A stretch of DNA of 64,000 bases, from NCBI RefSeq assembly GCF_044324785.1, contig NZ_CP172127.1. One strand, 5' to 3'. The notes beneath the pieces are model-generated. The model had not been told where the DNA came from. It searched no databases and was given only the letters and a program-made list of their open reading frames with translations. Numbering within the stretch: the first letter of the stretch is position 1; each line of letters starts with the position of its first letter. Shown here piece by piece: positions 1 through 64,000 of this stretch. The position numbers and the translations under genes were made by a program. Source of the DNA: Escherichia coli. Lineage in GTDB: Bacteria > Pseudomonadota > Gammaproteobacteria > Enterobacterales > Enterobacteriaceae.

Positions 1-133
1 TGCCGGTTCCCGCGTCAGCGAAGCCAGAATCCCGGCGCTTCGCGAGCGGGCCAATGGCCTGTTATTGCAAGGGCAGTGGCTGGATGCCTCCATTCAACTC
101 ACTGGTGCGTTGGGCGGGGGTTACAAACGCTGA
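1..133 (+). CDS. mdtQ: 3' end of an outer-membrane efflux (OMF-type) protein gene, partial (starts before window)
   Basis: Open frame from window edge to TGA at 131-133; C-terminal residues ...LTGALGGGYKR; position upstream of yohF matches recalled E. coli synteny. Confidence 0.4.
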   Translation, partial: AGSRVSEARIPALRERANGLLLQGQWLDASIQLTGALGGGYKR

Positions 134-185
134 TGATATGCGCCTTCTATACTTAACGTTTATTCAGCGTTAAGTGGAGAACTCG

Positions 186-947
186 ATGGCACAGGTTGCG
201 ATTATTACCGCCTCCGATTCGGGGATCGGCAAAGAGTGCGCGTTATTACTGGCGCAGCAGGGGTTTGATATTGGTATTACCTGGCACTCAGATGAAGAAG
301 GGGCAAAAGATACCGCGCGTGAGGTAGTTAGCCACGGCGTACGTGCGGAGATCGTGCAACTGGATCTCGGCAATCTACCAGAAGGTGCGCAGGCGCTGGA
401 GAAACTGATTCAACGGCTGGGGCGTATTGATGTGCTGGTGAATAATGCGGGTGCAATGACCAAAGCGCCGTTTCTTGATATGGCTTTTGATGAGTGGCGC
501 AAGATTTTTACCGTTGATGTCGACGGTGCATTCTTATGCTCGCAAATTGCGGCCCGCCAGATGGTGAAACAAGGGCAGGGCGGTCGCATCATCAACATTA
601 CGTCGGTACATGAACATACGCCGCTGCCGGATGCCAGCGCCTACACAGCCGCTAAACATGCGCTCGGCGGGTTAACCAAAGCGATGGCGCTGGAGCTGGT
701 CAGGCATAAGATTTTGGTGAATGCGGTTGCACCTGGGGCGATCGCCACGCCAATGAACGGCATGGATGATGGCGACGTGAAGCCCGGCGCGGAGCCTTCG
801 ATTCCTCTGAGGCGTTTTGGCGCAACGCATGAGATTGCCAGCCTGGTAGCGTGGCTGTGCTCAGAGGGCGCAAATTACACCACCGGGCAGTCGTTGATAG
901 TGGATGGCGGCTTTATGTTGGCGAATCCGCAGTTCAACCCAGAATAG
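186..947 (+). CDS. yohF: Short-chain dehydrogenase/reductase family oxidoreductase
   Basis: ORF with ATG at 186 preceded by GGAGA (176-180); N-terminal glycine-rich Rossmann motif (ITASDSGIGKE); 253 aa, matches recalled YohF. Confidence 0.85.
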   Translation: MAQVAIITASDSGIGKECALLLAQQGFDIGITWHSDEEGAKDTAREVVSHGVRAEIVQLDLGNLPEGAQALEKLIQRLGRIDVLVNNAGAMTKAPFLDMAFDEWRKIFTVDVDGAFLCSQIAARQMVKQGQGGRIINITSVHEHTPLPDASAYTAAKHALGGLTKAMALELVRHKILVNAVAPGAIATPMNGMDDGDVKPGAEPSIPLRRFGATHEIASLVAWLCSEGANYTTGQSLIVDGGFMLANPQFNPE

Positions 948-980
948 CGCAGTGAGGTGCGTGGTTATTTCAATGGGTTA

Positions 981-1054
981 GGCCAGATAAGACACGCCAG
1001 CGTCGCATCAGGCATGGAACACTCGGTGCCGGATGTGGCGTGAATGCTTATCTG
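981..1054. repeat. REP/BIME-type palindromic repeats (two inverted REP units)
   Basis: ggccagataagacacgccagcgtcgcatcaggca and tgccggatgtggcgtgaatgcttatctg resemble enterobacterial REP consensus, in the intergenic gap between convergent yohF and yohD. Confidence 0.6.
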
Positions 1055-1065
1055 TGGCAACTGCT

Positions 1066-1644
1066 TTACGCTTGATTATCCGGCTTTTTCTTCCCGCGCC
1101 GTTTCAGCCACCAGCGCACGCCTACCACCAGAACCACGACCAGAATCAACCAGACCCAGTGCTTCAAATGCTGGTCGAGATTGTGCAACCATGGCGCAAT
1201 CACCTGACCACCAGCGTAACCGATAGTGGTAAAAATCAACGCCCAGGCAAATGCGCCGAGGATATTCAGTGGCAGAAAGATTTTCGGCGGCAGCTGGCTG
1301 GCACCAATCAGCGTCGGGCCAATCACCCGAAAGCCATACATAAAACGCGTACCAATGACAAACAGATACGGATGGCGCTGGATAAGTTTCTGCGCCCGCT
1401 CAATTTTATCCTGATGTTTCGAGAAACGGCGTAACAGCTTGCCGCCAAACCGCCGCCCGCACAGATAGAGCACCTGGTCGCCAATCATGCCGCCAAGCGC
1501 CACAGAAAGTACCACCAGCGGGAACTTTAATAGCCCCTGATGTGCCGCAACGCCTCCCAGCAAAGTCACGGTTTCACCTTCCGCCAGGCTACCGATCACC
1601 AGCGCGGCATAACCATATTGTGAGATGAGTGTATTGAGATCCAT
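1066..1644 (-). CDS. yohD: DedA/SNARE-associated family inner membrane protein
   Basis: ORF on minus strand; start chosen at internal ATG (1644) giving 192 aa (MDLNTLISQYGY...), hydrophobic membrane protein; track ORF begins 36 nt upstream. Confidence 0.8.
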   Translation of the reverse strand: MDLNTLISQYGYAALVIGSLAEGETVTLLGGVAAHQGLLKFPLVVLSVALGGMIGDQVLYLCGRRFGGKLLRRFSKHQDKIERAQKLIQRHPYLFVIGTRFMYGFRVIGPTLIGASQLPPKIFLPLNILGAFAWALIFTTIGYAGGQVIAPWLHNLDQHLKHWVWLILVVVLVVGVRWWLKRRGKKKPDNQA

Positions 1645-1813
1645 AGGCCAGTCTGTCTCCCTTTGGTTGCCTGTAAGCATACACCCTGTGAATCATTCAC
1701 GCTGAAAAAGGACGTACATCAGACGGTGCAAATTACATGGGCGAACAAAAAATAATCACAAGCTGGCTTATACTTGAACTGTCAGGTTCATGAACTCACA
1801 ACAAGGGGGCGGT

Positions 1814-2401
1814 ATGAGCCATGTCTGGGGACTGTTTTCCCATCCCGATCGTGAAATGCAGGTGATTAATCGCGAAAACGAAACGATTTCTCACCATTAC
1901 ACCCACCACGTTTTGCTGATGGCGGCGATTCCGGTGATTTGCGCCTTCATTGGCACCACACAAATTGGCTGGAATTTTGGCGATGGCACTATCCTGAAGT
2001 TATCCTGGTTTACCGGACTGGCGCTGGCTGTCTTGTTTTATGGCGTTATGCTGGCTGGGGTCGCGGTGATGGGGCGGGTCATCTGGTGGATGGCGCGCAA
2101 TTATCCGCAACGTCCATCACTTGCGCACTGCATGGTCTTCGCGGGCTACGTTGCAACTCCGCTGTTTTTAAGCGGTCTGGTGGCGCTTTATCCGCTGGTC
2201 TGGTTGTGTGCGCTGGTCGGCACGGTGGCGCTGTTTTACACCGGCTACCTGCTTTACCTCGGTATTCCGAGCTTCCTGAATATCAACAAAGAGGAAGGCC
2301 TTAGCTTCTCCAGTTCGACGTTGGCGATAGGCGTGCTGGTGCTGGAAGTGCTGCTCGCCCTTACCGTTATACTATGGGGTTACGGTTATCGTTTGTTCTA
2401 G
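1814..2401 (+). CDS. yohC: Yip1-family inner membrane protein
   Basis: ATG at 1814 follows AAGGGGG; 195 aa polytopic membrane protein (MSHVWGLFSHPDRE...). Confidence 0.8.
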   Translation: MSHVWGLFSHPDREMQVINRENETISHHYTHHVLLMAAIPVICAFIGTTQIGWNFGDGTILKLSWFTGLALAVLFYGVMLAGVAVMGRVIWWMARNYPQRPSLAHCMVFAGYVATPLFLSGLVALYPLVWLCALVGTVALFYTGYLLYLGIPSFLNINKEEGLSFSSSTLAIGVLVLEVLLALTVILWGYGYRLF

Positions 2402-2574
2402 AAAGTTCTTTTGTGTTGCATTGCTGGCGTAAATGTCAGCAATGCAGCATTTCCTCACGATTCTCCTTTGACGATCGCACTTTTTGCTCGTTATGATGGC
2501 GTCGCTAGCCTCAGTAAATCCTTACTCCGGCGGTGCGCAACCTGTGCGCGTGAACCACTATCTGAATGCTCATC

Positions 2575-3507
2575 ATGCCGAAATTTCGAGTTTCTTTATT
2601 TAGCCTGGCCCTGATGCTGGCTGTGCCTTTTGCACCGCAGGCCGTTGCGAAAACGGCAGCCGCTACCACCGCTTCACAGCCGGAAATTGCCTCCGGTAGC
2701 GCGATGATTGTTGATCTGAATACCAACAAAGTGATCTATTCGAACCACCCGGATCTGGTGCGTCCGATTGCGTCTATCAGCAAATTAATGACCGCGATGG
2801 TCGTGCTGGATGCGCGACTGCCGCTGGATGAAAAACTAAAAGTGGATATCAGCCAGACGCCGGAGATGAAAGGGGTCTATTCGCGCGTACGACTGAATAG
2901 CGAAATCAGCCGTAAAGATATGCTGTTGCTGGCGCTGATGTCTTCAGAAAACCGCGCGGCGGCAAGCCTTGCGCACCATTATCCCGGTGGTTACAAAGCC
3001 TTTATTAAGGCGATGAATGCGAAAGCGAAATCGCTCGGAATGAACAACACGCGCTTTGTTGAACCGACCGGATTGTCGGTGCATAACGTTTCAACCGCCC
3101 GTGACTTAACCAAACTGCTCATTGCCAGCAAACAATATCCGTTGATCGGGCAGTTAAGTACTACCCGGGAAGATATGGCAACCTTCTCTAACCCGACGTA
3201 TACGCTGCCGTTCCGCAATACTAATCATCTGGTGTATCGCGATAACTGGAATATCCAGCTAACCAAAACCGGCTTTACCAATGCGGCGGGCCATTGTCTG
3301 GTGATGCGTACGGTTATCAATAATAAACCGGTGGCGCTGGTAGTGATGGATGCGTTTGGCAAATATACCCATTTTGCCGATGCCAGCCGCCTGCGTACCT
3401 GGATTGAGACCGGTAAAGTGATGCCTGTTCCGGCAGCAGCGTTGAGCTATAAAAAACAAAAAGCCGCCCAGATGGCGGCGGCGGGGCAGACGGCGCAGAA
3501 CGATTAA
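2575..3507 (+). CDS. pbpG: D-alanyl-D-alanine endopeptidase (penicillin-binding protein 7)
   Basis: 310 aa with signal peptide ([25 protein letters not shown]), SxxK active-site context ([10 protein letters not shown]), SxN (SEN), KTG (KTGFT). Confidence 0.9.
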
Positions 3508-3518
3508 GTGAAGTACGG

Positions 3519-3541
3519 ATGGCGATACTCTGCCATCCGTA
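3519..3541. terminator. Bidirectional hairpin between convergent pbpG and dld
   Basis: Inverted repeat ggatggcgatactctgccatcc immediately after the pbpG stop and before the dld stop, followed by T-rich tract. Confidence 0.55.
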
Positions 3542-3545
3542 ATTT

Positions 3546-5261
3546 TTACTCCACTTCCTGCCAGTTTTTCCGCTTACTGGTTTTACCGATCCCCGGATTC
3601 ATACTGTTGGTCGGATCGTTCTCGCGATAAAACTTCTGCAACGTCTCCGGTGCTTTATACAAATGACCGACGTTATGCTCGGCAGGGTATTGCGCGCCGC
3701 GCTGCTGTAGCAGTTCCAGCATCTGTTCTTTCAACGCATGCACATCCACGCCTTTTTTAACGATGTAATCCTGATGGAAGACATAGCACATAAAATGGCC
3801 GTAATAGAGCTTGTGCACCAGTTGGCTGTCGATCTCCGGCGGTAAATGCTCATACCACTCGGTGTCGTTACGCCGCAGAGCGATATCCAGTGCCAGAATG
3901 TCTTCGACTTCATCGGAATGCACCGCCTGATAACGAATTGCTGCGCCCGCAGCGGCGAAACGGTGTAAAAACGCTTTGCTACCTTCCTCCGGCGTACAGA
4001 CAAAGAAATCGCCTTCGGCCTGTTTGAAATAATCCACCAGCCACGATTTGGCTTCACCGACGCCATCGCCCGCCATTTTTAACAGCAGATGATGTTCGTA
4101 TTTATCGCGCCAGTTTTTCATGCGCGGCGGTAAATGGCTGGGGAACAGGTGACCGAATTTTTGCATCGCACGGTCGGTAAAATGCGGACGGAAGAATTTC
4201 ACTTTCTCCAGCATCGCATCGGTGCGCCCCTTGAGATTAAAGAAGAACGGCATCTTGTCGGTGCCTAACTTATCAATCATCAGGAAGGTGTCTTTGCCGT
4301 ATTTTTCCGCAATATCGTAGATATCCCGGTGCATATATTCCCCGGCAACCGGCAGATTTTCGAAATTAGCCAGAATATGACGGCGGATTTCTGTCAGTAC
4401 TTCCGGCTGGTTGGTGCCGATATAAAACACCTGCTGATTTTTTTCCGCTTCGAAGGTATCAAGACGTACCGCAAAGACGGCCAGCTTCCCGGCGCAACCA
4501 GAAGATTCAAATAACCGATCCGGATCGGCGTTATAACGTGCGGGCGTGTCGGCTTCAATATCACGAACGCGGTGGACATAGTCATAATCGTGGGCGTGAC
4601 GACCATCGTGGCGCACATCGTCATCTTTGATGCGATCGTCATCCAGCTTGCTAAGGATCTGCTCCGGCGTTTCGCCCAGATCAATCCCCAGATGGTTCAC
4701 CAGCGTCAGTTTGCCGTCTTCATTTATACGCGCGAATAACGACATTTCGGTATACGCCGGGCCACGCTGCACCAGCGAGCCGCCGGAGTTGTTACAAATA
4801 CCGCCGATGACCGATGCGCCTATACACGATGATCCAATCACCGAGTGCGGTTCGCGTCCCAGCGGTTTGAGGGCTTTTTCCAGCGAATAAAGCGTGGTGC
4901 CCGGGTAGGCCAGCACCTGTTCGCCCTTGCCGAGAACGTGCAGCTTGTCGAGACGCAGGGTGCTGATGATCACGATATCGCGATCATAGTCGTTACCGTT
5001 TGGCGTCGATCCTTCGGTCAGGCCTGTATTGGCAGCCTGCATCAGAATAATTTTGTCGGCGGTGACGCAGGCTTTCAGCACCCGCCACAATTCCAGTAGT
5101 GAGCCAGGGAAAACGACAGCCAGCGCGTCGCCCTGACCAGAACGGAAGCCCTTGCGATAGCGGGCCGTTTTTGCGGGATCGGTGAGCAGGTGTGAATGAC
5201 CGACCAGACGGGCAAGTTCATTCAAAAAGGCTTTATTATCAGTTGTTGTCATGGAAGACAT
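3546..5261 (-). CDS. dld: FAD-dependent D-lactate dehydrogenase (membrane-associated)
   Basis: 571 aa from MSSMTTTDNKAFLNELARLVGHSHLL...; strong recollection of E. coli Dld sequence and length. Confidence 0.9.
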   Translation of the reverse strand: MSSMTTTDNKAFLNELARLVGHSHLLTDPAKTARYRKGFRSGQGDALAVVFPGSLLELWRVLKACVTADKIILMQAANTGLTEGSTPNGNDYDRDIVIISTLRLDKLHVLGKGEQVLAYPGTTLYSLEKALKPLGREPHSVIGSSCIGASVIGGICNNSGGSLVQRGPAYTEMSLFARINEDGKLTLVNHLGIDLGETPEQILSKLDDDRIKDDDVRHDGRHAHDYDYVHRVRDIEADTPARYNADPDRLFESSGCAGKLAVFAVRLDTFEAEKNQQVFYIGTNQPEVLTEIRRHILANFENLPVAGEYMHRDIYDIAEKYGKDTFLMIDKLGTDKMPFFFNLKGRTDAMLEKVKFFRPHFTDRAMQKFGHLFPSHLPPRMKNWRDKYEHHLLLKMAGDGVGEAKSWLVDYFKQAEGDFFVCTPEEGSKAFLHRFAAAGAAIRYQAVHSDEVEDILALDIALRRNDTEWYEHLPPEIDSQLVHKLYYGHFMCYVFHQDYIVKKGVDVHALKEQMLELLQQRGAQYPAEHNVGHLYKAPETLQKFYRENDPTNSMNPGIGKTSKRKNWQEVE

Positions 5262-5456
5262 TTTCCACTCCTTGTGGTGGCGAAAAAATATCACAAACTA
5301 GAATAGCGCCTTGTATGACAATTCAGCGAGTGAATATTTTGAAAATTCAGACAATAAACTGAGCATTCTTTTTCTCTCTCCACCATGCTTATGGCAAACT
5401 ACGGTTTTTGCACCATTTTCGCTGCCACGTCGGGCAACAAAGGAAGAAAAATCCAT

Positions 5457-7754
5457 ATGAAATGGCTATGTTCAGTAGGAATCGCGGTGAGTCTGGCCCT
5501 GCAGCCAGCACTGGCGGATGATTTATTCGGTAACCATCCATTAACGCCTGAAGCGCGGGATGCGTTCGTCACCGAACTGCTTAAGAAAATGACAGTTGAT
5601 GAGAAAATTGGTCAGCTGCGCTTAATCAGCGTCGGCCCGGATAACCCGAAAGAGGCGATCCGCGAGATGATCAAAGACGGTCAGGTTGGGGCGATTTTCA
5701 ACACCGTAACCCGTCAGGATATCCGCGCCATGCAGGATCAGGTGATGGAATTAAGCCGCCTGAAAATTCCTCTTTTCTTTGCTTACGACGTGCTGCACGG
5801 TCAGCGCACGGTGTTCCCGATTAGCCTCGGTCTGGCCTCGTCTTTTAACCTCGATGCGGTGAAAACGGTCGGACGTGTCTCTGCTTATGAAGCGGCAGAT
5901 GATGGCCTGAATATGACCTGGGCACCAATGGTCGATGTTTCGCGCGATCCGCGCTGGGGACGTGCTTCCGAAGGTTTTGGCGAAGATACGTATCTCACCT
6001 CAATAATGGGTAAAACCATGGTGGAAGCGATGCAGGGTAAAAGCCCGGCAGATCGCTACTCAGTGATGACCAGCGTCAAACACTTTGCCGCTTACGGCGC
6101 GGTAGAAGGCGGTAAAGAGTACAACACCGTCGATATGAGTCCGCAGCGCCTGTTTAATGATTATATGCCGCCGTACAAAGCGGGGCTGGACGCAGGCAGC
6201 GGCGCGGTGATGGTGGCGCTGAACTCGCTGAACGGCACGCCAGCCACCTCCGACTCCTGGCTGCTGAAAGATGTTCTGCGCGACCAGTGGGGCTTTAAAG
6301 GCATCACCGTTTCCGATCACGGCGCAATCAAAGAGCTGATTAAACATGGCACGGCGGCAGACCCGGAAGATGCGGTGCGCGTGGCGCTGAAATCCGGCAT
6401 CAACATGAGTATGAGCGACGAGTATTACTCGAAGTATCTGCCTGGGTTGATCAAATCCGGCAAAGTGACGATGGCAGAGCTGGACGACGCTGCCCGCCAT
6501 GTACTGAACGTTAAATATGATATGGGGTTGTTTAACGACCCATACAGCCATTTGGGGCCGAAAGAGTCTGACCCGGTTGACACCAATGCCGAAAGCCGCT
6601 TGCACCGCAAAGAAGCACGTGAAGTGGCGCGTGAAAGCCTGGTGTTGCTGAAAAACCGTCTCGAAACGCTGCCGCTGAAAAAATCTGCAACCATTGCGGT
6701 GGTTGGCCCGCTGGCAGACAGCAAGCGTGACGTGATGGGTAGCTGGTCCGCAGCCGGTGTCGCCGATCAATCTGTTACTGTGCTAACAGGGATTAAAAAT
6801 GCCGTCGGTGAAAACGGTAAAGTGCTGTATGCCAAAGGGGCGAACGTTACCAGTGACAAAGGCATTATCGATTTCCTGAATCAGTATGAAGAAGCGGTCA
6901 AAGTCGATCCGCGTTCGCCGCAAGAGATGATTGATGAAGCGGTGCAGACCGCGAAACAATCTGATGTGGTGGTGGCTGTGGTCGGTGAAGCTCAGGGGAT
7001 GGCGCACGAGGCTTCCAGCCGTACCGATATTACTATTCCGCAAAGCCAACGTGACTTGATTGCGGCGCTGAAAGCCACTGGTAAACCGCTGGTTCTGGTG
7101 CTGATGAATGGGCGTCCGCTGGCGCTGGTGAAAGAAGATCAGCAGGCTGATGCGATTCTGGAAACCTGGTTTGCGGGTACGGAAGGGGGTAATGCGATTG
7201 CCGATGTATTGTTTGGCGATTACAACCCGTCCGGCAAGCTGCCGATGTCCTTCCCGCGTTCTGTCGGGCAGATCCCGGTGTACTACAGTCATCTGAATAC
7301 CGGTCGCCCGTATAATGCCGACAAGCCGAACAAATACACTTCGCGTTATTTTGATGAAGCTAACGGGGCGCTTTATCCGTTCGGCTATGGTCTGAGCTAT
7401 ACCACTTTCACCGTCTCTGATGTGAAACTTTCTGCGCCGACCATGAAGCGTGACGGCAAAGTGACCGCCAGCGTGCAGGTGACGAACACCGGTAAGCGCG
7501 AAGGGGCGACGGTAGTGCAGATGTACCTGCAGGATGTGACGGCTTCTATGAGTCGCCCGGTGAAACAACTGAAAGGTTTTGAGAAAATCACCCTGAAACC
7601 GGGCGAAACTCAGACCGTCAGCTTCCCGATTGATATCGAGGCGCTGAAGTTCTGGAATCAACAGATGAAATATGACGCCGAGCCTGGCAAGTTCAATGTC
7701 TTTATCGGCACTGATTCCGCACGCGTTAAGAAAGGCGAGTTTGAGTTGCTGTAA
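5457..7754 (+). CDS. bglX: Periplasmic beta-glucosidase (glycoside hydrolase family 3)
   Basis: 765 aa with signal peptide MKWLCSVGIAVSLALQPALA; ATG at 5457 preceded by AAAGGAAG; GH3 two-domain architecture. Confidence 0.9.
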   Translation: MKWLCSVGIAVSLALQPALADDLFGNHPLTPEARDAFVTELLKKMTVDEKIGQLRLISVGPDNPKEAIREMIKDGQVGAIFNTVTRQDIRAMQDQVMELSRLKIPLFFAYDVLHGQRTVFPISLGLASSFNLDAVKTVGRVSAYEAADDGLNMTWAPMVDVSRDPRWGRASEGFGEDTYLTSIMGKTMVEAMQGKSPADRYSVMTSVKHFAAYGAVEGGKEYNTVDMSPQRLFNDYMPPYKAGLDAGSGAVMVALNSLNGTPATSDSWLLKDVLRDQWGFKGITVSDHGAIKELIKHGTAADPEDAVRVALKSGINMSMSDEYYSKYLPGLIKSGKVTMAELDDAARHVLNVKYDMGLFNDPYSHLGPKESDPVDTNAESRLHRKEAREVARESLVLLKNRLETLPLKKSATIAVVGPLADSKRDVMGSWSAAGVADQSVTVLTGIKNAVGENGKVLYAKGANVTSDKGIIDFLNQYEEAVKVDPRSPQEMIDEAVQTAKQSDVVVAVVGEAQGMAHEASSRTDITIPQSQRDLIAALKATGKPLVLVLMNGRPLALVKEDQQADAILETWFAGTEGGNAIADVLFGDYNPSGKLPMSFPRSVGQIPVYYSHLNTGRPYNADKPNKYTSRYFDEANGALYPFGYGLSYTTFTVSDVKLSAPTMKRDGKVTASVQVTNTGKREGATVVQMYLQDVTASMSRPVKQLKGFEKITLKPGETQTVSFPIDIEALKFWNQQMKYDAEPGKFNVFIGTDSARVKKGEFELL

Positions 7755-7763
7755 TGCTTTAGT

Positions 7764-7786
7764 AAGGGCGCGACGTCTGCGCCCTT
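7764..7786 (+). terminator. Hairpin after bglX
   Basis: aagggcgcgacgtctgcgccctt inverted repeat 10 nt after bglX stop; U-tract weak. Confidence 0.4.
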
Positions 7787-7902
7787 TAAGTATTTATCTG
7801 ATTCTGCAACTGAATCCGCCCAGACAGGCTAACCCTGTCATTATCAACTATGCTTTTCTCTTAATTCGCTGAAAACAACAGTAAAAGAATGAGGAAAGCA
7901 TC

Positions 7903-8820
7903 ATGCCACTCTCAAAGCTCTGGGCAGGTTCATTGGTTTTGTTGGCAGCCGTGAGCCTGCCGCTACAGGCGGCTTCCCCCGTTAAGGTCGGTTCAAAAAT
8001 CGATACCGAAGGCGCGCTGCTCGGCAACATTATTTTGCAAGTGCTGGAAAGCCACGGCGTACCAACGGTCAATAAAGTGCAACTTGGAACGACTCCTGTG
8101 GTGCGCGGGGCGATCACTTCCGGTGAACTGGATATCTATCCGGAATATACCGGCAATGGGGCGTTCTTCTTTAAAGATGAAAACGATGCTGCGTGGAAAA
8201 ATGCCGGGCAAGGCTACGAGAAAGTCAAAAAGCTCGATGCAGAGCAAAACAAGTTAATCTGGCTGACGCCTGCGCCTGCAAATAACACCTGGACCATCGC
8301 CGTGCGTCAGGATGTGGCAGAGAAAAACAAACTCACTTCGCTTGCTGACCTGAGTCGTTATCTGAAAGACGGTGGCACCTTCAAACTGGCTGCCTCAGCA
8401 GAATTTATTGAACGCGCCGATGCGTTACCCGCGTTTGAAAAAGCCTATGGCTTTAAGCTCGGTCAGGATCAGTTGCTGTCACTGGCTGGTGGCGATACGG
8501 CAGTGACGATCAAAGCCGCTGCTCAGCAAACCTCTGGCGTTAATGCCGCAATGGCTTACGGTACCGACGGTCCGGTCGCGGCGCTGGGGCTGCAAACTTT
8601 AAGCGATCCGCAAGGCGTGCAACCTATCTACGCGCCTGCACCAGTGGTGCGTGAGTCGGTGTTGAAGGAGTATCCGCAAATGGCACAGTGGCTACAGCCA
8701 GTCTTCGCCAGCCTCGATGAAAAAACATTGCAGCAACTGAATGCCAGCATTGCTGTGGAAGGACTGTATGCCAAAAAAGTGGCTGCCGACTACCTGAAAC
8801 AAAAAGGGTGGACGAAGTAA
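7903..8820 (+). CDS. osmF: Periplasmic glycine betaine/osmoprotectant-binding protein of ABC transporter
   Basis: 305 aa with signal peptide (MPLSKLWAGSLVLLAAVSLPLQA); first gene of a four-gene ABC transporter cluster. Confidence 0.85.
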   Translation: MPLSKLWAGSLVLLAAVSLPLQAASPVKVGSKIDTEGALLGNIILQVLESHGVPTVNKVQLGTTPVVRGAITSGELDIYPEYTGNGAFFFKDENDAAWKNAGQGYEKVKKLDAEQNKLIWLTPAPANNTWTIAVRQDVAEKNKLTSLADLSRYLKDGGTFKLAASAEFIERADALPAFEKAYGFKLGQDQLLSLAGGDTAVTIKAAAQQTSGVNAAMAYGTDGPVAALGLQTLSDPQGVQPIYAPAPVVRESVLKEYPQMAQWLQPVFASLDEKTLQQLNASIAVEGLYAKKVAADYLKQKGWTK

Positions 8821-8826
8821 TTTCCC

Positions 8827-9984
8827 GTGACTTATTTCCGTATTAATCCTGTTCTGGCGCTGCTGCTGTTGCTGACGGCAATCGCAGCGGCGCTGCCGTT
8901 TATCAGTTACGCGCCTAATCGTTTAGTTTCGGGTGAGGGGCGTCATCTCTGGCAGCTGTGGCCGCAAACGATCTGGATGCTGGTGGGCGTTGGTTGCGCC
9001 TGGATGACAGCCTGTTTTATTCCCGCTAAAAAAGGCAGCATTTTTGCACTCATTCTGGCGCAATTCGTCTTCGTATTGCTGGTGTGGGGAGCAGGAAAGG
9101 CGGCGACACAACTGGCACAAAATGGCAGTGCGCTGGCGCGTACCAGCCTCGGCAGTGGTTTCTGGCTGGCTGCGGCGCTGGCATTGCTGGCCTGTAGCGA
9201 TGCCATCCGCCGAATCTCCACGCATCCGCTGTGGCGCTGGTTGTTGCATATGCAGATTGCCATCATTCCGCTGTGGTTGCTGTACTCCGGCACGCTTAAC
9301 GATCTCTCGCTAATGAAAGAATACGCCAACCGTCAGGATGTGTTTGACGACGCGCTGGCACAACATCTGACGTTGCTGTTTGGTGCGGTGCTGCCTGCGT
9401 TAGTGATTGGTGTGCCGTTGGGCATCTGGTGCTACTTTTCCACCGCGCGGCAGGGGGCGATTTTTTCTCTGCTCAATGTCATTCAGACCGTGCCTTCGGT
9501 GGCGCTCTTTGGCCTGTTGATTGCGCCGCTTGCCTCGCTGGTTACGGCCTTTCCGTGGCTGGGTAAGCTCGGCATAGCAGGAACCGGAATGACACCCGCA
9601 CTGATTGCGCTGGTGCTCTATGCCTTGCTGCCGCTGGTGCGCGGCGTGGTAGTCGGCTTGAACCAGATCCCGCGCGATGTGCTGGAGAGCGCCAGAGCGA
9701 TGGGCATGAGCGGGGCGCAGCGATTCCTGCATGTTCAGTTACCGCTGGCGTTACCGGTATTTCTGCGTAGCCTGCGGGTAGTGATGGTGCAAACCGTCGG
9801 CATGGCGGTGATTGCGGCGTTAATCGGTGCAGGCGGTTTTGGGGCGCTGGTTTTCCAGGGGCTGCTAAGCAGCGCCATTGATTTAGTATTGCTGGGGGTG
9901 ATCCCGGTAATTGTTCTGGCGGTGCTGATCGATGCGCTGTTCGATTTGCTTATCGCACTGCTGAAGGTGAAACGTAATGATTGA
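8827..9984 (+). CDS. yehY: ABC transporter permease (osmoprotectant uptake)
   Basis: 385 aa polytopic membrane protein, GTG start 6 nt after osmF stop; overlaps yehX start. Confidence 0.8.
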
Positions 9985-10903
9985 ATTTAGCCATGTCAGC
10001 AAACTGTTCGGCGCACAAAAAGCCGTTAACGATCTCAATCTCAATTTTCAGGAAGGGAGTTTTTCGGTGCTGATTGGTACATCAGGCTCCGGTAAATCCA
10101 CCACTCTGAAAATGATTAACCGCCTGGTGGAGCATGACAGTGGCGTGATCCGCTTTGCCGGAGAAGAAATTCGCTCGCTGCCAGTGCTGGAGTTGCGCCG
10201 CCGGATGGGCTATGCCATTCAATCTATTGGCCTGTTTCCCCACTGGAGCGTGGCGCAAAATATTGCCACCGTGCCGCAATTACAAAAATGGTCACGGGCG
10301 CGGATCGACGATCGTATCGACGAATTAATGGCGCTACTGGGGTTGGAGCCAAATTTGCGTGAGCGTTATCCGCATCAGCTTTCCGGTGGTCAGCAGCAAC
10401 GTGTGGGAGTGGCGCGCGCACTGGCTGCCGATCCGCAAGTCTTACTGATGGATGAACCTTTTGGCGCACTGGACCCGGTAACGCGCGGCGCGTTGCAACA
10501 AGAGATGACGCGCATTCACCGTTTGCTGGGGCGCACTATTGTGCTGGTCACTCATGATATTGATGAGGCGCTACGGCTGGCAGAACATCTGGTATTGATG
10601 GATCACGGTGAAGTGGTGCAGCAGGGCAATCCGCTGACGATGCTGACTCGTCCGGCGAATGATTTTGTCCGCCAGTTTTTTGGGCATAGTGAACTGGGTG
10701 TCCGCCTGCTTTCGTTACGTAGTGTGGCGGATTACGTGCGTCGCGAAGAACGGGCAGAAGGTGAGGCACTGGCAGAAGAGATGACGCTACGCGATGCGCT
10801 CTCCCTGTTTGTCGCGCGGGGATGCGAGGTGCTGCCGGTGGTGAACACGCAGGGCCAGCCTTGCGGCACGCTGCATTTTCAGGATCTACTGGTGGAGGCG
10901 TAA
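9977..10903 (+). CDS. yehX: ABC transporter ATP-binding protein with C-terminal CBS-like region
   Basis: Walker [13 protein letters not shown] signature LSGGQQQRV, Walker [12 protein letters not shown]. Confidence 0.9.
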
Positions 10904-10907
10904 GCGT

Positions 10908-11639
10908 ATGAAGATGTTGCGCGATCCGCTGTTCTGGCTCATTGCTTTGTTTGTGGCACTGATTTTCTGGCTGCCTTACAGCCAGCCGCTGTTTGCTGCC
11001 TTGTTCCCACAACTGCCACGACCCGTTTATCAGCAGGAAAGCTTTGCAGCTCTGGCACTGGCTCATTTCTGGCTGGTGGGAATTTCGAGTTTGTTTGCGG
11101 TGATCATTGGCACTGGTGCAGGAATTATTGTTACTCGCCCGTGGGGCGCGGAATTTCGCCCACTGGTGGAAACTATTGCCGCCGTTGGGCAGACTTTTCC
11201 GCCCGTCGCGGTGCTGGCGATTGCCGTTCCGGTGATTGGGTTTGGTCTGCAACCCGCGATTATCGCCTTGATCCTTTACGGTGTGCTGCCCGTCCTACAG
11301 GCGACACTTGCCGGGCTGGGAGCGATTGATGCCAGCGTGACAGAAGTTGCGAAAGGTATGGGAATGAGTCGAGGTCAGCGACTGCGTAAGGTCGAGCTAC
11401 CGCTGGCGGCTCCGGTGATTCTGGCGGGCGTGCGAACTTCGGTGATTATCAACATTGGTACGGCGACGATCGCCTCAACGGTAGGGGCCAGCACGCTGGG
11501 TATGCCCATCATCATCGGGCTTAGCGGATTTAATACCGCGTATGTGATCCAGGGGGCGTTACTGGTGGCACTGGCGGCGATCATTGCAGACCGCCTGTTT
11601 GAAAGGCTGGTGCAGGCGCTTAGCCAGCACGCAAAATAA
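10908..11639 (+). CDS. yehW: ABC transporter permease (osmoprotectant uptake)
   Basis: 243 aa membrane protein starting 4 nt after yehX stop. Confidence 0.85.
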
Positions 11640-11727
11640 AGGTATAACCTGCGAGCATGACGCCACCAATTCCGCCTAACGCCATAAACAGGAACAGGGC
11701 GATGACCCCAATTTTAGCTATGCGCAT
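11620..11727 (-). CDS. yohO: Small hydrophobic membrane peptide (35 aa)
   Basis: Hand-translated: [35 protein letters not shown]; ATG at 11727 preceded by AAGGAGTG; below ORF-track size cutoff; 3' end overlaps yehW 3' end by 20 nt (convergent). Confidence 0.6.
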
Positions 11728-11786
11728 AATGCACTCCTTATGTTAACGAAAGGATTGTACAGTAAAGCGCATTTGTTAACGAATCA

Positions 11787-12518
11787 TTAAATGCCGAGTG
11801 GGAAAATATCATGGCCTTGTTCCTGCCAACTGGTAAGTTGCTGCTGTTGGGCAGAGGTTCGATTTTCACCGCACCACACCAGCAATGTACGGCCTTCGAA
11901 CAGTTCAGGGCGTAGTTGATTGAGCGAGTGGGCGAGGACATCAATGCGCCATCCTTGTTGACTGGCAATCCAGCCCTCCAGCCACAGACGGGTGGTATCC
12001 TGAATATTCCAGCCAACTACCAGCGCATCTTTACCCTGTTTTTTACGCGCCGAAGCCAGACAAATGGCGATGTAGTTGATCAGTACGCCGTCGAGGATCG
12101 CCAGCAGCGCCTGGAGAGTCGGTTGTTGGCACTGAAGTCGTCGGCGCAGAGGAATAAACAGATGTGTGGTGAGCGTCTGGGCGGGGTAATCCTGACCGCG
12201 CTCTTTGATCCACGTTCGCAGGCTATGCAGATTGCCGCTTTGCAGGTAAGTCAGTAATGTTTCTTGCTGATCGCGCCAGCCGTTCTGCACATCAACATTT
12301 TCATTACTGAGCAGCATTTTAACTTTGCTAACCTGCACGCCGTTGTCGATCCAGCGTTTGATCTCGCGGATCCGGTCAATATCGGCATCATTGAACAGCC
12401 GATGACCGCCGTCTGTCCGTTGCGGTTTCAGCAATCCGTAACGCCTCTGCCACGCGCGTAACGTGACAGGGTTAATATCACAAAGCAACGCCACTTCACC
12501 AATTGTGTAAAGCGCCAT
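11787..12518 (-). CDS. mlrA: MerR-family transcriptional regulator (curli/csgD activator)
   Basis: 243 aa; N-terminal MerR HTH (YTIGEVALLCDINPVTLRAWQRRYGLLKPQRTDGGHRLF). Confidence 0.85.
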   Translation of the reverse strand: MALYTIGEVALLCDINPVTLRAWQRRYGLLKPQRTDGGHRLFNDADIDRIREIKRWIDNGVQVSKVKMLLSNENVDVQNGWRDQQETLLTYLQSGNLHSLRTWIKERGQDYPAQTLTTHLFIPLRRRLQCQQPTLQALLAILDGVLINYIAICLASARKKQGKDALVVGWNIQDTTRLWLEGWIASQQGWRIDVLAHSLNQLRPELFEGRTLLVWCGENRTSAQQQQLTSWQEQGHDIFPLGI

Positions 12519-12739
12519 CGTCTCACCCTTGCTCGCGAGGTCCCGGTTTAACTTTAGACGCAGTTTTGCGAACCAGGTAGTTTTGCCCGTTTTTTGTGCA
12601 TCTATAGGGTGATTTTATTTTTGCCAGGCGATTTTGAGTGATCGTACTCACGAATTCTCATTTTTCTGCAAGAGTTCAAAGAAAGTTAAACGCAGGCAAT
12701 GTATGTTACGCGTTTTAAAGGGAAGTGTGGTTTGCGGGT

Positions 12740-14425
12740 ATGTACGATTTTAATCTGGTGTTGCTGCTGCTTCAGCAGATGTGCGTTTTTTTAGTCATTG
12801 CGTGGTTAATGAGTAAAACGCCATTATTCATACCGTTAATGCAGGTCACGGTTCGTCTGCCGCATAAATTTCTCTGCTACATCGTCTTTTCCATCTTCTG
12901 CATCATGGGCACCTGGTTTGGGTTGCACATTGACGATTCTATTGCCAATACCCGTGCGATAGGCGCGGTAATGGGCGGCTTGCTCGGCGGTCCGGTCGTC
13001 GGTGGGCTGGTTGGTCTGACCGGCGGGTTACATCGATATTCGATGGGGGGCATGACCGCGCTAAGTTGCATGATCTCGACCATCGTTGAAGGATTGCTCG
13101 GCGGCCTGGTACACAGCATCCTGATTCGTCGCGGGCGCACTGATAAAGTCTTTAACCCCATTACCGCCGGTGCCGTCACGTTCGTCGCTGAAATGGTGCA
13201 AATGTTGATCATCCTGGCGATCGCCCGACCTTATGAAGATGCGGTGCGTCTGGTGAGTAATATTGCTGCGCCAATGATGGTCACCAATACCGTCGGCGCG
13301 GCGCTGTTTATGCGTATATTGCTCGATAAACGCGCGATGTTTGAAAAATACACTTCGGCTTTTTCTGCTACTGCGCTGAAAGTGGCTGCCTCGACGGAAG
13401 GCATTTTGCGCCAGGGGTTTAACGAAGTGAACAGCATGAAAGTGGCACAGGTGCTGTATCAGGAGCTGGATATTGGTGCAGTCGCGATTACCGATCGAGA
13501 GAAATTGCTGGCCTTTACCGGAATTGGTGACGACCACCATTTACCCGGCAAACCGATTTCTTCGACTTATACCTTAAAAGCAATTGAAACCGGTGAAGTG
13601 GTCTACGCTGATGGCAACGAAGTACCTTATCGTTGCTCTTTGCATCCGCAATGCAAACTGGGGTCGACGCTGGTAATTCCGTTGCGTGGCGAAAATCAGC
13701 GGGTGATGGGCACCATCAAATTGTATGAAGCCAAAAACCGTTTATTCAGTTCAATCAACCGCACGTTGGGTGAGGGGATTGCGCAACTGCTTTCGGCGCA
13801 GATCCTCGCCGGGCAATATGAGCGGCAAAAAGCGATGCTCACCCAGTCAGAGATCAAACTGCTTCACGCTCAGGTGAACCCCCATTTTTTGTTTAATGCG
13901 CTTAACACCATTAAAGCGGTGATCCGTCGCGACAGCGAACAGGCCAGCCAGCTGGTGCAGTATCTTTCCACTTTTTTCCGCAAAAACTTAAAGCGGCCTT
14001 CGGAGTTTGTTACTCTCGCCGACGAAATTGAACATGTGAACGCTTATCTGCAAATTGAAAAGGCGCGCTTCCAGTCGCGGTTGCAGGTCAACATTGCTAT
14101 TCCGCAAGAATTATCCCAGCAGCAATTGCCCGCGTTTACCCTGCAACCGATAGTGGAAAACGCTATTAAACATGGGACATCACAACTGCTCGATACAGGG
14201 CGAGTGGCAATCAGCGCCCGACGTGAGGGGCAACATTTGATGCTGGAGATCGAAGACAATGCCGGTTTGTATCAACCGGTAACCAATGCCAGTGGGCTGG
14301 GGATGAATCTGGTGGATAAGCGTTTACGTGAACGGTTTGGCGATGACTATGGGATAAGCGTCGCCTGTGAGCCTGATAGTTACACCCGAATAACGTTACG
14401 ACTACCATGGAGGGACGAGGCATGA
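12740..14425 (+). CDS. btsS: LytS-type sensor histidine kinase (pyruvate-responsive two-component sensor)
   Basis: 561 aa from [14 protein letters not shown]...; N-terminal multi-TM 5TM-Lyt region, GAF-like middle, C-terminal His-kinase/ATPase motifs. Confidence 0.85.
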
Positions 14426-15141
14426 TTAAAGTCTTAATTGTCGATGATGAACCGTTAGCACGGGAGAACCTGCGCGTATTTTTGCAGGAGCAGAGCGATA
14501 TTGAAATCGTTGGTGAGTGTTCAAACGCCGTGGAAGGGATCGGCGCGGTGCATAAACTGCGCCCGGATGTGCTGTTTCTTGATATCCAGATGCCGCGCAT
14601 CAGTGGTCTGGAAATGGTGGGAATGCTCGACCCGGAACATCGTCCGTATATCGTTTTTCTCACCGCGTTTGATGAATACGCCATTAAAGCCTTTGAAGAA
14701 CATGCCTTTGATTATCTGCTGAAGCCAATTGATGAAGCGCGACTGGAGAAAACGCTGGCGCGATTGCGTCTGGAGCGCAGCAAGCAGGATGTTTCGCTGT
14801 TACCGGAAAATCAACAGGCGCTGAAATTTATCCCTTGTACGGGGCATAGTCGGATTTATTTGCTGCAAATGAAAGATGTAGCATTTGTCAGCAGTCGGAT
14901 GAGCGGTGTCTACGTTACCAGTCACGAAGGGAAAGAGGGCTTTACCGAACTGACATTACGTACCCTGGAGAGTCGTACACCACTACTACGCTGCCATCGT
15001 CAGTATCTGGTTAACCTCGCGCATTTACAGGAGATTCGTCTGGAAGATAACGGTCAGGCCGAGTTGATTTTGCGTAATGGCTTAACCGTGCCGGTCAGCC
15101 GTCGTTATCTGAAAAGCTTAAAAGAGGCGATTGGCCTGTAA
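14422..15141 (+). CDS. btsR: LytTR-family response regulator
   Basis: 239 aa; receiver domain ([17 protein letters not shown]...D at LFLDIQMP) and C-terminal LytTR DNA-binding region; ATGA overlap with btsS stop. Confidence 0.85.
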
Positions 15142-15187
15142 AAGACTGCTAAAATGGCTTTTTGCCTCATCAACACCTGAAGGCCTC

Positions 15188-15658
15188 ATGCTAAGTAACG
15201 ATATTCTGCGCAGCGTGCGCTACATTTTGAAAGCCAATAATAATGACCTGGTGCGTATTCTGGCGCTGGGTAATGTCGAAGCCACCGCGGAACAGATCGC
15301 CGTCTGGCTACGTAAAGAAGACGAAGAGGGTTTTCAGCGTTGTCCGGACATTGTTTTGTCTTCCTTCCTCAATGGCCTAATTTATGAAAAACGCGGCAAG
15401 GATGAGTCTGCTCCGGCACTGGAGCCGGAACGTCGCATTAATAACAACATCGTGCTGAAAAAATTACGCATCGCGTTTTCGCTGAAAACCGATGACATTC
15501 TGGCGATCCTCACCGAACAGCAGTTCCGCGTTTCGATGCCGGAAATTACGGCGATGATGCGTGCACCGGATCATAAAAACTTCCGCGAATGCGGCGATCA
15601 ATTTTTACGTTATTTTCTGCGTGGACTGGCAGCGCGCCAGCATGTGAAGAAAAGCTAA
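15188..15658 (+). CDS. yehS: Conserved protein of unknown function (DUF1456-like)
   Basis: 156 aa from MLSNDILRSVRYILKANNN...; internally repeated ~70-aa halves. Confidence 0.75.
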   Translation: MLSNDILRSVRYILKANNNDLVRILALGNVEATAEQIAVWLRKEDEEGFQRCPDIVLSSFLNGLIYEKRGKDESAPALEPERRINNNIVLKKLRIAFSLKTDDILAILTEQQFRVSMPEITAMMRAPDHKNFRECGDQFLRYFLRGLAARQHVKKS

Positions 15659-15667
15659 GACGGGTAT

Positions 15668-15692
15668 GGCGGCCATGCGGAACATGGCCGCC
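15668..15692. terminator. Bidirectional hairpin between convergent yehS and yehR
   Basis: Perfect 10-bp stem ggcggccatg / catggccgcc with 5-nt loop. Confidence 0.55.
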
Positions 15693-15698
15693 GACAGA

Positions 15699-16160
15699 TT
15701 ATTTCACTTCTTTAAAACCAGCGGCTTTCATCACCAGTTCCATTTGCGCCATAGTGATACCTTTTTTGGCATCTTCAGCAGAAACGTTGATTCCTGAAAT
15801 ACCCTGCAGGGCTTTAAAATCCACTTTTTCCATATCGATAGTCACGTTTTCCTGCGCGTAGGTATCGGTATAGGTTAATTTTTCTTCAACACCCGCGATG
15901 TTTTTGTATTTGGCGCTTAACGGCTCAAGTGTCTTGGCAGCGTCTTCTTTGGTGGTTGCACCAATGGAGGCAAATTGAATTTTGGTTTCAGAAGATTGCT
16001 TAAGCACCTTGTCACCTTTGTAGACATAGGTAATGGCAATTTCAGTACCGTTCAGATTGGCGCTGAATTTTTTCGATTCTTCTTTGTCACCGCAGCCAGC
16101 AAGAGAGAAAACCAGAACAGATGCAACAACGAGGGAAAACAGCTTATTGAAAGCCTTCAT
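15699..16160 (-). CDS. yehR: Lipoprotein of unknown function
   Basis: 153 aa; lipobox LAGC in signal peptide (MKAFNKLFSLVVASVLVFSLAGC). Confidence 0.8.
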   Translation of the reverse strand: MKAFNKLFSLVVASVLVFSLAGCGDKEESKKFSANLNGTEIAITYVYKGDKVLKQSSETKIQFASIGATTKEDAAKTLEPLSAKYKNIAGVEEKLTYTDTYAQENVTIDMEKVDFKALQGISGINVSAEDAKKGITMAQMELVMKAAGFKEVK

Positions 16161-16284
16161 GTAAAACTCCATTTTATTTAATCAAGGAACTGGTGACTCT
16201 CACCAGGGGCTATATAGGATATGCCTAATACTGTGGCGTGAGCAGTCCGGAACTGGAGTAGAACTCTTAGTAAAAAGCACTATT

Positions 16285-18285
16285 TCATCCTTGTTGCTGA
16301 AGCATGGGGAATAATTGTTCGCAAAGTAAAACACCGTTATTCATTGCTTCTACCCGTGCCTCGCTTTCTGTATTACGAAATTGTGCCAACACATGTGCCA
16401 GCCGATAAAAACCCACCGCGGAGAGGTCATTCGCCAGCAACTCTGCCTGACCAATAGCACTCTGTTCCTGATAGCGCCAGCCGTTATGGAGCAGTTGAAT
16501 AAGTAACGCCTGGCAGCGCATCAGCAACTGATGAGCGGTAGACGGCACAGGCAAAACGCTGGCAGAAGGTAGCGGTGCCACAGGCGCAGTTTCTGCGTCC
16601 AGCGCCCAGGCGCGAGTTTTTGTCATCATCACCCGTGGTTCCAGTGTCAATTGCCCCTCTACAAAGCTGACAAAGCCAGAAACCAGACTCACGGGGTCGT
16701 CTGTTTGTTGCAAAAGCGCCGCCATGCGTTCAACGGCAAAAGGAGAACAGGCAGATGCCGGAAGGGATAACGTCAGCACATTATCTTCCCCTTCGCCGCT
16801 AATGACCTGCGCATCCAGTGTCTGGCGGCTGCTATCCCAACCAAGCGAAATACACTCCGCTACCGGCAGAATAAATAAGTTATCGACCTGGTTGAGTGGT
16901 CGTATGCAGGCGGGGGGACGCTGGCGTAAATATTCCCGCAAAGCCACAATGCCCGGCTGGCGCAACGGCGCACTCAACATTTGCCAGGCGTCTGGCGACA
17001 GTGGAACAACACTACTCAAGCGGTTGCGGGTAGCTAACAGCAGCTCGCCATCGGCACTGCGTTTTGCTGCTTGTGAAACAATTTGCCCACCCGCCAGTGC
17101 GCCAGCCTGAAAACTAAACAGCCGACGCGTCGCTGCCGGTGAGTTTTCCTGTTCGCTTCTCGGCCAACTACGCGAAAGGTGCAAAATACTGCCGGTGTCG
17201 GGATCGGTAAACCAGATGCGTAAACCATACTGCTCAATATCCTGCCAGCAACGCATACCTAAAGACACCAGCCGCAGATGATCAAGCTTTGCTTCTCCGG
17301 CAATGCCAGCGCCAACGACCGTGCGCCACGGCATGGGAGGAACTTCACCAACACTGTCGCGCCGGGCCATCTCTTGTGCACAATTTAATCGATTGTTTAA
17401 TGCCGCAAGCTGACATAAGCATTCTCCGGCATGATAGTGGCTGGCGCGGGCGTGGAAGGCATCAACGCTGGCGCGCAGTTGCCGTAGCGATTCACTCACC
17501 CAGCGCCAGTTGCAGCGTTCCGCCGCTTGCTGCGCGCGGCTGAAAGCAGCCTCGTAATGAATAAGCGGCTGGCTGATGCCGCCAAGCCATAACGCCTGGC
17601 TTAATTGCTGAACATATTGACGACACGCGTCGCCCTCATCGTTGGCAAACGGATCGTCAGATGATGTGACGTGTTCGCTGCGCATCTGCCAGATTAAATG
17701 AGTAAATTCCGCTTGCTGCGCTTTGGCCTGGGCAAAGGCCTGTACTGCCAGTACGACATGTTCGCAAAGTGTGCCGTCAATACAATCACAGCGTGCGAAA
17801 CGAATGCTGCTGCGGGAATAAAAACGTACATCGCTCATCGGTAAGCGGGCAGAGGGAATTTCGCCAGGCGTACAGAACAACTCAATGGTGATGCCTTTAG
17901 CGACCAGTGTCTGTGCGCGTTTGCGGGTGGCATCGGGCAGGGTAGCCAGTTCTTCCAGCCAGATTGCCGGATCCCACTCTTCTTCTTTTTCCGTAGGCTG
18001 GGTGGTGGCGCAAAGTCGCTGATAACTTAAAACCAGCATCACGCGATGGCGGCACATGCCGCTGGCCCCGCAGCTGCATTGAGCCTCTTTCAGTGCCTGA
18101 CCGTTCGCCAGCTGGGTGCGGACACCGTCACTGAAGGTGGCGATTAAAGCGCCGTTCTCATGGCTGATTTCCGGGACGTTGCCATTTTCCAGTTCTTTAA
18201 GGCTGCGCTTAACAAAACCGGCATTGCTTAACGCCGTCAAAGCTTGTGGTGTCAGTTCTAATAATTCCGGCCGTAGTGAATTCAT
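16285..18285 (-). CDS. yehQ: SWIM zinc-finger domain protein, function unknown
   Basis: 666-aa ORF; two CxCx(n)CxH motifs (CSCGASGMCRH, CDCIDGTLCEH); ATG overlaps yehP stop (ATGA); precise start not certain. Confidence 0.75.
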   Translation of the reverse strand: MNSLRPELLELTPQALTALSNAGFVKRSLKELENGNVPEISHENGALIATFSDGVRTQLANGQALKEAQCSCGASGMCRHRVMLVLSYQRLCATTQPTEKEEEWDPAIWLEELATLPDATRKRAQTLVAKGITIELFCTPGEIPSARLPMSDVRFYSRSSIRFARCDCIDGTLCEHVVLAVQAFAQAKAQQAEFTHLIWQMRSEHVTSSDDPFANDEGDACRQYVQQLSQALWLGGISQPLIHYEAAFSRAQQAAERCNWRWVSESLRQLRASVDAFHARASHYHAGECLCQLAALNNRLNCAQEMARRDSVGEVPPMPWRTVVGAGIAGEAKLDHLRLVSLGMRCWQDIEQYGLRIWFTDPDTGSILHLSRSWPRSEQENSPAATRRLFSFQAGALAGGQIVSQAAKRSADGELLLATRNRLSSVVPLSPDAWQMLSAPLRQPGIVALREYLRQRPPACIRPLNQVDNLFILPVAECISLGWDSSRQTLDAQVISGEGEDNVLTLSLPASACSPFAVERMAALLQQTDDPVSLVSGFVSFVEGQLTLEPRVMMTKTRAWALDAETAPVAPLPSASVLPVPSTAHQLLMRCQALLIQLLHNGWRYQEQSAIGQAELLANDLSAVGFYRLAHVLAQFRNTESEARVEAMNNGVLLCEQLFPMLQQQG

Positions 18286-19418
18286 GACTGAAGATTCTCC
18301 GCAAGCCAGGTCGCCAGTTCGCCCGGCGTCATGGCGGCTATTTGTGCGCCGACATTAACCAGCGCCTGGGCCGTATCGTGGTCATAGCAAGGTGTTGCGG
18401 TGCTATCGAGCGCCGCCAGTCCCAGCACTTTGACGCCGCTCTGGACACACGTTTTCACCTGATGCGTCAGCAATGATGATGAACCCCCTTCATAGAAATC
18501 GCTCACGAGGATAATGACGCTTTTCGCTGGTTGTTCAATAAGTTGCCGACCATACTCCACGGCACTGGCGATATTGGTCCCGCCGCCCAGTTGTACTTTC
18601 ATTAATAACTCTACTGGATCAGCAACGTCTGCCGTGAGATCAACGACGCTGGTGTCAAACGCCACCAGATGGGTACGAATGCCGGGTAACTGCCATAAAC
18701 AGGCCGCCATCACCGCAGAGTGGATCACCGAATCGACCATCGATCCGCTTTGATCAACCAGTAAGACCAGTTGCCATTGTTCGCTTTGGCGTTTAATGCG
18801 GCTGTTAAAGCGGGGGGATTCGATATACAACTTGCCGTGTTGCGGGTGCCAGTGTTGCAGGTTGGCGCGCAGAGTACTTTTGAAATCAAAGTTTCGCGCC
18901 AGTGGAATAAATGAGCGGCGACGGCGATCGCGGACACCAGAAAAAGCCTGGCGAACTTCCTTTGCCAGTCGCGCCATAATTTCTTCAACAACCTGGCGCA
19001 CTATCCGGCGGGCGGCAGCCAGCACTTCGGGATTCATCAGATGTTTGGTGTGCAAAACGGCGCGTAGCAGGCTTTCAGAAGGCTGCATACGTTCCAGCAC
19101 GTCGAGATTCGTCACCACATCTTCAATGCCGTAGCGCAGTACGGCATCGCTTTCCAGCCGCTCGATCACCTGTTGCGGAAACAGCGTGTGAATACTGTTG
19201 ATCCACTCAGGGGTGGTGAGATTTGAGTCACCTAATCCACCGGAGCGTTCACCACGCTGGAGCCGTTCAGGATCGCGCCCATACAGCCACTCCAGCGCGT
19301 GGTCTATCTGCCGGGCATTGTCATCCAGCCCACAAAGGGTCGTTTCTGCCGCTTCGCCAAGAATTAATCGCCAGCGTTGTAGCTCACGGGTGGTCAGAAG
19401 ATCGTTCAGTTCAGACAT
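18282..19418 (-). CDS. yehP: von Willebrand factor A (VWA) domain protein with MIDAS motif, function unknown
   Basis: 378 aa from MSELNDLLTTRELQRW...; MIDAS-like DQSGS in LLVDQSGSMVDSV; start overlaps yehM stop; track ORF extends upstream into yehM. Confidence 0.8.
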   Translation of the reverse strand: MSELNDLLTTRELQRWRLILGEAAETTLCGLDDNARQIDHALEWLYGRDPERLQRGERSGGLGDSNLTTPEWINSIHTLFPQQVIERLESDAVLRYGIEDVVTNLDVLERMQPSESLLRAVLHTKHLMNPEVLAAARRIVRQVVEEIMARLAKEVRQAFSGVRDRRRRSFIPLARNFDFKSTLRANLQHWHPQHGKLYIESPRFNSRIKRQSEQWQLVLLVDQSGSMVDSVIHSAVMAACLWQLPGIRTHLVAFDTSVVDLTADVADPVELLMKVQLGGGTNIASAVEYGRQLIEQPAKSVIILVSDFYEGGSSSLLTHQVKTCVQSGVKVLGLAALDSTATPCYDHDTAQALVNVGAQIAAMTPGELATWLAENLQS

Positions 19419-21690
19419 GGAAAACTCCCCAGTGTTGCAGCGATGCCAGTGCCTGCTGTTCGAGTTGTTGATGATGTGCAATGGCTTGCGGTGGACAATG
19501 CAACGGCATTTGCAGCGCTGAAACGGGAAGCTGTGCGAGCTGGTAATGCTCAAGCACCTGATGCGCCAGCGTCCCGCGTTCCCGTGGTGGTAGCCAGGCC
19601 ATCGCCGCACGTAAATCGGGCAGGGCGTTAATAAAATCGTCGTCACTCAGTTGATTTAAATGACTACTGAAACCGGCGATAAATGCCGGCTGACAGGCCA
19701 GTTGATGGCGGGCCAGCGCCAGCAAACCGTGCAGTGCCTCGCCGGATTGTGCCGGGGATAATTGCGCCAGCATCGTCAGCGCCGCTTCGGCACTGGCGTT
19801 GGGATGTTCCAGACGCATCAGTGCGCCAAGAGCCGCGCCGCGATCCAGCGCCGGGGCATGAATCGCCTGACTGCGGCGCTCCAGTAAGGCTACCGCCGCA
19901 GAAAGAGAAACGCCGGGTAAATTAACGCCGCTATGTAGATCGCGCAGGATATGGCAAAGCGCCTGCCAGCTATGCAGGTGAGCGTGAAACTCCTTTTCCT
20001 CCGGTCTGCCGTTGGATTCACACAGCCAGAGTGTGCGATCGATAGCCGCGCATAACGTCGTCTGTAATATCTGCGCGCCTTGCATACCGCTAATTTCATC
20101 CAGCCGCCATAAGGCGTATAGCACTTCCAGCGCCTGGCCCATTTCGGCAAACTGATTTTCCTGGGCGATTAATAATGTAAGTTGCTCCAGTAATTGTTGA
20201 CTGAAGGACGCCAGACCCGCTAACGCCGCCTGGCTAAGACATGTGGTGATACTGCCGATTCCACCCGCGTCCAGCATATCGGCTTCTAATTTATTGCGTG
20301 CGGCTTCCTGGAGTGTGGCACCAAAGCAGGCGGCCTCAATTAATGCCGCATGTTGGCTAAGCGGGCGGGTTAATTTCCAGCGTTCTTCACCGTTGCCTGC
20401 AAGTGTCAGTGTGCTTCCCTGCTGGCGTACAATCCCTGGGATCTCCAGTATTGCCAGCCGATGTAACACCTGACTTTGCGCTAGTCTATTGGGGTTAAAG
20501 CGATTTAAGGTAAGCTCCGCCGGAAGAGAGATTGCGGTACGTTCCAGTTCGCAGGTGACATCTTTTGGCAGAGGCGGTTGTGGCGTAGAAGGGGCAAGTT
20601 TACCGAATCCGTCACCCGCTAATGTGTCTATCAACGTTAGCAGAATCGGATCGGTATCGGGATGAATAACGCCGCGATAGCTCCACGGCAACGGCGCGTT
20701 CAAGGCTTCTTTAATCAGCGAGCCTGCTATGGCATCCAGCCAGTCAGTGCGTAACGGTAGTATATGACCGCGCAACTGTGCCAGCGCCATCGCATGCAGA
20801 TGAGCGGCAGCCATATCCGCTGTTGAAGCAGGCAAGTGGTGCTGGCGCAAACGGGTAAGAACCGTTTTCAGCAGTTGTTCACCTGCCTGCTGCAAGCCCC
20901 ACCGCCAGCACCAGTTTTGCCAGACCGGGGCAGGCATTCCTGAAAGGTATCCTGCCAGCACATCAAGGCGCTTTTCACTGTATGGCGTGAGATAGCAACC
21001 TGTAACGGCATCATCCAGTGAGAGCAATTCTGGCGTGTTAATTTCTTGCGGGCATTCGCGCCACATTTTTGCCAGTGCCGGAGCGTGCCAGCCTCCGCAG
21101 ACGACTAATACGTCGCCATTATTTTGCTGCATCGCCCATCCAATCCAGCGGGCCATAAAGGCTTCGCGCTGACGATTGAGTGCATCGCCGGAGGCGTCGC
21201 CCCGCAGTTGTACAAAATAGTGCGCCAGTGCAGAGGGTAATATAGTTTGCTGGCTTTCATCTTCGAACAAGTGATCCCACAGGGTGTCGCTGTTATCCAT
21301 GCGGGTGGCACGCAGCAGCAAGGTCTGGCTTTCCTCTTGCGTATCAGGCGAATTGTCCTCTTCTTCACTCTGTGCCCAGCAAGGCAAATCGATGAAGTAA
21401 GTTTGTGCCTGAATACGACGTGCGGCTTGTAGCGCCTGCCACTCCGGCGAAAATTCAGCAAATGGCGTCCAGGCACCACGCCCGGGGGCCGCACCGTCCT
21501 GATACTGGCAATAACTGTAAATAGCTACCGGAAGCTGGTGGGCTAACAACAGTTCGTCTACCCGGTCATTAAAATCAGCCGGGCCTTCAATCAACACGTA
21601 TCGTGGCCGCTGGCTTTCGATTAACGATTTCACCAGCCGGGCGCAGGCCGGACTATGATGCCGGATGCCGACAATTAACGGCTCGCTCAT
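19411..21690 (-). CDS. yehM: Large protein of unknown function (759 aa)
   Basis: ATG at 21690 preceded by GAGGAAAG, 10 nt after yehL stop; Leu/Ala/Gln-rich, no motif I can assign. Confidence 0.75.
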   Translation of the reverse strand: MSEPLIVGIRHHSPACARLVKSLIESQRPRYVLIEGPADFNDRVDELLLAHQLPVAIYSYCQYQDGAAPGRGAWTPFAEFSPEWQALQAARRIQAQTYFIDLPCWAQSEEEDNSPDTQEESQTLLLRATRMDNSDTLWDHLFEDESQQTILPSALAHYFVQLRGDASGDALNRQREAFMARWIGWAMQQNNGDVLVVCGGWHAPALAKMWRECPQEINTPELLSLDDAVTGCYLTPYSEKRLDVLAGYLSGMPAPVWQNWCWRWGLQQAGEQLLKTVLTRLRQHHLPASTADMAAAHLHAMALAQLRGHILPLRTDWLDAIAGSLIKEALNAPLPWSYRGVIHPDTDPILLTLIDTLAGDGFGKLAPSTPQPPLPKDVTCELERTAISLPAELTLNRFNPNRLAQSQVLHRLAILEIPGIVRQQGSTLTLAGNGEERWKLTRPLSQHAALIEAACFGATLQEAARNKLEADMLDAGGIGSITTCLSQAALAGLASFSQQLLEQLTLLIAQENQFAEMGQALEVLYALWRLDEISGMQGAQILQTTLCAAIDRTLWLCESNGRPEEKEFHAHLHSWQALCHILRDLHSGVNLPGVSLSAAVALLERRSQAIHAPALDRGAALGALMRLEHPNASAEAALTMLAQLSPAQSGEALHGLLALARHQLACQPAFIAGFSSHLNQLSDDDFINALPDLRAAMAWLPPRERGTLAHQVLEHYQLAQLPVSALQMPLHCPPQAIAHHQQLEQQALASLQHWGVFHV

Positions 21691-21700
21691 GCATCTTTCC

Positions 21701-22789
21701 TCACGGCAGGCGGTGGCGAGCTTGATAATAAGCCTGCCAGTGAGCTTCTTTATGTGTAGCGACACGTTGTTCGAAGTAACGGCGCAGACGTGCGCGATCT
21801 TCTTCGTTATCTTTGACGATGGTTCCGGCAATACAGTCCACCAGGTCGGCTGGCTCCCCCGCGCGATTCGCTAAAAACCAGGCGCGGACGCCCACAGCGT
21901 GGGCCACGTTCACGGCTTCAGCGGTGGACATAATCGCTGTCAGTGTATCCATTGACGTTTTCTTTTCGCCGTTGGCACGCAGATCGCGGAAGGTGCGTAC
22001 CAGTAACTCCAGTACCGCGTCAGGCACTTTATGCGGAATACCGCTATGGGCCAACAAACGCGCCGAAGCACTGGCGACCAGTTCCAGCTCCTGGGCGAAA
22101 TCCATAATCGGAAAGACAGTTTCAAAATCGAAGCGACGCTTTAGCGCAGCACTCATTTCATTGACGCCGCGATCGCGGGTATTGGCAGTGGCAATAATAT
22201 TAAAGCCTTCCCGCGCATAGAGCTGACTGGCTTCACCAGTGAGTTCCGGCACCGTCATTACCCTGTCAGAAAGCATACCTAACAGACAGTCTTGTACTTC
22301 CAGCGGTGTACGCGTTATCTCTTCAAAACGGACAATTTTGCCGTCGCGCATTCCCTGGTAAAGCGGGGCAGGGACCAGCGCTTCCGTTGACGGACCATGG
22401 TTGATAAGCAGGGCGTAGTTCCAGCCATACTTGATTTGATCTTCGGTGGTAGATGCGCCGCCCTGGATGGTTAACCCGGCATCGCCGCTAATAGCGGTTG
22501 CCAGTAATTCAGACAGGAGAGATTTTGCGGTGCCAGGTTCCCCCACCAACATCAAACCGCGCCCGGTAGCGAGAGTGACTAACATGCGTTCGACAGCGGA
22601 GGGACTGATCACGACTTTACGGCTAATATTTTGCGCTTCGTCGCCAAGGATAAAAGCACGGGCCGCAGGCAAACTTAACTGCCAACCTGGCGGGCAAGGT
22701 GCGTTATCATTTTGTTTTAATTTTGCCAGTTCATCGGCGTATAACACAGCGGCAGGCGGACGCTGCAGATGTTTATTCTGCGGTGACAT
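21701..22789 (-). CDS. yehL: AAA+ ATPase (MoxR/CbbQ-like, AAA_5-type), function unknown
   Basis: 362 aa from MSPQNKHLQRP...; Walker A GEPGTAKS; Walker-B-like hhhFEEITR. Confidence 0.8.
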   Translation of the reverse strand: MSPQNKHLQRPPAAVLYADELAKLKQNDNAPCPPGWQLSLPAARAFILGDEAQNISRKVVISPSAVERMLVTLATGRGLMLVGEPGTAKSLLSELLATAISGDAGLTIQGGASTTEDQIKYGWNYALLINHGPSTEALVPAPLYQGMRDGKIVRFEEITRTPLEVQDCLLGMLSDRVMTVPELTGEASQLYAREGFNIIATANTRDRGVNEMSAALKRRFDFETVFPIMDFAQELELVASASARLLAHSGIPHKVPDAVLELLVRTFRDLRANGEKKTSMDTLTAIMSTAEAVNVAHAVGVRAWFLANRAGEPADLVDCIAGTIVKDNEEDRARLRRYFEQRVATHKEAHWQAYYQARHRLP

Positions 22790-22900
22790 ATATTCATCCC
22801 TGAAATGTATTAATGAAATAAACGATATTTTACGCGCAATAAATGTTTGGCGCATTAGTTGTTTGAGCGAAAAATATCTGGAAAGCAGATCACAGTAAAT

Positions 22901-22981
22901 AAAAAAACCTGCTGGTGAGGCAGGTTCTTTTATTTACTACAGTGACGCTAACTTGCTGATTGTGCAACATTTCGTACCAAC
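22901..22981 (-). ncRNA. orzO: OrzO-like antitoxin sRNA, copy 1 (~81 nt, boundaries inferred)
   Basis: Minus-strand TATAAT (22993-22988) 17 bp from palindromic TTGCAA (23011-23016); intrinsic terminator on minus strand (stem cctgc/gcagg 22908-22924 followed by U7 at 22907-22901); 5' 18 nt (22964-22981) complementary to zor 5'UTR 23132-23149 with one G-U. Confidence 0.5.
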
Positions 22982-23010
22982 GAATAAATTATAACCATAT
23001 CCACACTCCA

Positions 23011-23038
23011 TTGCAATTCAGTGAATGAGATTTATAAT
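23011..23038 (+). promoter_or_regulatory. Sigma70-type promoter of toxin mRNA, copy 1 (TTGCAA-16-TATAAT); the palindromic -35 is shared with the divergent sRNA promoter
   Basis: TTGCAA 23011-23016, TATAAT 23033-23038; predicted TSS ~23045 giving ~175-nt 5'UTR. Confidence 0.55.
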
Positions 23039-23219
23039 CCTGCCCGTTGGGAGGTTGTGCCGGATCGGACCAATTTTAAGTCCTGGCTACCGGACGGGTG
23101 GTGCCGCAGGCGGTGCCCTGATCCGGAGAGCAACGTTTCGTACCAACATACGTAAACCAGTATCGACAGGCAGTGTAAGGGTAAGGTGCTGGTGTTGCGC
23201 TCCTTAATAAGGAGAGCGG

Positions 23220-23309
23220 ATGGACACGCTGACACAAAAGTTAACCGTGCTCATTGCTATACTGGAGCTATTAGTGGCTCTGTTACGGTTGATTGATTTG
23301 TTGAAGTAA
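23220..23309 (+). CDS. zorO: ZorO-like type I toxin, 29-aa hydrophobic peptide (copy 1)
   Basis: MDTLTQKLTVLIAILELLVALLRLIDLLK; AAGGAGA SD 7 nt upstream; TisB-like amphipathic helix; below ORF-track cutoff; which copy is zorO vs zorP not resolved. Confidence 0.7.
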   Translation: MDTLTQKLTVLIAILELLVALLRLIDLLK

Positions 23310-23330
23310 CGGGCAAATTGAAACGCATCT

Positions 23331-23354
23331 AAGGGGGAAAACCGCTTCCCCCTT
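23331..23354 (+). terminator. Hairpin terminator after toxin ORF copy 1
   Basis: aagggggaa-aaccgc-ttccccctt perfect 9-bp stem. Confidence 0.5.
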
Positions 23355-23508
23355 TAATAAAATGATTACTGTTTTTATTAATTCATCATATAACTCATTT
23401 TTATTTATAAATTCATCGATTTTATATTCAACGTACCATTTGACCGGGATGTGAATATTTATGGTGGGCTATTGGCAAAAAATATCTGGAAAGTAGATCG
23501 CAGAAAAT

Positions 23509-23589
23509 AAAAAAACCTGCTGGTGAGGCAGGTTCTTTTATTTACTACTTTGATGTTAAGTTACTGATAGTGCAACATGGCATCTCAAC
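23509..23589 (-). ncRNA. OrzP/OrzO-like antitoxin sRNA, copy 2 (boundaries inferred)
   Basis: Same architecture shifted by 608 bp; 5' pairing region differs from copy 1 at several positions and matches its own cis toxin UTR better. Confidence 0.45.
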
Positions 23590-23618
23590 GAACGAATTAT
23601 AACCACCTCTGGACAGTG

Positions 23619-23646
23619 TTGCAATTAAGATAATGAGATTTATAAT
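23619..23646 (+). promoter_or_regulatory. Sigma70-type promoter of toxin mRNA, copy 2 (TTGCAA-16-TATAAT)
   Basis: TTGCAA 23619-23624, TATAAT 23641-23646. Confidence 0.5.
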
Positions 23647-23827
23647 CCTGACTGTTGGGAAGTTGCGCCGGATCGAACCCATTTCAAGTCCTGGCTACCG
23701 GACGGGTGGTGCCGCAGGTAGTGCTCTGATCCGGAGTGCAACATGGCGACTCAACAAACGTAAACCAGTGTCGACAGGCAGTGTAAGGGTAAGGTGCTGG
23801 TGTTGCGCTCCTTAATAAGGAGAGCGG

Positions 23828-23917
23828 ATGGACACGCTGACACAAAAGTTAACCGTGCTCATTGCTGTACTGGAGCTATTAGTGGCTCTGTTACGGTTGA
23901 TTGATTTGTTGAAGTAA
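23828..23917 (+). CDS. ZorO/ZorP-like type I toxin, 29-aa peptide (copy 2)
   Basis: MDTLTQKLTVLIAVLELLVALLRLIDLLK (I14V relative to copy 1); same SD. Confidence 0.7.
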   Translation: MDTLTQKLTVLIAVLELLVALLRLIDLLK

Positions 23918-23936
23918 CGGGCAAATTGAAACGCAT

Positions 23937-24344
23937 CTAAGGGGGAATACCGTTTCCCCCTTTAATAAAGCTATACTCGTCATACTTCAAGTTGCATGTG
24001 CTGCGACTTGAATTATCTAGAGTATATAATTCTATTTGTTGGTTGAATATATTCTGTAGTTCACAATTAAAAATTACTATTACAGGTTCAGGTGATTCGC
24101 CTCGTAATTTTTGCTCATCAATAAACTCATCTCTTATATAAATCAACGCATCATTTATTAGCGGGTCGACATCTTCTCGATCACGTTGATGAAATGTTGG
24201 ACGTAGCCGGAATCGCTCCAGCCGGTAGACGGAGCCTGTAAATAATTCAGAGCGTTTATGGATCTCAAGCCTGAAGGAAAACGGCTCTTCAGGTACAGGG
24301 GCCTCATAGTCGTAAATAGTGACCAGCTCTTTTTGCACGATCAT
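23937..24344 (-). CDS. yehK: Small protein of unknown function
   Basis: 135-aa ORF (MIVQKELVTIYDYEAPVPEEPFSF...) 60 nt downstream of yehI; C-terminal codons lie in the terminator hairpin. Confidence 0.6.
   Translation of the reverse strand: MIVQKELVTIYDYEAPVPEEPFSFRLEIHKRSELFTGSVYRLERFRLRPTFHQRDREDVDPLINDALIYIRDEFIDEQKLRGESPEPVIVIFNCELQNIFNQQIELYTLDNSSRSTCNLKYDEYSFIKGGNGIPP
23939..23962. terminator. Hairpin after toxin copy 2, abutting the yehK stop codon (convergent)
   Basis: aagggggaa-taccgt-ttccccctt; yehK stop at 23937-23939 on the opposite strand. Confidence 0.5.
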
Positions 24345-24404
24345 CGCTTTTCCCGGTGGCAGGTCGTGTTAATAACGGGCAGTCGCATCACTGCCCGCTG
24401 TGTT

Positions 24405-27400
24405 TTAATGGAAAATAACGTCGGGTGCGCTTAACGCTTCACTCAAATCAAACACATCAAGTTCGGCAAAAGTGACAGATTTATTCTCGCGGTATACATG
24501 AAGAGAACGGAAGCTCATTAGCGCTTTGCTATCAACATTGTAGTGGTTAAAACCGGATGAAAACTTAAGGACCAGCCGGTACTCGCCCAGGTCATAGACA
24601 AATGCGTTCTCATAGCCTGACTCCCAGCCTTTGTATCGCATTCCCATAAGTTGCCCAACGGTAGCAGATTTACCTTCCCAGCGATTCAAACTATTACTGG
24701 CTGACTCGTCAGGCGTGAGCAGCACTGTGCGCCGTGCCAATTGGCGAAAAGGCGGCATAATTTCGTAATCGGCAAAAAGCTGTGCAAACTCACTGCGCAT
24801 TTCTGCTGCCATTTCTAACGGGTGGGCAATGCCAATCAGAGCATCGGCAGGCAGGTCAATGGGCTCATCTTGCTCATTGCAGAACTCCCCCTCAGCGGCC
24901 ACACGAAAGGCGTTGAGTAAACGACGCGGTTCATTTGCCGGATAAACACCCCATATTAATCGCTGAGTAACCAGACGGGTAAAGGGATGATTAACAAACA
25001 GAGAATGAAAATCTGCCAGCGACCAGCGTCGGGTGGTGCGCAGGGCAGTTTCAAGACGCGGGAGCAGGTTTTTGCTCACCTGAGTGGCATCTTTTTTTAG
25101 CCCTTTTAGTCGGGCCAGTGCCTCGGGTGCTTTCAGTTGATCGTCATCGGCGCGCAACCGGGGAACGCTTTTCTGGCGAACGTTTTGCTGATCAAAGATA
25201 ACCGGGTTAAGGTTTTCATCGAAGCGAACGGTAAATTGCCGTGGACCAAAATCAAAAATCAACGCCTGCGGATCATCAAGACCCAGTGTTGGGACTAATC
25301 TGTCCGCTAACTGTTCCTGGCTTAGCCCGCGATTTTCTGCGACCACCTGAAGAAATTCCGCCGCGTTATCACGTAAGGGGCGGGATTTCGCCCGTTGCGA
25401 TATATGATGCAGCTGTATCAGTGCCATATCATTATTCATCTGAGTAAGGATGTTCAGGCCGCTGACGGCACGGGCAGATTTGCCTTCCTGTGGCCAGGCA
25501 AGGATCTGTGTCGTCAGATCCCGTGCCGTGCTTTCGTCGCCAAAGAGACTTAACGCCAGAAATGCCCAGTTGTCTTTTGCGGGAGCACCAGCTTGTTGCC
25601 ACGCGGTGAAAAGATCCCAGGCAAAAGCTGCCAGCGTTTGCGGCTGGCAGAAAGTTTTCAGTTGTTCCAGTCCGCTATAAAAACGTCCGCCCTGGGTAAA
25701 GCACAGCATTTCGCCGATAATTTCCAGAGCGTCATCGGTAACAGGCTGATTATTAGTGATAAGGCGCGGCCTGGACCACATTGCCGGCTGCCAGAAATCA
25801 GGGGCTTTTGGAATGCGTGTCGGGTAAATCTCTATTGGACTCTGTTTAAGTAATTGCTCCAGGGCAGGCCATACATCTTTACGCTGCCAGCGGTTTGCCA
25901 CGGTTTGCAGTAACTCGCCATGTCCCTGTTCGTAAAGTAAACGCAGGGCAAGTAATGCAGCTTCGCTATTATCGCTGGATTTGGTGAAGACAAGAGGGAT
26001 AAGTGCAGTAGCCGTATGTTCCGGCCAATGTAAAATCCACTGGCGAGCCAGATCACGCTGCGCCGCGAAACGTCGCCAGACGCGGGCAACGGGCAGTGCC
26101 AGTTCGGTTGCGCCGAAATTTAAAATTAACGGAAATGTTTCTTTTGGACGATGTGAAAAAGCCAACAGCAGACCTGGTAGAGCATCCAATCCGAAGATAC
26201 TGAGAAAATAGTCCTCACCCGCAGACAGATGCTTTTTCTCATTGATACGTAGCCAGAAAGTCAAAGCCATCTCACGCGGCAACTGCGCCAATAAATACTG
26301 GTTCCAGATACTCTTTTCCCGACGATAGCGTGAGTAGCTGTCATTTTCCCATATGTTAATTAACACTTCTACGTGACCGCTGCGAAGCGCCTGTTCTGCT
26401 AATTGAGCTTCCGGGGAGCTCCAGCCATTCATGATCTCTTCAACCCGCCCTGGGTAGTAATGCCACTGAACAATGAGTGAATTGCGTGCAGCATCCAGTT
26501 TTCCGGGGAGTATATAATTCAAAAACAGCCATACATCATCTCCAAAACCCAGCTCCTGTAGTACAACTCGTCCACTTTTATGTTCCATGCGTTCCGCAAG
26601 AGATTCCGTGCTGAAATAACGGGCAGACTCAGTGGCGGCAAGCCTCTCTCGTTCGCCCGGTTGCCAGTAAACTTGCGGCGTTAATTCGAACGGTGCCAAA
26701 TCAAGACGTGGAACTGTCATTTTTTTCTTACTACGCCACGGTGGTGAAACGAGGATTTCAGGCATTTGGCTGTTATCGGTGCTATCAATAACCGTTTTGG
26801 GCGGTGCCGATAAATAACTATTCAGCACTGCCTGGGCTTGAGTACTTAACCACGGCATCACCTCTTCTGCCAGTTGTGGCTGCGATGCCATCAGCGTTTG
26901 TAACAGCGTACGCCAGAATTCATCACGTGCTTTTTGCTGTGCAGGCAGCTTTTTGTCTTCGATGATTGGATAACCTGGGCGGGCTGGTGGTTCTTTTAAC
27001 GCCAGCAGTTCTGCCAGTGCGGTGAGTGTCGCATGGGGGAAGTTTTTACTGTATTTAGCCACACGTTGCAGGCTGGGTTTGTTTTTATCAGCAACTAACA
27101 GCAAGGTGCGGATGACTTGCGGATGGTTAATTTGTACCAGCAGACTGCCGCAATCTTCTTTATGAGCATACATTGCCAGGCGCGGAACGGCTGCCAGTCC
27201 TTGTTCGCGCAAAAGGGAGGCGCAGGCCGCGTAGCCGAAGCGGTTTTCTTGTGACATGTAGCTGGCTTCGCGATCGCTAAATACGTCCAGGCCCCAGTAT
27301 CGTTCGAGTTTTTTTACCGCTCTGGGGTCATTAGCAACAACTTTTAACCACTCCTTAGAATGAAAATGAGTCCGCGGGCATTCAAGGCCTACCAACTCAT

Positions 27401-28037
27401 TGGCGATTTCTGGTTTTTCCGGGAGGAGCAGCGCAATAAAAGGGCGGCGAACTTTGGTTATTCCTGGCAGTGCGGCAATGAGTTTGTCGGCGCAACGCTG
27501 CCAGCTGCTTTCCTCTGCCAGAGAGAGATGCTTACGCAGTCGGAGATCGAATTCGTTATAGGTTTCTGAGCGATAACCATAGCCATAATCCTCGTTCTGA
27601 TACTGCAATGTCACTAGCAGAGGATCACTCTCATAACACCGTGCAATAAACTGGCGTGCAATCACCACCTCAGTCGCATATTCCAGTCCCTCTTGTTGGA
27701 CGATTTCGTCGAGCAACTGTTGGCTATCATTTTGCGCGATACAGGTTAGCGCCGCCATTGTCCGGGCCGGAACTGAGGGTTTGTGTTCTCCGATCAAGTT
27801 GATGGCCTGCGTAATGGCCGACTGCCACTCCAGTGAAAAATTTTCATAACGCCAGACAATGTTTTTTTTCTTCTCAGCTTTTTGTAGCAATTCATCACCC
27901 AGTGTCTGGATGAGGCTTTCAGTGATAACAGGCACCGGTTCGCCCGGCCAACTGCGATGGCTGAGCGGCGTTTTGCCTTTTTTATATTTCAGTTCCACTT
28001 GGGCGTTATCCGCCAGCCACGGTAATTCCTTGTCCAT
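24405..28037 (-). CDS. yehI: Large DUF4132-type protein of unknown function (1210 aa), paralog of molR
   Basis: Long blocks alignable with molR product (e.g. RLRKHLSLAEESSWQRCADKLIAALPG... and FTAWQQAGAPAKDNWAFLAL...DFGPRQFTVRFDE); start 9 nt after molR stop. Confidence 0.8.
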   Translation of the reverse strand: MDKELPWLADNAQVELKYKKGKTPLSHRSWPGEPVPVITESLIQTLGDELLQKAEKKKNIVWRYENFSLEWQSAITQAINLIGEHKPSVPARTMAALTCIAQNDSQQLLDEIVQQEGLEYATEVVIARQFIARCYESDPLLVTLQYQNEDYGYGYRSETYNEFDLRLRKHLSLAEESSWQRCADKLIAALPGITKVRRPFIALLLPEKPEIANELVGLECPRTHFHSKEWLKVVANDPRAVKKLERYWGLDVFSDREASYMSQENRFGYAACASLLREQGLAAVPRLAMYAHKEDCGSLLVQINHPQVIRTLLLVADKNKPSLQRVAKYSKNFPHATLTALAELLALKEPPARPGYPIIEDKKLPAQQKARDEFWRTLLQTLMASQPQLAEEVMPWLSTQAQAVLNSYLSAPPKTVIDSTDNSQMPEILVSPPWRSKKKMTVPRLDLAPFELTPQVYWQPGERERLAATESARYFSTESLAERMEHKSGRVVLQELGFGDDVWLFLNYILPGKLDAARNSLIVQWHYYPGRVEEIMNGWSSPEAQLAEQALRSGHVEVLINIWENDSYSRYRREKSIWNQYLLAQLPREMALTFWLRINEKKHLSAGEDYFLSIFGLDALPGLLLAFSHRPKETFPLILNFGATELALPVARVWRRFAAQRDLARQWILHWPEHTATALIPLVFTKSSDNSEAALLALRLLYEQGHGELLQTVANRWQRKDVWPALEQLLKQSPIEIYPTRIPKAPDFWQPAMWSRPRLITNNQPVTDDALEIIGEMLCFTQGGRFYSGLEQLKTFCQPQTLAAFAWDLFTAWQQAGAPAKDNWAFLALSLFGDESTARDLTTQILAWPQEGKSARAVSGLNILTQMNNDMALIQLHHISQRAKSRPLRDNAAEFLQVVAENRGLSQEQLADRLVPTLGLDDPQALIFDFGPRQFTVRFDENLNPVIFDQQNVRQKSVPRLRADDDQLKAPEALARLKGLKKDATQVSKNLLPRLETALRTTRRWSLADFHSLFVNHPFTRLVTQRLIWGVYPANEPRRLLNAFRVAAEGEFCNEQDEPIDLPADALIGIAHPLEMAAEMRSEFAQLFADYEIMPPFRQLARRTVLLTPDESASNSLNRWEGKSATVGQLMGMRYKGWESGYENAFVYDLGEYRLVLKFSSGFNHYNVDSKALMSFRSLHVYRENKSVTFAELDVFDLSEALSAPDVIFH

Positions 28038-28046
28038 GCTCTTTCC

Positions 28047-31000
28047 TTATTCAAACAGGGCTTCAATATCGTTAATTAGCTCGCTGGCGGTGATGGCATC
28101 GAGTACGGAGAACTGCGCTTCCTGTGTTGAATTACTCCCCCAGCCATAGCTTTCTGCTTTGCCTTCCCATAGCCACAGCTTGCTTAAGAGTTGCTCGGCA
28201 CTGAGTTCGGCTGGCGACATGCCGACCGCAAAACCTTCATCGATTTCCATGATTAACGACCAGCGGCCCAGAGGTTTGATCATCCAGCCGATCCAGCCTC
28301 CATCCTGCGGGGTGCCCTTTATCCAGCCTTTATTCGCCAGCCCCATGACCCGACCGCTCGGGCATTTTCTGCCTGCCCAGTGGGTCAGTTCGCTGGCGTT
28401 GCGCTCGGCTTCTGTCAGGGCGTAACTGTTACGGTCAAGCTGACGGAACGGTGGTAGCAGTTCATAGTCGGCAAAAAGCTGACCAAAGGCGGCAGCATCC
28501 GTTGGTGATATTTCCAGAACGTGAGGAATGCCGATAGAGATATCGCCTTCCGGCAGGGTGAAAAGATCATCGTCAGCGGTGCTGTAGCTGTTATCTTCCG
28601 CCACGCGAAAGCAAGCCAGTAGCTCGTTTTCGGTGCTATAAACGCCCCAAATCAGACGGCGGGTTAAGTGACGAACCAGCGGATGCTCAACCAGGAAGAG
28701 CTGGAAGTTTTCCGGCGACCAGCGGCGGCGCAGGCACATGGCGGATTCCAGCCTTGCTACCTGCTGGGCGGCGATGGTACGCGCATCTTTTTTCAGCAAT
28801 TTGTAGCGGTTAACAGCATCGTTCGCCTGTGATTCATCATCGCTTTTGTTTGGTTTGGGTAAATCTTTCAGGCGGCTGCCGGAAGCGTCACGCACAAACG
28901 GTTTTAAGGTTTCATCAAAGCTGACGGTGAACTGGCGTGGGCCGAAATCCAGCAGCAACGAACCGTTATCATCCAGACCGAGATTCGGTGCTAACCGATC
29001 TTCAAGCTCCGCCACCGTGAGCTCGCGGCTTTCGGCAATGTCGGCAATTTTCTCTTTCGCCCGCTCCTGTAATGCTTTGAATTTCAGTTTCTGGGCGATG
29101 CCGTTAAGCTGCATCAGGGCGATATCACTACCGATAGCAGCGAGAATATCCAACCCAACGGTGGCGCGTTTATGCTGAGATTCGCCAGGCCAGGCGCGGA
29201 TTAATGGCGTCAGTTTGCGGGCGGTGTCATCGTTGCCGAGAACACCTAACGCAATGAACGCCCAGCTTTCTTTCGATGGCGCGCCCGCAGTCAGCCAGGC
29301 GGTAAACAGATCCCAGGCAAATTCAGCCAGAGAGTCAGAGGTACAGGCATCTTTCACCTGCAATAATCCCGGATACAGAGCCTCTTCCAGAGGGAAGCGG
29401 AGCATTTCACCGAGGTGGAGGAGGGCGTTATCTGGCAGTGATTGGGCGTTTGCTTTTAATACCGGGCGCGTCCAGAGCGATGGCTGATAAAAGGCCGGAA
29501 GAGTGGGGATTTTTGTCGGGTGATTATCTAAGGCATCGAGCGCAAGCAGAGCGTTCACCGCATCTGTTACTTCCGGCTGGTTATAACGCCGGGCGATTTC
29601 TTGCAGTAATAGCTGATGACCGTTTTCGGTAAGCATACGCAAGGCAGCGCGGGCGTTATCCTGTGCTTCACCGGCTTTGCCGAGCGCCGAAGGTAGCAGG
29701 CCGGTAATGGCGTGTTCCGGGTATTTCAGCAGCCAGGTGCGGGCGTCTTGTCGTAGGGTTTTGAGTTTGTTGAAGGCGCGGGCGATCAGTGGCGCTAATT
29801 CGATAGCCGCAAAATATTGTGCTACAGGCAGAGCTTCTTGTGGATAGCGTGAAAAGGAGTGAATAAAACCCTGTAACCCAGCGAGTTGCAGGTGTGTCAT
29901 GACAAACTCGACACCGACGTGTGGCTCTTTACTAAGGACATTCCACGCCTGCGCTGTTTTTTCGATAGGCAGGGCGGCTAACATGTAAAGCTGCCATTCC
30001 CGTTGATAGGAGTGCCAGAAGGTTTTAAATTCGCTGATCAGCGCAGAATAATCTCCCCTCTGCCAGAGTTCTACAACAGCATCAGACGCTTTCATAGAGT
30101 GGCCATTATTCCAGCGATTGAAACCCAGACGTGTCAGGTAGTTCTGAATATCCTCTTTTTGGCCGATGTCTATTTGATGTGCGTGCCAGCGATGCCTTGC
30201 ATGAATCTCTTTTTCTGCCGTCTCGGTCAATGTGCAGCATGACTCCAGCGGTAATGGCGTTAAATCCAATACCGGCATTACAGATTTTTTCTTTTTCGAA
30301 AGCCAGGGCGGTGAGACTAATACGGCAGGCAGCATATCGGCGCTGGCATGGTTTGAGGGCTGTGTCAGTTGTTGCTGGCATGATTTCAGTACGGCAACTG
30401 CGGGTGTTGAGAGCCAGGGAGTGACCTGTTCTGCTAGTGCCGGTTGCGAGATAAGCATCGTCATCAGCATAATGCGCCAACTATTCTCTTCTTTTTGCGC
30501 AAGAAGTTCCGCCAGTGCAGCCAGTGCTGCGTGTGGGAACGCAGCGCAAGCCTTAGTCATTCGTTCATGGCAGCGTTTAGTTTTGCCAGACACACGTATA
30601 AGTAGCATTAATGCTTGTGGGTGATTGATCTCTTCGAGAATACTTCCACAAAGATCAGCATAAGCATAGGGGGCGAAGCGAGCGATTCCGGCAATCCCTT
30701 GCTCCTGCAAAACGGTGACATTCCAGATGCAACCATGGTAATAGTCATTAAAAAGGTCGTACGCGCAATAAGATTCCAGTGCTTTGAGCAAGGAAGATTC
30801 TTGAACAACAAGTTTCAGCCATTCAACAGTTTGGACATTTTTCTGCTTCAGTAACTGTCGTGCGACTTCTTCTGCAATCTCCGGGCGTTCCGGTAGCATT
30901 AGCGCTACCATCGGTTGTTGAACGGGAGGAATATCAGGCAAAGCTGTAATGAATTTATCTACACAGCGTTGCCACAAAGTTTCTTCTGCTAGAGCCAAAT

Positions 31001-31796
31001 GCTTACGCAGTCGAACGTCAAAGGGGGTAACACAATGTGCGTGGTTTAATAATGGCTGAAAAGTAATGTGTATGCTTGTTCTGTGATAAGTGCAATCGAA
31101 CGAGATATATTGCATGGCAATAAACATATCCACGGCAAATTCTAGTCCGTAGACATAGACAATTTCATCCATGAGTTCAGGGCATTCGCCCCAGAATTTA
31201 CGCGAAACCAGACCAACCTGTACAGCCAACGCAGCAGGAGAAAGTGGACCATTAGCGAGAGCTTCATTGATATTCTGCTGCCAGTTAGCAGAACATGCAC
31301 TGAAATCGTATGTTGTTAATTTTCCTGATAGATTATGAATATCCTGACCTAAATTCATAAGGAGGCTGTCTTGTGGTTCGCTTACAGCATCCCCAGGAAA
31401 ACGTCGGGAAGGTAAGGCCTCCTGAGACTTTTTCTCCGATAGATGGATAGTGGAATCATCTGTAAGCCACGGGCATGGTGTCTCAGCAGGTTCAGCAACC
31501 ATACTTTGGTCAAATACGACAGTGGTTTCTGCCACGCCAGTTGTATCTACTTCGATCGTTTCTATTTTGATTGCGGGTTGGGATGGCGAAGATAATTCTT
31601 CCACATATCCCTTCTTCACCTTCTCCGCAATCAGCTTCAGTTCCGCTTTTTCCGCAGCCGCAGTATCAGCAAAGCTTTTTACCTGACTTTGCCCTTTGGT
31701 GCCAACTTTTCCCCAACTGATATGCAACTCGTTTCCCTGTTGCTCAACCGCCCAGAATTTATGTGATTTTTCGCCCTGAAAGATAAAGTGTCTCAT
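28047..31796 (-). CDS. molR: Large WGR-domain + DUF4132-type protein (1249 aa), intact
   Basis: N-terminal WGR-like motif (FQGEKSHKFWAVEQQGNELHISWGKVGTKGQ); C-terminal paralogy with yehI; continuous ORF. Confidence 0.8.
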   Translation of the reverse strand: MRHFIFQGEKSHKFWAVEQQGNELHISWGKVGTKGQSQVKSFADTAAAEKAELKLIAEKVKKGYVEELSSPSQPAIKIETIEVDTTGVAETTVVFDQSMVAEPAETPCPWLTDDSTIHLSEKKSQEALPSRRFPGDAVSEPQDSLLMNLGQDIHNLSGKLTTYDFSACSANWQQNINEALANGPLSPAALAVQVGLVSRKFWGECPELMDEIVYVYGLEFAVDMFIAMQYISFDCTYHRTSIHITFQPLLNHAHCVTPFDVRLRKHLALAEETLWQRCVDKFITALPDIPPVQQPMVALMLPERPEIAEEVARQLLKQKNVQTVEWLKLVVQESSLLKALESYCAYDLFNDYYHGCIWNVTVLQEQGIAGIARFAPYAYADLCGSILEEINHPQALMLLIRVSGKTKRCHERMTKACAAFPHAALAALAELLAQKEENSWRIMLMTMLISQPALAEQVTPWLSTPAVAVLKSCQQQLTQPSNHASADMLPAVLVSPPWLSKKKKSVMPVLDLTPLPLESCCTLTETAEKEIHARHRWHAHQIDIGQKEDIQNYLTRLGFNRWNNGHSMKASDAVVELWQRGDYSALISEFKTFWHSYQREWQLYMLAALPIEKTAQAWNVLSKEPHVGVEFVMTHLQLAGLQGFIHSFSRYPQEALPVAQYFAAIELAPLIARAFNKLKTLRQDARTWLLKYPEHAITGLLPSALGKAGEAQDNARAALRMLTENGHQLLLQEIARRYNQPEVTDAVNALLALDALDNHPTKIPTLPAFYQPSLWTRPVLKANAQSLPDNALLHLGEMLRFPLEEALYPGLLQVKDACTSDSLAEFAWDLFTAWLTAGAPSKESWAFIALGVLGNDDTARKLTPLIRAWPGESQHKRATVGLDILAAIGSDIALMQLNGIAQKLKFKALQERAKEKIADIAESRELTVAELEDRLAPNLGLDDNGSLLLDFGPRQFTVSFDETLKPFVRDASGSRLKDLPKPNKSDDESQANDAVNRYKLLKKDARTIAAQQVARLESAMCLRRRWSPENFQLFLVEHPLVRHLTRRLIWGVYSTENELLACFRVAEDNSYSTADDDLFTLPEGDISIGIPHVLEISPTDAAAFGQLFADYELLPPFRQLDRNSYALTEAERNASELTHWAGRKCPSGRVMGLANKGWIKGTPQDGGWIGWMIKPLGRWSLIMEIDEGFAVGMSPAELSAEQLLSKLWLWEGKAESYGWGSNSTQEAQFSVLDAITASELINDIEALFE

Positions 31797-31902
31797 TCTG
31801 CATCCCTGTAATTTTATCCAGTTGAATGCTGATGCTACCAGTATTTATGCGGGTTAGAGAGAGACAAAATCGCAAGAAAACAACTTTAGGAATTTATAAA
31901 GA

Positions 31903-31926
31903 AAAGGCGCTGTCGATGCAGCGCCT
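31903..31926 (-). terminator. Rho-independent terminator after metG
   Basis: aaggcgctgtcgatgcagcgcctt hairpin 10 nt below metG stop, followed on minus strand by T-rich tract. Confidence 0.6.
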
Positions 31927-31936
31927 TGAAGGGGGA

Positions 31937-33970
31937 TTATTTCACCTGATGACCCGGTTTAGCACCGGCATCCGGGCTTAGCAGGAAAATATCTTTCCCG
32001 CCAGGACCGGCAGCCATCACCATGCCTTCAGAGATACCGAAGCGCATTTTACGTGGTGCCAGGTTAGCCACCATAATGGTGTGACGACCAATCAGTGCCT
32101 GCGGATCCGGGTAGGCAGAACGAATGCCGGAGAAGACATTGCGTTTTTCACCGCCGAGATCCAGCGTCAGGCGCAGCAGTTTGTCAGAACCTTCAACAAA
32201 CTCTGCGTTTTCAATCAGCGCCACGCGCAGGTCAACTTTAGCAAAGTCGTCAAAGGTGATGGTTTCCTGAATCGGATCATCTGCCAGTGGGCCAGTAACT
32301 GGCGCGGCAGCTGCTTTCACTTCTTCTTTAGACGCTTCCACCAGTGCTTCAACCTGCTTCATATCGATGCGGTTATACAGCGCTTTGAACGGATTCACTT
32401 TGTGGCCCAGCAGCGGTTGCTGGATACCATCCCAGGTCAGTTCCGTATTGAGGAATGCTTCTGCGCGCTCGGTCAGTTTCGGCAGTACCGGCTTCAGGTA
32501 AGTCATCAGCACGCGGAACAGGTTGATGCCCATCGAGCAAATTGCCTGCAGGTCGGCATCGCAGCCTTCCTGTTTCGCCACCACCCACGGAGCCTGTTCA
32601 TCGACATAGCGGTTAGCCAGATCAGCCAGCGCCATGATTTCGCGGATCGCTTTACCAAATTCGCGGCTTTCCCATGCTTCACCAATCACTTCGGCGGCAT
32701 CAGTGAAGGTTTTGTACAGTTGAGGGTCAGCCAGTTCGCTTGCCAGCACGCCGTCAAAACGCTTGTTGATAAAGCCAGCGTTACGGGATGCCAGGTTAAC
32801 CACTTTATTCACGATATCGGCATTCACACGCTGAACGAAATCTTCCAGGTTGAGATCGATATCATCAATGCGCGAAGAGAGTTTCGCAGTGTAGTAGTAA
32901 CGCAGGCTGTCGGCGTCAAAATGATTCAGCCAGGTGCTGGCTTTAATAAAGGTACCGCGAGACTTAGACATCTTCGCGCCGTTCACCGTCACATAGCCAT
33001 GAACAAATAGGTTGGTCGGCTTGCGGAAGTTGCTGCCTTCCAGCATGGCAGGCCAGAACAGGCTGTGGAAGTAAACGATATCTTTACCGATGAAGTGGTA
33101 CAGCTCGGCGGTGGAATCTTTCTTCCAGTATTCATCGAAGCTGGTGGTGTCGCCGCGTTTGTCGCACAGATTCTTGAAGGAACCCATGTAGCCAATCGGC
33201 GCATCCAGCCAGACGTAGAAATATTTGCCCGGTGCGTTCGGAATTTCAAAACCGAAGTACGGCGCATCGCGGGAGATATCCCACTGTTGCAGGCCAGATT
33301 CAAACCACTCCTGCATTTTGTTTGCCACTTGCTCCTGCAACGCGCCGCTGCGGGTCCATGCCTGCAGCATTTCGCTGAAAGAGGGCAGATCAAAGAAGAA
33401 GTGTTCAGAATCACGCATTACCGGCGTAGCACCAGAAACCACCGATTTCGGCTCGATCAATTCAGTCGGGCTGTAGGTCGCGCCGCAGACTTCGCAGTTA
33501 TCGCCGTATTGATCCGGGGATTTACATTTCGGGCAGGTGCCTTTCACAAAACGGTCCGGCAGGAACATGCCTTTTTCCGGATCGTACAGCTGAGAAATAG
33601 TGCGGTTTTTAATAAAACCGTTTTCTTTCAGGCGAGAGTAGATAAGTTCTGACAACTGGCGGTTCTCTTCGCTGTGCGTCGAGTGATAGTTGTCATAGCT
33701 GATGTTAAAGCCTGCGAAATCAGTCTGATGCTCCTGACTCATTTCGCCAATCATCTGCTCCGGGGTGATACCAAGCTGCTGAGCTTTCAGCATGATCGGT
33801 GTACCGTGGGCATCGTCGGCGCAGATGAAGTTGACCTCGTGGCCGCGCATTCGCTGGTAACGGACCCAGACATCAGCCTGGATGTGCTCCAGCATATGGC
33901 CGAGGTGGATTGAGCCGTTAGCGTACGGCAGTGCGCACGTCACCAGAATTTTCTTCGCGACTTGAGTCAT
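31937..33970 (-). CDS. metG: Methionyl-tRNA synthetase
   Basis: 677 aa from [29 protein letters not shown] (HxGH class I motif), KMSKS present, zinc knuckle CPKC...CEVC. Confidence 0.95.
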
Positions 33971-34101
33971 AGTAGGCATTACTTCTTAATAGTGAAAAGG
34001 GGTTAGATAGTACCAAATGGGAAAATGTTAAGTAAGTACTTCTCTATATTCTTCAGGTAAACTATCAGCTGATGGTTTATCTATACAAAAAAGGAGTCGG
34101 G

Positions 34102-35211
34102 ATGAACGAACAATCCCAGGCCAAATCACCAGAAGCCTTGCGCGCAATGGTCGCCGGGACACTGGCCAATTTTCAGCACCCAACCCTGAAGCATAACCTC
34201 ACCACGCTGAAAGCGTTGCACCATGTCGCCTGGATGGACGACACGTTGCATGTGGAACTGGTTATGCCATTCGTCTGGCATAGCGCTTTCGAAGAGTTAA
34301 AAGAGCAATGTAGCGCCGAACTGCTGCGCATCACCGGGGCGAAAGCTATCGACTGGAAACTGTCGCACAATATCGCCACCTTAAAACGCGTGAAGAATCA
34401 GCCGGGAATTAACGGCGTGAAGAACATCATTGCGGTCAGCTCCGGTAAAGGCGGCGTGGGTAAATCCTCCACGGCGGTAAACCTGGCGCTGGCACTGGCG
34501 GCGGAAGGGGCGAAAGTCGGCATTCTGGATGCCGATATCTACGGCCCATCAATCCCCACCATGCTGGGCGCAGAAAATCAGCGTCCAACTTCGCCGGACG
34601 GTACCCATATGGCACCGATTATGTCTCATGGACTGGCAACCAATTCAATTGGTTATCTGGTCACTGACGACAATGCGATGGTGTGGCGTGGTCCGATGGC
34701 GAGCAAGGCGTTAATGCAGATGTTGCAGGAAACCTTGTGGCCGGATCTCGACTATCTGGTGCTTGATATGCCGCCAGGTACCGGTGACATTCAATTGACA
34801 CTGGCACAAAACATTCCAGTAACTGGTGCGGTAGTGGTCACCACCCCACAAGACATTGCGTTGATCGATGCGAAAAAAGGCATTGTGATGTTCGAGAAAG
34901 TCGAGGTTCCGGTGCTCGGTATTGTCGAGAACATGAGTGTGCACATTTGCAGTAACTGTGGTCACCATGAACCAATTTTCGGTACCGGTGGTGCAGAGAA
35001 ACTGGCCGAGAAATACCACACGCAGTTGCTGGGGCAGATGCCGTTACACATCTCCTTACGTGAAGATCTCGATAAAGGCACGCCAACGGTTATCAGCCGT
35101 CCGGAGAGCGAATTTACCGCTATCTACCGCCAGCTGGCTGACCGCGTTGCAGCCCAGCTTTATTGGCAGGGAGAAGTCATTCCTGGCGAGATTTCCTTCC
35201 GCGCGGTCTGA
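34102..35211 (+). CDS. apbC: Mrp/NBP35-family Fe-S cluster carrier ATPase
   Basis: 369 aa from MNEQSQAKSPEAL...; P-loop GKGGVGKSS; CxxC (CSNCGHH). Confidence 0.9.
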   Translation: MNEQSQAKSPEALRAMVAGTLANFQHPTLKHNLTTLKALHHVAWMDDTLHVELVMPFVWHSAFEELKEQCSAELLRITGAKAIDWKLSHNIATLKRVKNQPGINGVKNIIAVSSGKGGVGKSSTAVNLALALAAEGAKVGILDADIYGPSIPTMLGAENQRPTSPDGTHMAPIMSHGLATNSIGYLVTDDNAMVWRGPMASKALMQMLQETLWPDLDYLVLDMPPGTGDIQLTLAQNIPVTGAVVVTTPQDIALIDAKKGIVMFEKVEVPVLGIVENMSVHICSNCGHHEPIFGTGGAEKLAEKYHTQLLGQMPLHISLREDLDKGTPTVISRPESEFTAIYRQLADRVAAQLYWQGEVIPGEISFRAV

Positions 35212-35240
35212 CGCGTATTAACCTTTTTGGTTGTTTTTCA

Positions 35241-35281
35241 TACACCGCAGAGATGTTACATTGATGCGGTGTATTTGTTTT
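35241..35281 (+). terminator. Rho-independent terminator after apbC
   Basis: acaccgca...tgcggtgt 8-bp stem followed by atttgttttt. Confidence 0.6.
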
Positions 35282-35473
35282 TGCCGCATTAATGAACACT
35301 TATTTAATGCTGCGAATATTCTGCGGACCTTCGTCCGAAACTCTATAAAGTCGATTGATCGTACAGGCAATGCTTCATTATCATCCTTCGTGGCTGTGTA
35401 GTGGATGTACAGCTATAGTTTGTTATGCACTCATTCTATCCAGGCATAACCTTTACTACAGGGATAACGTTCA

Positions 35474-35755
35474 ATGAATAAGTACTGGCTGTCAGGAATT
35501 ATTTTTCTTGCCTATGGAATGGCTTCTCCCGCGTTCTCTTCACAGACTGCCACATTAACGATTAATGGCAGGATCAGTCCCCCAACATGCAGTATGGCTA
35601 TGGTTAATGGTCAACCTCAACAGCATTGTGGTCAGTTAACGTATGATGTTGATACCCGTCATCAGGTTTCTTCGCCAGTCAAAGGTGTAACGACAGAAGT
35701 GGTTGTTGCAGGTAGCGATAGCAAACGTCGAATCGTGTTAAATCGCTACGATTAA
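35474..35755 (+). CDS. yehE: Small secreted protein of unknown function
   Basis: 93 aa with signal peptide (MNKYWLSGIIFLAYGMASPAFS). Confidence 0.7.
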   Translation: MNKYWLSGIIFLAYGMASPAFSSQTATLTINGRISPPTCSMAMVNGQPQQHCGQLTYDVDTRHQVSSPVKGVTTEVVVAGSDSKRRIVLNRYD

Positions 35756-36050
35756 TTTGCCACCCTGGTTTTTTAATCGGATTTAGAAAGCTGAAATCAT
35801 TCGTGTGAATGATTTCAGCTTTTTTATTGATAGCAATAATGCCATTTACAAAAATCTGCATTAATTAATAGATGTGATAAATATTTAATATGCTTAAGTA
35901 TTTGTTGTATTTATATTGCAATAGTTAATTTGTTTTAAATCAATAAAACAATATGTTTACATTGCGGCAACTTTTTTGATGTGAGAAATTTGTTTCCAAG
36001 AGATACAGACTCTTAACAACCAAAAAATAAATTTTATTAAGGAACATATT

Positions 36051-36593
36051 ATGAAACGTTCAATTATTGCTGCCGCTGTCTTTTCTTCTTTTTTTATGAG
36101 CGCCGGGGTATTTGCCGCAGACGTTGATACCGGAACATTAACCATTAAAGGAAATATTGCAGAATCTCCGTGTAAATTCGAAGCGGGTGGCGATTCAGTA
36201 AGTATTAATATGCCAACTGTACCAACCACTGTCTTTGAAGGTAAAGCTAAATACTCGACCTATGATGATGCAGTCGGTGTAACCAGCAGCATGTTAAAAA
36301 TTAGCTGTCCGAAAGAAGTTGCTGGTGTAAAACTCTCGTTGATTACCAACGATAAAATAACCGGAAACGATAAGGCGATAGCCAGTAGCAACGATACCGT
36401 GGGGTACTATCTCTATTTAGGTGATAACAGCGATGTCCTGGATGTTTCTGCACCTTTTAATATTGAGAGTTATAAAACAGCGGAAGGTCAATATGCTATT
36501 CCGTTTAAAGCAAAATACCTGAAGCTGACAGATAATTCAGTGCAATCAGGTGATGTGTTATCTTCTCTGGTTATGCGTGTGGCGCAGGATTAA
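36051..36593 (+). CDS. yehD: Fimbrial major subunit (chaperone-usher pilin)
   Basis: 180 aa, signal peptide, pilin-like Cys pair, C-terminal beta-strand; AAGGAA SD. Confidence 0.85.
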   Translation: MKRSIIAAAVFSSFFMSAGVFAADVDTGTLTIKGNIAESPCKFEAGGDSVSINMPTVPTTVFEGKAKYSTYDDAVGVTSSMLKISCPKEVAGVKLSLITNDKITGNDKAIASSNDTVGYYLYLGDNSDVLDVSAPFNIESYKTAEGQYAIPFKAKYLKLTDNSVQSGDVLSSLVMRVAQD

Positions 36594-36629
36594 TAAATAA
36601 AACTTCAAGTTTCTCCAGGTAATAAACAT

Positions 36630-36660
36630 GGCCGCTATCCCCATGGCGGCCTTTTAATTT
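36630..36660 (+). terminator. Intra-operon hairpin after pilin gene
   Basis: ggccgc-tatccccatg-gcggcc followed by ttttaattt. Confidence 0.55.
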
Positions 36661-36673
36661 AAGAGGCATTAAG

Positions 36674-37348
36674 ATGAAAGGATTATTTGCTTTACTCATT
36701 TCTTCTATGGTCCTTCCTGCACATGCCGGTATTGTTATCTACGGGACGCGTATTATTTACCCGGCAGAAAATAAAGAAGTGATGGTGCAGTTGATGAATC
36801 AGGGAAACCGTTCTTCGCTGCTGCAGGCGTGGATTGATGATGGTGATACGTCGTTACCACCAGAAAAAATTCAGGTTCCTTTCATGTTAACGCCACCAGT
36901 GGCAAAAATAGGGGCAAATTCCGGGCAGCAAGTAAAAATCAAAATTATGCCGAATAAACTGCCCACTAATAAAGAGAGCATTTTTTATCTGAATGTTCTG
37001 GATATTCCACCAAATAGTCCAGAGCAAGAGGGCAAGAATGCACTGAAATTTGCAATGCAAAACAGAATCAAATTGTTTTACCGGCCTGCGGGTATTGCAC
37101 CGGTAAATAAAGCGACATTTAAAAAATTACTGGTAAATCGCAGTGGCAATGGATTGGTGATAAAAAATGACTCAGCAAATTGGGTGACGATTTCGGATGT
37201 CAAAGCTAATAATGTCAAAGTCAATTATGAAACTATTATGATTGCCCCCTTAGAAAGTCAGAGTATTAATGTCAAAAGTAATAATGCGAATAACTGGTAT
37301 CTGACCATTATCGATGACCATGGCAACTATATTAGTGACAAAATTTAA
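36674..37348 (+). CDS. yehC: Periplasmic fimbrial chaperone (PapD-like)
   Basis: 224 aa; signal peptide; AAGAGG SD at 36661-36666. Confidence 0.85.
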   Translation: MKGLFALLISSMVLPAHAGIVIYGTRIIYPAENKEVMVQLMNQGNRSSLLQAWIDDGDTSLPPEKIQVPFMLTPPVAKIGANSGQQVKIKIMPNKLPTNKESIFYLNVLDIPPNSPEQEGKNALKFAMQNRIKLFYRPAGIAPVNKATFKKLLVNRSGNGLVIKNDSANWVTISDVKANNVKVNYETIMIAPLESQSINVKSNNANNWYLTIIDDHGNYISDKI

Positions 37349-37363
37349 TTGCAGGAGCTGCCT

Positions 37364-39844
37364 ATGTTGAGAATGACCCCACTTGCATCAGCAATCTTAG
37401 CGTTATTGCTCGGCATTGAAGCTTATGCAGCTGAAGAAACCTTTGATACCCATTTTATGATAGGTGGAATGAAAGACCAGCAGGTTGTAAATATTCGTCT
37501 TGATGATAATCAACCCTTGCCGGGGCAGTATGACATCGATATTTATGTCAATAAGCAATGGCGCGGGAAATATGAGATTATTGTTAAAGACAACCCGCAA
37601 GAAACATGTTTATCAAGGGAAATTATCAAGCGGTTAGGCATTAATACCGATAACTTTGCCAGCGGTAAGCAATGTTTAACATTTGAGCAACTTGTTCAGG
37701 GTGGGAGCTATACCTGGGATATCGGAGTTTTTCGTCTCGATTTCAGTGTCCCGCAGGCGTGGGTGGAAGAACTGGAAAGTGGCTATGTTCCACCGGAAAA
37801 CTGGGAGCGGGGTATTAATGCGTTTTATACCTCTTATTATGTGAGTCAGTATTACAGCGACTATAAAGCGTCGGGTAATAGCAAGAGTACATATGTACGT
37901 TTTAACAGCGGGTTAAACTTACTGGGGTGGCAACTGCATTCTGATGCCAGTTTCAGTAAAACAAATAGCAATCCAGGGGTGTGGAAAAGCAATACCCTGT
38001 ATCTGGAACGTGGATTTGCCCAACTTCTCGGCACGCTTCGCGTGGGTGATATGTACACATCAAGCGATATTTTTGATTCTGTTCGCTTCAGCGGTGTGCG
38101 GTTGTTTCGTGATATGCAGATGTTGCCTAACTCGAAACAAAATTTTACTCCACGGGTGCAGGGGATTGCTCAGAGTAACGCGCTGGTAACTATTGAACAG
38201 AATGGTTTTGTGGTTTATCAGAAAGAGGTTCCTCCTGGCCCGTTTGCGATTACAGATTTGCAGTTGGCCGGGGGGGGAGCGGATCTTGATGTCAGCGTGA
38301 AAGAGGCGGACGGTTCGGTAACCACCTATCTGGTGCCTTATGCAGCGGTGCCAAATATGCTGCAACCCGGCGTGTCGAAATATGATTTTGCGGCGGGTCG
38401 TAGCCATATTGAAGGGGCGAGCAAACAAAGTGATTTTGTTCAGGCGGGTTATCAGTATGGTTTTAATAACTTATTGACGCTGTATGGCGGATCGATGGTC
38501 GCGAATAATTATTACGCGTTCACTTTGGGGACTGGCTGGAATACACGCATTGGTGCCATTTCCGTCGATGCCACGAAGTCGCATAGTAAACAAGACAACG
38601 GCGATGTGTTTGACGGGCAAAGTTATCAAATTGCCTACAACAAATTTGTGAGCCAAACGTCGACGCGTTTTGGTCTGGCGGCCTGGCGTTATTCGTCGCG
38701 TGATTACCGGACATTTAATGATCACGTTTGGGCAAACAATAAAGATAATTATCGCCGTGATGAAAACGATGTCTATGACATTGCCGATTATTACCAGAAC
38801 GATTTTGGCCGTAAAAATAGCTTCTCTGCCAATATGAGCCAGTCATTGCCAGAAGGCTGGGGTTCTGTGTCCTTAAGTACGTTATGGCGAGATTACTGGG
38901 GGCGTAGCGGCAGCAGTAAGGATTATCAGTTGAGTTATTCCAACAACCTGCGACGGATAAGCTATACCCTCGCGGCAAGCCAGGCTTATGACGAGAATCA
39001 TCATGAAGAGAAACGTTTTAATATTTTTATATCGATTCCCTTTGATTGGGGGGATGACGTTACGACGCCTCGTCGGCAAATATATATGTCTAACTCAACG
39101 ACGTTTGATGATCAGGGGGTTGCCTCAAATAATACGGGATTATCGGGAACCGTTGGAAGCCGGGATCAATTTAACTATGGGGTCAACCTGAGTCATCAGC
39201 ATCAGGGAAATGAAACGACAGCTGGAGCGAATTTAACCTGGAACGCGCCGGTGGCAACGGTGAATGGCAGTTATAGTCAGTCGAGTACTTATCGACAGGC
39301 TGGAGCCAGTGTTTCAGGGGGCATTGTCGCTTGGTCGGGTGGCGTTAATCTGGCGAACCGTCTTTCCGAAACGTTTGCTGTGATGAATGCGCCAGGAATT
39401 AAAGATGCTTATGTCAATGGGCAAAAATATCGCACAACAAACCGTAATGGAGTGGTGGTATACGACGGAATGACACCTTATCGGGAAAATCACCTGATGC
39501 TGGATGTGTCGCAAAGCGATAGCGAAGCAGAATTACGTGGCAACCGGAAAATTGCCGCCCCTTATCGCGGCGCGGTTGTACTGGTTAATTTTGATACCGA
39601 TCAGCGCAAGCCCTGGTTTATAAAAGCATTAAGAACGGATGGGCAACCATTAACGTTTGGTTATGAAGTCAATGATATCCATGGTCATAATATTGGCGTT
39701 GTCGGCCAGGGAAGCCAGTTATTTATTCGCACCAATGAAGTACCGCCATCGGTTAATGTAGCAATTGATAAGCAACAAGGACTTTCATGCACAATCACCT
39801 TCGGTAAAGAGATTGATGAAAGTAGAAATTATATTTGCCAGTAA
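37364..39844 (+). CDS. yehB: Outer membrane fimbrial usher
   Basis: 826 aa from MLRMTPLASAILALLLGIEAYA; ATG at 37364 after GCAGGAG; track ORF starts at upstream TTG. Confidence 0.85.
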   Translation: MLRMTPLASAILALLLGIEAYAAEETFDTHFMIGGMKDQQVVNIRLDDNQPLPGQYDIDIYVNKQWRGKYEIIVKDNPQETCLSREIIKRLGINTDNFASGKQCLTFEQLVQGGSYTWDIGVFRLDFSVPQAWVEELESGYVPPENWERGINAFYTSYYVSQYYSDYKASGNSKSTYVRFNSGLNLLGWQLHSDASFSKTNSNPGVWKSNTLYLERGFAQLLGTLRVGDMYTSSDIFDSVRFSGVRLFRDMQMLPNSKQNFTPRVQGIAQSNALVTIEQNGFVVYQKEVPPGPFAITDLQLAGGGADLDVSVKEADGSVTTYLVPYAAVPNMLQPGVSKYDFAAGRSHIEGASKQSDFVQAGYQYGFNNLLTLYGGSMVANNYYAFTLGTGWNTRIGAISVDATKSHSKQDNGDVFDGQSYQIAYNKFVSQTSTRFGLAAWRYSSRDYRTFNDHVWANNKDNYRRDENDVYDIADYYQNDFGRKNSFSANMSQSLPEGWGSVSLSTLWRDYWGRSGSSKDYQLSYSNNLRRISYTLAASQAYDENHHEEKRFNIFISIPFDWGDDVTTPRRQIYMSNSTTFDDQGVASNNTGLSGTVGSRDQFNYGVNLSHQHQGNETTAGANLTWNAPVATVNGSYSQSSTYRQAGASVSGGIVAWSGGVNLANRLSETFAVMNAPGIKDAYVNGQKYRTTNRNGVVVYDGMTPYRENHLMLDVSQSDSEAELRGNRKIAAPYRGAVVLVNFDTDQRKPWFIKALRTDGQPLTFGYEVNDIHGHNIGVVGQGSQLFIRTNEVPPSVNVAIDKQQGLSCTITFGKEIDESRNYICQ

Positions 39845-39859
39845 TAGTCAGGTGGTTCT

Positions 39860-40894
39860 ATGAAAATTCGCATAATGCTATTTATATTAATGATGATGGT
39901 TATGCCTGTGAGCTATGCGGCATGTTATAGTGAGTTATCTGTTCAGCACAATTTGGTTGTTCAGGGGGATTTTGCACTTAGTCAAACACAAATAGCGACA
40001 TATGAGCATAATTTTAATGATTCGTCATGCGTGAGTACAAATACTATCACCCCTATGAGCCCATCGGATATTATTGTTGGACTTTATAACGATACCATTA
40101 AATTAAATTTACATTTTGAATGGACCAATAAAAACAACATCACGTTGTCAAATAATCAGACCAGTTTCACCAGTGGTTATTCGGTAACGGTGACACCTGC
40201 GGCCAGTAATGCAAAAGTGAATGTTTCTGCGGGGGGCGGCGGTTCAGTGATGATTAATGGTGTTGCGACATTATCCAGTGCTTCATCATCGACACGCGGG
40301 AGTGCTGCAATACAATTTTTACTGTGTTTATTCGGTGGCAAGTCATGGGATGCATGTGTAAATAGCTACAGAAATGCATTGGCACAAAATGCAGGTGTCT
40401 ATTCCTTTAATCTGACATTGTCATACAACCCGATAACCACAACCTGCAAACCGGACGATTTATTAATTACTTTAGAGAGTATTCCCGTTTCACAATTACC
40501 AGCCACAGGTAACAAAGCAACAATAAATAGTAACAAAGGGGATATTGTTCTGCGTTGTAAAAACTTATTAGGTCAACAAAATCAAACATCACGGAAAATG
40601 CAGGTGTATTTATCAAGTTCTGACTTGTTAAACAACAGCAACACGATACTTAAAGGTGCAAAAGATAATGGCGTAGGATTTGTTCTTGAAAGTAATGGTT
40701 CGTCAGTCACACTTTTAAATATCACTGACAGCAGTAAAGGATACACAAATTTAAAAGAAATTGCGGCGAAGTCAAAACTTACAGATACAACGGTTTCAAT
40801 TCCGATAACAGCCAGTTACTACGTCTACGATACAAACAAAGTTAAATCTGGCGCACTGGAGGCAACCGCATTAATCAACGTGAAATACGACTAA
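39860..40894 (+). CDS. yehA: Fimbrial tip adhesin-like subunit
   Basis: 344 aa, signal peptide, Ser/Thr/Asn-rich two-domain fimbrial-like protein. Confidence 0.8.
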   Translation: MKIRIMLFILMMMVMPVSYAACYSELSVQHNLVVQGDFALSQTQIATYEHNFNDSSCVSTNTITPMSPSDIIVGLYNDTIKLNLHFEWTNKNNITLSNNQTSFTSGYSVTVTPAASNAKVNVSAGGGGSVMINGVATLSSASSSTRGSAAIQFLLCLFGGKSWDACVNSYRNALAQNAGVYSFNLTLSYNPITTTCKPDDLLITLESIPVSQLPATGNKATINSNKGDIVLRCKNLLGQQNQTSRKMQVYLSSSDLLNNSNTILKGAKDNGVGFVLESNGSSVTLLNITDSSKGYTNLKEIAAKSKLTDTTVSIPITASYYVYDTNKVKSGALEATALINVKYD

Positions 40895-40950
40895 TAACAA
40901 GCAAGACGAGCAAGTGGCTAATAATAAAAAATAATAAGGTGTCTGCATTT

Positions 40951-40977
40951 CCCCCTCATGATGAGGGGGCTTTTCTT
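40951..40977 (+). terminator. Rho-independent terminator after yehA
   Basis: ccccctcat-g-atgaggggg followed by cttttctt. Confidence 0.7.
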
Positions 40978-41314
40978 AGCGATGATAAAAAATCTCACCG
41001 TCGTAGGCTTTAATGATTTTACCGTCGGTGTCGCTGATCAACACGTATGCGCCACCCATATAGGTCCAGTGCGTTCCGGCATCAGGCGCGGGCAGATTAC
41101 GTAACTGCCACTGCTTAATGTTGTACTCATCGGTGCGGTACATCTCTGGGACGGTATCGCCTGGTTTGAAATGCTTAAAGTCAGCAATGAAACTGCTTAA
41201 CTCATACTTAGAAATTCCCGAGGTATTGGTCGAACCCGCGGTGGCTGGTGCGGCCCAGGCGGCACTGGTAACCAGCAAAAGCACACCCAGCAACATCTTA
41301 TTTTTAATGGTCAT
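40976..41314 (-). CDS. rcnB: Periplasmic nickel/cobalt homeostasis protein
   Basis: 112 aa from MTIKNKMLLGVLLLVTSAAWA; track ORF extends 180 nt upstream. Confidence 0.8.
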   Translation of the reverse strand: MTIKNKMLLGVLLLVTSAAWAAPATAGSTNTSGISKYELSSFIADFKHFKPGDTVPEMYRTDEYNIKQWQLRNLPAPDAGTHWTYMGGAYVLISDTDGKIIKAYDGEIFYHR

Positions 41315-41532
41315 AAACTCTCCACTTTGGGGATCTGTAATATCAGTCGCATATCTTTCCTGCCATACAATATAACTGACAAGCGATATTTTGTTAGTGA
41401 TCCCATGATTTCGTAAAAAGTGTAAATGAAAGGATGCCCTAAAAGCATCCTTAGCGAGCAGAGAGTCAGCGGAAATAGCTGATTTAAGAATCATCCTGGG
41501 CTGAAGATAACATGCAAGCCTAAAGGATTGAG

Positions 41533-42354
41533 TTATCGCATTATGCCCATAAAGCCATGCACACCCATATACACACCAACTAAGCCAATCAACAGACTGG
41601 AAAAATAGGGGGCGCGTTTAGCGAGAGTGTTAAATCCGCTCCAACGTTTTGCGACCTGCTGAACGCTGATTGCTGCGCCAACGCCTACGGTGACCAGCGT
41701 TAACGCCAGGCCGATGCTGAAACTGACGACCAGTGTTGCGCCCAGTGTCAGGGCTTTCAACTGAATGCAAATCAACAGCACGGTAATTGCTGCCGGGCAG
41801 GGGATAAGGCCACCGGTTAAGCCAAATAACAAAATTTGCCAGTTGGTGACCTCTCTACCATCAAAGCGTCGTTTAATGTCATTGGCATGGGCTCGTGCAT
41901 GAGCATCCTGATACTCCCCATGTTCGTGATGGTGATGATGTCCATGGTCGTGGTGATCTTCGTGATCGTGATGATGCTCATGATCATGCCCGTGCATATT
42001 CTCCAGCCAGTTGCGTTCGCCGCGCCAGGTACGCCAGAACATCCAGAACGCGGTGCCAATAATGATCACCGCGGAAATCAACTGGAGCCACGGTTCCGCC
42101 GACTGCGCAGTAAAGCGTTTGCTGATCACCATCCCGCCAAAGGCAATCAACCAGACCACTGCGGTATGCGAAATGGTTGCTGCCAGTCCGAGCATCACCG
42201 CCTGTTTAATGGTGCCTTTGATGGCGATGATAAACGCCGCCATCATCGTTTTTGAGTGCCCTGGTTCCAGGCCATGAAGCGCACCAAGTAAGATGGCGCT
42301 GGGGATGAAGAACCAGGCGTTTCCTTGCTGAAGAAGAGTGGTAAATTCGGTCAT
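41533..42354 (-). CDS. rcnA: Nickel/cobalt efflux permease with histidine-rich loop
   Basis: 273 aa membrane protein; HGHDHEHHHDHEDHHDHGHHHHHEHGEYQDAHARAH loop. Confidence 0.9.
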   Translation of the reverse strand: MTEFTTLLQQGNAWFFIPSAILLGALHGLEPGHSKTMMAAFIIAIKGTIKQAVMLGLAATISHTAVVWLIAFGGMVISKRFTAQSAEPWLQLISAVIIIGTAFWMFWRTWRGERNWLENMHGHDHEHHHDHEDHHDHGHHHHHEHGEYQDAHARAHANDIKRRFDGREVTNWQILLFGLTGGLIPCPAAITVLLICIQLKALTLGATLVVSFSIGLALTLVTVGVGAAISVQQVAKRWSGFNTLAKRAPYFSSLLIGLVGVYMGVHGFMGIMR

Positions 42355-42390
42355 GATAATAATTCTTAGTATTAATTCGGCAATCCGATT

Positions 42391-42425
42391 CTACTCCCCC
42401 CCAGTACCTGATACTACCCCCCAGT
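42391..42425. promoter_or_regulatory. Two RcnR operator sites in rcnR-rcnA divergent intergenic region
   Basis: tactcccccccagta (42391-42405) and tactacccccagta-type site (42411-42425): TACT-G/C6-N-AGTA inverted repeats. Confidence 0.75.
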
Positions 42426-42474
42426 AGATTAATAGTGCTATGATTTTTCATGTTCTTGTTAACCAGGTGTTGCC

Positions 42475-42747
42475 ATGTCTCATACCATCCGTGATAAACA
42501 GAAACTGAAAGCGCGTGCCAGTAAGATTCAGGGCCAGGTCGTGGCGCTCAAGAAAATGCTCGACGAGCCGCACGAATGCGCTGCAGTTTTACAACAGATT
42601 GCTGCTATCCGTGGCGCGGTAAACGGTCTGATGCGGGAAGTGATTAAAGGTCATCTGACGGAACACATCGTTCACCAGGGGGATGAGCTAAAACGTGAAG
42701 AAGATCTGGATGTCGTTCTGAAGGTGCTGGATTCTTATATCAAATAA
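42475..42747 (+). CDS. rcnR: Ni/Co-responsive transcriptional repressor (CsoR/RcnR family)
   Basis: 90 aa ([42 protein letters not shown]...). Confidence 0.9.
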
Positions 42748-42844
42748 TTTATTAACGCGATTGTAAAACTGCGGTTTTTACTCGTTTACAACGCGTGCGC
42801 TGGACATTACCATCCTCCTCTGCGATTTATCATCGCAACCAAAC

Positions 42845-42969
42845 GACTCGGGGTGCCCTTCTGCGTGAAGGCTGAGAAATACCCGTATCACCTGATCTGG
42901 ATAATGCCAGCGTAGGGAAGTCACGGACCACCAGGTCATTGCTTCTTCACGTTATGGCAGGAGCAAACT
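42845..42969 (+). promoter_or_regulatory. TPP (THI-box) riboswitch in thiM leader
   Basis: ggggtgcccttctgcgtgaaggctgagaaatacccgtatcacctgatctggataatgccagcgtagggaagtc matches the classic thiM aptamer including CUGAGA. Confidence 0.9.
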
Positions 42970-43758
42970 ATGCAAGTCGACCTGCTGAGTTCCGCGCAAT
43001 CTGCGCACGCGTTACACCTTTTTCACCAACATTCCCCTCTTGTGCACTGCATGACCAACGATGTGGTGCAAACCTTTACTGCCAATACCTTGCTGGCGCT
43101 CGGTGCATCGCCAGCGATGGTTATCGAAACCGAAGAGGCCAGTCAGTTTGCGGCTATCGCCAGTGCGTTGCTGATTAACGTTGGCACGCTGACGCAGCCA
43201 CGCGCACAGGCGATGCGTGCCGCCGTTGAACAGGCAAAACGCTCTCAAACACCCTGGACGCTTGATCCAGTAGCGGTTGGTGCACTCGACTATCGCCGCC
43301 GTTTTTGTCTGGAACTTCTGTCTCATAAGCCAACCGCCATACGTGGTAATGCTTCGGAAATCATGGCATTAGCTGGCATTGCTAATGGCGGACGGGGAGT
43401 GGATACCACTGACGCCGCAGCTAATGCGATACCCGCTGCACAAACACTGGCACGGGAAACTGGCGCAATCGTCGTGGTCACAGGCGAGGTGGATTATGTT
43501 ACCGATGGTCGTCGCACCGTTGTCATTCACGGTGGCGATCCGCTAATGACCAAAGTGGTAGGAACTGGCTGTGCATTATCGGCGGTTGTCGCTGCCTGTT
43601 GTACGCTACCAGGCGATACGCTGGAAAATATCGCATCTGCCTGTCACTGGATGAAACAAGCCGGAGAACGCGCAGTCGCCAGTAGCGAGGGGCCAGGCAG
43701 TTTTGTTCCACATTTCCTTGATGCGCTCTGGCAATTGACGCCGGAGGTGCAGGCATGA
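42970..43758 (+). CDS. thiM: Hydroxyethylthiazole kinase
   Basis: 262 aa ([30 protein letters not shown]...). Confidence 0.9.
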
Positions 43759-44555
43759 AACGAATTAACGCTCTGACGATTGCCGGTACTGATCCGAGTG
43801 GTGGTGCGGGGATTCAGGCCGATCTTAAAACCTTCTCGGCACTTGGCGCTTATGGTTGCTCAGTGATTACTGCACTGGTGGCGCAAAATACCCGTGGCGT
43901 ACAGTCGGTGTATCGCATTGAGCCTGATTTTGTCGCCGCCCAGCTCGATTCGGTGTTCAGCGATGTGCGAATCGACACCACTAAAATCGGTATGTTGGCG
44001 GAAACCGATATTGTTGAAGCGGTGGCAGAACGGTTGCAACGTTATCAGATCCAAAACGTGGTACTCGACACCGTTATGCTGGCAAAAAGCGGCGACCCAC
44101 TGCTTTCACCTTCGGCAGTTGCCACGCTACGCAGTCGATTATTGCCACAGGTTTCATTAATAACGCCAAACTTGCCCGAAGCAGCCGCCTTGCTCGACGC
44201 GCCACACGCGCGCACCGAACAGGAAATGCTGGAACAAGGGCGATCGCTGTTGGCGATGGGCTGTGGAGCAGTGCTAATGAAAGGTGGTCATCTGGATGAT
44301 GAGCAAAGCCCGGACTGGCTGTTTACCCGCGAGGGTGAACAACGGTTTACCGCACCGCGCATTATGACCCAAAACACCCACGGCACTGGTTGTACACTCT
44401 CTGCGGCGTTGGCTGCACTACGCCCGCGCCATACAAACTGGGCTGACACCGTACAGGAGGCAAAAAGCTGGCTTTCATCGGCGTTAGCCCAGGCCGACAC
44501 GCTGGAAGTTGGTCACGGTATTGGTCCGGTTCACCACTTCCACGCGTGGTGGTGA
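43755..44555 (+). CDS. thiD: Hydroxymethylpyrimidine / phosphomethylpyrimidine kinase
   Basis: 266 aa ([27 protein letters not shown]...); ATGA overlap with thiM. Confidence 0.9.
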
Positions 44556-44619
44556 GCACCTTACTATAGCTGCTTTGGTTATTGTCAGTCTTTGGCGCTG
44601 ACATTCAGGGATGAAACCA

Positions 44620-45438
44620 ATGCAGCTTAGAATCACCAGTCGAAAAAAATTCACCGCTTTATTATGCGCTCTTGGGCTAATTTCCATCGTTGCAATTTAT
44701 CCGCGTCAGACGGTGAATTTTTTCTACTCGACAGCAATTCAGATTAAAGACTACATCCACTTCTACGGTTATCGCCCGGTTAAATCTTTCGCTATTCGCA
44801 TTCCTGCCAGTTACACCATTCATGGTATTGATGTTTCACGCTGGCAGGAGCGAATCGACTGGCAGCGTGTGGCAAAAATGCGCGATAACGGTATTCGCTT
44901 GCAGTTTGCCTTTATCAAGGCGACGGAAGGCGAAAAGCTGGTGGACCCCTATTTTTCGCGTAACTGGCAACTAAGCCGCGAAAATGGCCTGCTGCGCGGG
45001 GCGTATCATTATTTCTCCCCGTCGGTATCCGCTTCAGTTCAGGCGCGATTATTTCTGCAAACGGTGGATTTTGCCCACGGCGATCTCCCTGCCGTGCTGG
45101 ACGTAGAAGAACGGGGAAAATTATCGGCAAAAGAATTACGCAAGCGGGTAAGTCAGTGGCTAAAAATGGTCGAAAAACGCACGGGAAAAAAGCCGATTAT
45201 TTACTCAGGAGCCGTTTTTTATCACACCAATCTGGCGGGCTATTTCAATGAATATCCGTGGTGGGTGGCTCACTACTATCAACGTCGTCCGGACAATGAC
45301 GGCATGGCCTGGCGCTTCTGGCAGCATTCCGACCGTGGACAGGTAGATGGCATTAATGGTCCGGTGGATTTTAATGTGTTTAATGGCACGGTGGAGGAGT
45401 TGCAGGCATTCGTTGATGGGATTAAAGAAACGCCTTAA
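44620..45438 (+). CDS. yegX: Glycoside hydrolase family 25 (lysozyme-like) protein
   Basis: 272 aa from MQLRITSRKKF...; GH25 signature region GIDVSRWQ...DWQRV...FIKATEG; start among two close ATGs uncertain. Confidence 0.75.
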   Translation: MQLRITSRKKFTALLCALGLISIVAIYPRQTVNFFYSTAIQIKDYIHFYGYRPVKSFAIRIPASYTIHGIDVSRWQERIDWQRVAKMRDNGIRLQFAFIKATEGEKLVDPYFSRNWQLSRENGLLRGAYHYFSPSVSASVQARLFLQTVDFAHGDLPAVLDVEERGKLSAKELRKRVSQWLKMVEKRTGKKPIIYSGAVFYHTNLAGYFNEYPWWVAHYYQRRPDNDGMAWRFWQHSDRGQVDGINGPVDFNVFNGTVEELQAFVDGIKETP

Positions 45439-45489
45439 ATAAGAAGCGGTGATATACTCCCACCAGACTCCCTGGCAGGAAAAAGACAA

Positions 45490-46236
45490 ATGGAACAAGC
45501 GCATACCCAGCTGATTGCCCAACTGAACGAGCGTATTTTAGCGGCGGATAACACGCCGCTTTATATTAAGTTTGCCGAAACGGTAAAAAATGCCGTGCGC
45601 AGCGGGGTGCTGGAGCATGGCAATATTTTGCCCGGTGAGCGTGATTTAAGTCAGTTAACCGGCGTTTCGCGCATTACGGTGCGCAAGGCGATGCAGGCGC
45701 TGGAAGAAGAGGGCGTGGTGACGCGTTCGCGTGGTTACGGCACGCAGATCAACAACATCTTCGAATACTCGTTGAAAGAAGCGCGAGGTTTCTCTCAGCA
45801 GGTGGTATTGCGCGGGAAAAAGCCCGATACGCTATGGGTTAACAAGCGTGTCGTGAAATGTCCCGAAGAAGTCGCGCAGCAGCTAGCGGTCGAAGCAGGA
45901 AGTAATGTCTTTTTGCTTAAGCGTATTCGCTATGTCGATGAAGAAGCGGTATCAATTGAGGAATCGTGGGTTCCTGCGCATTTAATTCATGATGTTGATG
46001 CCATCGGAATTTCTCTTTATGACTACTTCCGCAGCCAGCACATTTACCCACAACGTACGCGTTCCCGCGTTAGCGCCCGGATGCCGGATGCCGAGTTTCA
46101 GTCACATATTCAGTTAGATAGCAAAATACCGGTGCTGGTGATCAAGCAAGTGGCGCTTGACCAACAGCAACGGCCTATTGAGTACAGCATCAGCCACTGT
46201 CGCAGCGATCTATACGTTTTTGTGTGCGAGGAGTAG
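45490..46236 (+). CDS. yegW: GntR-family (HutC-subfamily) transcriptional regulator
   Basis: 248 aa; N-terminal wHTH (LPGERDLSQLTGVSRITVRKAMQALEEEGVV) and UTRA-like C-terminus. Confidence 0.85.
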   Translation: MEQAHTQLIAQLNERILAADNTPLYIKFAETVKNAVRSGVLEHGNILPGERDLSQLTGVSRITVRKAMQALEEEGVVTRSRGYGTQINNIFEYSLKEARGFSQQVVLRGKKPDTLWVNKRVVKCPEEVAQQLAVEAGSNVFLLKRIRYVDEEAVSIEESWVPAHLIHDVDAIGISLYDYFRSQHIYPQRTRSRVSARMPDAEFQSHIQLDSKIPVLVIKQVALDQQQRPIEYSISHCRSDLYVFVCEE

Positions 46237-47175
46237 TTCCTCGCGCGTTGGCGCACAATCACCGCCCCGATGCCCGACAACCCACGACGCCACTGCATTG
46301 CCCAGTAATACGGCATCCGCCAGTGGCAGACCAGAGGCTAGCCCGGCAAGTACGCCACCTGCATGACTGTCGCCCGCCCCAATGGTGTCTACAACTTGCG
46401 TTGGAAATGCCGGAATGCAGCCAGAAGCGTCGTTGCTGAAATACCATGCGCCCTCTTTATCGAGACGAATGATCAACGGCGCGGCAAATTTCTCCTGCCA
46501 TTGCTTGCCAAGTGTTGTTATCTCTGCGGATAAAGCAAAACGTTCGGCGGCAATCTCAGCCTCCTGACGATTGAGTGATACTAAAGGTCGACAGGCCATG
46601 ATCCGCGCCAGCAATGCATCCGGGATATCGCCAATACGTGGGCCAAAATCGATAAACGGCGTCACGTCTTGCAGCTCTTCCAGCCATTCCACTAACAATT
46701 CGCCGCAGGGCGAGGCCAGTTGATAACCTGAAAAATAGAGCAGGCTGCCAGGCACAACGGCTAATCGCGCCAGCCACTGGCGATTCCACTGATTTTCCAC
46801 GCCGCTGAACGACATAAAAGTGCGTTCGCCATCCGGCTCAACCAGCGCCAGACACCAGCCGTTATCACCTTCGGCGTTATCGATCAGGCTGATTAAGCCC
46901 TCTTTTGCCATCCGGTTGCGAATAATCTCCGCCCACACCCCCTGACCGAGCGGCAAGGCGTTACCCGCTTCGATGCCGAGGCGCTTTAACGCCACGGCAA
47001 TATTCAGTGCGCAGCCGCCAACGTTAACGCTCTGCTGTTTCAGTTCGATATCGCACCCACGCCAGGGGAGGGCATAAGCGTCGGCGATCACATCAATGAC
47101 CGCCGCGCCAATCACCATAACTGGCTGACGCGTGGTTAATTCAGGCAGCAGCGTGTGTAATCGAGCGCCGCTCAT
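46210..47175 (-). CDS. yegV: PfkB/ribokinase-family sugar kinase
   Basis: 321 aa; GAGD motif (DTIGAGDSHAGG); 3' end overlaps yegW 3' end by 27 nt (convergent). Confidence 0.8.
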   Translation of the reverse strand: MSGARLHTLLPELTTRQPVMVIGAAVIDVIADAYALPWRGCDIELKQQSVNVGGCALNIAVALKRLGIEAGNALPLGQGVWAEIIRNRMAKEGLISLIDNAEGDNGWCLALVEPDGERTFMSFSGVENQWNRQWLARLAVVPGSLLYFSGYQLASPCGELLVEWLEELQDVTPFIDFGPRIGDIPDALLARIMACRPLVSLNRQEAEIAAERFALSAEITTLGKQWQEKFAAPLIIRLDKEGAWYFSNDASGCIPAFPTQVVDTIGAGDSHAGGVLAGLASGLPLADAVLLGNAVASWVVGHRGGDCAPTREELLLAHKNV

Positions 47176-48176
47176 ACCGCCTCCCGTTGTTGACGATATT
47201 TCGCCAGCGCCGTGGCATAGCGGTTGAAATCAAGCTGATTTACCGCATCCAGTTCCGTCTTTAACGCAGGATCGATTGCGTTAACGCCATGCAACGCGCC
47301 GCAAATTGCCGTCGCCATAGCACCGATGGTGTCTGTGTCGCCGCCAAGGTTAGCGCACAGGACGGCGCAACGGTTCGGGTCGGTTTGTGCCAGTTCAACC
47401 AGCGCAATGGCGCACGGAACGGACTCAATAGTGCTGGTACCTGCGCCAACGACCTGGTAAAGCTGTTCGCTGGCGGATTCGGTGCCGTCGGCATTGCGCA
47501 CAATTTTCAGCGCAATCTCCAGGCGCGCCGCCAGTGAGGCGCTGAAGGTGGTGATGCGTTTTTGCTGTGCATGTCGCGCAATCGAGGGTAGAGAATCAAC
47601 AATCGCTGACCAGCTTTCTCCGTCAATGGCACGGGAAATCGCCCATGCGATGACTACCGCCCCCGCAACCGCCAGATCGGATTTATGTGTCGGGCTGGAG
47701 GCCAGCGCCACATCATCAATAAAGGAATCAACATCACGCGCCGGAAGCAAACAACCTAATGGCGAGACGCGCATCGCTGCGCCGTTGGTCACGCCGTTAT
47801 TTTCCAGTTCAGCAACGGGTTTACCGTCGCGAATGGCGTTAAGCGCAATCTTCGAGGTCGGACCTAGTACGTTTTTGTTAAAGGCGTCGAAACGCAGCGC
47901 CCAGTCGAGAATATTACGCCCAATCAGATCTGGATCGATCTTGCCTTCACGTTCCAGTAACGCATCCGCCAGACACAGCGCCATCGAGGTATCGTCGGTG
48001 AATTCGGCGCGGTTAAAATAACAGGCTGCGTTATTCTCCTTTGGTCCAGGCAGAAAACGATCAATCCAGCCAAAGTGTGCTTTAACGCGGCTGCGTGGCC
48101 AAAGCTCGGAGGGCATCCCCATCGCATCCCCTAACGCCTGCCCATAAAGAGCACCGAGAATACGTTCTGTTTTCAT
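47172..48176 (-). CDS. yegU: ADP-ribosylglycohydrolase-family protein
   Basis: 334 aa; 4-nt overlaps with yegT and yegV. Confidence 0.8.
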   Translation of the reverse strand: MKTERILGALYGQALGDAMGMPSELWPRSRVKAHFGWIDRFLPGPKENNAACYFNRAEFTDDTSMALCLADALLEREGKIDPDLIGRNILDWALRFDAFNKNVLGPTSKIALNAIRDGKPVAELENNGVTNGAAMRVSPLGCLLPARDVDSFIDDVALASSPTHKSDLAVAGAVVIAWAISRAIDGESWSAIVDSLPSIARHAQQKRITTFSASLAARLEIALKIVRNADGTESASEQLYQVVGAGTSTIESVPCAIALVELAQTDPNRCAVLCANLGGDTDTIGAMATAICGALHGVNAIDPALKTELDAVNQLDFNRYATALAKYRQQREAV

Positions 48177-49450
48177 TTAACTTCCCCTTGTGTCAACGCA
48201 ATATCGCGATCATCGACCTTGATAGCCGTAATTTCGTTGTCGGATTCGCGGAAAAAAATCATGAACAGCACGGCGATAATGGCAATCATCACCGCGCCGA
48301 AAGTCCACATCCCGGACCAGTTGAAAGTCAGTCCGTTTACCGGTTCCTGATAAGCGAACATCTTTTCCATCATCACACCGCCAAGACGATAGCCGAGCAA
48401 ACTGCCGAAGCCCTGGCAGCAGAGCGTGATCAGCCCCTGCGCGGCGGTACGCATATGCACGGGGGCTTTTTTATCGACATAGATGTAAGCGGTAACGTAG
48501 TAAAAATCGTAACTTACGCCGTGCAGCAAAATGCCGAGGAACAATAACGCGTAGGTGAAATATTCATCCGCACTACCGTAAATAAAGAAGCCATAGCGGA
48601 TCGCAGCGGTGACCAGACCAAGTAATAATACCTTTTTGATACCAAAGCGTTTGGTAAAAAACGGCAATGCCAGCATAAAGAAGATTTCAGAGAACTGGCC
48701 GAGCGTCATCCAGCCGGTGGCGTTTTTCATGCCGACTTCTGTCAGATAACCGTTGGCAAAGATGTAATAGAACGCCAGTGGCATCGCAAACAGGAATGAA
48801 CAGAAGAAAAAGACGAGGAAGTTTTTATCGCGCAGCAGGATCAGCGCATCCAGGCCGAGCATGACTTTAATGTCCATTTTGCCGGTGCTTTTTGGCGGCG
48901 TGTCGGGCAGGAAAAACGCAAACACAGCGAGCAGAGCAGAACTTCCGGCGGTAATCAGCAGCGGGATGTTAGTCGGTGAGATATCGGCATACCCCAGCAT
49001 TTGCGGCAAAAATCCACATGCCAGACCGGAGGCAATCCAGCCGATAGTGCCCATCACACGAATGCGTGGGAAATCACGCTCAACATCCGGCACGTTGGCA
49101 AAAGCGATACTGTTAGTCAGCGCAATGGTCGGCATATAGGTTAGCGAGTAGGCCAGCAGTAACGGGAAGAACCCGGCAAAAGTGGTCTGTTGCGCAGCGA
49201 AATACATCAGCGCCGCACCAGCGAACATCAATACCGCCAGCACTTTCTGCGCCGAGAAAAAGCGGTCAGTGATGGAGCCAACCAGAATTGGCGACAGGAT
49301 CGCCGCAATGGCGGTACAGGCATACGACCAGCCAATTTCTCCGGCACTAAAACCGCTTTTACTTAACCACAACCACAATGGCACAAACCACGCGCCCCAG
49401 ATAAACCATTCAACAAACATCATGAACGACAGCTTTGCTGTTGTTTTCAT
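48173..49450 (-). CDS. yegT: MFS nucleoside:H+ symporter-family transporter
   Basis: 425 aa, 12-TM-like hydrophobicity. Confidence 0.8.
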   Translation of the reverse strand: MKTTAKLSFMMFVEWFIWGAWFVPLWLWLSKSGFSAGEIGWSYACTAIAAILSPILVGSITDRFFSAQKVLAVLMFAGAALMYFAAQQTTFAGFFPLLLAYSLTYMPTIALTNSIAFANVPDVERDFPRIRVMGTIGWIASGLACGFLPQMLGYADISPTNIPLLITAGSSALLAVFAFFLPDTPPKSTGKMDIKVMLGLDALILLRDKNFLVFFFCSFLFAMPLAFYYIFANGYLTEVGMKNATGWMTLGQFSEIFFMLALPFFTKRFGIKKVLLLGLVTAAIRYGFFIYGSADEYFTYALLFLGILLHGVSYDFYYVTAYIYVDKKAPVHMRTAAQGLITLCCQGFGSLLGYRLGGVMMEKMFAYQEPVNGLTFNWSGMWTFGAVMIAIIAVLFMIFFRESDNEITAIKVDDRDIALTQGEVK

Positions 49451-49706
49451 CTTTTAATTCCTTCATGACAGGTAATGTAAGGTACGCTATGACAATACCA
49501 CTTAATAATACCTTTTAAATACCTTTGCGGTGAAAACTTGACCGTGCTAACATTTTTTTTGATGAATCGAGCCAACAGAAAACGCTGAAAAAACATCCAA
49601 AAGATGGAAAAACTCGCCCGTAACGACCAGGATTATGATTGCCCGCAAAAGGCGGGCCAGGACAATCCATAGCCGATATCCAATCGGAATTTACGGGAGC
49701 ATAGTA

Positions 49707-50759
49707 ATGACAGATATTGCGCAGTTGCTTGGCAAAGACGCCGACAACCTTTTACAGCACCGTTGTATGACTATTCCTTCTGACCAGCTTTATCTCCCCG
49801 GACATGACTACGTAGACCGCGTGATGATTGACAATAATCGCCCGCCTGCGGTGTTACGTAATATGCAGACGTTGTACAACACCGGGCGTCTGGCTGGCAC
49901 AGGATATCTTTCTATTCTGCCCGTTGACCAGGGCGTTGAGCACTCTGCCGGAGCTTCATTTGCCGCTAACCCGCTCTACTTTGACCCGAAAAACATTGTT
50001 GAACTGGCGATCGAAGCGGGCTGTAACTGTGTGGCGTCAACTTACGGCGTGCTGGCATCGGTATCGCGGCGTTACGCGCATCGCATTCCATTCCTCGTCA
50101 AACTTAATCACAACGAGACGCTAAGTTACCCGAACACCTACGATCAAACGCTGTATGCCAGCGTGGAGCAGGCGTTTAACATGGGCGCGGTGGCAGTTGG
50201 TGCGACTATCTATTTTGGCTCGGAAGAGTCACGACGCCAGATTGAAGAAATTTCTGCGGCTTTTGAACGTGCGCACGAGCTGGGCATGGTGACAGTGCTG
50301 TGGGCCTATTTGCGTAACTCCGCCTTTAAGAAAGATGGCGTTGATTACCATGTTTCCGCCGACCTGACCGGTCAGGCGAACCATCTGGCGGCAACCATAG
50401 GTGCAGATATCGTCAAACAAAAAATGGCGGAAAATAACGGCGGCTATAAAGCGATTAATTACGGTTATACCGACGATCGAGTCTACAGCAAACTGACCAG
50501 TGAAAACCCGATTGACCTGGTGCGTTATCAGTTAGCTAACTGCTATATGGGCCGGGCCGGGTTGATAAACTCCGGCGGTGCTGCAGGCGGTGAAACTGAC
50601 CTCAGCGATGCAGTGCGTACTGCGGTTATCAACAAACGCGCAGGCGGAATGGGGCTGATTCTTGGACGTAAGGCGTTTAAGAAATCGATGGCTGACGGCG
50701 TGAAACTGATTAACGCCGTACAGGACGTTTATCTCGATAGTAAAATTACTATCGCCTGA
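49707..50759 (+). CDS. fbaB: Class I fructose-bisphosphate aldolase
   Basis: 350 aa from [38 protein letters not shown]...; ATG at 49707 after GGGAGC. Confidence 0.9.
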
Positions 50760-50797
50760 TGCGCCTCATACGAACAGCACCACCCCGTAGGACGGAA

Positions 50798-50821
50798 AAG
50801 GCGTTTACGTTGCATCCGGCA
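50798..50821. repeat. REP-like element downstream of fbaB
   Basis: aaggcgtttacgttgcatccggca resembles REP consensus. Confidence 0.5.
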
Positions 50822-50843
50822 TAAAAACACGCGCACTTCGTTA

Positions 50844-50871
50844 CGGCTTCCCCCGGGAGGCCGTTTTTTTT
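50844..50871 (+). terminator. Rho-independent terminator after fbaB
   Basis: cggcttcc-cccg-ggaggccg stem followed by T8. Confidence 0.65.
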
Positions 50872-50889
50872 GCCTGTCATTCTGATTAA

Positions 50890-53131
<2,242 letters not shown>

Positions 53132-53552
53132 GGACGGTATATGACTAACCTGTTTGTTCGTAGCGGAATTTCTTTTGTCGATCGTAGCGAAGTTTTAACC
53201 CATATCGGTAATGAGATGCTCGCGAAAGGTGTGGTTCATGATACCTGGCCACAGGCATTAATTACCAGAGAAGCAGAATTCCCTACCGGGATAATGCTTG
53301 AGCAGCACGCCATTGCAATACCGCATTGTGAGGCGATTCATGCTAAGTCGTCAGCCATTTATCTGTTAAGGCCAACAAATAAAGTTCATTTTCAGCAAGC
53401 GGATGATGATAACGACGTGGCGGTATCGTTGGTTATTGCGTTGATTGTGGAAAATCCGCAGCAGCAATTGAAACTTTTACGCTGTTTATTTGGCAAGTTA
53501 CAACAGCCCGATATCGTCGAGACACTAATCACTCTTCCTGAAACCCAGTTAA

Positions 53553-54747
<1,195 letters not shown>

Positions 54748-54822
54748 TTAAAGGAATACTTCACAAAGTATGTTTTAGATTCAGACGAATAAATCCCTCT
54801 GTAACAATAAAAAGGACTATTT

Positions 54823-55107
54823 ATGAAACGCAAAATTATTGTCGCTTGCGGAGGCGCGGTTGCGACCTCTACGATGGCGGCGGAAGAAATTAAAGAGTTG
54901 TGTCAGAGTCATAATATTCCTGTTGAATTAATCCAGTGTCGGGTTAATGAAATAGAAACCTATATGGATGGCGTGCATTTGATATGCACCACTGCCAGGG
55001 TGGATCGTAGTTTTGGCAATATTCCGTTAGTTCACGGCATGCCTTTTGTTTCTGGTGTCGGTATCGAAGCATTACAAAATAAAATTCTGACTATCTTACA
55101 GGGGTGA
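54823..55107 (+). CDS. gatB: Galactitol PTS EIIB
   Basis: 94 aa ([22 protein letters not shown]...), active-site Cys in VACGG. Confidence 0.9.
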
Positions 55108-55110
55108 CCT

Positions 55111-56466
55111 ATGTTTTCAGAAGTCATGCGTTATATTCTCGACCTCGGCCCTACGGTGATGCTGCCGATTGTCATCATTATTTTTTCTAAAATATTAGGC
55201 ATGAAGGCAGGCGATTGCTTTAAAGCAGGTCTGCATATCGGGATTGGCTTTGTTGGCATTGGCCTTGTGATTGGCTTAATGCTGGATTCCATTGGCCCGG
55301 CGGCGAAAGCGATGGCGGAAAATTTTGACCTGAATCTGCATGTGGTCGATGTCGGCTGGCCGGGCTCTTCACCCATGACTTGGGCGTCGCAAATTGCGCT
55401 GGTGGCGATTCCGATTGCGATTCTGGTTAACGTGGCGATGTTACTGACCCGTATGACGCGGGTGGTAAATGTTGATATCTGGAATATCTGGCATATGACC
55501 TTCACCGGCGCGTTGCTGCATCTGGCAACCGGTTCATGGATGATAGGGATGGCGGGTGTGGTAATTCACGCGGCGTTTGTTTATAAGCTCGGCGACTGGT
55601 TTGCCCGCGATACCCGAAATTTCTTTGAGCTGGAAGGCATTGCTATTCCGCACGGTACGTCGGCGTATATGGGGCCGATTGCGGTGCTGGTCGATGCTAT
55701 CATCGAGAAAATCCCAGGCGTTAACCGAATTAAATTTAGCGCCGATGATATTCAGCGCAAATTTGGCCCTTTTGGCGAACCGGTCACCGTGGGTTTTGTG
55801 ATGGGGCTGATTATCGGCATCCTTGCGGGTTACGATGTCAAAGGTGTATTGCAGCTGGCGGTAAAAACGGCGGCAGTTATGCTGCTGATGCCACGGGTGA
55901 TTAAACCCATCATGGATGGTTTAACGCCCATCGCTAAGCAGGCCCGTAGTCGTTTACAGGCGAAGTTCGGCGGTCAGGAGTTCCTGATTGGCCTTGATCC
56001 GGCGTTGCTGCTGGGGCATACGGCGGTGGTATCGGCAAGCCTGATTTTTATCCCGCTCACCATTTTAATTGCTGTTTGTGTTCCGGGTAATCAGGTACTG
56101 CCGTTTGGCGACCTTGCCACCATCGGTTTCTTTGTGGCGATGGCGGTCGCCGTGCATCGTGGAAATCTGTTCCGCACCTTAATCTCGGGTGTCATCATTA
56201 TGAGCATCACCCTGTGGGTCGCGACGCAAACTATTGGTTTGCACACCCAACTGGCGGCTAACGCTGGGGCGTTAAAAGCCGGAGGTATGGTGGCATCAAT
56301 GGATCAGGGCGGTTCTCCCATTACCTGGTTACTGATTCAGGTTTTCTCCCCGCAAAATATTCCCGGTTTCATTATTATCGGTGCCATTTATCTTACCGGT
56401 ATTTTCATGACCTGGCGTAGAGCGCGCGGCTTTATTAAACAAGAGAAAGCCGTTCTCGCAGAATAA
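55111..56466 (+). CDS. gatC: Galactitol PTS EIIC permease
   Basis: 451 aa polytopic membrane protein. Confidence 0.9.
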   Translation: MFSEVMRYILDLGPTVMLPIVIIIFSKILGMKAGDCFKAGLHIGIGFVGIGLVIGLMLDSIGPAAKAMAENFDLNLHVVDVGWPGSSPMTWASQIALVAIPIAILVNVAMLLTRMTRVVNVDIWNIWHMTFTGALLHLATGSWMIGMAGVVIHAAFVYKLGDWFARDTRNFFELEGIAIPHGTSAYMGPIAVLVDAIIEKIPGVNRIKFSADDIQRKFGPFGEPVTVGFVMGLIIGILAGYDVKGVLQLAVKTAAVMLLMPRVIKPIMDGLTPIAKQARSRLQAKFGGQEFLIGLDPALLLGHTAVVSASLIFIPLTILIAVCVPGNQVLPFGDLATIGFFVAMAVAVHRGNLFRTLISGVIIMSITLWVATQTIGLHTQLAANAGALKAGGMVASMDQGGSPITWLLIQVFSPQNIPGFIIIGAIYLTGIFMTWRRARGFIKQEKAVLAE

Positions 56467-56513
56467 TTTTTACCTGAGGGGGAGTTTATCCCCCTTAATA
56501 ATCAGGAGTTTTT

Positions 56514-57554
56514 ATGAAATCAGTGGTGAATGATACTGATGGTATCGTGCGCGTTGCCCAACGAGTCATTCCTGAAATTAAACATCAGGATGAGGTGCGG
56601 GTAAAAATTGCCAGCTCGGGATTATGTGGTTCCGATTTACCCAGGATATTTAAAAATGGTGCACATTATTATCCAATAACGTTAGGCCATGAATTTAGCG
56701 GCTATATTGATGCGGTGGGATCCGGTGTTGATGATTTACACCCTGGCGATGCGGTTGCCTGTGTGCCGTTATTACCCTGTTTTACTTGTCCAGAGTGTTT
56801 GAAAGGGTTTTATTCCCAGTGCGCAAAATATGATTTTATTGGCTCGCGGCGTGATGGTGGATTTGCTGAATATATTGTCGTTAACCGAAAAAATGTCTTT
56901 GCTCTACCCACGGATATGCCTATTGAGGATGGGGCTTTTATTGAGCCGATTACCGTTGGCCTGCATGCTTTTCATTTAGCGCAAGGTTGTGAGAATAAAA
57001 ACGTTATTATTATTGGTGCCGGAACCATTGGCTTGCTGGCTATTCAGTGCGCTGTCGCGCTGGGAGCAAAGAGTGTGACGGCGATCGACATTAGCTCAGA
57101 AAAACTGGCACTGGCAAAATCTTTCGGTGCGATGCAAACATTTAACAGCCTTGAAATGAGCGCGCCGCAAATGCAGGGCGTTTTACGCGAGTTGCGCTTT
57201 AATCAGCTTATCCTCGAGACGGCTGGCGTCCCGCAAACCGTCGAACTGGCGGTAGAGATTGCCGGGCCTCATGCCCAGCTGGCGCTGGTGGGTACGTTGC
57301 ATCAGGATTTGCATTTAACATCGGCAACGTTTGGCAAAATATTACGTAAAGAGCTGACGGTTATCGGCAGCTGGATGAACTACTCCAGCCCTTGGCCGGG
57401 GCAGGAGTGGGAAACGGCGAGCCGGTTGCTGACAGAACGTAAGTTAAGCCTGGAGCCATTAATCGCTCACCGTGGAAGCTTTGAAAGCTTCGCCCAGGCG
57501 GTGCGTGACATCGCTCGTAATGCTATGCCGGGCAAAGTGTTGCTTATTCCCTGA
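56514..57554 (+). CDS. gatD: Galactitol-1-phosphate 5-dehydrogenase (Zn-dependent MDR family)
   Basis: 346 aa; zinc ligands C...H (GLCGSDL...GHEFSG), Rossmann GAGTIG. Confidence 0.9.
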   Translation: MKSVVNDTDGIVRVAQRVIPEIKHQDEVRVKIASSGLCGSDLPRIFKNGAHYYPITLGHEFSGYIDAVGSGVDDLHPGDAVACVPLLPCFTCPECLKGFYSQCAKYDFIGSRRDGGFAEYIVVNRKNVFALPTDMPIEDGAFIEPITVGLHAFHLAQGCENKNVIIIGAGTIGLLAIQCAVALGAKSVTAIDISSEKLALAKSFGAMQTFNSLEMSAPQMQGVLRELRFNQLILETAGVPQTVELAVEIAGPHAQLALVGTLHQDLHLTSATFGKILRKELTVIGSWMNYSSPWPGQEWETASRLLTERKLSLEPLIAHRGSFESFAQAVRDIARNAMPGKVLLIP

Positions 57555-57559
57555 AACCG

Positions 57560-57582
57560 CGGGCCAGCGTGATGCTGGCCCG
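57560..57582 (+). terminator. Hairpin after gatD
   Basis: cgggccagc-gtgat-gctggcccg perfect 9-bp stem; U-tract poor. Confidence 0.4.
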
Positions 57583-57659
57583 GTATTGTGCAAAACAGAT
57601 CATTCACCAATGGTCCCCCTTCGTTTACACTAGCCACAATTGAATATGGGTAAATGACG

Positions 57660-58433
57660 ATGAATTCATTCGAGCGAAGGAATAAGATCATCCAATTAGT
57701 GAATGAACAGGGAACCGTGCTTGTTCAGGATCTGGCGGGAGTATTTGCTGCCTCGGAAGCGACAATCCGTGCCGATTTGCGCTTTCTCGAACAAAAAGGC
57801 GTGGTTACGCGCTTTCATGGCGGTGCGGCGAAAATAATGTCCGGTAATAGTGAAACCGAGACCCAGGAAGTCGGGTTTAAAGAGCGATTTCAGCTCGCCA
57901 GCGCGCCGAAAAACAGAATAGCGCAGGCGGCAGTCAAAATGATCCACGAAGGGATGACCGTTATTCTCGACAGCGGAAGTACGACAATGCTTATCGCCGA
58001 AGGATTAATGACCGCCAAAAATATCACGGTGATTACCAACAGTCTCCCGGCGGCGTTTGCCCTTTCCGAAAATAAAGACATTACTCTGGTCGTCTGTGGT
58101 GGCACGGTCCGCCATAAAACGCGCTCGATGCATGGTTCCATTGCCGAGCGTTCATTGCAGGATATTAATGCCGATTTAATGTTTGTCGGTGCTGATGGTA
58201 TTGATGCGGTTAATGGTATTACGACCTTTAATGAAGGTTATTCTATTAGCGGTGCGATGGTCACAGCCGCTAATAAAGTGATTGCCGTTCTCGATTCATC
58301 GAAATTTAACCGTCGCGGTTTTAATCAGGTACTGCCAATCGAAAAAATTGACATTATTATTACCGATGATGCTGTGTCAGAGGTGGATAAACTGGCATTG
58401 CAGAAGACACGGGTAAAATTAATTACGGTGTAG
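57660..58433 (+). CDS. gatR: DeoR-family repressor of the gat operon, uninterrupted
   Basis: 257 aa from MNSFERRNKIIQLVNEQGTVLVQDLAGVFAASEATIRADLRFLEQKG (DeoR HTH) with C-terminal sugar-phosphate-binding domain. Confidence 0.85.
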   Translation: MNSFERRNKIIQLVNEQGTVLVQDLAGVFAASEATIRADLRFLEQKGVVTRFHGGAAKIMSGNSETETQEVGFKERFQLASAPKNRIAQAAVKMIHEGMTVILDSGSTTMLIAEGLMTAKNITVITNSLPAAFALSENKDITLVVCGGTVRHKTRSMHGSIAERSLQDINADLMFVGADGIDAVNGITTFNEGYSISGAMVTAANKVIAVLDSSKFNRRGFNQVLPIEKIDIIITDDAVSEVDKLALQKTRVKLITV

Positions 58434-58444
58434 TATTGTTCTGT

Positions 58445-58478
58445 ATGCCGGATAAGGTGTTTACACCGCATCCGGCAT
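58445..58478. repeat. REP element
   Basis: gccggataaggtgtttacaccgcatccggca, canonical REP-like palindrome. Confidence 0.65.
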
Positions 58479-58514
58479 TACGGATTCTCCCTGGTTCAAG
58501 AGAGAATAGTTTGA

Positions 58515-59414
58515 TTAACGCAATAATGGACAATCTGGTGGTAATCGACAACGCAACGCCGCCGGAAGTATTTCAATATGAAAGTTTTGTCCGCTCAACG
58601 GTTCGCCATCAAGATTAAAAGTGATTTCGTGTGGGGCTTGTATATCAAACCACGACGAAGCGCCTTCGATAATATTCGGGTTATCTTCGTCAGATTTTAA
58701 GGTTGATACGAGAGCCGGAAGAATTTCATCGCCGGTAAAAATGCGCAGTTGCAGCAAGCCATCGTTAATTAACGCGTTCGGGCACAATTGTTGACCGCCA
58801 CCGGCCTGACGCCCGTTACCAATACCAATGACCAGGGCGTCACCTTGCCAGTGAAAGTTTTCACCGCGGATCTCACAACGGTCCGGTTGCAGAGTATCCA
58901 TGCGCATTAAGCCATGAATGATGTAAGAGACGCCACCCAGCGCGGCTTTTAATTTTTCCGGCGTTTCTGTGGTAATACGCGTCCCAAACCCGCCTGTCGC
59001 CATATTAATAAAACAGGTTTGTTTGTTGACCTGCGCCATATCTATCGCAATGGCGTTACCGGCAATTGCCAGTTTCAGCGCCTTATCCAGTGCCTCAGGA
59101 ATCCCTACACTGGTGGCAAAATCATTGGCGGTTCCTAATGGTAAAATTCCCAGCGCGGGTATGTCATCCCCCTCACACTGAATCAACGCCGTAGAAACTT
59201 CATTAATGGTGCCATCGCCACCACCGGCAATCACCGTTGCGACGCCCAACTTCCGGGCCTCCTCTACATATCGTGCGGCATCGCCTTTCTCCCAGGTGAC
59301 CCGCACATGGATCGTCATTCCTTCCTCACGCAACAGCATAATTGCTTCGCGCAAGGGTAGATTGTCAGTACTTTTGCCATTAAGAATCAGTAAGCTGGCG
59401 GGAAATTCTGCCAT
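58515..59414 (-). CDS. yegS: Lipid kinase (diacylglycerol kinase catalytic-domain family)
   Basis: 299 aa; GGDGT motif ([13 protein letters not shown]). Confidence 0.9.
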
Positions 59415-59828
59415 GATCGTATGTGCCTTTATGATTGGTCTGTAGATAGTGTAGAGCAGAAAAGAAAAGGTGGAGTCAGAACAGGATGAAAGTCGGAGGA
59501 TAAAAAGTCAGTTCAAGTATGGAGGATTCAGTGGTTACCACCAGGAGCTTGCAATGGGGACAGTGAATGTTAACGGTAGCCACCGGTAAATTTCAAAAAA
59601 GAGCATATACCTAATATTCAATTAAACAGTGGCATCTTCACTATCTTATTCTAAATATATTAAAGCCCTCATGGGGGTACCTGGGCAGGGCTTCATGTTT
59701 GTAATTCCTACTTATGTAGGAAATGTTGTACAGAACATTTATTATAATCCTATTCAATTATAATAATCATGCCGTTATTATATTTAAACACCAGAGCGTG
59801 TCGTTGGTATTTAATGGGGGAAGGTAAG

Positions 59829-60146
59829 ATGAAAAAGATAGCTGCTATATCATTAATTAGTGTTTTTCTTATGTCTGGGTGTGCTGTACATAATGATGAG
59901 ACAAGTATCGGTAAATTTGGTCTTGCATATAAAAGTAATATTCAGCGTAAACTCGATAACCAATACTACACCGAAGCCGAAGCTTCTTTAGCCAGGGGCA
60001 GAATATCTGGTGCAGAAAATATAGTAAAAAATGATGCAGCCCATTTCTGTGTTACTCAGGGCAAAAAAATGCAGATAGTTGACCTGAAGACAGAAGGTGC
60101 AGGATTACATGGCGTCGCTCGTCTGACATTCAAATGTGGAGAGTGA
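59829..60146 (+). CDS. yegR: Small lipoprotein-like protein of unknown function
   Basis: 105 aa from MKKIAAISLISVFLMSGC (lipobox); ATG at 59829 after GGGGGAAGG. Confidence 0.75.
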   Translation: MKKIAAISLISVFLMSGCAVHNDETSIGKFGLAYKSNIQRKLDNQYYTEAEASLARGRISGAENIVKNDAAHFCVTQGKKMQIVDLKTEGAGLHGVARLTFKCGE

Positions 60147-60316
60147 GAATATTTTTTGGTAAGCGTCAAACATGCGCGTTCTGGCTGTGCGTAACCGGAA
60201 CCTGTGCGAGCACGATGCCGTTACGTGAAAGGCATCGTGCTATGAAGGGAGATTCTATCGATGTGGTCAATGGAAGACGGTCACCTGGGATCAATCCGTC
60301 TCTATGGTTTATGTAT

Positions 60317-60343
60317 AAAAAATAAGCCCGTGTAAGGGAGATT
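60317..60343. other. Candidate P2-type attachment-site core (attL) at chromosome-prophage junction
   Basis: aaaaaataagcccgtgtaagggagatt, 80 bp beyond the 3' end of the integrase gene; matches my recollection of the 27-bp P2 att core. Confidence 0.5.
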
Positions 60344-60422
60344 TAGGGTGTCACCAGTAGGGGCTTTCAACGGTACAATGCGGGTTTGAGCGGCATAAAT
60401 TACCACTGAAAGCCCTTAAACG

Positions 60423-61436
60423 TTACTCTACTGTGGACACTGTGTGGACACTCTCGGCTTCAGTACCACCTCTTAGCGGATTAAGAGAAATGGCGTCCTG
60501 AAGGTACTCTGGCGCAAAATGAGCGTAAACCATAGTTTGCTCAATCCGCGTGTGACCTAGTATCCGTTGTAGCGTGATAATACTTCCTCCATTAATCATG
60601 AAATGAGTGGCAAAGCTGTGCCTTAGTGCATGTGTGGCTTGCCCCGTTGGCAAATCCGGTTTTATTGCTTTCATTGTTCGTCTGAAGCGAGGGTAATCAG
60701 CATCAGGGAATAAAAAACCTCGTTTGTTATCCGCGATCATTTTGGCAACAGCCTCTGAGATCGGGACGGTGCGTGGTTTGTTTGTTTTCGTTTTAACAAA
60801 CGTGACGCGGTTATGGATGATATTTTCTGCTTTCAAACGAGCTGCTTCTCCCCAACGTGCTCCTGTACTCAGGCAAAGAATCGCAATCTTTTTATTGTCG
60901 CCGTCAAGTGCTGCAAGCAGTAAGGCAATTTCTTCCTGTGTGAGATAGCCTGTTTCTGGTTTTTCCTCCTTAAGCCTCTTTGTCCCTCTGATAGGGTGCT
61001 CACCAAAGAATAACTCCGCTTCAATCAGGGCTGTAAACATGCCGCTAATACATGTTAAATCACGATTGATACTCGAAGGTTTAATACCCTGACTTCTTCG
61101 GGTGGCGCAGTACTGGCTGATAAGGGATTTCGTGATTTGAAATGCGCATGGGTCATTCGTTATTTTTGTGAAGATTTCAATTTTTCCAAGATTAGATTTC
61201 CCATGCTCTTCGTGTTTACCCTTTAAATCCCACCAGATCTGTGTCAGTTCCGACAGACGTCGTTTGTCTGTTGGTTTTGATAGCCATTCTTTATTGTGGT
61301 GGTTGTACAACGTGTATTTTTCGAAAGCGACAGCTTCGCTTTTCTTATCAAACTTCCTACGGATGCGTTTTCCGTTACGTCCAGTAGGGCGGATGTCCAC
61401 TTCATATCGACCATCATCGAGTTTTTTGATTGCCAT
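60423..61436 (-). CDS. int: P2-type tyrosine integrase
   Basis: 337 aa; C-terminal catalytic region with R...HxLRH...Y (HALRHSFATHFMINGGSIITLQRILGHTRIEQTMVYAHF). Confidence 0.9.
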   Translation of the reverse strand: MAIKKLDDGRYEVDIRPTGRNGKRIRRKFDKKSEAVAFEKYTLYNHHNKEWLSKPTDKRRLSELTQIWWDLKGKHEEHGKSNLGKIEIFTKITNDPCAFQITKSLISQYCATRRSQGIKPSSINRDLTCISGMFTALIEAELFFGEHPIRGTKRLKEEKPETGYLTQEEIALLLAALDGDNKKIAILCLSTGARWGEAARLKAENIIHNRVTFVKTKTNKPRTVPISEAVAKMIADNKRGFLFPDADYPRFRRTMKAIKPDLPTGQATHALRHSFATHFMINGGSIITLQRILGHTRIEQTMVYAHFAPEYLQDAISLNPLRGGTEAESVHTVSTVE

Positions 61437-61550
61437 CAGAAAACCCTCCGAGTGGTACTTTTTTTGCTACTACTAATCGCTTTTTTCGTGGTGGCTGAAA
61501 TTTAGCCACCAATAGTAGGCACTTGTGATGAATATATTCACGATAAATTG

Positions 61551-61850
61551 TTAACCAGTCTTTTGACCGGAGTGGGGCGACGTTGTTTCGTTTTGCCCAA
61601 AGTGTGCGAGAGCGGGCGCAATTTGCCCGGCTTCTGGAGCTACCTGATCAGTCATGAACCACAAAGTATATTTAGTAAATCTGGGATGTTGTAAGACCTT
61701 CATTATGGCTTCAACTCCAGCGTTTTTTGACCGGCTCTCATAGCTCGAAAGTGAGCTGTAGGCTACACCAGTTAATTCACTGAATTCTTTACGGTTTAAC
61801 CTTTCAGATTCACGGATTAGCTTCAACTTCTCCGAAACGTCTATTGACAT
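61551..61850 (-). CDS. C: P2-type immunity repressor C
   Basis: 99 aa from internal ATG at 61850 (MSIDVSEKLKLIRESERLNRKEFSELTGVAYSS..., HTH), preceded by GGAGT; track ORF starts 72 nt upstream. Confidence 0.8.
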   Translation of the reverse strand: MSIDVSEKLKLIRESERLNRKEFSELTGVAYSSLSSYESRSKNAGVEAIMKVLQHPRFTKYTLWFMTDQVAPEAGQIAPALAHFGQNETTSPHSGQKTG

Positions 61851-61928
61851 AATTACTCCGATTGCGTAATTTCTTGCTGATAGTGTGAAATGTTGTGCTT
61901 CTGGAGTTATCCTTTTAGGCAATAATTA

Positions 61929-61946
61929 GCCATTAGGAGCCATTAG
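61929..61946. promoter_or_regulatory. Direct 8-bp repeats in the prophage lysis/lysogeny switch region (candidate repressor operator half-sites)
   Basis: gccattag at 61929-61936 and 61939-61946, 10-bp periodicity, between C and cox starts. Confidence 0.4.
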
Positions 61947-61971
61947 AAGCACTAAGGGAGAATCGTAGCAG

Positions 61972-62247
61972 ATGAATAGACAGCTTGTAAGCGTGACTGA
62001 TGCCGTGCCTTATCAGGAGTTTGCAAAACTCATTGGTAAAACTCCAAGAGCTGTAAGGGGCATGATTGAGAAAGGGAAATTACCAGTTATTGAGATTACT
62101 GACCCTCAGTCAGTATCGGGGCGTGCTGGTGAATATTGGGTATACCTTCCGGCATGGAATAACGGACTAAAACTGGCTTATGAAAGCCGTCCTAAAGAGA
62201 TTCGTGACGGCTGGTTGATGTGGTTAGGTCTCGGTGAACCACGTTAA
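61972..62247 (+). CDS. cox: P2 Cox-like excisionase/repressor of Pc
   Basis: 91 aa; position divergent from C. Confidence 0.8.
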   Translation: MNRQLVSVTDAVPYQEFAKLIGKTPRAVRGMIEKGKLPVIEITDPQSVSGRAGEYWVYLPAWNNGLKLAYESRPKEIRDGWLMWLGLGEPR

Positions 62248-62428
62248 GGAGAACCGTATGAATGAGCCTCGTTGTATTGCTCAGTTATTGCGTAACGAAA
62301 GCCCCAGGGCGATTGACTTCACCATCACCCACGGTAAGGGGCATAAGGGAATCATTATCCGCACCAAAAAACAGAGTCCGTTAAAAAAGGCTCTGACCTT
62401 TCTGAAAAGCCGGAGGGTATGGAAATGA
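62234..62428 (+). CDS. P2 orf78-like small protein
   Basis: Short ORF between cox and B in the same orientation; start uncertain. Confidence 0.5.
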   Translation: MNHVKENRMNEPRCIAQLLRNESPRAIDFTITHGKGHKGIIIRTKKQSPLKKALTFLKSRRVWK

Positions 62429-62925
62429 CAGTGATGACGCTCAATCTCGTTGAAAAACAACCAGTAACTATGCGCCGGATAATTGGTAAGCATCTTGCCG
62501 TCCCTCGCTGGCAGGAGACATGTGATTATTATAATCAGATGATGGAGCGCGAACGGCTAACGGTTTGCTTCCATGCGCAGTTAAAACAGCGTCACGCAAC
62601 GATGCGTTTTGAAGAAATGAACGACGTCGAACGTGAACGACTGGTATGTGCAATTGATGAATTGCGTGGGGCATTCTCAAAACGCCGTCAGGTTGGCGCA
62701 AGTGAATATGCATATATTAGTTTTTTAACAGTCAGTCAGCGTCGTACTTTATTTATGCATGCCGGATTGACTGAAAAAGAATTCAACCAGCCATACTGGC
62801 GAATTAATGATGAATCATGTTACTGGCGTGATGCTTTATTCCGTGCATTACGTGAATTATTCAGCCTGTTTGAGTATGCACCGACAATTCTGACGTCGGT
62901 AAAACCAGAGCAATATCTGCATTAA
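62425..62925 (+). CDS. B: P2 B-like replication protein (helicase loader)
   Basis: 166 aa from MTVMTLNLVEKQPV...; position after cox/orf78. Confidence 0.75.
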   Translation: MTVMTLNLVEKQPVTMRRIIGKHLAVPRWQETCDYYNQMMERERLTVCFHAQLKQRHATMRFEEMNDVERERLVCAIDELRGAFSKRRQVGASEYAYISFLTVSQRRTLFMHAGLTEKEFNQPYWRINDESCYWRDALFRALRELFSLFEYAPTILTSVKPEQYLH

Positions 62926-62988
62926 GTAATTAACCAGAGTTTTTAACGCACTTAATTGTGCGGGGCTTCTTTTTGCCTGGAGAAAGTC

Positions 62989-63213
62989 ATGCATACAGTT
63001 TCTGAAAATCAGTGCGGTAAATACGCATTACTGCTGCAACAGGCCAGAACCGAAGCACAGGCCGACGCAGCGACGCGCTTTTCTTCTCATCTTGACGCCA
63101 TGATTCGCCACATCACAAAGGCGGAGTTATCCCGCGTGGAGATAGTCGAGCTGCTCAGTCAGGAGTCGGAAAAATTTCACAATATCGGATTGTCTCGTGG
63201 GGAGGTGCTTTGA
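62989..63213 (+). CDS. P2 orf80-like protein
   Basis: ATG at 62989 after GGAGAAAG; 74 aa. Confidence 0.55.
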
Positions 63214-63515
63214 TGTCCTGTTCTCGTTCAATTGTATTACTGAATAACGCCTTAAAAATCGCCGTTATGGAAAATGGCGATTTGTCTCTTATTCAACTTG
63301 GTCTTGATAAAGAAAAGCGCGACATAACTGAATCTGTTATCGCGATTTATCAGAGCGAATTAAACCTCCTGTCTGATGTGATCAATTTACTTGTGAAACG
63401 CGCTGTATTTCACAAGCAAATTTCCTCAGTGGATGAACTGACAAAATTAACGACAGAACTCGCCAGCTATTGCGCTGATGAATTTAAGAAACTGAACGAC
63501 AAAAGGAACTGGTAA
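63210..63515 (+). CDS. P2 orf81-like protein
   Basis: 101 aa, ATGA overlap with previous ORF. Confidence 0.55.
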
Positions 63516-63739
63516 TGCCGGACAACGTAGATTTCATTCAGGAACAACAGGCTGAATTACTGGAGCGCCAGATTAACGCGGCAAGGGTAAAACATTGCTG
63601 TGCTTCTGCGCTGGTTTGCGAAGAGTGTGATGCGCCAATACCTGCTGCCCGTCGTGCGGCTTATCCGTCAGCCACGCGTTGTGTTTCCTGCCAGTCAGTC
63701 TTTGAAGCAAAAAACAAGCATTACCGGAGAATGGCATGA
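63515..63739 (+). CDS. P2 orf82-like DksA/TraR-type C4 zinc-finger protein
   Basis: 74 aa with CxxC...CxxC (CEECDAPIPAARRAAYPSATRCVSCQ). Confidence 0.65.
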   Translation: MPDNVDFIQEQQAELLERQINAARVKHCCASALVCEECDAPIPAARRAAYPSATRCVSCQSVFEAKNKHYRRMA

Positions 63740-64000
63740 GTATTCGTATCGAAATTGGCGAACGTTATGTCGTTACCAGTGACAGCTTTCAGTTTATTCT
63801 CCACGAGAAAAAGAGAGCGGAAAGCGGTAAAAACGCCGGCCAGGAATGGCTGGCGGTGGTTGGTTATTACCCGAAATTAAGCCAGCTCGTTTCCGGCATG
63901 ATGCATCACGATATTCTGACCGGAAGCGCAAAATCTTTTGCTGATTTAAACGCGCAGGTTGAGCAACTCAGCAAGCGTTGTTCAGAGGCTTTTGGCTCAC
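63736..64000 (+). CDS. P2 orf83-like protein, partial (runs off window)
   Basis: ATG at 63736 (ATGA overlap with previous ORF), open to window end (MSIRIEIGERYVVTSDSFQFILHEKK...). Confidence 0.5.
   Translation, partial: MSIRIEIGERYVVTSDSFQFILHEKKRAESGKNAGQEWLAVVGYYPKLSQLVSGMMHHDILTGSAKSFADLNAQVEQLSKRCSEAFGS

Follow-up and report, generated by a model that had tools for sequence, protein, structure and literature searches.

MolR and YehI, two large proteins encoded side by side in E. coli, are most likely alternative target-recognition subunits of a conserved YehLMPQ machine with an SOS-linked role in conflict or surveillance. We assign this reading a probability of about 0.55. YehLMPQ and an adaptor of the MolR/YehI type appear to form a widely conserved, uncharacterised five-component cytoplasmic ATPase machine. 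The genes were analysed in a 64,000-nt stretch of E. coli DNA, here called the window. A first-pass annotation of the window had described molR, yehI and yehK as a second uncharacterised operon. Its account of the paralogy and the domains was confirmed; an independent system and the membership of yehK were not supported. It also missed the hypervariability of the MolR N-terminal solenoid, the variation in copy number and the published listing of molR in the LexA regulon.

Adaptor genes and the yehLMPQ core

molR (28047..31796, minus strand) encodes 1249 aa and yehI (24405..28037, minus strand) encodes 1210 aa, with a gap of 9 nt between them. Pairwise alignment revealed 37% identity across 1180 residues, so the tandem paralogy is real and is not limited to short stretches. 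The start of YehI aligns with MolR residue 109. Structural models of MolR (pLDDT 94 for the C-terminal half, by AlphaFold, and 86 for the N-terminal half) place in order a WGR domain (aa 1-67; 31596..31796, minus strand), a disordered linker (residues 70-98), an alpha-solenoid and an alpha/beta DUF4132 domain. The WGR superposes on the WGR domains of PARP1 and PARP3, confirming that it is a true WGR domain; YehI has neither WGR nor linker, and its lack of WGR had been proposed. The predicted alpha-solenoid architecture is compatible with the sensor or scaffold character suggested earlier.

DUF4132 lies at the end of both proteins, and the Pfam-matched parts span 28323-28880 in molR and 24624-25178 in yehI (both minus strand). 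In MolR it belongs to a constant C-terminal module of HEAT-like repeats and the alpha/beta domain (aa 661-1249; 28047..29816, minus strand), which corresponds to the family-wide conserved core (residues ~630-1249). Only HEAT/ARM repeat proteins matched this module in the PDB. A literature search for a published function of DUF4132 found none, in agreement with the first-pass annotation. Its doubt about the name 'molybdate regulator' was also borne out: domain searches of MolR and YehI found no DNA-binding transcription-factor domain and no metal-related domain, and molR of K-12 is a pseudogene, annotated as yehF and yehH.

The core genes also lie on the minus strand. yehL (21701..22789) encodes a MoxR-family AAA+ ATPase (RefSeq annotation), the type member of the YehL subfamily, which has been named as separate within MoxR (PMC3893208). 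PDB matches to YehL are Midasin AAA modules (E = 6.7e-10) and MoxR 2r44, and its Walker A motif GEPGTAKS is intact in the window. yehM (19411..21690) encodes a DUF5682 protein (Pfam E = 3.4e-97) for which a PDB search found no relative. Alignment of 27 homologues revealed the invariant N-terminal motifs GxRHxSPAC, EGPxD, DLP, RExxM and CGGxH. yehP (18282..19418), which shares 8 nt with yehM and 4 nt with yehQ, encodes a vWA protein (RefSeq annotation) whose MIDAS motif, DQSGS at residue 222, was found intact in the window by motif scan. yehQ (16285..18285) encodes a protein with two SWIM zinc-finger motifs (Pfam SWIM at residues 56-88, E = 1e-3, and 160-183); its CxCxnCxH motifs at residues 70 and 166 are likewise intact.

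Gene order was compared in 76 loci with WGR-DUF4132 genes from beta-, gamma-, alpha- and delta-proteobacteria, Actinobacteria and Myxococcota, counting homologues within the fetched flanks. YehL homologues were nearby in 55/76 loci, YehM in 54, YehP in 48 and YehQ in 47. Adaptor and yehLMPQ homologues are almost always co-directional, and the adaptor gene lies directly upstream of yehL with a median gap of 64 nt. The commonest order is [WGR-DUF4132]n-L-M-P-Q, and 25 loci have exactly one WGR-DUF4132 gene followed by L-M-P-Q. YehL-linked loci carry one to five or more WGR-DUF4132 copies, the arrays comprising 2 to 5+ paralogues, and many family members without WGR occur in the order DUF4132-L-M-P-Q. 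Consistent with a sensing role, one relative is fused to a histidine kinase and is encoded beside genes for a response regulator and a MoxR protein.

In the window, a block of two tandem zorO/orzO type I toxin-antitoxin units (22856..23936), a locus described by Fozo 2010 (PMC2887945), lies between molR-yehI-yehK and yehLMPQ. The block is an insertion of about 1.1 kb with a 608-nt tandem repeat. It contains zorO ORFs at 23220-23309 and 23828-23917 (plus strand), OrzO-P RNAs at 22901-22974 and 23509-23582 (minus strand; Rfam RF02083, 89-92 bits) and two strong intrinsic terminators on the minus strand. Beside it lies yehK (23937..24344, minus strand), a 135-aa ORF of low G+C (local GC about 0.44) whose 3' end in the window is unlike those of K-12 and one other locus (L001). 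tblastn found no yehK match in the 76 loci, all from genera other than Escherichia. yehK is thus restricted to Escherichia and probably does not belong to the core of the system.

Variable and constant parts of MolR

The linker and N-terminal alpha-solenoid of MolR form a hypervariable region (aa 66-660; 29817..31601, minus strand) composed of three cassettes (aa 66-262, 263-520 and 521-660) that are shuffled independently of one another and occur in mosaic combinations among E. coli alleles. Allele classes are 15-42%, 63-75% and 33-46% identical to one another in these cassettes, respectively. In 7/9 strains, residues 66-262 were 30-40% and residues 521-660 26-44% identical to the window allele; in the same comparison the MolR C-terminal module was 94-96%, MetG 99-100%, ApbC 100% and YehL 99% identical. 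The divergence is sharply bounded, as WGR, C-terminal module (92-98% identical among E. coli alleles) and promoter are conserved. molR was covered at 80% or more in only 154/5426 E. coli genomes. All the divergent alleles are intact ORFs of 1233-1264 aa, and structure prediction gives residues 66-660 a folded, helical form (pLDDT mostly above 80).

E. fergusonii carries two of the allele classes found in E. coli, and across both species identity over residues 66-262 is 95% between members of one class and 24% between classes. In seven paralogue arrays the N-terminal solenoids are 24-58% identical and the C-terminal modules 49-82%. YehI is 91-99% identical among E. coli strains and is therefore not hypervariable. 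The MolR solenoid is present within E. coli as ancient recombining allele classes, a pattern that suggests selection for diverse specificities. By analogy, a putative recognition region that differs drastically between strains would be typical of immune sensors.

Control signals and integrity of the locus

A LexA (SOS) box, AACTGGATAAAATTACAGGG (31804..31823, minus strand), lies 7 nt upstream of the molR ATG and has one mismatch to CTGT-N8-ACAG. The identical box precedes molR in 10 E. coli loci, irrespective of copy number and of the allele class that follows, and the equivalent position in K. oxytoca reads AACTGGATAAAAACACAGGG. Among 84 upstream regions from other taxa, a 1-mismatch LexA site was present in three, at the matching position only in K. 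oxytoca. Since the box was detected only in Escherichia and Klebsiella, SOS control is lineage-specific. A published list of LexA-regulated genes whose SOS box is known includes molR (PMC6590174). In Deinococcus, DUF4132 and WGR proteins are members of the DdrO radiation regulon. Upstream, the molR transcription unit is bounded by the metG terminator hairpin (31904..31927, minus strand), for which a terminator scan revealed a 9-bp stem with 6 GC pairs and then a T-run. A GC-rich hairpin between yehI and yehK (24376..24397; terminator scan and sequence) has a good T-run only on the plus strand, so its minus-strand role is uncertain. In K-12, yehL and yehM are silenced by H-NS (PMC3686432). The E. 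coli adaptor genes and yehLMPQ are split by terminators and probably regulated differently.

The locus occupies a fixed chromosomal site, from metG to yehR, in nearly all E. coli, with matches in 5419/5426 genomes. It is not in a mobile island, was absent from the phage genomes searched and is rare on plasmids. The number of large paralogues per strain is 0, 2 or 3. Components are disrupted in 6/11 inspected E. coli loci: K-12, O157 AR-0429, OkiPb01688, SC418, FDAARGOS_1301 and 50EVAW (an IS1 deletion). A transposon insertion in the locus has been described in ST131 (PMC9334617). Because many strains, K-12 included, have disrupted components, the system is dispensable in the laboratory. Some annotated frameshifts may be assembly errors, as metG itself is annotated with an 'internal stop' in one locus (L086).

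Proposed mechanism, alternatives and related systems

We propose that the constant C-terminal module of the adaptor docks onto the shared YehLMPQ core and that the long N-terminal alpha-solenoid binds the target. The PARP-type WGR of MolR, joined to the solenoid by a flexible linker, would anchor the protein on nucleic acid such as DNA ends or nicks; YehI would be an adaptor lacking this anchor. Adaptor genes of Escherichia and Klebsiella lie behind a LexA box and would therefore be induced by DNA damage. The YehL ATPase and YehP vWA pair may then remodel or extract the adaptor-bound target, as Midasin and other MoxR-vWA pairs do. Such a machine would probably be an SOS-induced conflict or surveillance system that acts against invading elements or their protein-DNA complexes. 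Several points count against this explanation. No recognisable effector (nuclease, TIR domain or toxin) was found in any component, PADLOC matched 0/7 proteins to any known or candidate defence system model, and the site is fixed and non-mobile. The LexA box is lineage-specific, the E. coli gene sets are split, YehI lacks hypervariability and components are disrupted in many strains.

The same parts could serve DNA-damage repair or tolerance, a housekeeping stress function rather than immunity. SOS induction would be followed by binding of the MolR WGR to DNA breaks and recruitment of YehL/YehP, YehQ and the possible hydrolase YehM, and proteins trapped on damaged DNA would be removed or processed. 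We consider this unlikely, as a housekeeping factor is not expected to have alleles 15-45% identical in one species, variable copy number and frequent disruption. Moreover, K-12 lacks intact molR, the LexA box is confined to two genera and many family members have no WGR. The frequent disruptions, the ST131 insertion and the H-NS silencing would also fit a decaying, functionless remnant, that is, a cryptic horizontally acquired cluster under relaxed selection in which MolR diversity reflects introgression from other Enterobacteriaceae into a recombination-prone region rather than diversifying selection. This is improbable, because all the highly divergent alleles retain ORFs longer than 1230 codons and a fold predicted with confidence, their divergence stops at residues 66 and 660, and the five-gene cluster is kept across phyla with a median YehL identity of 74%. 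Some of the apparent frameshifts may also be artefacts.

That molR-yehI-yehK is a self-contained sensor/scaffold operon, as first annotated, is quite improbable. The zorO/orzO block, its terminators and a separate yehL promoter region do insulate the gene sets in the window, and ten loci have a WGR-DUF4132 gene with no L-M-P-Q genes within 10 kb. These orphans, however, are mostly in Massilia genomes with the full cluster elsewhere (orphan copies in a genome that has a full cluster as well also occur in, e.g., L007), adjacency to yehL is the dominant arrangement across phyla, and yehK is absent outside Escherichia. Because the insertion splits the gene sets, a separate transcription unit in E. 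coli is plausible, unlike a separate function. In a further alternative, suggested by the old name 'molybdate metabolism regulator', the YehL/YehP pair would act like CbbQ/O, NorQ/D or CoxD/E and insert a cofactor into a metalloenzyme, and MolR and YehI would be scaffolds. Characterised MoxR-vWA pairs are mostly maturation factors (PMC3893208; PMC7159879), and in NCBIfam YehP weakly resembles a cobaltochelatase subunit (E = 9.5e-4) and YehL weakly resembles GvpN. We regard this as the least probable reading of all. No client enzyme gene is conserved beside the cluster, hypervariable multi-copy adaptors are unlike a single-client scaffold, and the adaptors have no metal-related or transcription-factor domain. 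In addition, K-12 uses molybdate with molR as a pseudogene.

Known systems share parts of the variable-adaptor machine favoured here. MolR resembles the WGR proteins of the PARP family and the Bacteroides fragilis WGR-repeat protein 2ra8, but it lacks an ADP-ribosyltransferase domain, its motif is WGK instead of WGR, and HEAT-like repeats and DUF4132 follow downstream. In Midasin/Rea1, RavA-ViaA, CbbQ-CbbO and NorQ-NorD a MIDAS domain grips the client and an AAA+ ring remodels or extracts it, and the yeh proteins may act likewise. Midasin and the MoxR-vWA chaperones serve a single fixed client and lack hypervariable multi-copy adaptors; the yeh system differs in having such adaptors and in that its ATPase and MIDAS parts are separate polypeptides. 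Polymorphic immune sensors (Avs/NLR-like repeat sensors and DGR-diversified MoxR-vWA sensors) combine variable repeats with a conserved module, as MolR does, and both have paralogue arrays and allele classes kept within and across species. Unlike these sensors, MolR does not contain a STAND NTPase and has no DGR. Its variation arises by recombination of ancient cassettes rather than targeted mutagenesis, and its immune role is a proposal.

The MoxR-vWA 'ternary' conflict systems (Kaur, Burroughs, Iyer, Aravind 2020, PMC7159879) differ in their third components, which are VMAP, iSTAND, FtsH or beta-propeller as opposed to WGR-solenoid-DUF4132, DUF5682 and SWIM in the yeh system. No fused effector or EAD domains were detected in the yeh system, unlike the ternary systems, and that study makes no mention of WGR, SWIM or YehL. 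MoxR-vWA conflict systems with variable sensors nevertheless provide a conceptual precedent (PMC7159879; bioRxiv 10.1101/2023.09.22.558884). The ternary and yeh systems share a MoxR AAA+ ATPase and vWA core, large proposed invader sensors, a diversified sensing part and multiple paralogous systems per genome, with the same enrichment in Actinobacteria, Myxococcota and other bacteria with large genomes.

Paralogy and domain architecture of MolR and YehI

The genes molR (28047-31796, 1249 aa), yehI (24405-28037, 1210 aa) and yehK (23937-24344, 135 aa) were found on the minus strand exactly where the first-pass annotation had placed them, with gaps of 9 nt between molR and yehI and 60 nt between yehI and yehK. 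The window is Escherichia DNA with the gene order of K-12 (yehQ-P-M-L, yehK, yehI, molR, metG, apbC, yehE-A), and its metG is about 97% identical to that of K-12 at the nucleotide level. MolR and YehI had been called paralogs on the strength of shared peptides. BLASTP aligned the two proteins over 1180 positions, starting at residue 109 of MolR and residue 6 of YehI and reaching both C-termini, with 37% identity (673 bits, E = 0), and the pairwise alignment contains the quoted peptides. The two proteins are therefore paralogs along their full length, at a similarity far above chance.

The domain assignments of the first-pass annotation were borne out by Pfam. A WGR domain (PF05406) is present at residues 5-67 of MolR (E = 1.4e-17, 64 bits) and gave no match in YehI, while DUF4132 (PF13569) is found in both proteins (MolR 973-1158, E = 2.6e-50; YehI 954-1138, E = 1.2e-46). 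The conserved unit around DUF4132 spans about 590 residues and is larger than the PF13569 model. In the MolR signature WGKVGTKGQ, lysine (W28-G29-K30) replaces the arginine of W-G-R and the charge is kept. Structures were predicted with AlphaFold from alignments of about 50 diverse homologs, giving a mean pLDDT of 94 for the C-terminal half of MolR (601-1249) and 86 for the N-terminal half (1-660). In these models MolR is composed of the WGR domain (residues 1-65), a disordered linker (residues 70-98, pLDDT below 50), an alpha-helical solenoid (about residues 110-935) and an alpha/beta domain that includes the Pfam DUF4132 segment (about residues 945-1249). The predicted WGR fold, a beta-sheet packed on a helix, superposes on PARP WGR domains. 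YehI is a MolR-like protein without the WGR domain and linker. Since neither sequence has an N-terminal hydrophobic signal, both proteins are probably cytoplasmic.

The sole NCBIfam match of MolR, far below the family cut-off, pairs residues 2-104 with the N-terminal part of the 'fibronectin-binding' family LIC_11051 of Leptospira. The best PDB match of the MolR N-terminus is 2ra8 from B. fragilis, which covers MolR 2-79 only. Both presumably continue into a different repeat scaffold. If so, a WGR domain joined to a repeat scaffold is a recurrent bacterial architecture.

The name molR is reportedly derived from a 1990 study of molybdate utilization. Doubt about the 'molybdate regulator' label appears justified, as the Pfam search found no HTH or other transcription factor domain in MolR. 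No molybdenum genes were found in the conserved neighborhoods of the homologs, and no publication establishing a function for molR was found in the open-access literature. In K-12, molR is a pseudogene.

Association of putative adaptor genes with yehL, yehM, yehP and yehQ

Co-directional genes for a MoxR AAA+ ATPase (yehL) and a vWA protein with a MIDAS domain (yehP) lie next to the molR-yehI genes in the window. The genes yehL, yehM, yehP and yehQ are spaced by 10, -8 and -4 nt. YehL is the type member of one of seven MoxR ATPase subfamilies (PMC3893208), and its AAA module matches Midasin. The MIDAS motif of YehP is intact, YehQ has two SWIM motifs, and YehM is a DUF5682 protein by Pfam. The open-access literature yielded no reported function for YehL, and no functional study of DUF4132, DUF5682 or YehLMPQ was found in open-access full text. 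In K-12, yehL and yehM are reported to be H-NS silenced (PMC3686432). The yehQ gene is annotated with 666 aa in the window (16285-18285) and in most other strains, and with 614 aa in K-12 (L002 21101-22945). The whole 2 kb of K-12 and window DNA can be aligned with a single indel; thus, besides the molR pseudogene, yehQ appears to be truncated or frameshifted in K-12.

The N-terminal motifs of YehM (GxRHxSPAC, EGPxD, DLP, RExxM and CGGxH) are invariant in 27 homologs. Across phyla, the invariant positions in the first 240 or so residues are G8, R10, H11, S13-A17, E35-P37, D39, D101-P103, R175-E176, G199-G200 and H202. From their conservation these motifs look catalytic. They recall TraB/PrgY/TIKI-type hydrolases, which we take to carry ordered GxxH, E, RxxxM/W and GxxH motifs, and a visual comparison shows a parallel with E. 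coli YbaP. This likeness was not confirmed statistically, as hhalign of YehM against YbaP gave a probability of 0.2% and a YehM profile search of the PDB found nothing. The motif likeness is therefore only a lead.

The MolR/YehI-type proteins, here called adaptors after their proposed role, form a family of 2651 clusters (50% identity) at E <= 1e-30, with a family-wide conserved core corresponding to MolR residues ~630-1249. To describe their surroundings, 73 loci from a scan of one genome per species and three metagenomic contigs were searched with the YehL, YehM, YehP and YehQ proteins of the window. These 76 loci are the best-scoring relatives rather than a random sample, with species labels as in the sources. 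With counts that depend on 10-kb flanks and tblastn thresholds, homologs of YehL, YehM, YehP and YehQ were detected within the flanks of 55/76, 54/76, 48/76 and 47/76 loci, respectively. The commonest order is one or more WGR-DUF4132 genes followed by yehL, yehM, yehP and yehQ, all co-directional. Exactly one such gene precedes the four in 25 loci. Variants include yehLMPQ preceded by a DUF4132 gene without WGR, yehLMPQ followed by a WGR-DUF4132 gene, and a WGR-DUF4132 gene between yehM and yehP. These loci belong to Beta-, Gamma-, Alpha- and Deltaproteobacteria, Actinobacteria and Myxococcota. From the adaptor gene to yehL, the estimated median distance is 64 nt, with 38/49 distances below 150 nt. 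Median identity to the E. coli proteins is 74% for YehL, 68% for YehP, 46% for YehM, 34% for YehQ and 55% for the adaptor C-module, the constant part (MolR 661-1249). Some loci without yehLMPQ are very short contigs, and the others are extra copies or arrays, mainly in Massilia genomes with a complete cluster elsewhere.

These results bear on the proposal that molR, yehI and yehK form a second uncharacterized operon. A separate transcript is very probable in the window strain, but the linkage across taxa argues against a separate system. The yehK-yehL intergenic region of the window contains a zorO/orzO block (22856-23936, 1.08 kb, low GC) of two tandem copies with a 608-nt period, a type of locus described previously (PMC2887945). 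It encodes 29-aa ZorO type I toxins on the plus strand (23220-23309 and 23828-23917) and OrzO-P antitoxin RNAs (Rfam RF02083) on the minus strand (22901-22974 and 23509-23582). Because each OrzO-P RNA carries a strong minus-strand terminator between the gene sets, molR-yehI(-yehK) and yehLMPQ are very probably transcribed separately. K-12 lacks the block, and comparison with other genera shows that separation of the adaptor genes from yehLMPQ is the derived state.

The inclusion of yehK in the system did not hold, as no counterpart was found outside Escherichia among the 76 loci. YehK has 135 aa in the window versus 105 aa in K-12. The last ~70 nt of the gene, at its 3' end (23937-24007), do not align to K-12 or to comparison locus L001, and its stop codon falls inside the zorO terminator hairpin, 20 nt from where the convergent zorO ORF stops. 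The zor-orz insertion seems to have reshaped the C-terminus of YehK, so strong constraint on this small ORF, confined to Escherichia, is doubtful.

One metagenomic contig (L009 6883-12213) encodes a 1776-aa relative with a histidine kinase module, consisting of HATPase_c and a faint HisKA match, N-terminal of WGR-solenoid-DUF4132. It is preceded by a response regulator gene and followed by a MoxR gene and a YehM homolog. This fusion, beside a response regulator and a MoxR gene, supports a sensing role. We consider it likely that MolR and YehI are adaptors of a YehLMPQ machine.

Variation and regulation of the putative adaptor genes

Tandem adaptor genes number from one to five or more in other genomes (L007, L011, L028, L040 and L046). 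In seven arrays examined, identity between paralogs is always higher in the C-module (49-82%) than in the variable N-terminal solenoid (24-58%). Several E. coli strains have two adaptors, as in the window; ST131-like and O157 strains have three, and one strain lost all of them through an IS1 deletion. The third paralog (1265 aa) lies between metG and molR (L003 16775-20572, ST131-like strain FDAARGOS_1290; L005 15999-19808, O157 strain AR-0429). Its identity to MolR is only 58% in the C-module but 91-94% in the WGR domain, and the upstream LexA-box region is identical, which suggests recombination breakpoints inside or just after its WGR domain.

The window molR allele is rare, aligning over at least 80% of its length in 154/5426 complete E. 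coli genomes by sensitive blastn. The best whole-locus matches, at 97% identity, are pig, wildlife and environmental isolates. Eight representative MolR alleles, all intact (1233-1264 aa), were compared. Identity among alleles is 82-95% in the WGR domain and 92-98% in residues 661-1249. Between allele classes it falls to 15-42% in residues 66-262 (cassette 1), 63-75% in residues 263-520 (cassette 2) and 33-46% in residues 521-660 (cassette 3). The three cassettes combine differently among alleles: relative to the window, allele P0033 is 99% identical in cassette 1 and only 43% in cassette 3, and P0041 shows the reverse. Identity to the window proteins in nine other strains is 99-100% for MetG, 100% for ApbC, 99% for YehL, 97-99% for YehP, 95-97% for YehM and YehQ, and 91-99% for YehI. 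High variability is thus restricted, with sharp limits, to MolR residues 66-660. A generally divergent window genome is ruled out as its cause by the flanking MetG and ApbC, at 99-100% identity. Gene conversion from YehI was rejected as its source, since the cassettes are only 13-33% identical to YehI.

Each of two MolR allele classes occurs both in E. coli and among proteins assigned by NCBI to E. fergusonii. Members of one class are 95% identical between the two species; in either species, the two classes are 24% identical over residues 66-262. Shared classes are the pattern expected of long-term maintenance, or exchange, of old alleles. The variable cassettes are saturated for dN/dS.

Components are annotated as disrupted in 6/11 loci examined; these pseudogene calls are those of RefSeq, and some frameshifts may be assembly errors. 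In strain 50EVAW, IS1 replaces molR, yehI, yehK and the 5' end of yehL (L006 12248-12945), and in O157 strain AR-0429 an IS3-family element truncates yehQ (L005 1-1194). The resistance transposon TnMB1860 (blaCTX-M-15) is inserted in the region in an ST131 sublineage (PMC9334617).

A LexA box, AACTGGATAAAATTACAGGG (31823-31804), lies upstream of molR, seven nt before the ATG. Its core, CTGG-ATAAAATT-ACAG (31806-31821), has one mismatch to CTGT-N8-ACAG, and a search of the window for exact-consensus LexA boxes returned no site. The box is the same in K-12 and in each of the nine other E. coli loci, regardless of the allele and the copy number downstream, and a near-identical box occupies the same position in K. 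oxytoca. In a review, K-12 molR is included with the LexA-regulated genes for which an SOS box is known (PMC6590174). Universal SOS control was rejected: of 84 upstream regions outside Escherichia, only that of K. oxytoca has a LexA-like box at the matching position. A second conserved element is located upstream of the box (ATACTGGTAGCATC in E. coli, TAACTGCTAGCATA in K. oxytoca; window 31824-31850). It may be a promoter or a second operator half-site.

Possible functions of the Yeh system

The data show the adaptor architecture, the conserved linkage to a MoxR-vWA core, the variable N-terminus and constant C-terminus, the arrays, the cassette polymorphism within the species and the LexA box. 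We infer a mechanism in which each adaptor docks onto a common YehLMPQ core through its constant C-module and binds a target protein with its solenoid. MolR would be tethered to nucleic acid by its WGR domain, which sits on a flexible linker and whose PARP counterparts bind DNA breaks. The YehL ring would remodel or extract the bound target by way of the YehP MIDAS domain.

As a further and less certain step, the machine may be an immune or conflict system. In a specific form of this reading, to which we assign a probability of roughly 0.3, MolR/YehI and YehLMPQ would represent an unrecognized class of innate immunity or of invader or DNA-complex surveillance: fixed in the E. coli chromosome, SOS-induced, with a MoxR-vWA extraction machine aimed by interchangeable HEAT-repeat sensors, the specificity region of which long-term balancing selection would keep polymorphic. 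The main rival, a remodeler for repair or tolerance of DNA damage, accounts for the PARP-like WGR domain and for the links to SOS and to DdrO. The DdrO link is that Deinococcus DUF4132 and WGR genes are reported to be in the DdrO radiation/desiccation regulon (PMC8533742). This rival leaves the MolR polymorphism unexplained, however, and we regard it as rather unlikely. The DUF4132, DUF5682 and YehLMPQ genes are absent from the main text of one radioresistance-evolution paper. A decaying locus without function is improbable and a role in metalloenzyme maturation more improbable still; both fit the data less well.

Searches for mobile or defense-related origins were also carried out. The seven proteins matched no PADLOC-DB v2 family at E <= 0.01, so that a known or candidate anti-phage defense system was rejected. 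Phage origin was rejected on a tblastn search of 50,697 phage genomes, which gave no match. PHROG matches are very strong over whole E. coli proteins, including YehK, and most likely represent chromosomal genes swept into prophage predictions; they were set aside for this reason. A plasmid-borne system was likewise rejected, as 31/72,556 plasmid records match and these are mostly megaplasmids or mislabeled chromosomes.

Existing annotation covers the genes and their Pfam domains, and the SOS box and the YehL subfamily are published. Three points were not found in the open-access literature: the union of MolR/YehI and YehLMPQ into a single conserved system, the arrayed adaptors with a constant C-terminus and a variable N-terminus, and the extreme mosaic, trans-species MolR polymorphism in E. 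coli. Treating MolR-YehI-YehLMPQ as one conserved five-component system provides a concrete, testable model for the molR and YehL problems. The polymorphism of the variable adaptors is immune-like: their allele classes are ancient mosaics, their copy number varies and they are often lost. If this is a defense or surveillance machine, its architecture, WGR-solenoid-DUF4132 with DUF5682 and SWIM proteins around MoxR-vWA, would be new; this architecture occurs in almost every E. coli and, across bacteria, in over 2600 protein clusters. Such a role would explain why epidemic clones, ST131 and O157 for example, so often carry disruptions at the locus.

Among described systems, the closest are the MoxR-vWA ternary conflict systems (PMC7159879), with which the Yeh system has its core and logic in common. 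The third component of those systems is a VMAP, an inactive STAND NTPase, an FtsH or a beta-propeller fused to vWA, and none of the Yeh proteins is of these types. Pfam finds only DUF5682, SWIM, WGR and DUF4132 in the adaptors, YehM and YehQ, domains that are not mentioned in that paper. The effector and effector-associated domains fused in the ternary systems were likewise absent from the Yeh proteins in Pfam, NCBIfam, PADLOC and PDB searches. If the MolR classes common to E. coli and E. fergusonii are selectively maintained, the logic of the locus would be comparable to that of polymorphic NLR or MHC loci.

Follow-up and report, generated by a model that had tools for sequence, protein, structure and literature searches.

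The molR gene of the window, the 64,000-nucleotide stretch of Escherichia coli DNA analyzed here, is a genuine, intact, and selectively maintained gene at the metG–yehI position, and it belongs to a gene cluster that is kept across several phyla. Its intactness is a correct but ordinary finding, intact molR being the norm in wild E. coli, a norm to which the window conforms; the cluster itself is widespread, unstudied, and unusually variable. The most likely role of MolR is that of a variable adaptor for the YehL ATPase machine, under SOS control in enteric bacteria. The features of the locus are listed in the table.

Features of the molR locus and the downstream cluster in the window (positions count from the first nucleotide of the window).
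Feature	Position	Strand	Description
metG intrinsic terminator	31904..31927	-	lies ahead of the molR promoter region (31797-31903)
LexA (SOS) box	31806..31821	-	CTGGATAAAATTACAG; about 10 nt 5' of the ATG, same as the K-12 molR box
molR/yehH-type gene	28047..31796	-	1249 aa plus stop; WGR and DUF4132 domain-containing protein
WGR domain (aa 5-67)	31596..31784	-	PF05406, E 2.4e-18; PDB sequence match 2ra8_A, E 1e-16
Variable cassette V1 (aa 51-407)	30576..31646	-	18-50% aa identity to K-12-type, CFT073, and ST131 alleles; GC about 0.44
V261 codon (GTT)	31014..31016	-	aligns with K-12 codon 275 (TGA); TTA in intact K-12-type alleles
Variable cassette V2 (aa 507-670)	29787..30278	-	95-100% to ST131 copy B; 26-65% to K-12-type and CFT073
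CGG TTA (R934 L935)	28992..28997	-	frame shifted in K-12 by an extra G (GAT CGG G TTA)
Conserved C-terminal alpha/beta domain (aa 925-1249)	28050..29024	-	contains DUF4132
Pfam DUF4132 (aa 973-1158)	28323-28880	-	E 1e-50
yehI, MolR paralogue	24405..28037	-	1210 aa, 37% identical, without WGR; begins 9 nt past the molR stop
yehL, MoxR-type AAA+ ATPase	21701..22789	-	AAA_5
yehM	19411..21690	-	DUF5682
yehP, von Willebrand A protein	18282..19418	-	VWA_CoxE-type
yehQ, SWIM zinc-finger protein	16285..18285	-	full length, 666 aa

The sequence-only reading had described molR as an intact gene of 1249 codons, and the ORF listing of the window bears this out: the frame runs unbroken from ATG to TAA on the minus strand, which the reading had not named, and its translation contains one stop only, at the end. 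A 3750-nt ORF is well outside chance expectation. That this is a genuine gene follows from its Pfam domains, its end-to-end homologues, the presence of the identical protein on 283 public contigs, and its substitution pattern. BLASTP alignments extend from end to end with homologues of about 1220–1330 aa from Klebsiella, Erwinia, Iodobacter, Massilia, and other bacteria, and the dN/dS ratios of 0.11–0.15 in the conserved parts of the gene and 0.14–0.27 within one cassette type indicate purifying selection. The choice of start codon is backed by a Shine–Dalgarno motif (AGGGA) 5' of the ATG and by the N-terminus MRHFI[FY]Q, which is common to most alleles compared, with the differing N-termini MKTY/MKHF found in the ST131 B copy and in SC418. 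Orthology of the locus is supported by the shared gene order metG, molR, yehI, yehK, yehLMPQ and by the common promoter.

MolR opens with a WGR domain at its N-terminus (PF05406; score 66.5 bits, cutoff 22). This is followed by some 800 residues of HEAT-like helical solenoid, which includes 2 hypervariable cassettes, and by a conserved C-terminal half that closes with DUF4132 (PF13569; score 172 bits, cutoff 27, whole profile from 1 to 179 covered). It is colinear over its full length with other members of the WGR–DUF4132 family, which comprises 5968 cluster representatives at 50% identity, and residues E962, H1038, H1043, D1076, and H1092 of the C-terminal domain are invariant. The best 120 matches in the protein homologue search were all Escherichia alleles; distant relatives were taken from a genome scan. 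Only the WGR domain was matched in PDB sequence and profile searches, the C-terminal alpha/beta domain having no solved or informative structural relative, and NCBIfam yielded only partial matches below threshold. No DNA-binding regulator domain or fold was recognized in MolR, in conflict with the designation “MolR family transcriptional regulator.”

Comparison with other alleles showed that the window gene is not a repaired version of the K-12 gene, but a distinct, mosaic allele at this locus. Both genes lie between metG and yehI, and their C-terminal 315 residues are 96% identical; however, the intact K-12-type protein has 1264 aa rather than 1249 and carries other cassettes at aa 51–407 and 507–670 (26–65% identity), and the first 936 residues of the window and K-12 alleles are only 64% identical. 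Cassettes V1 and V2 assort independently among alleles. Synonymous sites are saturated between cassette types, so that dN/dS across types is uninterpretable with regard to positive selection. The contrast between a variable N-terminal and a constant C-terminal half is seen both within E. coli and across the family: compared with the window protein, identity is 0.23–0.26 in the N-terminal half versus 0.53–0.59 in the C-terminal half, the latter being 45–58% identical across phyla in the genome scan.

The fragmentation of the K-12 reference copy, which the sequence-only reading had stated, is evident in the RefSeq annotation of MG1655, where yehF (b2115, 274 aa) is followed by the pseudogene yehH (b4499), both formerly known as molR_1/2/3. 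Alignment of MG1655 to close intact relatives placed exactly 2 lesions, a nonsense change at codon 275 (TTA to TGA, record position 2197297) and an additional G (GG to GGG) at gene nucleotide 2846 (record position about 2199319). Thus, of the frameshifts expected from that reading, a single one (+1 G) was located, the other lesion being a nonsense codon. In addition, a premature amber codon in K-12 yehQ cuts the product to 614 aa compared with 666 aa in the window, where all cluster genes are full length. The proposal that the window copy is the better starting point for functional work is strengthened by the yehQ amber as far as the case against K-12 is concerned, but for K-12 work a closer counterpart of the K-12 gene exists: the intact K-12-type allele (1264 aa; for example, in strain 2014C-3599) is 99.3% identical to K-12 at the DNA level.

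Intact molR was found in 9 of 10 complete E. coli genomes sampled evenly, and the locus is present at its syntenic chromosomal position in 5412–5418 of 5426 genomes, with the K-12-type stop in 706 and the K-12-type frameshift in 352. Pseudogenes have arisen independently in K-12 and its relatives, in both O157:H7 copies, and in KK05-19. Insertion sequences and transposons also interrupt the locus, and lesions affect yehI, yehP, yehK, and yehQ across various strains (see also PMC9334617); this frequency of pseudogenes shows that the cluster is dispensable in many lineages.

We compared 67 homologous loci from Gamma-, Beta-, and Alphaproteobacteria, Myxococcota, Acidobacteriota, Actinomycetota, and Geobacterales. 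In these, yehL and yehM were adjacent in 50 loci, with yehP also present in 45 and yehQ in 43, so that neighboring MoxR AAA+ and VWA genes are linked in 45–50 of the 67. The cluster, comprising at least 1 WGR–DUF4132 gene followed by yehL, yehM, yehP, and yehQ, is accordingly kept across several phyla. Most linked loci have yehLMPQ directly 3' of the WGR–DUF4132 gene or genes on the same strand, several Alphaproteobacteria have the order yehL-yehM-molR-yehP-yehQ, and loci without yehLMPQ mostly belong to long tandem arrays or sit on short contigs. Gene order thus points to a link between MolR and YehLMPQ. The tandem WGR–DUF4132 paralogues number between 1 and at least 7. In Escherichia, molR is the first gene of the cluster, and yehK and a zor-orz type I toxin–antitoxin insertion are located between yehI and yehL. 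YehI resembles MolR in its solenoid and DUF4132 build, and the two are colinear, at 37% identity, for about 1150 residues; however, YehI has neither the WGR domain nor the linker, its start corresponding to MolR residue 109, and the two proteins differ at the far C-terminus. A further, A-type paralogue beside metG (in ST131, O157:H7, and others) shares the MolR architecture, promoter, and LexA box, whereas its sequence is only 18–88% identical along its length; it occurs in 1630 of 5426 genomes, but neither in the window nor in K-12.

Because metG ends in an intrinsic terminator, molR has its own promoter region (31797–31903). All strains compared share this region, including a LexA box of the CTG-N10-CAG type, at about 99% identity, and the window differs from K-12 by 1 substitution in 156 aligned bases, the LexA box being identical. 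K-12 molR has been listed among the genes with a known SOS box (PMC6590174), and its promoter, mapped in K-12, is activated by BglJ–RcsB (PMC3950696). A simple sigma-70 scan 5' of molR detected no canonical promoter, a result compatible with dependence on an activator, although not evidence for it. The box is kept at −25/−26 in Escherichia species, Klebsiella oxytoca, and K. grimontii. It is absent 5' of the Erwinia homologues, and no equivalent was found in the more distant homologues checked; SOS control is hence not a property of the family.

The best overall explanation, which we regard as probable by a narrow measure, combines an intact gene with MolR and YehI acting as adaptors or sensors of the YehL–YehP machine, SOS-controlled in enteric bacteria. 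MolR and YehI would be interchangeable subunits of a YehL–YehP remodeling motor: the conserved C-terminal half of MolR would dock on the machine, the variable N-terminal solenoid would recognize a variable partner, and the WGR domain, by analogy with that of PARP, may contact nucleic acid. Predicted LexA control of the first gene in Escherichia and Klebsiella would allow DNA damage to switch the system on. On this view, MolR is not a molybdate-responsive transcription factor. The separation of yehI from yehL in Escherichia, the missing LexA box 5' of the Erwinia homologues, and the frequent pseudogenes of the cluster speak against the model.

Several features of the locus could also be accommodated by an anti-phage or anti-mobile-element conflict system, in which hypervariable tandem WGR–DUF4132 proteins sense invaders and YehLMPQ forms the signaling or effector machine. 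Cassettes that are 18–50% identical within one species beside an approximately 99% identical promoter, their independent assortment, the tandem paralogue count of 1 to at least 7, frequent and independent inactivation, and a type I toxin–antitoxin pair within the cluster would all be in keeping with such a role, and the Aravind group has reportedly proposed other vWA–MoxR systems as conflict systems. We nevertheless consider this reading unlikely. The seven cluster proteins together matched 0 families of PADLOC-DB 2.0, and no effector domain (nuclease, protease, TIR, etc.) was recognized; the locus is syntenic, chromosomal, and near-universal in E. coli rather than a mobile island; and homologues were found in 0 of 50,697 phage records and in only 33 of 72,556 plasmid records. 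Moreover, given the saturated synonymous sites, the divergence is accounted for by old alleles or by exchange between paralogues and does not require recent positive selection. We entertain as a tentative possibility that MolR/YehI and YehLMPQ constitute a phylum-spanning machine in which amplified, cassette-shuffled WGR–solenoid sensors of nucleic acid or invaders feed a MoxR–VWA–SWIM motor, SOS-induced in enterobacteria; such a machine would have been overlooked partly because of the 3 lesions in K-12 (a TGA and a +1 G in molR, and an amber codon in yehQ).

The CoxD/CoxE pair matures the Mo–Cu site of CO dehydrogenase, and the CoxE-type VWA domain of YehP and the MoxR ATPase YehL, together with the transcriptional regulator name that is still propagated, might be taken to mean that MolR regulates molybdate metabolism or that the cluster matures an enzyme with molybdenum or another metal cofactor. 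Since MolR is devoid of a DNA-binding regulator fold, “molybdate regulator” is a historical name, and this interpretation appears highly improbable. We regard it as equally improbable that molR is open by descent only and decaying functionally, which would render its intactness in the window biologically meaningless. The independent pseudogenes in K-12 and relatives, O157:H7, and KK05-19, along with the insertions and other cluster lesions, could be read in this way, but the low dN/dS (0.11–0.15), the conservation of the C-terminal half across phyla, the 5968 family clusters, and the intact gene in 9 of the 10 sampled genomes argue against it.

The value of the intact molR is practical rather than conceptual. 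K-12 is unsuited for studying the locus, whereas the window cluster is wholly intact, and K-12 knockout collections are blind to the function of the system because of the 2 molR lesions and the yehQ amber. What stands out is the size of the family (about 6000 clusters at 50% identity), its tight linkage to MoxR, VWA, SWIM, and DUF5682 genes across phyla, and, in E. coli, the very old shuffled cassettes beside a near-invariant promoter with predicted SOS control. A survey of the open-access literature on DUF4132, DUF5682, the yeh genes, and WGR/SWIM/MoxR/vWA, in which text matching was partly blurred by unrelated words, retrieved no functional study, and the yeh cluster is a reasonable target for function discovery.

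Known systems offer further points of comparison. The WGR domain of PARP enzymes contacts broken DNA, and MolR shares with these enzymes the Pfam WGR match and, in the PDB sequence search, a weak match to the WGR domain of PARP3, but has none of the PARP catalytic and helical domains; by extrapolation from PARP and from a proposal of the Pfam author, the MolR WGR domain may bind DNA breaks or nucleic acid. MoxR ATPases with VWA partners remodel specific target complexes. One of the 7 MoxR subfamilies has YehL as its type member, and chaperone-like roles with VWA partners have been described for MoxR proteins (PMC3893208). The placement of yehL beside yehP parallels the MoxR–VWA pairing of RavA–ViaA, CoxD–CoxE, NorQ–NorD, and CbbQ–CbbO, whereas the DUF5682, SWIM, and variable-copy WGR–DUF4132 partners set the yeh cluster apart from these characterized pairs.

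The molR gene of the window is real and intact, as the sequence-only reading had proposed: ORF listing and translation give a single ORF of 1249 codons running from an ATG start to a TAA stop, and Pfam places a WGR domain (residues 5–67) and a DUF4132 domain (residues 973–1158) in its product, both with scores far over threshold. The gene occupies the K-12 "molR" position, flanked by metG, which has a terminator of its own, and by the paralogue yehI, followed by yehK, yehL, yehM, yehP, and yehQ, all on the minus strand; every gene of this cluster is full length, and an identical MolR protein is already present on 283 public contigs. As a query, metG returned 219 plasmid matches among E. coli records, a surprising result for a gene encoding a housekeeping tRNA ligase.

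Features of the window and of the compared loci (window positions unless stated otherwise)
Feature	Position	Strand	Remark
Peptidase-S11 RNA motif	2490-2570	+	Rfam, gathering threshold
yehQ	16285-18285	-	GAG at site of K-12 TAG
yehK-yehL spacer	22856-23936		
OrzO-P RNA, first	22901-22974	-	
zor toxin ORF, 29 aa	23220-23309	+	
OrzO-P RNA, second	23509-23582	-	
zor toxin ORF, 29 aa	23828-23917	+	
yehK ORF	23937-24344	-	135 codons
yehI	24405..28037	-	molR paralogue, 1210 aa; flanks molR, opposite side from metG
molR	28047..31796	-	1249 codons
molR, residues 925-1249	28050-29024		
R934-L935	28992-28997		equivalent of K-12 lesion 2
Cassette V2	29787-30278		residues 507-670
Cassette V1	30576-31646		residues 51-407
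V261	31014-31016		equivalent of K-12 lesion 1
metG terminator	31927..31904		
metG	31937..33979		flanks molR
TPP riboswitch	42839-42935	+	Rfam, gathering threshold
K-12 yehQ TAG	22943-22945 of K-12 locus sequence		
Tandem WGR-DUF4132 genes, ST131 strain 2822	12541-20115 of its locus sequence		

The yehK–yehL spacer of the window holds two tandem zor-orz type I toxin-antitoxin units, with the toxin ORF sequence MDTLTQKLTVLIA[IV]LELLVALLRLIDLLK; such units were described in O157:H7 and are missing from MG1655 (PMC2887945). The window yehK ORF, counted from the earliest start codon that follows the upstream stop, is longer than the 105 aa annotated in K-12: residues 1–105 of K-12 YehK align to window 24344..24030, and the ORF extends ~90 nt further 3', which is probably related to the differing spacer.

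The statement that molR is fragmented in K-12 is borne out by the MG1655 annotation (NC_000913.3), which lists yehF (b2115, 274 aa) and the pseudogene yehH (b4499) at the locus. The proposed alignment was run with the near-identical natural strain LR-58-1 and with the intact K-12-type allele of strain 2014C-3599 (1264 aa, 99.3% DNA identity to K-12), and it located the damage, although as a single nonsense mutation plus a single frameshift, not as multiple frameshifts. K-12 molR thus bears two defined lesions: codon 275 reads TGA in place of the TTA of intact alleles, and an extra G at gene nt 2846 changes GAT CGG TTA to GAT CGG GTT. Exact 61-mers across each lesion, searched in 5426 complete genomes, found the nonsense version in 706 and the frameshift version, about half as frequent, in 352, which indicates that the nonsense mutation is an older polymorphism, also carried by natural isolates (LR-58-1 and strain 81). 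The identifiable frameshift-allele strains seen (ER1709, AML001_ev01, and TUM22775) are all K-12 or laboratory-derived; C439 was not placeable. K-12 yehQ also carries a GAG>TAG change that costs its last 52 residues, the ST131 gene, like that of the window, having GAG; the exact amber sequence occurs in 348 of the 5426 genomes, close to the number for the molR frameshift.

An intact molR is not unusual in E. coli. Ten genomes picked at regular intervals along the ranking comprised nine with an intact gene and one with an internal stop, and the gene is also intact in CFT073, ST131 strain 2822, SC418, and 2014C-3599. The claim of an intact gene is correct, but already known and ordinary. Decay of molR recurs through independent events: neither of the two copies in O157:H7 F8798 is intact, one copy is split in KK05-19, IS5 interrupts the gene in HL15, and an ST131 sublineage has a resistance transposon in it (PMC9334617). 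Other cluster genes can be pseudogenes in otherwise intact strains, with frameshifts or stops in yehI (SC418, 2014C-3599, and RL465) and frameshifts in both yehP and yehK (ST131 2822).

The window gene is a mosaic allele, not a repaired K-12 gene. Its protein is 64% identical to that of K-12 over residues 1–936 and 96% identical over residues 935–1249, and the gene was matched across 80% or more of its length in just 154 of the 5426 genomes (best match, 97% identical). Comparing it in sliding windows with nine alleles (DNA or protein) delimited two variable cassettes, V1 and V2, with 18–65% identity between types among E. coli alleles; these assort independently, window/window, window/K-12, K-12/window, and B-type (ST131 copy B)/window combinations all occurring. 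The backbone (WGR core and residues 408–506 and 671–1249) is 85–100% identical across alleles, the A-type paralogue excepted, and five strains share ~99% identity across the 140-bp promoter region. Synonymous sites are saturated between cassette types, dN/dS is 0.11–0.27 within a type and in the backbone, and GC is 0.44 in V1 versus 0.55 in the backbone. Family-wide, V1 and V2 are again least conserved and residues 671–1249 most conserved. Some E. coli, such as ST131 strain 2822, carry a tandem pair of WGR-DUF4132 genes in addition to yehI; the extra, A-type gene adjoins metG in 1630 of the 5426 genomes and is missing from the window and K-12.

A LexA box, CTGGATAAAATTACAG, lies ~10 nt 5' of the molR ATG, with the same sequence as in K-12. 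Escherichia species, Klebsiella oxytoca, and K. grimontii retain the box at this position; it is missing upstream of the Erwinia homologues, and no equivalent was found in front of the more remote homologues examined. molR is included in a list of genes with known SOS boxes (PMC6590174). BglJ-RcsB activates the molR promoter, whose activity H-NS does not repress (PMC3950696).

Beyond E. coli, molR is part of a conserved multi-gene module. Scanning a single genome for each species found 67 homologous loci, among others in Escherichia, Klebsiella, Erwinia, Cupriavidus, Massilia/Duganella, Xanthomonadales, Mycobacterium, Myxococcales, Holophagales, and Methylobacterium, with C-terminal halves 41–94% identical to that of the window protein. 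Homologues of yehL and yehM are adjacent in 50 of the 67, joined by yehP in 45 and yehQ in 43; in most linked loci the yeh genes directly follow the last DUF4132 gene on the same strand, and most unlinked loci lie inside long tandem arrays or on short contigs. Massilia and Duganella carry arrays of 5–7 WGR-DUF4132 paralogues in ~22 kb, several ending at yehLMPQ homologues; the largest has seven genes in 22 kb (Massilia).

AlphaFold models based on alignments of 61–71 homologues were confident for residues 76–924 (pLDDT 90, pTM 0.81) and 925–1249 (pLDDT 93.4, pTM 0.87). In the latter region, polar residues invariant among 71 homologues include H1038, H1092, D1076, E962, D986, R954, and R1047, with H1043 almost invariant; judging from conservation, they are candidates for a metal- or ligand-binding site. 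Domain and defence-model searches of the protein detected neither a regulator or enzyme fold nor a match to a defence-system model, and a role for MolR as a molybdate regulator is highly improbable. The cluster acting as a conflict system is a live alternative, albeit an unlikely one. The family numbers 5968 cluster representatives at 50% identity, is almost absent from plasmids, and was not found in 50,697 phage records. The biology around molR is under-explored. From domain logic and gene order, we infer that MolR and YehI would serve as variable adaptor or sensor subunits of a motor composed of YehL, a MoxR AAA+ ATPase, and the VWA protein YehP, with the WGR domain touching nucleic acid and the system probably SOS-timed in enterics.

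Follow-up and report, generated by a model that had tools for sequence, protein, structure and literature searches.

The major-subunit genes of the pap and CFA/I fimbrial operons are followed by stem-loops and partial terminators, with differential mRNA decay. Differential pilin mRNA levels in these two operons are reported in PMC5927463 (its references 11, 12, and 36), and in both papA and cfaB systems a stable stem-loop lies between the major-subunit gene and the assembly genes, as in yeh, with an excess of pilin message as the expected outcome (Baga 1988, Jordi 1993, and Bricker and Belasco 1999, as cited in PMC5927463). The H-NS-silenced cryptic fimbrial operons elf/ycb, sfm, and yad resemble yeh in their low GC content, high TpA frequency, poor laboratory expression, and counter-silencing by SlyA (PMC5797941). 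Yeh, Stc, and Yad form the gamma-4 clade by usher phylogeny (PMC7098969, PMC5809473), a placement reflected in the present analysis only by a StcB-like chaperone match and by synteny with Salmonella. Salmonella enterica stcABCD sits at the same place in the chromosome, following apbC and yehE, and StcB is the best NCBIfam match of YehC. The stc pilin and YehD share only about 30-34% identity, and the stc promoter is reported to be relatively active in S. Typhi (PMC5809473). The closest described system is yehDCBA of K-12 (b2111-b2108), which has the same genes, gene order, gene sizes, and flanking genes as described here and only a handful of substitutions in its intergenic regions.

In the window, the 64-kb stretch of Escherichia coli DNA that was analysed, positions 36051-40894 hold an intact yehD-yehC-yehB-yehA chaperone-usher operon of E. 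coli, which has already been described. The genes and their associated signals are as follows.

35474-35755, plus strand: yehE, encoding a 93-aa secreted protein (DUF2574; Pfam PF10836, 172.7 bits), annotated yehE in K-12 and strain N3
36039-36044, plus strand: Shine-Dalgarno sequence of yehD, AAGGAA, read from the sequence; AAGGA is invariant in the cross-genus alignment
36051-36593, plus strand: yehD, major pilin of 180 aa (PF00419, 31.2 bits against a cutoff of 25.6), annotated yehD
36661-36666, plus strand: Shine-Dalgarno sequence of yehC, AAGAGG, read from the sequence and unpaired in the hairpin fold
36674-37348, plus strand: yehC, periplasmic chaperone of 224 aa (PapD_N and PapD_C)
37364-39844, plus strand: yehB, outer-membrane usher of 826 aa (PapC_N, Usher, PapC_C)
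39860-40894, plus strand: yehA, putative two-domain tip adhesin of 344 aa (PF00419 at residues 184-344, 80 bits; NF011788, 676 bits)
40951-40979, plus strand: operon-end hairpin between the convergent yehA and rcnB, with 8 pairs (6 G-C) and the tail CUUUUCUUAG; it folds on both strands

The domains define the locus as a chaperone-usher system, comprising a chaperone (YehC; PapD-like N- and C-terminal domains PF00345, E 3e-41, and PF02753, E 3.1e-08), an usher (YehB; PF13954, PF00577 with 651.7 bits, and PF13953; 1752.6 bits against NF011763, cutoff 933), and two Fimbrial-domain subunits (YehD and YehA). YehD scored 112.7 against the NCBIfam YehD equivalog, below the cutoff of 136. Of 5426 complete E. 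coli genomes, 5423 matched the operon, all with the genes annotated yehE/D/C/B/A (RefSeq annotation). The allele of the window is uncommon, with at least 99% identity over 5.6 kb in only 15 of the 5423. The K-12 annotation (b2108-b2111) agrees with the gene identities, and the gene order around the locus in K-12 is rcnR-rcnA-rcnB-yehABCDE-mrp-metG. Pfam domains, RefSeq annotation, and K-12 synteny thus confirm the operon identity and the order yehDCBA proposed in a preliminary description made from the sequence alone. The yehC-yehB and yehB-yehA gaps are 15 nt each; the yehD-yehC gap of 80 nt is the sole long one within the operon. The yehE gene always lies directly 5' of the pilin gene, in the same orientation, and its synteny with apbC and the pilin gene extends over Escherichia, Salmonella, Citrobacter, and Superficieibacter. 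As a separate observation, residues 1-42 of YehE show homology to the N-terminus of the pilin (hhalign 96.8%, E 2.7e-10).

The AT-rich region of about 295 bp noted earlier upstream of yehD is real and extends exactly from the yehE stop to the yehD start (35756-36050, 295 bp). Its GC content is 25.4% (whole window, 50.1%; operon, 42.6%), the lowest of any 295 bp in the 64 kb; equally low windows amount to 0.08% of all 295-bp windows, and all of them overlap this interval. TpA steps occur at twice the window average, and eight A/T tracts of at least 4 nt were observed where 3.3 were expected. The label "leader" given to the interval is not supported, because the yehE terminator takes up its first ~77 nt and a deeply conserved promoter/operator-like block its last ~150 nt; the interval is a composite of terminator, variable spacer, and conserved block.

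35785-35832, plus strand: intrinsic terminator of yehE, with a 16-18 bp stem, a GUGU loop, and a U6 run, identified by folding energy and covariation
35833-35898, no strand assigned: variable, very AT-rich spacer, with an identity to 14 non-Escherichia loci of only 0.36-0.55 per 20-nt bin
35899-36000, plus strand: conserved promoter/operator-like block of roughly 100 bp upstream of yehD, from the cross-genus alignment
35930-35951, no strand assigned: perfect inverted repeat TTGTTTTA-N6-TAAAACAA inside the conserved block, a candidate protein-binding site

The yehE hairpin, with 17-18 pairs and a perfect 16-nt inverted repeat (dG -23.5 kcal/mol, z = -6.4, 0/200 shuffles as stable), is far stronger than the one between yehD and yehC and had escaped the preliminary description. 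In an alignment of 16 loci, 7 of 14 pairs are preserved via changes on both sides and a T-run follows the hairpin in most loci; between K-12 and the window alone, the stem differs by two compensatory double changes. With a covarying stem-loop and a U-tract, the element is an intrinsic terminator, at which transcription of the upstream yehE would end. These features bear on a single-operon reading, yehEDCBA, in which the 295 bp would be transcribed as an intercistronic leader and the yehE hairpin would act as a second attenuator. The constant adjacency of yehE on the same strand is consistent with that reading, as are the spelling "yehEDCBA" in one paper (bioRxiv 10.1101/2024.06.20.599902) and a construct giving visible fimbriae that began at the yehE start codon (PMC7098969). 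It is nevertheless unlikely, since the yehE hairpin with its U6 run is the strongest terminator-like structure of the region, the best-conserved sequence is found 3' of it, as a separate promoter would predict, and SlyA and H-NS studies name yehDCBA without yehE (PMC5797941).

The block at 35899-36000 shows 74-86% identity to the corresponding sequences of Salmonella, Citrobacter, and Superficieibacter, including the Salmonella stc loci, compared with 27-39% identity of the pilin protein in most of the same loci and 60-64% in two. It contains invariant runs at 35912-15, 35940-43, 35945-50, and 35956-64. The inverted repeat is unique in the window, where 0.02 occurrences are expected by chance, and is exactly kept in 20 loci of four genera, again including stc. 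In this respect yeh differs from elf/ycb, sfm, and yad: its promoter-proximal 100 bp show much higher cross-genus conservation than the downstream pilin gene, a pattern that DNA which is simply AT-rich and of foreign origin would not be expected to show. Cross-genus conservation and the perfect repeat suggest that a specific regulator may act at the block, with the repeat as a putative part of that regulation. A promoter scan and manual inspection placed no convincing sigma-70 promoter within the block, and the sole promoter-like match in the region, TTGATA-17-AAAAAT at 35827-35855 (9/12), belongs to the variable spacer; transcription would most likely start within 35899-36000, not at 35756.

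A phase-variation switch in the AT-rich region, either Pap-like (Dam/Lrp) or fim-like (invertible), could also be envisaged, as phase variation is frequent among fimbrial operons and two inverted repeats of 9-10 nt bracket segments of it (35822-31 with 35939-48, and 35832-40 with 36063-71). Such a switch is hardly credible. The Pap-like form, for which two GATC sites were sought, was rejected, GATC being absent from 35756-36050; the invertible form was rejected with it, given that no recombinase gene lies nearby and that the left arm of each flanking repeat lacks conservation, K-12 and E. coli E69 included.

The suggestion that the operon is silenced by nucleoid proteins is correct and already published. 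As summarized in PMC5797941 from Korea et al. 2010, yehDCBA is cryptic, belongs to the H-NS regulon, and is up 3.6-fold on SlyA over-expression. The composition of the interval (25.4% against 50.1% GC, doubled TpA) is of the H-NS type, and intergenic DNA of 25% GC would be the kind of sequence coated by H-NS/StpA. For H-NS occupancy and derepression in hns mutants, the sources are PMC5797941 (H-NS regulon datasets, Korea et al. 2010) and bioRxiv 10.1101/2024.06.20.599902. Two reports qualify the silencing. According to PMC7098969, relaying Low et al. 2006, an O157:H7 yeh promoter fusion was active in static LB, with higher activity at 28 C. Moreover, yehDCBA lies within an extended protein-occupancy domain, whose loss alone did not induce it (bioRxiv 10.1101/2024.06.20.599902), so that H-NS is not the whole story. 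BolA raises yehD and yehC (PMC4337573). Electron microscopy after forced expression, which had been proposed as a check, is likewise in the literature: Yeh fimbriae of O157:H7 Sakai were imaged after Tet-on expression and were visible (PMC7098969).

The second structure of the preliminary description, a hairpin plus T-tract between the pilin and chaperone genes, is also real.

36630-36660 (stem-loop 36630-36651), plus strand: post-pilin hairpin and tail UUUUAAUUU, identified by terminator scan, folding, and conservation

The hairpin, GGCCGCUAU-CCCC-AUGGCGGCC, has nine pairs (six G-C) and a 4-nt loop, and is followed by UUUUAAUUUAA; it is unique in the window and stable for its composition (dG -15.7 kcal/mol, z = -3.3, 0/200 shuffles as stable). 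The terminator scan was not enriched overall (the 6.4 kb scanned gave 3 sites, shuffled sequence 5.6 +/- 2.3), and the significance of the hairpin therefore comes from position and conservation, not from a pattern match. Within Escherichia, 97% of hairpin cells in the alignment are paired, with compensatory changes at two pairs, and in the intact E. coli loci examined the stem is invariant while the loop varies among CCCC, CUCC, and CCC. Of 76 related loci, 67 have a hairpin with dG <= -12 after the pilin gene; in matched comparisons, 65 of 73 post-pilin sequences carry one, compared with 27 of 73 coding controls, with medians of -17.9 and -10.2 kcal/mol, respectively (Wilcoxon p = 6e-11). Salmonella stc loci also have a hairpin after the pilin gene, unrelated in sequence to that of yeh and with the tails AGUUAAUC in S. 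arizonae and AAUUUUUUU in S. diarizonae.

In K-12, the hairpin falls within annotated coding sequence. The K-12 loop is 1 nt shorter (CCC, compared with CCCC in the window), which puts an upstream ATG in frame and makes the RefSeq yehC 15 codons longer (239 aa). This raises the possibility that the hairpin is functionless, being either coding sequence of a longer YehC or a chance palindrome. Compensatory changes and positional conservation speak against chance. As for coding sequence, a TAA interrupts the upstream frame in the window and leaves it without a start codon ahead of 36674, the PGAP annotation of other strains gives 224 aa, and the 224-aa YehC has its AAGAGG site, a normal signal peptide, and an alignment of residues 1-224 to StcB model positions 1-224 (NCBIfam). 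The AAGAGG site is invariant across Escherichia with the sole exception of one locus (L004), which has TAGAGG. The K-12 yehC annotation is thus probably over-extended, 224 aa being a better fit, and a functionless hairpin is very improbable.

The tail bears on how the hairpin may act. In the window, its U-tract is interrupted by AA after four U residues; it passes the terminator scan, and a terminator discriminant gave +13.5, weaker than the +28.5 of the yehE terminator. Each of the four E. coli-labelled alleles whose tails were analysed has UUUU directly after the stem, mostly as UUUUAAUUU and in L004 as UUUUAACUC. Among the 67 related-locus hairpins, however, only 15 have a U-tract behind them, as do 12 of 34 in close relatives, being absent from the other 22, which include all non-coli Escherichia. 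In E. albertii, E. whittamii, E1V33, and MOD1-EC7003 the hairpin is kept with the tails GCAUAAAU or AUAUGAAU, and there it is therefore no classical terminator. The conserved element is the stem-loop and not the U-tract; the E. coli hairpin looks like a partial terminator, and the versions of its sister species do not. Attenuation keeping pilin in excess, as the preliminary description proposed, fits the E. coli sequence, but given the count in close relatives (12/34), transcript stabilization is at least as likely to be the conserved function.

A stronger form of this argument would make the hairpin purely an RNA-stability or processing element, blocking 3'-to-5' exonucleases after cleavage or downstream Rho-dependent termination, and no terminator at all. 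The scarcity of U-tracts, their complete absence from the nearest Escherichia species, and the puf, pap, and CFA/I precedents, which concern decay and not termination (PMC5927463), point in this direction. On the other hand, the E. coli-labelled alleles keep UUUU and come out as terminators in both the scan and the discriminant, and the two mechanisms are not exclusive; the purely stabilizing reading is possible but doubtful. A published E. coli 3'-end map contains no entry for yehD, yehC, or yehE, and neither 3' ends, transcription start sites, nor transcript half-lives could be found for yeh in the literature. In comparison with papB-papA, an equivalent upstream regulator gene or RNase E processing site was not identified in yeh.

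Based on these data, a model is proposed with good confidence, in which yehDCBA is a silenced gamma-4 operon, the positional orthologue of Salmonella stc, whose post-pilin stem-loop lowers the message of the assembly genes. Gene content, composition, structures, and conservation are observed in the DNA, and H-NS silencing and fimbria assembly are drawn from the literature. The products would be the pilin YehD, the chaperone YehC, the usher YehB, and the tip adhesin YehA, and the stem-loop at 36630-36651 may reduce chaperone, usher, and adhesin message relative to pilin message. In E. coli, the hairpin with its UUUU tail, a moderate intrinsic terminator, probably halts a fraction of polymerases, and it probably also protects yehD mRNA against exonuclease attack at its 3' end; both termination and stabilization are predicted from sequence. 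On read-through RNA, yehC could be translated from the unpaired AAGAGG site, 22 nt downstream, followed by yehB and yehA across the 15-nt gaps.

The AT-rich upstream region and the post-pilin hairpin are real and conserved but ordinary for such operons. The traits published for K-12, namely H-NS repression, induction by SlyA and BolA, and gamma-4 morphology, should carry over to the locus in the window.

The yehDCBA operon and yehE, which is located directly upstream, lie on one strand according to the ORF listing, which together with domain searches gave the following features.

Genes of the yeh locus (window positions)
35474-35755, + strand: YehE, DUF2574 protein, 93 aa
36051-36593, + strand: YehD, Fimbrial-domain protein (pilin), 180 aa
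36674-37348, + strand: YehC, PapD-type chaperone, 224 aa
37364-39844, + strand: YehB, usher, 826 aa
39860-40894, + strand: YehA, 344 aa, with the Fimbrial domain as its C-terminal half

In the window, yehD, yehC, yehB, and yehA are all intact, and the genes bordering the locus are apbC/mrp at one end and rcnB-rcnA-rcnR at the other, which is the gene order of K-12 on the opposite strand. The 5.6-kb segment was matched in 5423 of the 5426 complete E. coli genomes, with annotation of yehE, D, C, B, and A in all. The genome nearest to the window is that of E. coli N3 (99.7%), in which the annotation lists yehB and yehA as frameshifted pseudogenes (3965-7493 of that locus). Two further hairpins lie at the margins of the locus. 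A G5/C5 hairpin (40951-40969) between the convergent yehA and rcnB genes, which lies 56 nt past the yehA stop codon and 6 nt short of that of rcnB, possesses a U-rich tail on the yehA strand only, and a weak terminator-like hairpin of 11 pairs, only 3 of them G-C, occupies positions 35390-35416, upstream of yehE in the gap that separates it from apbC.

An AT-rich region of about 295 bp had been noted upstream of yehD in the preliminary description, and the interval from the yehE stop to the yehD start (35756-36050) is indeed 295 bp long with a GC content of 25.4%, the lowest of any 295-bp stretch in the window. Its designation as a leader is a misdescription; in order, the interval comprises the terminator of yehE, a spacer of variable sequence, and an operator-like block that is conserved. 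The hairpin at 35785-35832, composed of a 16-18-bp stem followed by a U6 run (dG -23.5, z -6.4), is the intrinsic terminator of yehE and is far stronger than the hairpin previously reported after the pilin gene (dG -23.5 versus -15.7). Two double substitutions, both compensatory, distinguish its stem in K-12 from that in the window, and among 16 loci from four genera the pairing is preserved despite two-sided changes in 7 of the 14 pairs, with the T-run kept in most. Unusually, the outer stem is free to covary from genus to genus, whereas the AT-rich inner ATCATT-N4-6-AATGAT is conserved in sequence, which hints at a second role of the inner stem, for example as a recognition site for a protein or RNA. 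An Rfam scan of 35000-41600 (E <= 1) detected no known RNA family; the two chance-level matches on the yehE hairpin, SurC and mir-3618, were both far below the gathering score and were rejected.

Downstream of the terminator, the spacer (35833-35898) is AT-rich and poorly conserved, and high conservation extends from approximately 35899 up to the yehD start codon. The bins covering 35901-36000 show 74-86% identity to Salmonella, Citrobacter, and Superficieibacter, whereas the identity of the pilin protein at those same loci is merely 27-39% in most and 60-64% in two. The conserved block (35899-36000) contains a perfect inverted repeat, TTGTTTTA-N6-TAAAACAA (35930-35951), which is exact in 20 loci, and an invariant GTTTACATTGCGG, and the yehE-to-pilin interval varies little in length (272-295 nt in most loci). 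This arrangement would sensibly be read as yehD having its own promoter and a specific operator within H-NS-coatable DNA, instead of as a 295-nt transcribed leader. On the + strand of the interval, no plausible small ORF was found, and the 5' region of yehD (35985-36065) shows no significant RNA structure (z -0.69).

A promoter scan returned a single match (9/12), which falls in the spacer that is not conserved, and its overall number of sites was below that in shuffled sequences. Neither the scan nor by-eye inspection placed a convincing sigma-70 promoter in the conserved block, where the -35/-10 candidates TTTACA, TTGCGG, and TGTGAGAAA/T were rejected for lack of acceptable spacing. Comparison of the inverted repeat and neighboring motifs with the consensus sequences of TyrR, CRP, OmpR, CpxR, Lrp, Fis, IHF, and Fur gave no convincing fit. 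Two perfect 9-10-nt inverted repeats (35822-35831/35939-35948 and 35832-35840/36063-36071) bracket parts of the region; because neither K-12 nor E. coli E69 conserves their left arms, they probably reflect coincidental matches in AT-rich DNA. Phase-variation models were rejected, since the regulatory region (35756-36050) contains no GATC sites and these bracketing repeats are not conserved; no conserved flanking repeats were found around it.

The hairpin and T-tract described between the pilin and chaperone genes were also found, at 36630-36651, as 9 pairs closed by a 4-nt loop and followed by UUUUAAUUU (dG -15.7 kcal/mol, z -3.3). Pattern scanning alone provides no evidence for this element because shuffled sequences yield more terminator-like matches than the real sequence. 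Its credibility derives instead from its conservation and from its position in the one long intergenic gap that the operon has (80 nt between yehD and yehC versus 15 nt each for yehC-yehB and yehB-yehA). The hairpin is single-copy and is not a dispersed repeat. No variation in the stem was seen among the intact E. coli loci examined, the differences being confined to the loop (CCCC, CUCC, CCC); across Escherichia species, 97% of cells are paired, and compensatory changes from G-C to A-U have occurred at two pairs. The yehC ribosome-binding site AAGAGG remains outside the hairpin and unpaired, and in Escherichia a constant 21-23 nt separates the hairpin from the start codon. In E. coli DETEC-P61, an IS1 is inserted exactly inside the hairpin, between GGCCG and GGTAATGACTCC (1525-1600 of that locus); yehC and yehB are missing, as is most of yehA, and yehD remains between two IS1 copies.

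YehC relatives were surveyed with one genome per species, and 76 loci with an upstream pilin gene were found. A hairpin with dG <= -12 is located directly past the pilin stop codon in 67 of these, including 34/34 close relatives. Such hairpins occur in 65/73 real gaps versus 27/73 equal-length coding controls, with medians of -17.9 and -10.2 kcal/mol, respectively (Wilcoxon p = 6e-11). E. whittamii and Escherichia sp. E1V33 possess a second, paralogous operon elsewhere, the chaperone of which is 55-57% identical to YehC; it is without yehE, the apbC linkage, and the inverted repeat, and the post-pilin hairpin is still present. Attenuated transcription had been proposed to maintain an excess of pilin. 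The stem-loop component of that proposal is conserved, but the U-tract mostly is not, as a T-run follows only 15 of the 67 hairpins (12/34 in close relatives) and the tails in E. albertii, E. whittamii, and two further Escherichia species are GCAUAAAU or AUAUGAAU, with no U-tract. The feature conserved across the family after the pilin gene is therefore a stem-loop. The E. coli hairpin additionally looks like a moderate terminator (discriminant +13.5 versus +28.5 for the yehE terminator, numbers that are indicative only). The favored explanation is that the stem-loop may act as a stoichiometry device yielding more yehD message than yehCBA message, and in E. coli it could function partly by termination and partly by protection of the yehD 3' end. 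Such a role would match the differential-stability mechanisms of pap and CFA/I, as described in PMC5927463 and its references 11, 12, and 36. The supplements of a published E. coli 3'-end map contain no entries for yehD, yehC, or yehE.

The hairpin also bears on the yehC start codon. K-12 RefSeq yehC encodes 239 aa (6927-7646 of the K-12 locus, corresponding to 36629-37348 in the window), and its coding sequence would cross the hairpin. This annotation arises because the 3-nt loop, which is 1 nt shorter, sets an upstream ATG in frame; in the window the extended frame is closed, and PGAP assigns 224 aa in other strains. The 224-aa form is preceded by the ribosome-binding site, carries a signal peptide, and aligns over its full length with the model of StcB, the chaperone of the Salmonella positional orthologue stc. 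The 239-aa form is probably an over-extension, a start-codon misannotation.

YehE possesses a signal peptide, and its residues 1-42 are homologous to the pilin N-terminus in profile-profile comparison (hhalign 96.8%); significance is obtained by this comparison only, BLASTP of YehE against YehD being non-significant (E 0.51). Its C-terminal IVLNRYD resembles the YehA C-terminus INVKYD. YehE is too short for a full pilin and was labeled a "mini-pilin". An AlphaFold2 model built with 18 orthologues (mean pLDDT 60.6, pTM 0.28) was too poor for a fold search, and no literature on YehE was found. The window YehD scores 112.7 against the NCBIfam YehD equivalog, under the cutoff of 136. Relative to the window pilin gene (36051-36593), the pilin shows 27-39% amino acid identity in most non-Escherichia loci among L008-L037, the comparison loci, with about 93-98% for apbC and 74-86% for the upstream non-coding block; this divergence against conserved surroundings suggests diversifying selection on the pilin.

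The operon had been expected to be silenced, which agrees with the literature and was already known: yehDCBA is a cryptic chaperone-usher operon included in two H-NS regulon datasets (PMC5797941), and Korea et al. (2010), as cited there, placed it among poorly expressed, H-NS-repressed operons. SlyA over-expression raises yehDCBA 3.6-fold (PMC5797941), and BolA over-expression raises yehD and yehC (PMC4337573). The locus is located inside an extended protein-occupancy domain, but it was not induced when that domain was lost (bioRxiv 10.1101/2024.06.20.599902), which fits a need for a specific activator. Thin, flexible, gamma-4-type Yeh filaments were imaged after Tet-on expression from a construct starting at yehE (PMC7098969). 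Laboratory silence applies to K-12 under standard culture conditions, yet it is not absolute, since the yeh promoter of O157:H7 was active in static LB, and more so at 28 C (Low et al., 2006, as cited in PMC7098969), and in S. Typhi the orthologous stc promoter ranks with the more active fimbrial promoters (PMC5809473).

Taken jointly, the conserved block with its perfect inverted repeat and invariant motif could tentatively be regarded as a candidate operator for a regulator encoded elsewhere, which might have controlled Yeh/Stc fimbriae since before the Escherichia/Salmonella/Citrobacter/Superficieibacter split; the separately terminated yehE might contribute to the function of the system, perhaps as an assembly modulator, and the operon might be conditionally regulated and not merely cryptic. 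The original observation is confirmed and its interpretation largely right, but novelty is low: that the operon exists, is cryptic, is repressed by H-NS, and can make fimbriae has already been published, and the finding as stated is of little importance. Modest value lies in the probable start-codon error in the K-12 reference annotation of yehC, in the evidence for a stem-loop rather than a terminator as the conserved post-pilin device across many chaperone-usher operons, in a lead on the uncharacterized DUF2574 protein YehE, and in the corrected regulatory region (yehE terminator, variable spacer, and operator-like block) as a target for the signal that turns on Yeh/Stc fimbriae. The only leads meriting follow-up are the conserved operator-like block and the mini-pilin YehE.

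Follow-up and report, generated by a model that had tools for sequence, protein, structure and literature searches.

Between two divergent genes in an Escherichia coli genome (GCF_044324785.1, NZ_CP172127.1) lie two short sites of the form TACT-G6-N-AGTA, and the product of one of these genes carries a long run of histidine, aspartate and glutamate residues whose codons coincide with open reading frames on the opposite strand. The question raised by this locus is whether the two sites are the operators of the nickel- and cobalt-responsive repressor RcnR, how they would be placed relative to the promoters of the genes on either side, and which of the overlapping reading frames encodes a protein. 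A sequence-only reading had named the genes rcnA and rcnR and described the sites and the histidine run; here we follow up those claims within the window, by which we mean the whole 64,000-nt stretch analysed, with positions counted from its first letter.

The rcnR-rcnAB divergon is known to be autoregulated (PMC7689651), and the title of Blaha et al. 2011 describes a shared operator that represses both genes. The mechanism by which RcnA confers resistance is not fully understood; the protein may act as an exporter, or as a chelator by way of its loop (PMC11247825). The rcn operator has also found use in synthetic circuits induced by cobalt (PMC7105576).

Results

Within positions 40976-44555 the order of elements is rcnB, rcnA, an intergenic gap, rcnR, a TPP riboswitch, thiM and thiD. 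On the minus strand, rcnA (41533-42354, 273 aa) encodes a nickel/cobalt efflux membrane protein that matches the NicO family (PF03824) over residues 13-272, the full-length membrane domain, with an E-value of 9.4e-70, and that scores 557 bits against NCBIfam NF007454 (cut-off 195). Downstream of it and in the same direction lies rcnB (40976-41314, minus), which encodes the periplasmic accessory protein (PF11776, E 8e-19) and carries the RefSeq name rcnB; a 172-aa ORF at 40976-41494 (minus) is an over-extended form of this gene, for which the annotated, K-12-equivalent start at 41314 gives 112 aa. The divergent rcnR (42475-42747, plus) encodes a 90-aa Ni(II)/Co(II)-responsive repressor that scores 75.8 bits against PF02583 (cut-off 22.8) and 197.3 bits against the NCBIfam RcnR equivalog model (cut-off 138), and the model of its paralogue FrmR gives 76.5 bits, below its own cut-off of 133. 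The residues that we take to be the metal-ligand fingerprint of RcnR (His3, Cys35, His60 and His64) are all present in the translation.

Two further elements were observed in this neighborhood. The TPP riboswitch upstream of thiM-thiD (42839-42935, plus) scores 71 bits in Rfam RF00059 (cut-off 54) and is annotated identically in RefSeq E. coli genomes. In the 218 nt separating the stop of rcnA from the start of rcnB, a 10-bp hairpin, AAGGAUGCUU-UUA-GGGCAUCCUU, occupies 41430-41452 (minus) and is followed by a moderately U-rich stretch. The hairpin was not among the hits of a terminator scan; it might terminate transcription partially, or act in the processing or stability of the rcnAB transcript.

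A homologous 1.6-kb segment occurs in 5,417 of 5,426 complete E. coli genomes, labelled rcnB, rcnA, rcnR and riboswitch by RefSeq, and in K-12 MG1655 (NC_000913.3) the genes rcnR (b2105), rcnA (b2106) and rcnB (b2107) have the order and orientation seen in the window. RcnR is 100% identical to b2105 and RcnB differs from its K-12 counterpart by one substitution. RcnA has 273 residues as compared to 274 in K-12, the differences being one histidine fewer together with Y124H and H133D (window numbering) in the histidine-rich loop, and S100G as the sole change outside it. The intergenic region measures 120 bp in both genomes, with 118 of the 120 positions identical, and is at least 95% identical in 5,358 of 5,360 E. 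coli genomes. We thus conclude that this stretch is very probably (a probability of about 0.95, judged from sequence and homology) the chromosomal rcnR / rcnA-rcnB nickel-cobalt efflux switch of E. coli, and we found no sequence feature that contradicts this reading.

Both operator sites fall inside the 120-bp gap (42355-42474) between the divergent genes, as had been claimed, and their existence is confirmed; however, the positions first given for them, 42391-42405 and 42411-42425, are each one base too far to the left. Site 1, nearest rcnA, occupies 42392-42406, and site 2, nearest rcnR, occupies 42412-42426, with a 5-nt spacer (CCTGA on the plus strand, 42407-42411) between them and a centre-to-centre distance of 20 bp. 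Their plus-strand sequences are TACTCCCCCCCAGTA and TACTACCCCCCAGTA; read along the minus strand, the sense strand of rcnA, they are TACTGGGGGGGAGTA and TACTGGGGGGTAGTA, each an exact instance of TACT-G6-N-AGTA. The two sites and the spacer match base for base those of K-12, in which the sites have been characterised experimentally, and the two intergenic substitutions lie outside the sites. The form TACT-G/C6-N-AGTA, given in the sequence-only reading, agrees with the consensus, and the tandem layout with the arrangement, found in published descriptions (PMC7055735, PMC3902906, PMC7105576), the first two of which cite Iwig & Chivers 2009 for the tandem RcnR operator of K-12.

Chance does not explain these matches. 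The exact pattern occurred in none of 100 dinucleotide-preserving shuffles, and with up to two mismatches allowed the window holds just sites 1 and 2, where 0.14 matches would be expected. No further copy of the looser pattern TACT-N7-AGTA is present in the 64 kb, and a search for a third or weak operator at up to five mismatches across the window returned none, the sole extra match being a shifted overlap of site 1.

To see the operator against a wider background, we scanned one genome per species, 100,044 species in all, for two copies of TACT-N-G5-N-AGTA separated by a gap of 3-8 nt. The tandem pair was found at 87 loci, in Enterobacterales, Vibrio, Shewanella, Chromobacterium, Silvimonas, Paraburkholderia and Thalassolituus. 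At 84 of these loci the start of an RcnR homologue is no more than 200 nt from the pair, and at the other three the operator lies about 135 nt or less from the end of the fetched stretch; the identity of these homologues to RcnR falls as low as 58-62%, and in one case to 36%. A divergent RcnA homologue starts within 250 nt at 78 of the 87 loci, most often at a distance of 35-43 nt from the rcnA-proximal site. The two site variants keep their order in nearly all of the loci, the exact 15-mer TACTGGGGGGGAGTA being the rcnA-proximal site in 79 and the exact 15-mer TACTGGGGGGTAGTA the rcnR-proximal site in 82. Most spacers between the sites are 5 nt long (69 loci), the others being 6 nt (16 loci) or 8 nt (2 loci), and their sequence varies; judged across these loci, the length of the spacer is kept and its sequence is not. 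The same is seen in a copy on an IncHI2 plasmid of Enterobacter hormaechei, whose RcnR is 92% identical: both 15-mers and the 5-nt spacer length are retained, so that 30 of 30 bases agree with the window within the sites as compared to 43 of 92 outside them, and the spacer sequence differs. Conservation across 87 species argues strongly, and independently, that the pair functions as an operator linked to rcnR and rcnA.

Several loci depart from the common arrangement. In 13 loci of Enterobacter, Klebsiella and Lelliottia (L021, L033, L039, L055, L057, L060, L062, L063, L064, L078, L087, L088 and L091) there is a third site, TACTCCCCC[T/G]GAGTA, 21 bp past the rcnR-proximal one, its G tract carried by the opposite strand. 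Each of these loci also has a spacer of 6 nt and an RcnR that shares about 62% identity with that of the window; their arrangement is one of three sites at 21-bp spacing, as compared to two at 20 bp in the window. In Paraburkholderia atlantica (L085) the pair TACTAGGGGGCAGTA ... TACTTGGGGGGAGTA, with an 8-nt spacer, lies 20 nt from a repressor 36% identical to RcnR, and no RcnA homologue is nearby; this seems to be a similar operator design used by a distant family member for a different target gene. A Ralstonia megaplasmid whose RcnR is 62% identical has one good site, TACTAGGGGGGAGTA; its degenerate neighbor, matching at 11 of 15 positions by eye, was not counted as a second.

Variants also occur within E. 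coli. In strain SY3626 (L009) the tract of site 1 is C9 rather than C7, which could be a homopolymer assembly error, and an IS1 element overlaps the 3' end of rcnR; in strain N96 (L010) site 1 reads TACTCCCCCCTAGTA, and hence has its variable base on the other side of the tract; and in strain 81EVA (H80) an IS3-family element interrupts rcnA. In O157:H7 FRIK2533 (L005) and in strain 08-3918 (L006), the neighbor of rcnR is a gene labelled 'outer membrane protein' on the opposite strand rather than the riboswitch and thiM, so the right-hand neighborhood differs in this lineage.

The placement of the promoters is less direct. Because a consensus sigma-70 scan over the operators gave no strong match, the -10 elements proposed here are derived from cross-species conservation, and a literature search for mapped rcnA or rcnR transcription starts returned nothing usable. 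Among 83 distinct species contexts, the most conserved flank is GAAT directly beyond the outer AGTA, on both sides of the pair. On the rcnA side this gives TAGAAT in 41 of the 83 contexts, and most of the other variants listed fit TAnnnT; on the rcnR side, TGnTAnnnT lies at a constant offset from the rcnR-proximal site across species, and the IncHI2 plasmid copy carries TGGTATAGT at that position. In the window, the putative -10 of the rcnA promoter would be TAGAAT at 42388-42393 (minus), overlapping the outer AGTA half of site 1, and the putative extended -10 of the rcnR promoter would be TGCTATGAT at 42436-42444 (plus), 10 nt past site 2. If these assignments are right, site 1 would fall where the rcnA promoter has its spacer and -10 element, and site 2 where the rcnR promoter has its -35 element and spacer, a layout that fits the published account of a single shared operator repressing both genes. 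The sole hit of the sigma-70 scan within the gap, TTGCCG-16-TATTAT, is unlikely to be the rcnA promoter; its end is 2 nt short of the rcnA ATG, and the scan gave as many hits in all as it does in shuffled sequence.

The run of histidine, aspartate and glutamate residues in RcnA, previously estimated at about 35 residues, is real and spans 36 (residues 121-156, HGHDHEHHHDHEDHHDHGHHHHHEHGEYQDAHARAH; 41887-41994, minus), delimited by composition. It contains 18 histidines, 5 aspartates and 4 glutamates, or 75% of the total, and the figure rises to 92% in a 25-residue core (residues 121-145; 41920-41994, minus). The loop lies within a hydrophilic segment of about 65 residues (109-173) with hydrophobic blocks on either side, and the borders of this segment are rich in arginine and lysine (WRTWRGER... 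and ...KRRFDGRE), so by the positive-inside rule a cytoplasmic location would fit. RcnA of E. coli has been described as having a central, predicted-cytoplasmic, histidine-rich loop with 17 histidines (PMC11247825), as compared to the 18 in the window.

Length is the variable property of this loop. A 301-nt query across it matched 5,363 genomes, of which 7 were at least 99% identical and 655 less than 95% identical, making the window-like allele rare. Of 60 E. coli genomes sampled at even spacing, about 50 had the K-12 length, 3 nt longer than the window, and the other length differences were +18, -18, +24, +30, +36 and +60 nt. The translated RcnA proteins of nine loci are between 267 and 293 aa long; of some 219 residues in the flanks, 217-219 are identical, and the change in length is confined to His-Asp and His-Glu runs; the longest allele, that of strain 08-3918, holds 15 copies of a 6-nt unit. 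The window loop contains no clean tandem array: Tandem Repeats Finder shows only weak arrays with periods of 18, 9 and 6 nt, 66-75% matches and scores of 31-76.

The likely explanation for these differences, in our judgment, is neutral slippage of an imperfect codon repeat, with the 273-aa allele as one rare variant. Every length difference is a multiple of 3 nt, from -18 and +3 up to +60; the differences map to the His-Asp and His-Glu dipeptide runs; the array of 15 units in strain 08-3918 and the degenerate, low-scoring repeat of the window both agree with such a process, as does the similar CACGAC repeat of Salmonella yohM, the established typing locus STTR5 (PMC5183578, PMC1781188). However, in Salmonella the directional mutability toward mid-range alleles has been read as functional constraint (PMC5183578), and slippage accounts for the variation only, being compatible with the rcnR/rcnA-rcnB switch. 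One could alternatively envision that loop length tunes the capacity or selectivity of nickel and cobalt export across E. coli lineages and is thus non-neutral, in which case the rare allele of the window would reflect a distinct metal environment; we consider this quite improbable.

A related possibility is that the loop serves mainly as a metal sink, giving tolerance through chelation of nickel and cobalt on the cytoplasmic face and not through a part in transport, with a binding capacity set by its length. The literature allows RcnA to be either an exporter or a loop chelator, and the free variation in loop length, beside a remainder conserved at 99-100%, fits the loose structural constraints of such a role. 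Nevertheless, the membrane part of the protein is a strongly conserved, full-length match to a transporter family. A single loop per protein would also buffer little compared with efflux. Sink and transport are not mutually exclusive, but as the main function of the loop we find chelation doubtful.

The histidine codons of the loop also bear on how the opposite strand is annotated. The longest of the antisense ORFs (41836-42255, plus; 139 aa) lies in exact complement register with rcnA codons 34-173, so that the 18 loop histidine codons (11 CAT and 7 CAC) become ATG and GTG and are read as methionine and valine, as in MFVMVMMSMVVVIFVIVMMLMIMPV; over the whole loop the antisense reading is MGSCMSILILPMFVMVMMSMVVVIFVIVMMLMIMPV. 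Because the complements of histidine, aspartate and glutamate codons are never stops, this frame is open over the loop automatically. The proposal that the histidine codons generate the antisense ORFs is therefore right as to mechanism, but it explains only part of the longest one, in which the loop makes up 108 of 420 nt and the remainder is open for other reasons.

Could this ORF encode a real, small, hydrophobic protein rich in methionine and valine? Its length of 139 codons and the marked hydrophobicity that the part complementary to the loop would have are in favor. Against this, it has no Pfam or NCBIfam match, and its openness over the loop needs no coding function. Two K-12 changes, TTG to TTA and TCG to TCA, are synonymous for rcnA but introduce stops into the antisense frame, shortening the longest open stretch from 141 codons to 91. 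Among nine E. coli loci, with the mis-registered C-terminal block of one (L008) left out of the counts, substitutions were 20 synonymous to 3 non-synonymous in the rcnA frame as compared to 8 to 15 in the antisense frame. From the missing family match, the K-12 stops and the substitution pattern we conclude that the ORF is spurious, as the sequence-only reading had held, and give a real antisense protein almost no credence. Two more of the listed ORFs overlap the loop, one on either strand, and neither has an NCBIfam match.

Discussion

Taken together with published work, these features suggest how the switch would operate. From the literature we take the binding stoichiometry, the contacts in the groove, the shape of the DNA, the release by metal and the autoregulation. 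In this account, when metal is not in excess, metal-free RcnR tetramers would occupy the two tandem TACT-G6-N-AGTA sites, which are of type 1, one tetramer per site, contacting the TACT/AGTA inverted repeats and the minor groove, with the unbroken G tract imposing an A-form-like shape on the DNA. To this the present analysis contributes the sequence features themselves, their identity to K-12 and their conservation beside rcnR and rcnA homologues in many species. Because the sites would overlap or abut core elements of both divergent promoters, if the putative promoter elements are correct, rcnAB and rcnR would be repressed together. A rise in cytoplasmic Ni(II) or Co(II) is reported to lead to metal binding by RcnR and its departure from the DNA, whereupon both promoters would fire, and RcnA and periplasmic RcnB would lower the cytoplasmic metal. 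The histidine-, aspartate- and glutamate-rich loop of RcnA, if cytoplasmic as its borders suggest, most likely captures metal and so feeds or gates the transporter.

The locus, with its operators and its histidine-rich loop, is already known, ordinary and well studied, and as the textbook nickel/cobalt efflux switch of E. coli it has little significance beyond correct annotation. What is added here is, first, a corrected set of coordinates for both operator sites; second, a comparative footprint in which a tandem operator is nearly invariant over 87 species and its surroundings have diverged; and third, an account of how runs of histidine codons yield long, stop-free antisense frames rich in ATG and GTG that are then reported by ORF finders.

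In-frame repeat variation in rcnA within E. coli is real but not new in kind. In Salmonella enterica yohM, which is the same gene as rcnA, STTR5 is a His-Asp hexanucleotide repeat in the loop-coding part whose copy number varies among strains. O157-type alleles of E. coli have runs comparable to it, whereas the loop of the window is short and imperfect.

RcnR itself belongs to the DUF156 (PF02583) family together with FrmR, InrS and CsoR. A sequence search of solved structures found no chain with the sequence of RcnR; its best matches were FrmR (5lcy, 5lbm), InrS (5fmn) and several CsoRs. For RcnA the search by sequence found no solved structure, and its hits were to the histidine-rich tails of unrelated proteins (e.g., cobaltochelatase), which we set aside as low-complexity artefacts. 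FrmR, InrS and CsoR respond to formaldehyde, nickel and copper, respectively, and their operators differ from that of RcnR. The RcnR site, as published, is a G/C tract of 6-7 bp within a TACT/AGTA inverted repeat, present in tandem, and the two sites of the window have this same design.

Follow-up and report, generated by a model that had tools for sequence, protein, structure and literature searches.

The known thiM TPP riboswitch in the leader of the thiMD operon of an Escherichia coli genome

Does the short spacer between rcnR and thiM in this E. coli genome hold a working TPP riboswitch, on which step of gene expression would it act, and how far does the functional unit reach? The DNA analysed, which is E. 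coli chromosome, was a 64,000-nt stretch of contig NZ_CP172127.1 (assembly GCF_044324785.1), referred to as the window. A spacer of 222 nt separates rcnR (42475–42747) from thiM, and the stretch 42845–42969 (+) inside it had been flagged, from the letters alone, as a THI-box aptamer that lies directly upstream of thiM and is expected to sequester the Shine–Dalgarno sequence (SD) upon TPP binding. Our analysis identifies the element, with near certainty, as the TPP riboswitch of E. coli thiMD, which switches expression off mainly at translation initiation. What was obtained here is the family assignment, the identity with the studied K-12 molecule, and the presence and specificity of two alternative pairings; TPP binding, repression in vivo and Rho dependence are taken from the literature on the identical K-12 leader. 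The thiM TPP riboswitch of the window is already known, and there is nothing novel in the window's own element.

The ORFs upstream of the spacer were assigned by NCBIfam to RcnR and RcnA. Downstream lies the regulated operon, thiM–thiD (42970–44555, +), whose two ORFs overlap by 4 nt:

42970–43758 (+): thiM, hydroxyethylthiazole kinase ThiM (TIGR00694, 333 bits against a cut-off of 256)
43755–44555 (+): thiD (TIGR00097, 361 bits, above the cut-off)

The flagged stretch ends at 42969, the base before the ATG of the ThiM ORF, and thus does lie directly upstream of thiM. Two other ORFs at the locus, one antisense (42778–42939, 53 aa) and one out of frame (42939–43178), are mechanical ORFs without support and were set aside.

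Scanning the whole window with Rfam 15 at gathering thresholds returned one TPP riboswitch match, to RF00059 at 42839–42935 (+), with 71.2 bits against a gathering score of 54.3 (E = 5.1e-12). This covariance scan was the check proposed in the preliminary description, and its outcome lies above the curated threshold. The alignment is untruncated and spans the full model (positions 1–105 of 105); the aptamer end is 35 nt from the thiM ATG, on the same strand. When the RF00059 structure line was mapped onto the sequence, 21 of the 23 model base pairs were canonical. One of the two non-canonical pairs is the outermost P1 position and the other vanishes with C42858 (C39) bulged in P3, upon which P3 becomes fully canonical. 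The helices and the thi-box core map as follows:

42845–42848 with 42919–42922 (+): aptamer P1, from the Rfam pair map
42849–42852 and 42854 with 42879 and 42882–42885 (+): aptamer P2, from the Rfam pair map
42855–42861 with 42867–42872 (+): aptamer P3, from the Rfam pair map
42891–42894 with 42913–42916 (+): aptamer P4, from the Rfam pair map
42897–42900 with 42907–42910 (+): aptamer P5, from the Rfam pair map
42872–42912 (+): thi-box core CUGAGA...ACCC...ACCUGAUCUGGAUAAUGCCAGCG, read from the sequence and aligned to conserved model positions

Within the core, CUGAGA (42872–42877) and the ACCUGAUCUGGAUAAUGCCAGCG part (42890–42912) align to upper-case consensus positions of the model. We take the CUGAGA junction to be the pyrimidine sensor and ACCUGAUCUGGAUAAUGCCAGCG to be the pyrophosphate-sensor P4/P5 helix of the known thiM–TPP crystal structures, which were reportedly determined by Serganov et al. 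in 2006 and by Edwards and Ferre-D'Amare in 2006. Score, canonical pairing and identity to K-12 (see below) all bear out the assignment of a THI-box/TPP aptamer to the flagged stretch.

Other RNA families also have matches in the window. Two full-length matches to the OrzO-P antitoxin sRNA were found at 22901–22974 and 23509–23582 (−), with 88.8 and 91.7 bits (gathering threshold, GA, 60); the spacing of the pair, ~600 nt, suggests a tandem zor-orz type I toxin–antitoxin locus. The Peptidase-S11 RNA motif (RF03039), a cis-regulatory candidate motif, matched at 2490–2570 (+) with 73.1 bits against a GA of 34.8.

The functional parts of the leader were located by transferring published numbering to the window. 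The ribosome-binding site (RBS) mutant of E. coli thiM is G142C and the start-codon mutant is U152A (Bastet et al., 2017; PMC5499598). Since A151 corresponds to 42970, +1 falls at 42820 and G142 at 42961, the second G of GGAG. In the Winkler numbering used by Lang et al. (2007; PMC2018614), nt 1 maps to 42835, and all four Winkler/Lang landmarks agree with the window sequence. The sole sigma-70-like match in 42600–43100 is at 42785–42813, its putative −10 ending 7 nt before the inferred transcription start site (TSS). The following features were mapped:

42785–42813 (+): promoter-like site from a sigma-70-like scan, with −35 TTTACA (42785–42790), a 17-nt spacer and −10 TACCAT (42808–42813)
42820 (+): inferred TSS, +1 in the numbering of Bastet et al. 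(2017), deduced from the literature numbering
42821–42837 (+): 5'-terminal leader hairpin UGCGAU-UUAUC-AUCGCA, 6 bp, +2..+18, predicted in both the free and the aptamer-enforced minimum free energy (MFE) structure; outside the Rfam aptamer
42905–42959 (+): ON-state anti-sequestering extended helix, ACCA-capped, from the unconstrained MFE
42917–42920 (+): anti-anti-SD GAAG, Winkler nts 83–86, mapped from the literature; overlaps the P1 3' strand
42930–42933 (+): ACCA tetraloop, Winkler nts 96–99, from literature mapping and the MFE
42939–42946 (+): anti-SD UUGCUUCU, with the core CUUC at 42942–42945 (Winkler nts 108–111), from literature mapping and the enforced fold
42960–42963 (+): SD GGAG, Winkler nts 126–129, 6 nt upstream of the ATG
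42970–42991 (+): start codon and ORF-internal expression platform, +151..+172 (numbering of PMC5499598)
43000–43081 (+): Rho module in thiM, with a C-rich, G-poor rut-like stretch at 43000–43059, from composition and literature sites

The stem of the 5' hairpin (42821–42837) is kept in the sampled E. coli strains and in E. albertii; the loop shows a C/T change, and E. albertii has a G–U pair. This hairpin may act as an mRNA-stabilising stem-loop.

The leader from +1 to +180 was folded in ViennaRNA, either freely or with the aptamer pairs enforced, the latter being a rough stand-in for the ligand-bound RNA. In the free MFE structure, the 3' half of the aptamer (+86..+104) pairs with +121..+140 in a helix capped by the ACCA loop, and GAAG pairs with CUUC (+98..101 with +123..126). 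The TPP-free thiM structure is supported by probing, with the ACCA loop at nts 96–99 (Lang et al., 2007; PMC2018614), coinciding with the free MFE. With the aptamer enforced, the anti-SD UUGCUUCU (+120..127) pairs with AGGAGCAA (+140..147, that is 42959–42966), and +105..118 (42924–42937) pairs with +160..175 (42979–42994) in the early ORF. The anti-SD is hence predicted to engage in mutually exclusive pairings, either with the aptamer 3' strand (ON) or with the SD (OFF), at positions that coincide with the published model.

Enforcing the aptamer lowered the probability of the SD being unpaired from 0.34 to 0.00 in the +1..+180 construct. For 3' ends from +153 to +180, the enforced value was always 0.00, against 0.34–0.65 in the free ensemble, where the SD is 34–65% unpaired depending on the 3' end chosen. 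The expectation that the SD is sequestered upon TPP binding thus agrees with the folding, with the identity of the leader to that of K-12 and with the experimentally supported model for the K-12 leader, in which TPP binding sequesters SD and AUG (PMC2018614; PMC5499598).

As a control, the linker (+105..139) was replaced by 300 dinucleotide-preserving shuffles. Mean SD accessibility with shuffled linkers was 0.36 free and 0.38 enforced. The pairing mass of the ON helix was 15 bp for the native linker, against a shuffle mean of 3.4 bp, and none of the 300 shuffles reached 15. Neither did any of them (0/300) combine an ON helix with SD masking in the enforced state, which shows the bistable design to be specific to the native linker. 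Relative to shuffles, the whole leader was not unusually stable by its MFE (z = −0.40); stability was dropped as a criterion, since one exceptionally low MFE would not be expected of an RNA with two alternative folds. Enforcing the aptamer costs 8–13 kcal/mol, a figure that we do not read quantitatively, since tertiary contacts and ligand energy are omitted from the nearest-neighbour model and switching at physiological TPP is not demonstrable by folding alone. The literature favours a switching decision that is partly kinetic and made co-transcriptionally.

A comparison with K-12 MG1655 revealed complete identity over 42781–42987, which covers the promoter-like site, leader, aptamer, linker, SD, ATG and the first 18 nt of the ORF. 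Four substitutions fall within +1..+310, all past the ATG (+169 G>A, +174 A>C, +240 T>C and +261 C>T), and none affects the aptamer, the anti-SD or the SD; two more lie in the rcnR-proximal part of the spacer, upstream of the promoter. In this strain, the sensing and SD-masking elements are thus those of K-12, and all differences lie outside them. The substitution at +169 (42988) changes ThiM residue 7 from glycine to serine (G7S) and the one at +174 (42993) is synonymous; both are in the ORF-internal part of the platform, +169 in the distal portion of the sequestering structure. The predicted OFF state is the same for the window and K-12 alleles (SD unpaired with a probability of 0.00 in both). 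Free-state SD accessibility differs (0.34 for the window, 0.64 for K-12) in the 180-nt construct only, and because this difference depends on the chosen 3' end, we make no functional claim for +169 G>A. TPP binding kinetics and co-crystal structures have been published for the K-12 aptamer, to which that of the window is identical (PMC2018614).

On these grounds the switch almost certainly operates as follows. Transcription of the leader would begin at ~42820. At low TPP, the 3' strands of P5, P4 and P1, including GAAG (42917–42920), would pair with the pyrimidine-rich anti-SD region (CUUCUU, ~42942–42947), and the resulting long ACCA-capped helix would leave GGAG (42960–42963) available, so that thiM–thiD is translated. 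With TPP bound, aptamer helices P1–P5 would close and reclaim the GAAG strand, and the freed anti-SD would pair with the SD; a second helix, between 42924–42937 and 42979–42994 in the early ORF, would form as well, and ribosome loading would be blocked. The untranslated mRNA would expose a C-rich rut near 43020, and Rho would terminate transcription at ~43050–43081, as known from the literature. Through this termination, mRNA levels of the whole operon would fall too.

Published work refines this picture in two respects. Residues 151–172 belong to the thiM expression platform, which extends ~22 nt into the ORF, and repression exposes a Rho site within about codons 9–34 (PMC5499598). According to this literature, the AUG region and ~22 nt of early coding sequence are part of the platform as well, and repression of translation is coupled to, and reinforced by, Rho-dependent termination inside thiM codons 20–34 (PMC5499598). 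The rut lies at ~+201–210 (43020–43029), and Rho terminates at +231, +237 and +262 (43050, 43056 and 43081) (PMC5499598). In the window, +181..+240 (43000–43059) has a C content of 0.38–0.42 and a G content of 0.10, the composition of a thiM-type rut, and the stretch of the Rho module carries only 2 substitutions relative to K-12. Taking the literature into account, the functional unit would run from the TSS at ~42820 to ~42991, with the Rho-dependent module adding a further part to ~43081. Of the span 42845–42969 given in the preliminary description, the start is sound, as it coincides with the first canonical P1 pair (G42845–C42922), and the extent is too short for the functional unit, which reaches from ~42820 into the ORF at ~42991.

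The weight given here to translation has to be set against a scheme in which the switch acts mainly via transcription or mRNA abundance, by Rho termination or decay, and translational control is secondary. Such a scheme can draw on the finding that TPP lowers thiMD mRNA, that bicyclomycin abolishes this effect and that termination occurs at the three sites named above (PMC5499598), as well as on the C-rich, G-poor stretch that the window keeps at 43000–43059. However, a ThiM–LacZ translational fusion of 6 codons is still repressed by TPP in vivo, while transcriptional fusions of 6–20 codons are not; mutation of the RBS or of the AUG reproduces the OFF state; and the Rho module also works when transplanted behind the btuB riboswitch (PMC5499598). 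These results identify Rho action as a consequence of translational repression, and the specificity of the SD:anti-SD pairing for the native linker points the same way. We consider a primarily Rho-driven switch improbable.

The same holds, far more strongly, for a transcriptional attenuator with an intrinsic terminator of the kind found in many Firmicutes thi-box leaders. Many Bacillus and Clostridium TPP riboswitches do use terminator/antiterminator platforms (general knowledge, summarised in PMC5499598), but a search of 42600–43100 on both strands for a stem followed by a U-tract returned 0 sites, hence none between the aptamer and the start codon, and the OFF-state helix ends at the SD and early ORF without a U-run. 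The attenuator model, extremely unlikely on this evidence, was rejected, and the result fits translational rather than terminator control. Nor is it credible, beyond a very slight chance, that the aptamer match is a decayed, non-functional relic. Relics do occur at the thiM locus of other strains, as in the ST131 strain 751, where the remnant scores 33.3 bits and is without P1-5', P2-5' and P3. The aptamer of the window, by contrast, is complete, above the gathering threshold and identical to the functional K-12 sequence, and its promoter-like site and leader are also intact. An intact OFF switch acting mainly on translation initiation is the reading that we retain.

The distribution of the locus was examined by megablast with 42748–43000 as the query, which found a match in 5424 of 5426 complete E. 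coli genomes. Among the matches listed, every locus with an intact aptamer is annotated 'riboswitch' and 'thiM', and for the best match, strain 118UI, PGAP places a 'TPP riboswitch' at the equivalent of 42839–42935. From P1 to the ATG, the sequences of E. coli and E. albertii vary only in the P3 loop and at one to three positions of the linker. The match covers < 80% of the query in ~700 genomes, two of which were inspected.

In the ST131 strain 751 (NZ_CP103562.1), rcnR and thiM are separated by a 10,981-bp element, inserted inside the aptamer. Its genes code for a tyrosine integrase, a DUF6387 protein, an HTH regulator, an Icd-like protein and a primase, together with a ClpP-like protease/major-capsid fusion, a tail-assembly protein and a DUF1441 protein; the element resembles a phage satellite. 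At the left junction, the native promoter is preserved along with the aptamer as far as ...CUGAGAAAUACCCGUAU, and the right junction resumes at AGAAAUACCCGUAU-CACCUGAUC.... A 14-nt direct repeat, AGAAATACCCGTAT, flanks the element and equals window positions 42875–42888 (J3/2, P2 3' strand and J2/4). Near both ends of the element, 70-nt repeats carry tandem GTGTGGTCAGTT motifs that resemble arm-type sites. The thiM-proximal remnant (33.3 bits) is below the gathering threshold and is without a riboswitch annotation. Next to the Icd-like gene, on the − strand of the element, there is a weak match to the SymR antitoxin (32.8 bits against a GA of 61; E = 0.005), probably by chance or as a distant relative. 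Of the 5426 complete E. coli genomes, 76 have the ST131-type right junction; in the window the site is empty.

It is an evenly balanced question, in our judgement, whether the aptamer core AGAAATACCCGTAT (42875–42888), the most conserved part, doubles as the att site for ~11 kb phage-satellite-like elements with a tyrosine integrase, with thiMD escaping TPP control where the site is occupied. Under such an att-site reading, the aptamer of occupied genomes is split and the remnant has no foldable TPP pocket, so that TPP control of thiMD should be lost; the native thiM promoter, together with the 5' half-aptamer, would point into the integrase gene of the element. Carrier strains would then have a naturally uncoupled thiMD operon, of possible interest for work on mobile elements and on riboswitch-targeting antibacterials. 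No paper on thiM as an integration or att site was found in a limited search of the literature, in which absence is weak evidence.

A different rearrangement is seen in O157:H7 (ECP17-46), where ~2.2 kb of inserted DNA, with an outer-membrane protein gene, a hypothetical gene and a remnant that is HTH-like, separates rcnR from the aptamer. The insert has taken the place of the native thiM promoter and of ~16 nt at the start of the leader (to ~42835); the riboswitch is intact and annotated. This junction is common to 410 genomes, and BL21(DE3) has a related replacement that reaches the base before P1 (~42844). The O157:H7 and BL21 lineages must rely on another promoter for thiMD. Because the window carries the uninterrupted allele, these occupied or replaced alleles leave the verdict on it unchanged.

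As a discovery, the element of the window has little value: the thiM riboswitch is among the founding and best-characterised riboswitches, with two decades of study behind it, and is annotated by automated pipelines. The practical gain lies in exact coordinates for every functional part and in a unit longer than the flagged span.

The conservation of the element beyond E. coli was addressed by scanning species-representative genomes with a degenerate thi-box DNA pattern (34 fixed positions). This gave 120 loci, 53 of which have a ThiM ortholog (40–92% identity) at the same downstream distance. In an alignment of 50 Enterobacterales thiM leaders, little or no variation is seen in the aptamer, the CUUCUU box and GGAG, and the rest of the platform diverges. 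P1, P2, P4 and P5 are 100% paired and never vary, hence are uninformative; P3 has three pairs with compensatory changes. Since the other helices are invariant, in part through the fixed positions of the search pattern, only P3 adds independent covariation evidence for the aptamer. For the helices P1–P5, 94% of cells were paired across the 50 orthologs, against 37–56% in slid controls. The SD:anti-SD core (CUUC:GGAG) is kept in 70–100% of the 50 leaders and its outer pairs are lost; likewise, the ON core GGGAAG:CUUCUU is kept in 70–100% and the remainder of that helix is lost. Changes in both alternative helices are mostly one-sided, and the platform alignment is rich in indels. Given the many platform indels and the ascertainment by pattern, the comparison supports conservation of the core pairings only.

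Folding each ortholog with its aptamer enforced reduced the probability of an unpaired SD to below 0.1 in 17 of 50 leaders, and by any amount in 35 of 50. With clear sequestration of the SD in just 17 leaders, the platform geometry of E. coli is not general, bearing in mind that nearest-neighbour folding is weak for other designs. Other genera evidently use other platform geometries, as far as such models indicate, around the same conserved anti-SD.

Several known systems can be compared with the element. The thi-box of Firmicutes, for example in the tenA and thiC leaders of B. subtilis, shares the aptamer family and the ligand, but works through intrinsic terminator/antiterminator hairpins, which are absent in the window. 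Within E. coli, the thiC (thiCEFSGH) and thiB/tbpA leaders belong to the same RF00059 class and share ligand and OFF logic with thiM; they differ in having other expression platforms and a longer P3, and neither lies in the window. According to the literature, thiC is additionally under pause-dependent, direct Rho control. The TPP riboswitches of E. coli are all reported to combine translational control with mRNA-level effects (PMC5499598, PMC11487190, PMC10578472).

The thiM leaders of other Enterobacterales (Citrobacter, Enterobacter, Kluyvera, Pantoea, Erwinia, Serratia, Edwardsiella and others) have a near-identical aptamer, keep CUUCUU and GGAG, and have a CUGAGA-to-ATG spacing of ~98 nt, as in E. 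coli. They diverge from E. coli in the linker between P1 and the anti-SD and in the outer parts of both helices, and many form a different hairpin, with for example GAUGCC...GGCAUC plus CCGG...CCGG pairings. The closest relative is the thiM TPP riboswitch of E. coli K-12, reportedly described by Winkler et al. in 2002. It is the same element, identical from 42781 through the ATG and flanked likewise by rcnR and thiM–thiD, and its mapped anti-anti-SD, anti-SD, SD and ACCA loop occupy the same positions as in the window. Rho coupling was described for this same K-12 riboswitch (Bastet et al., 2017; PMC5499598).
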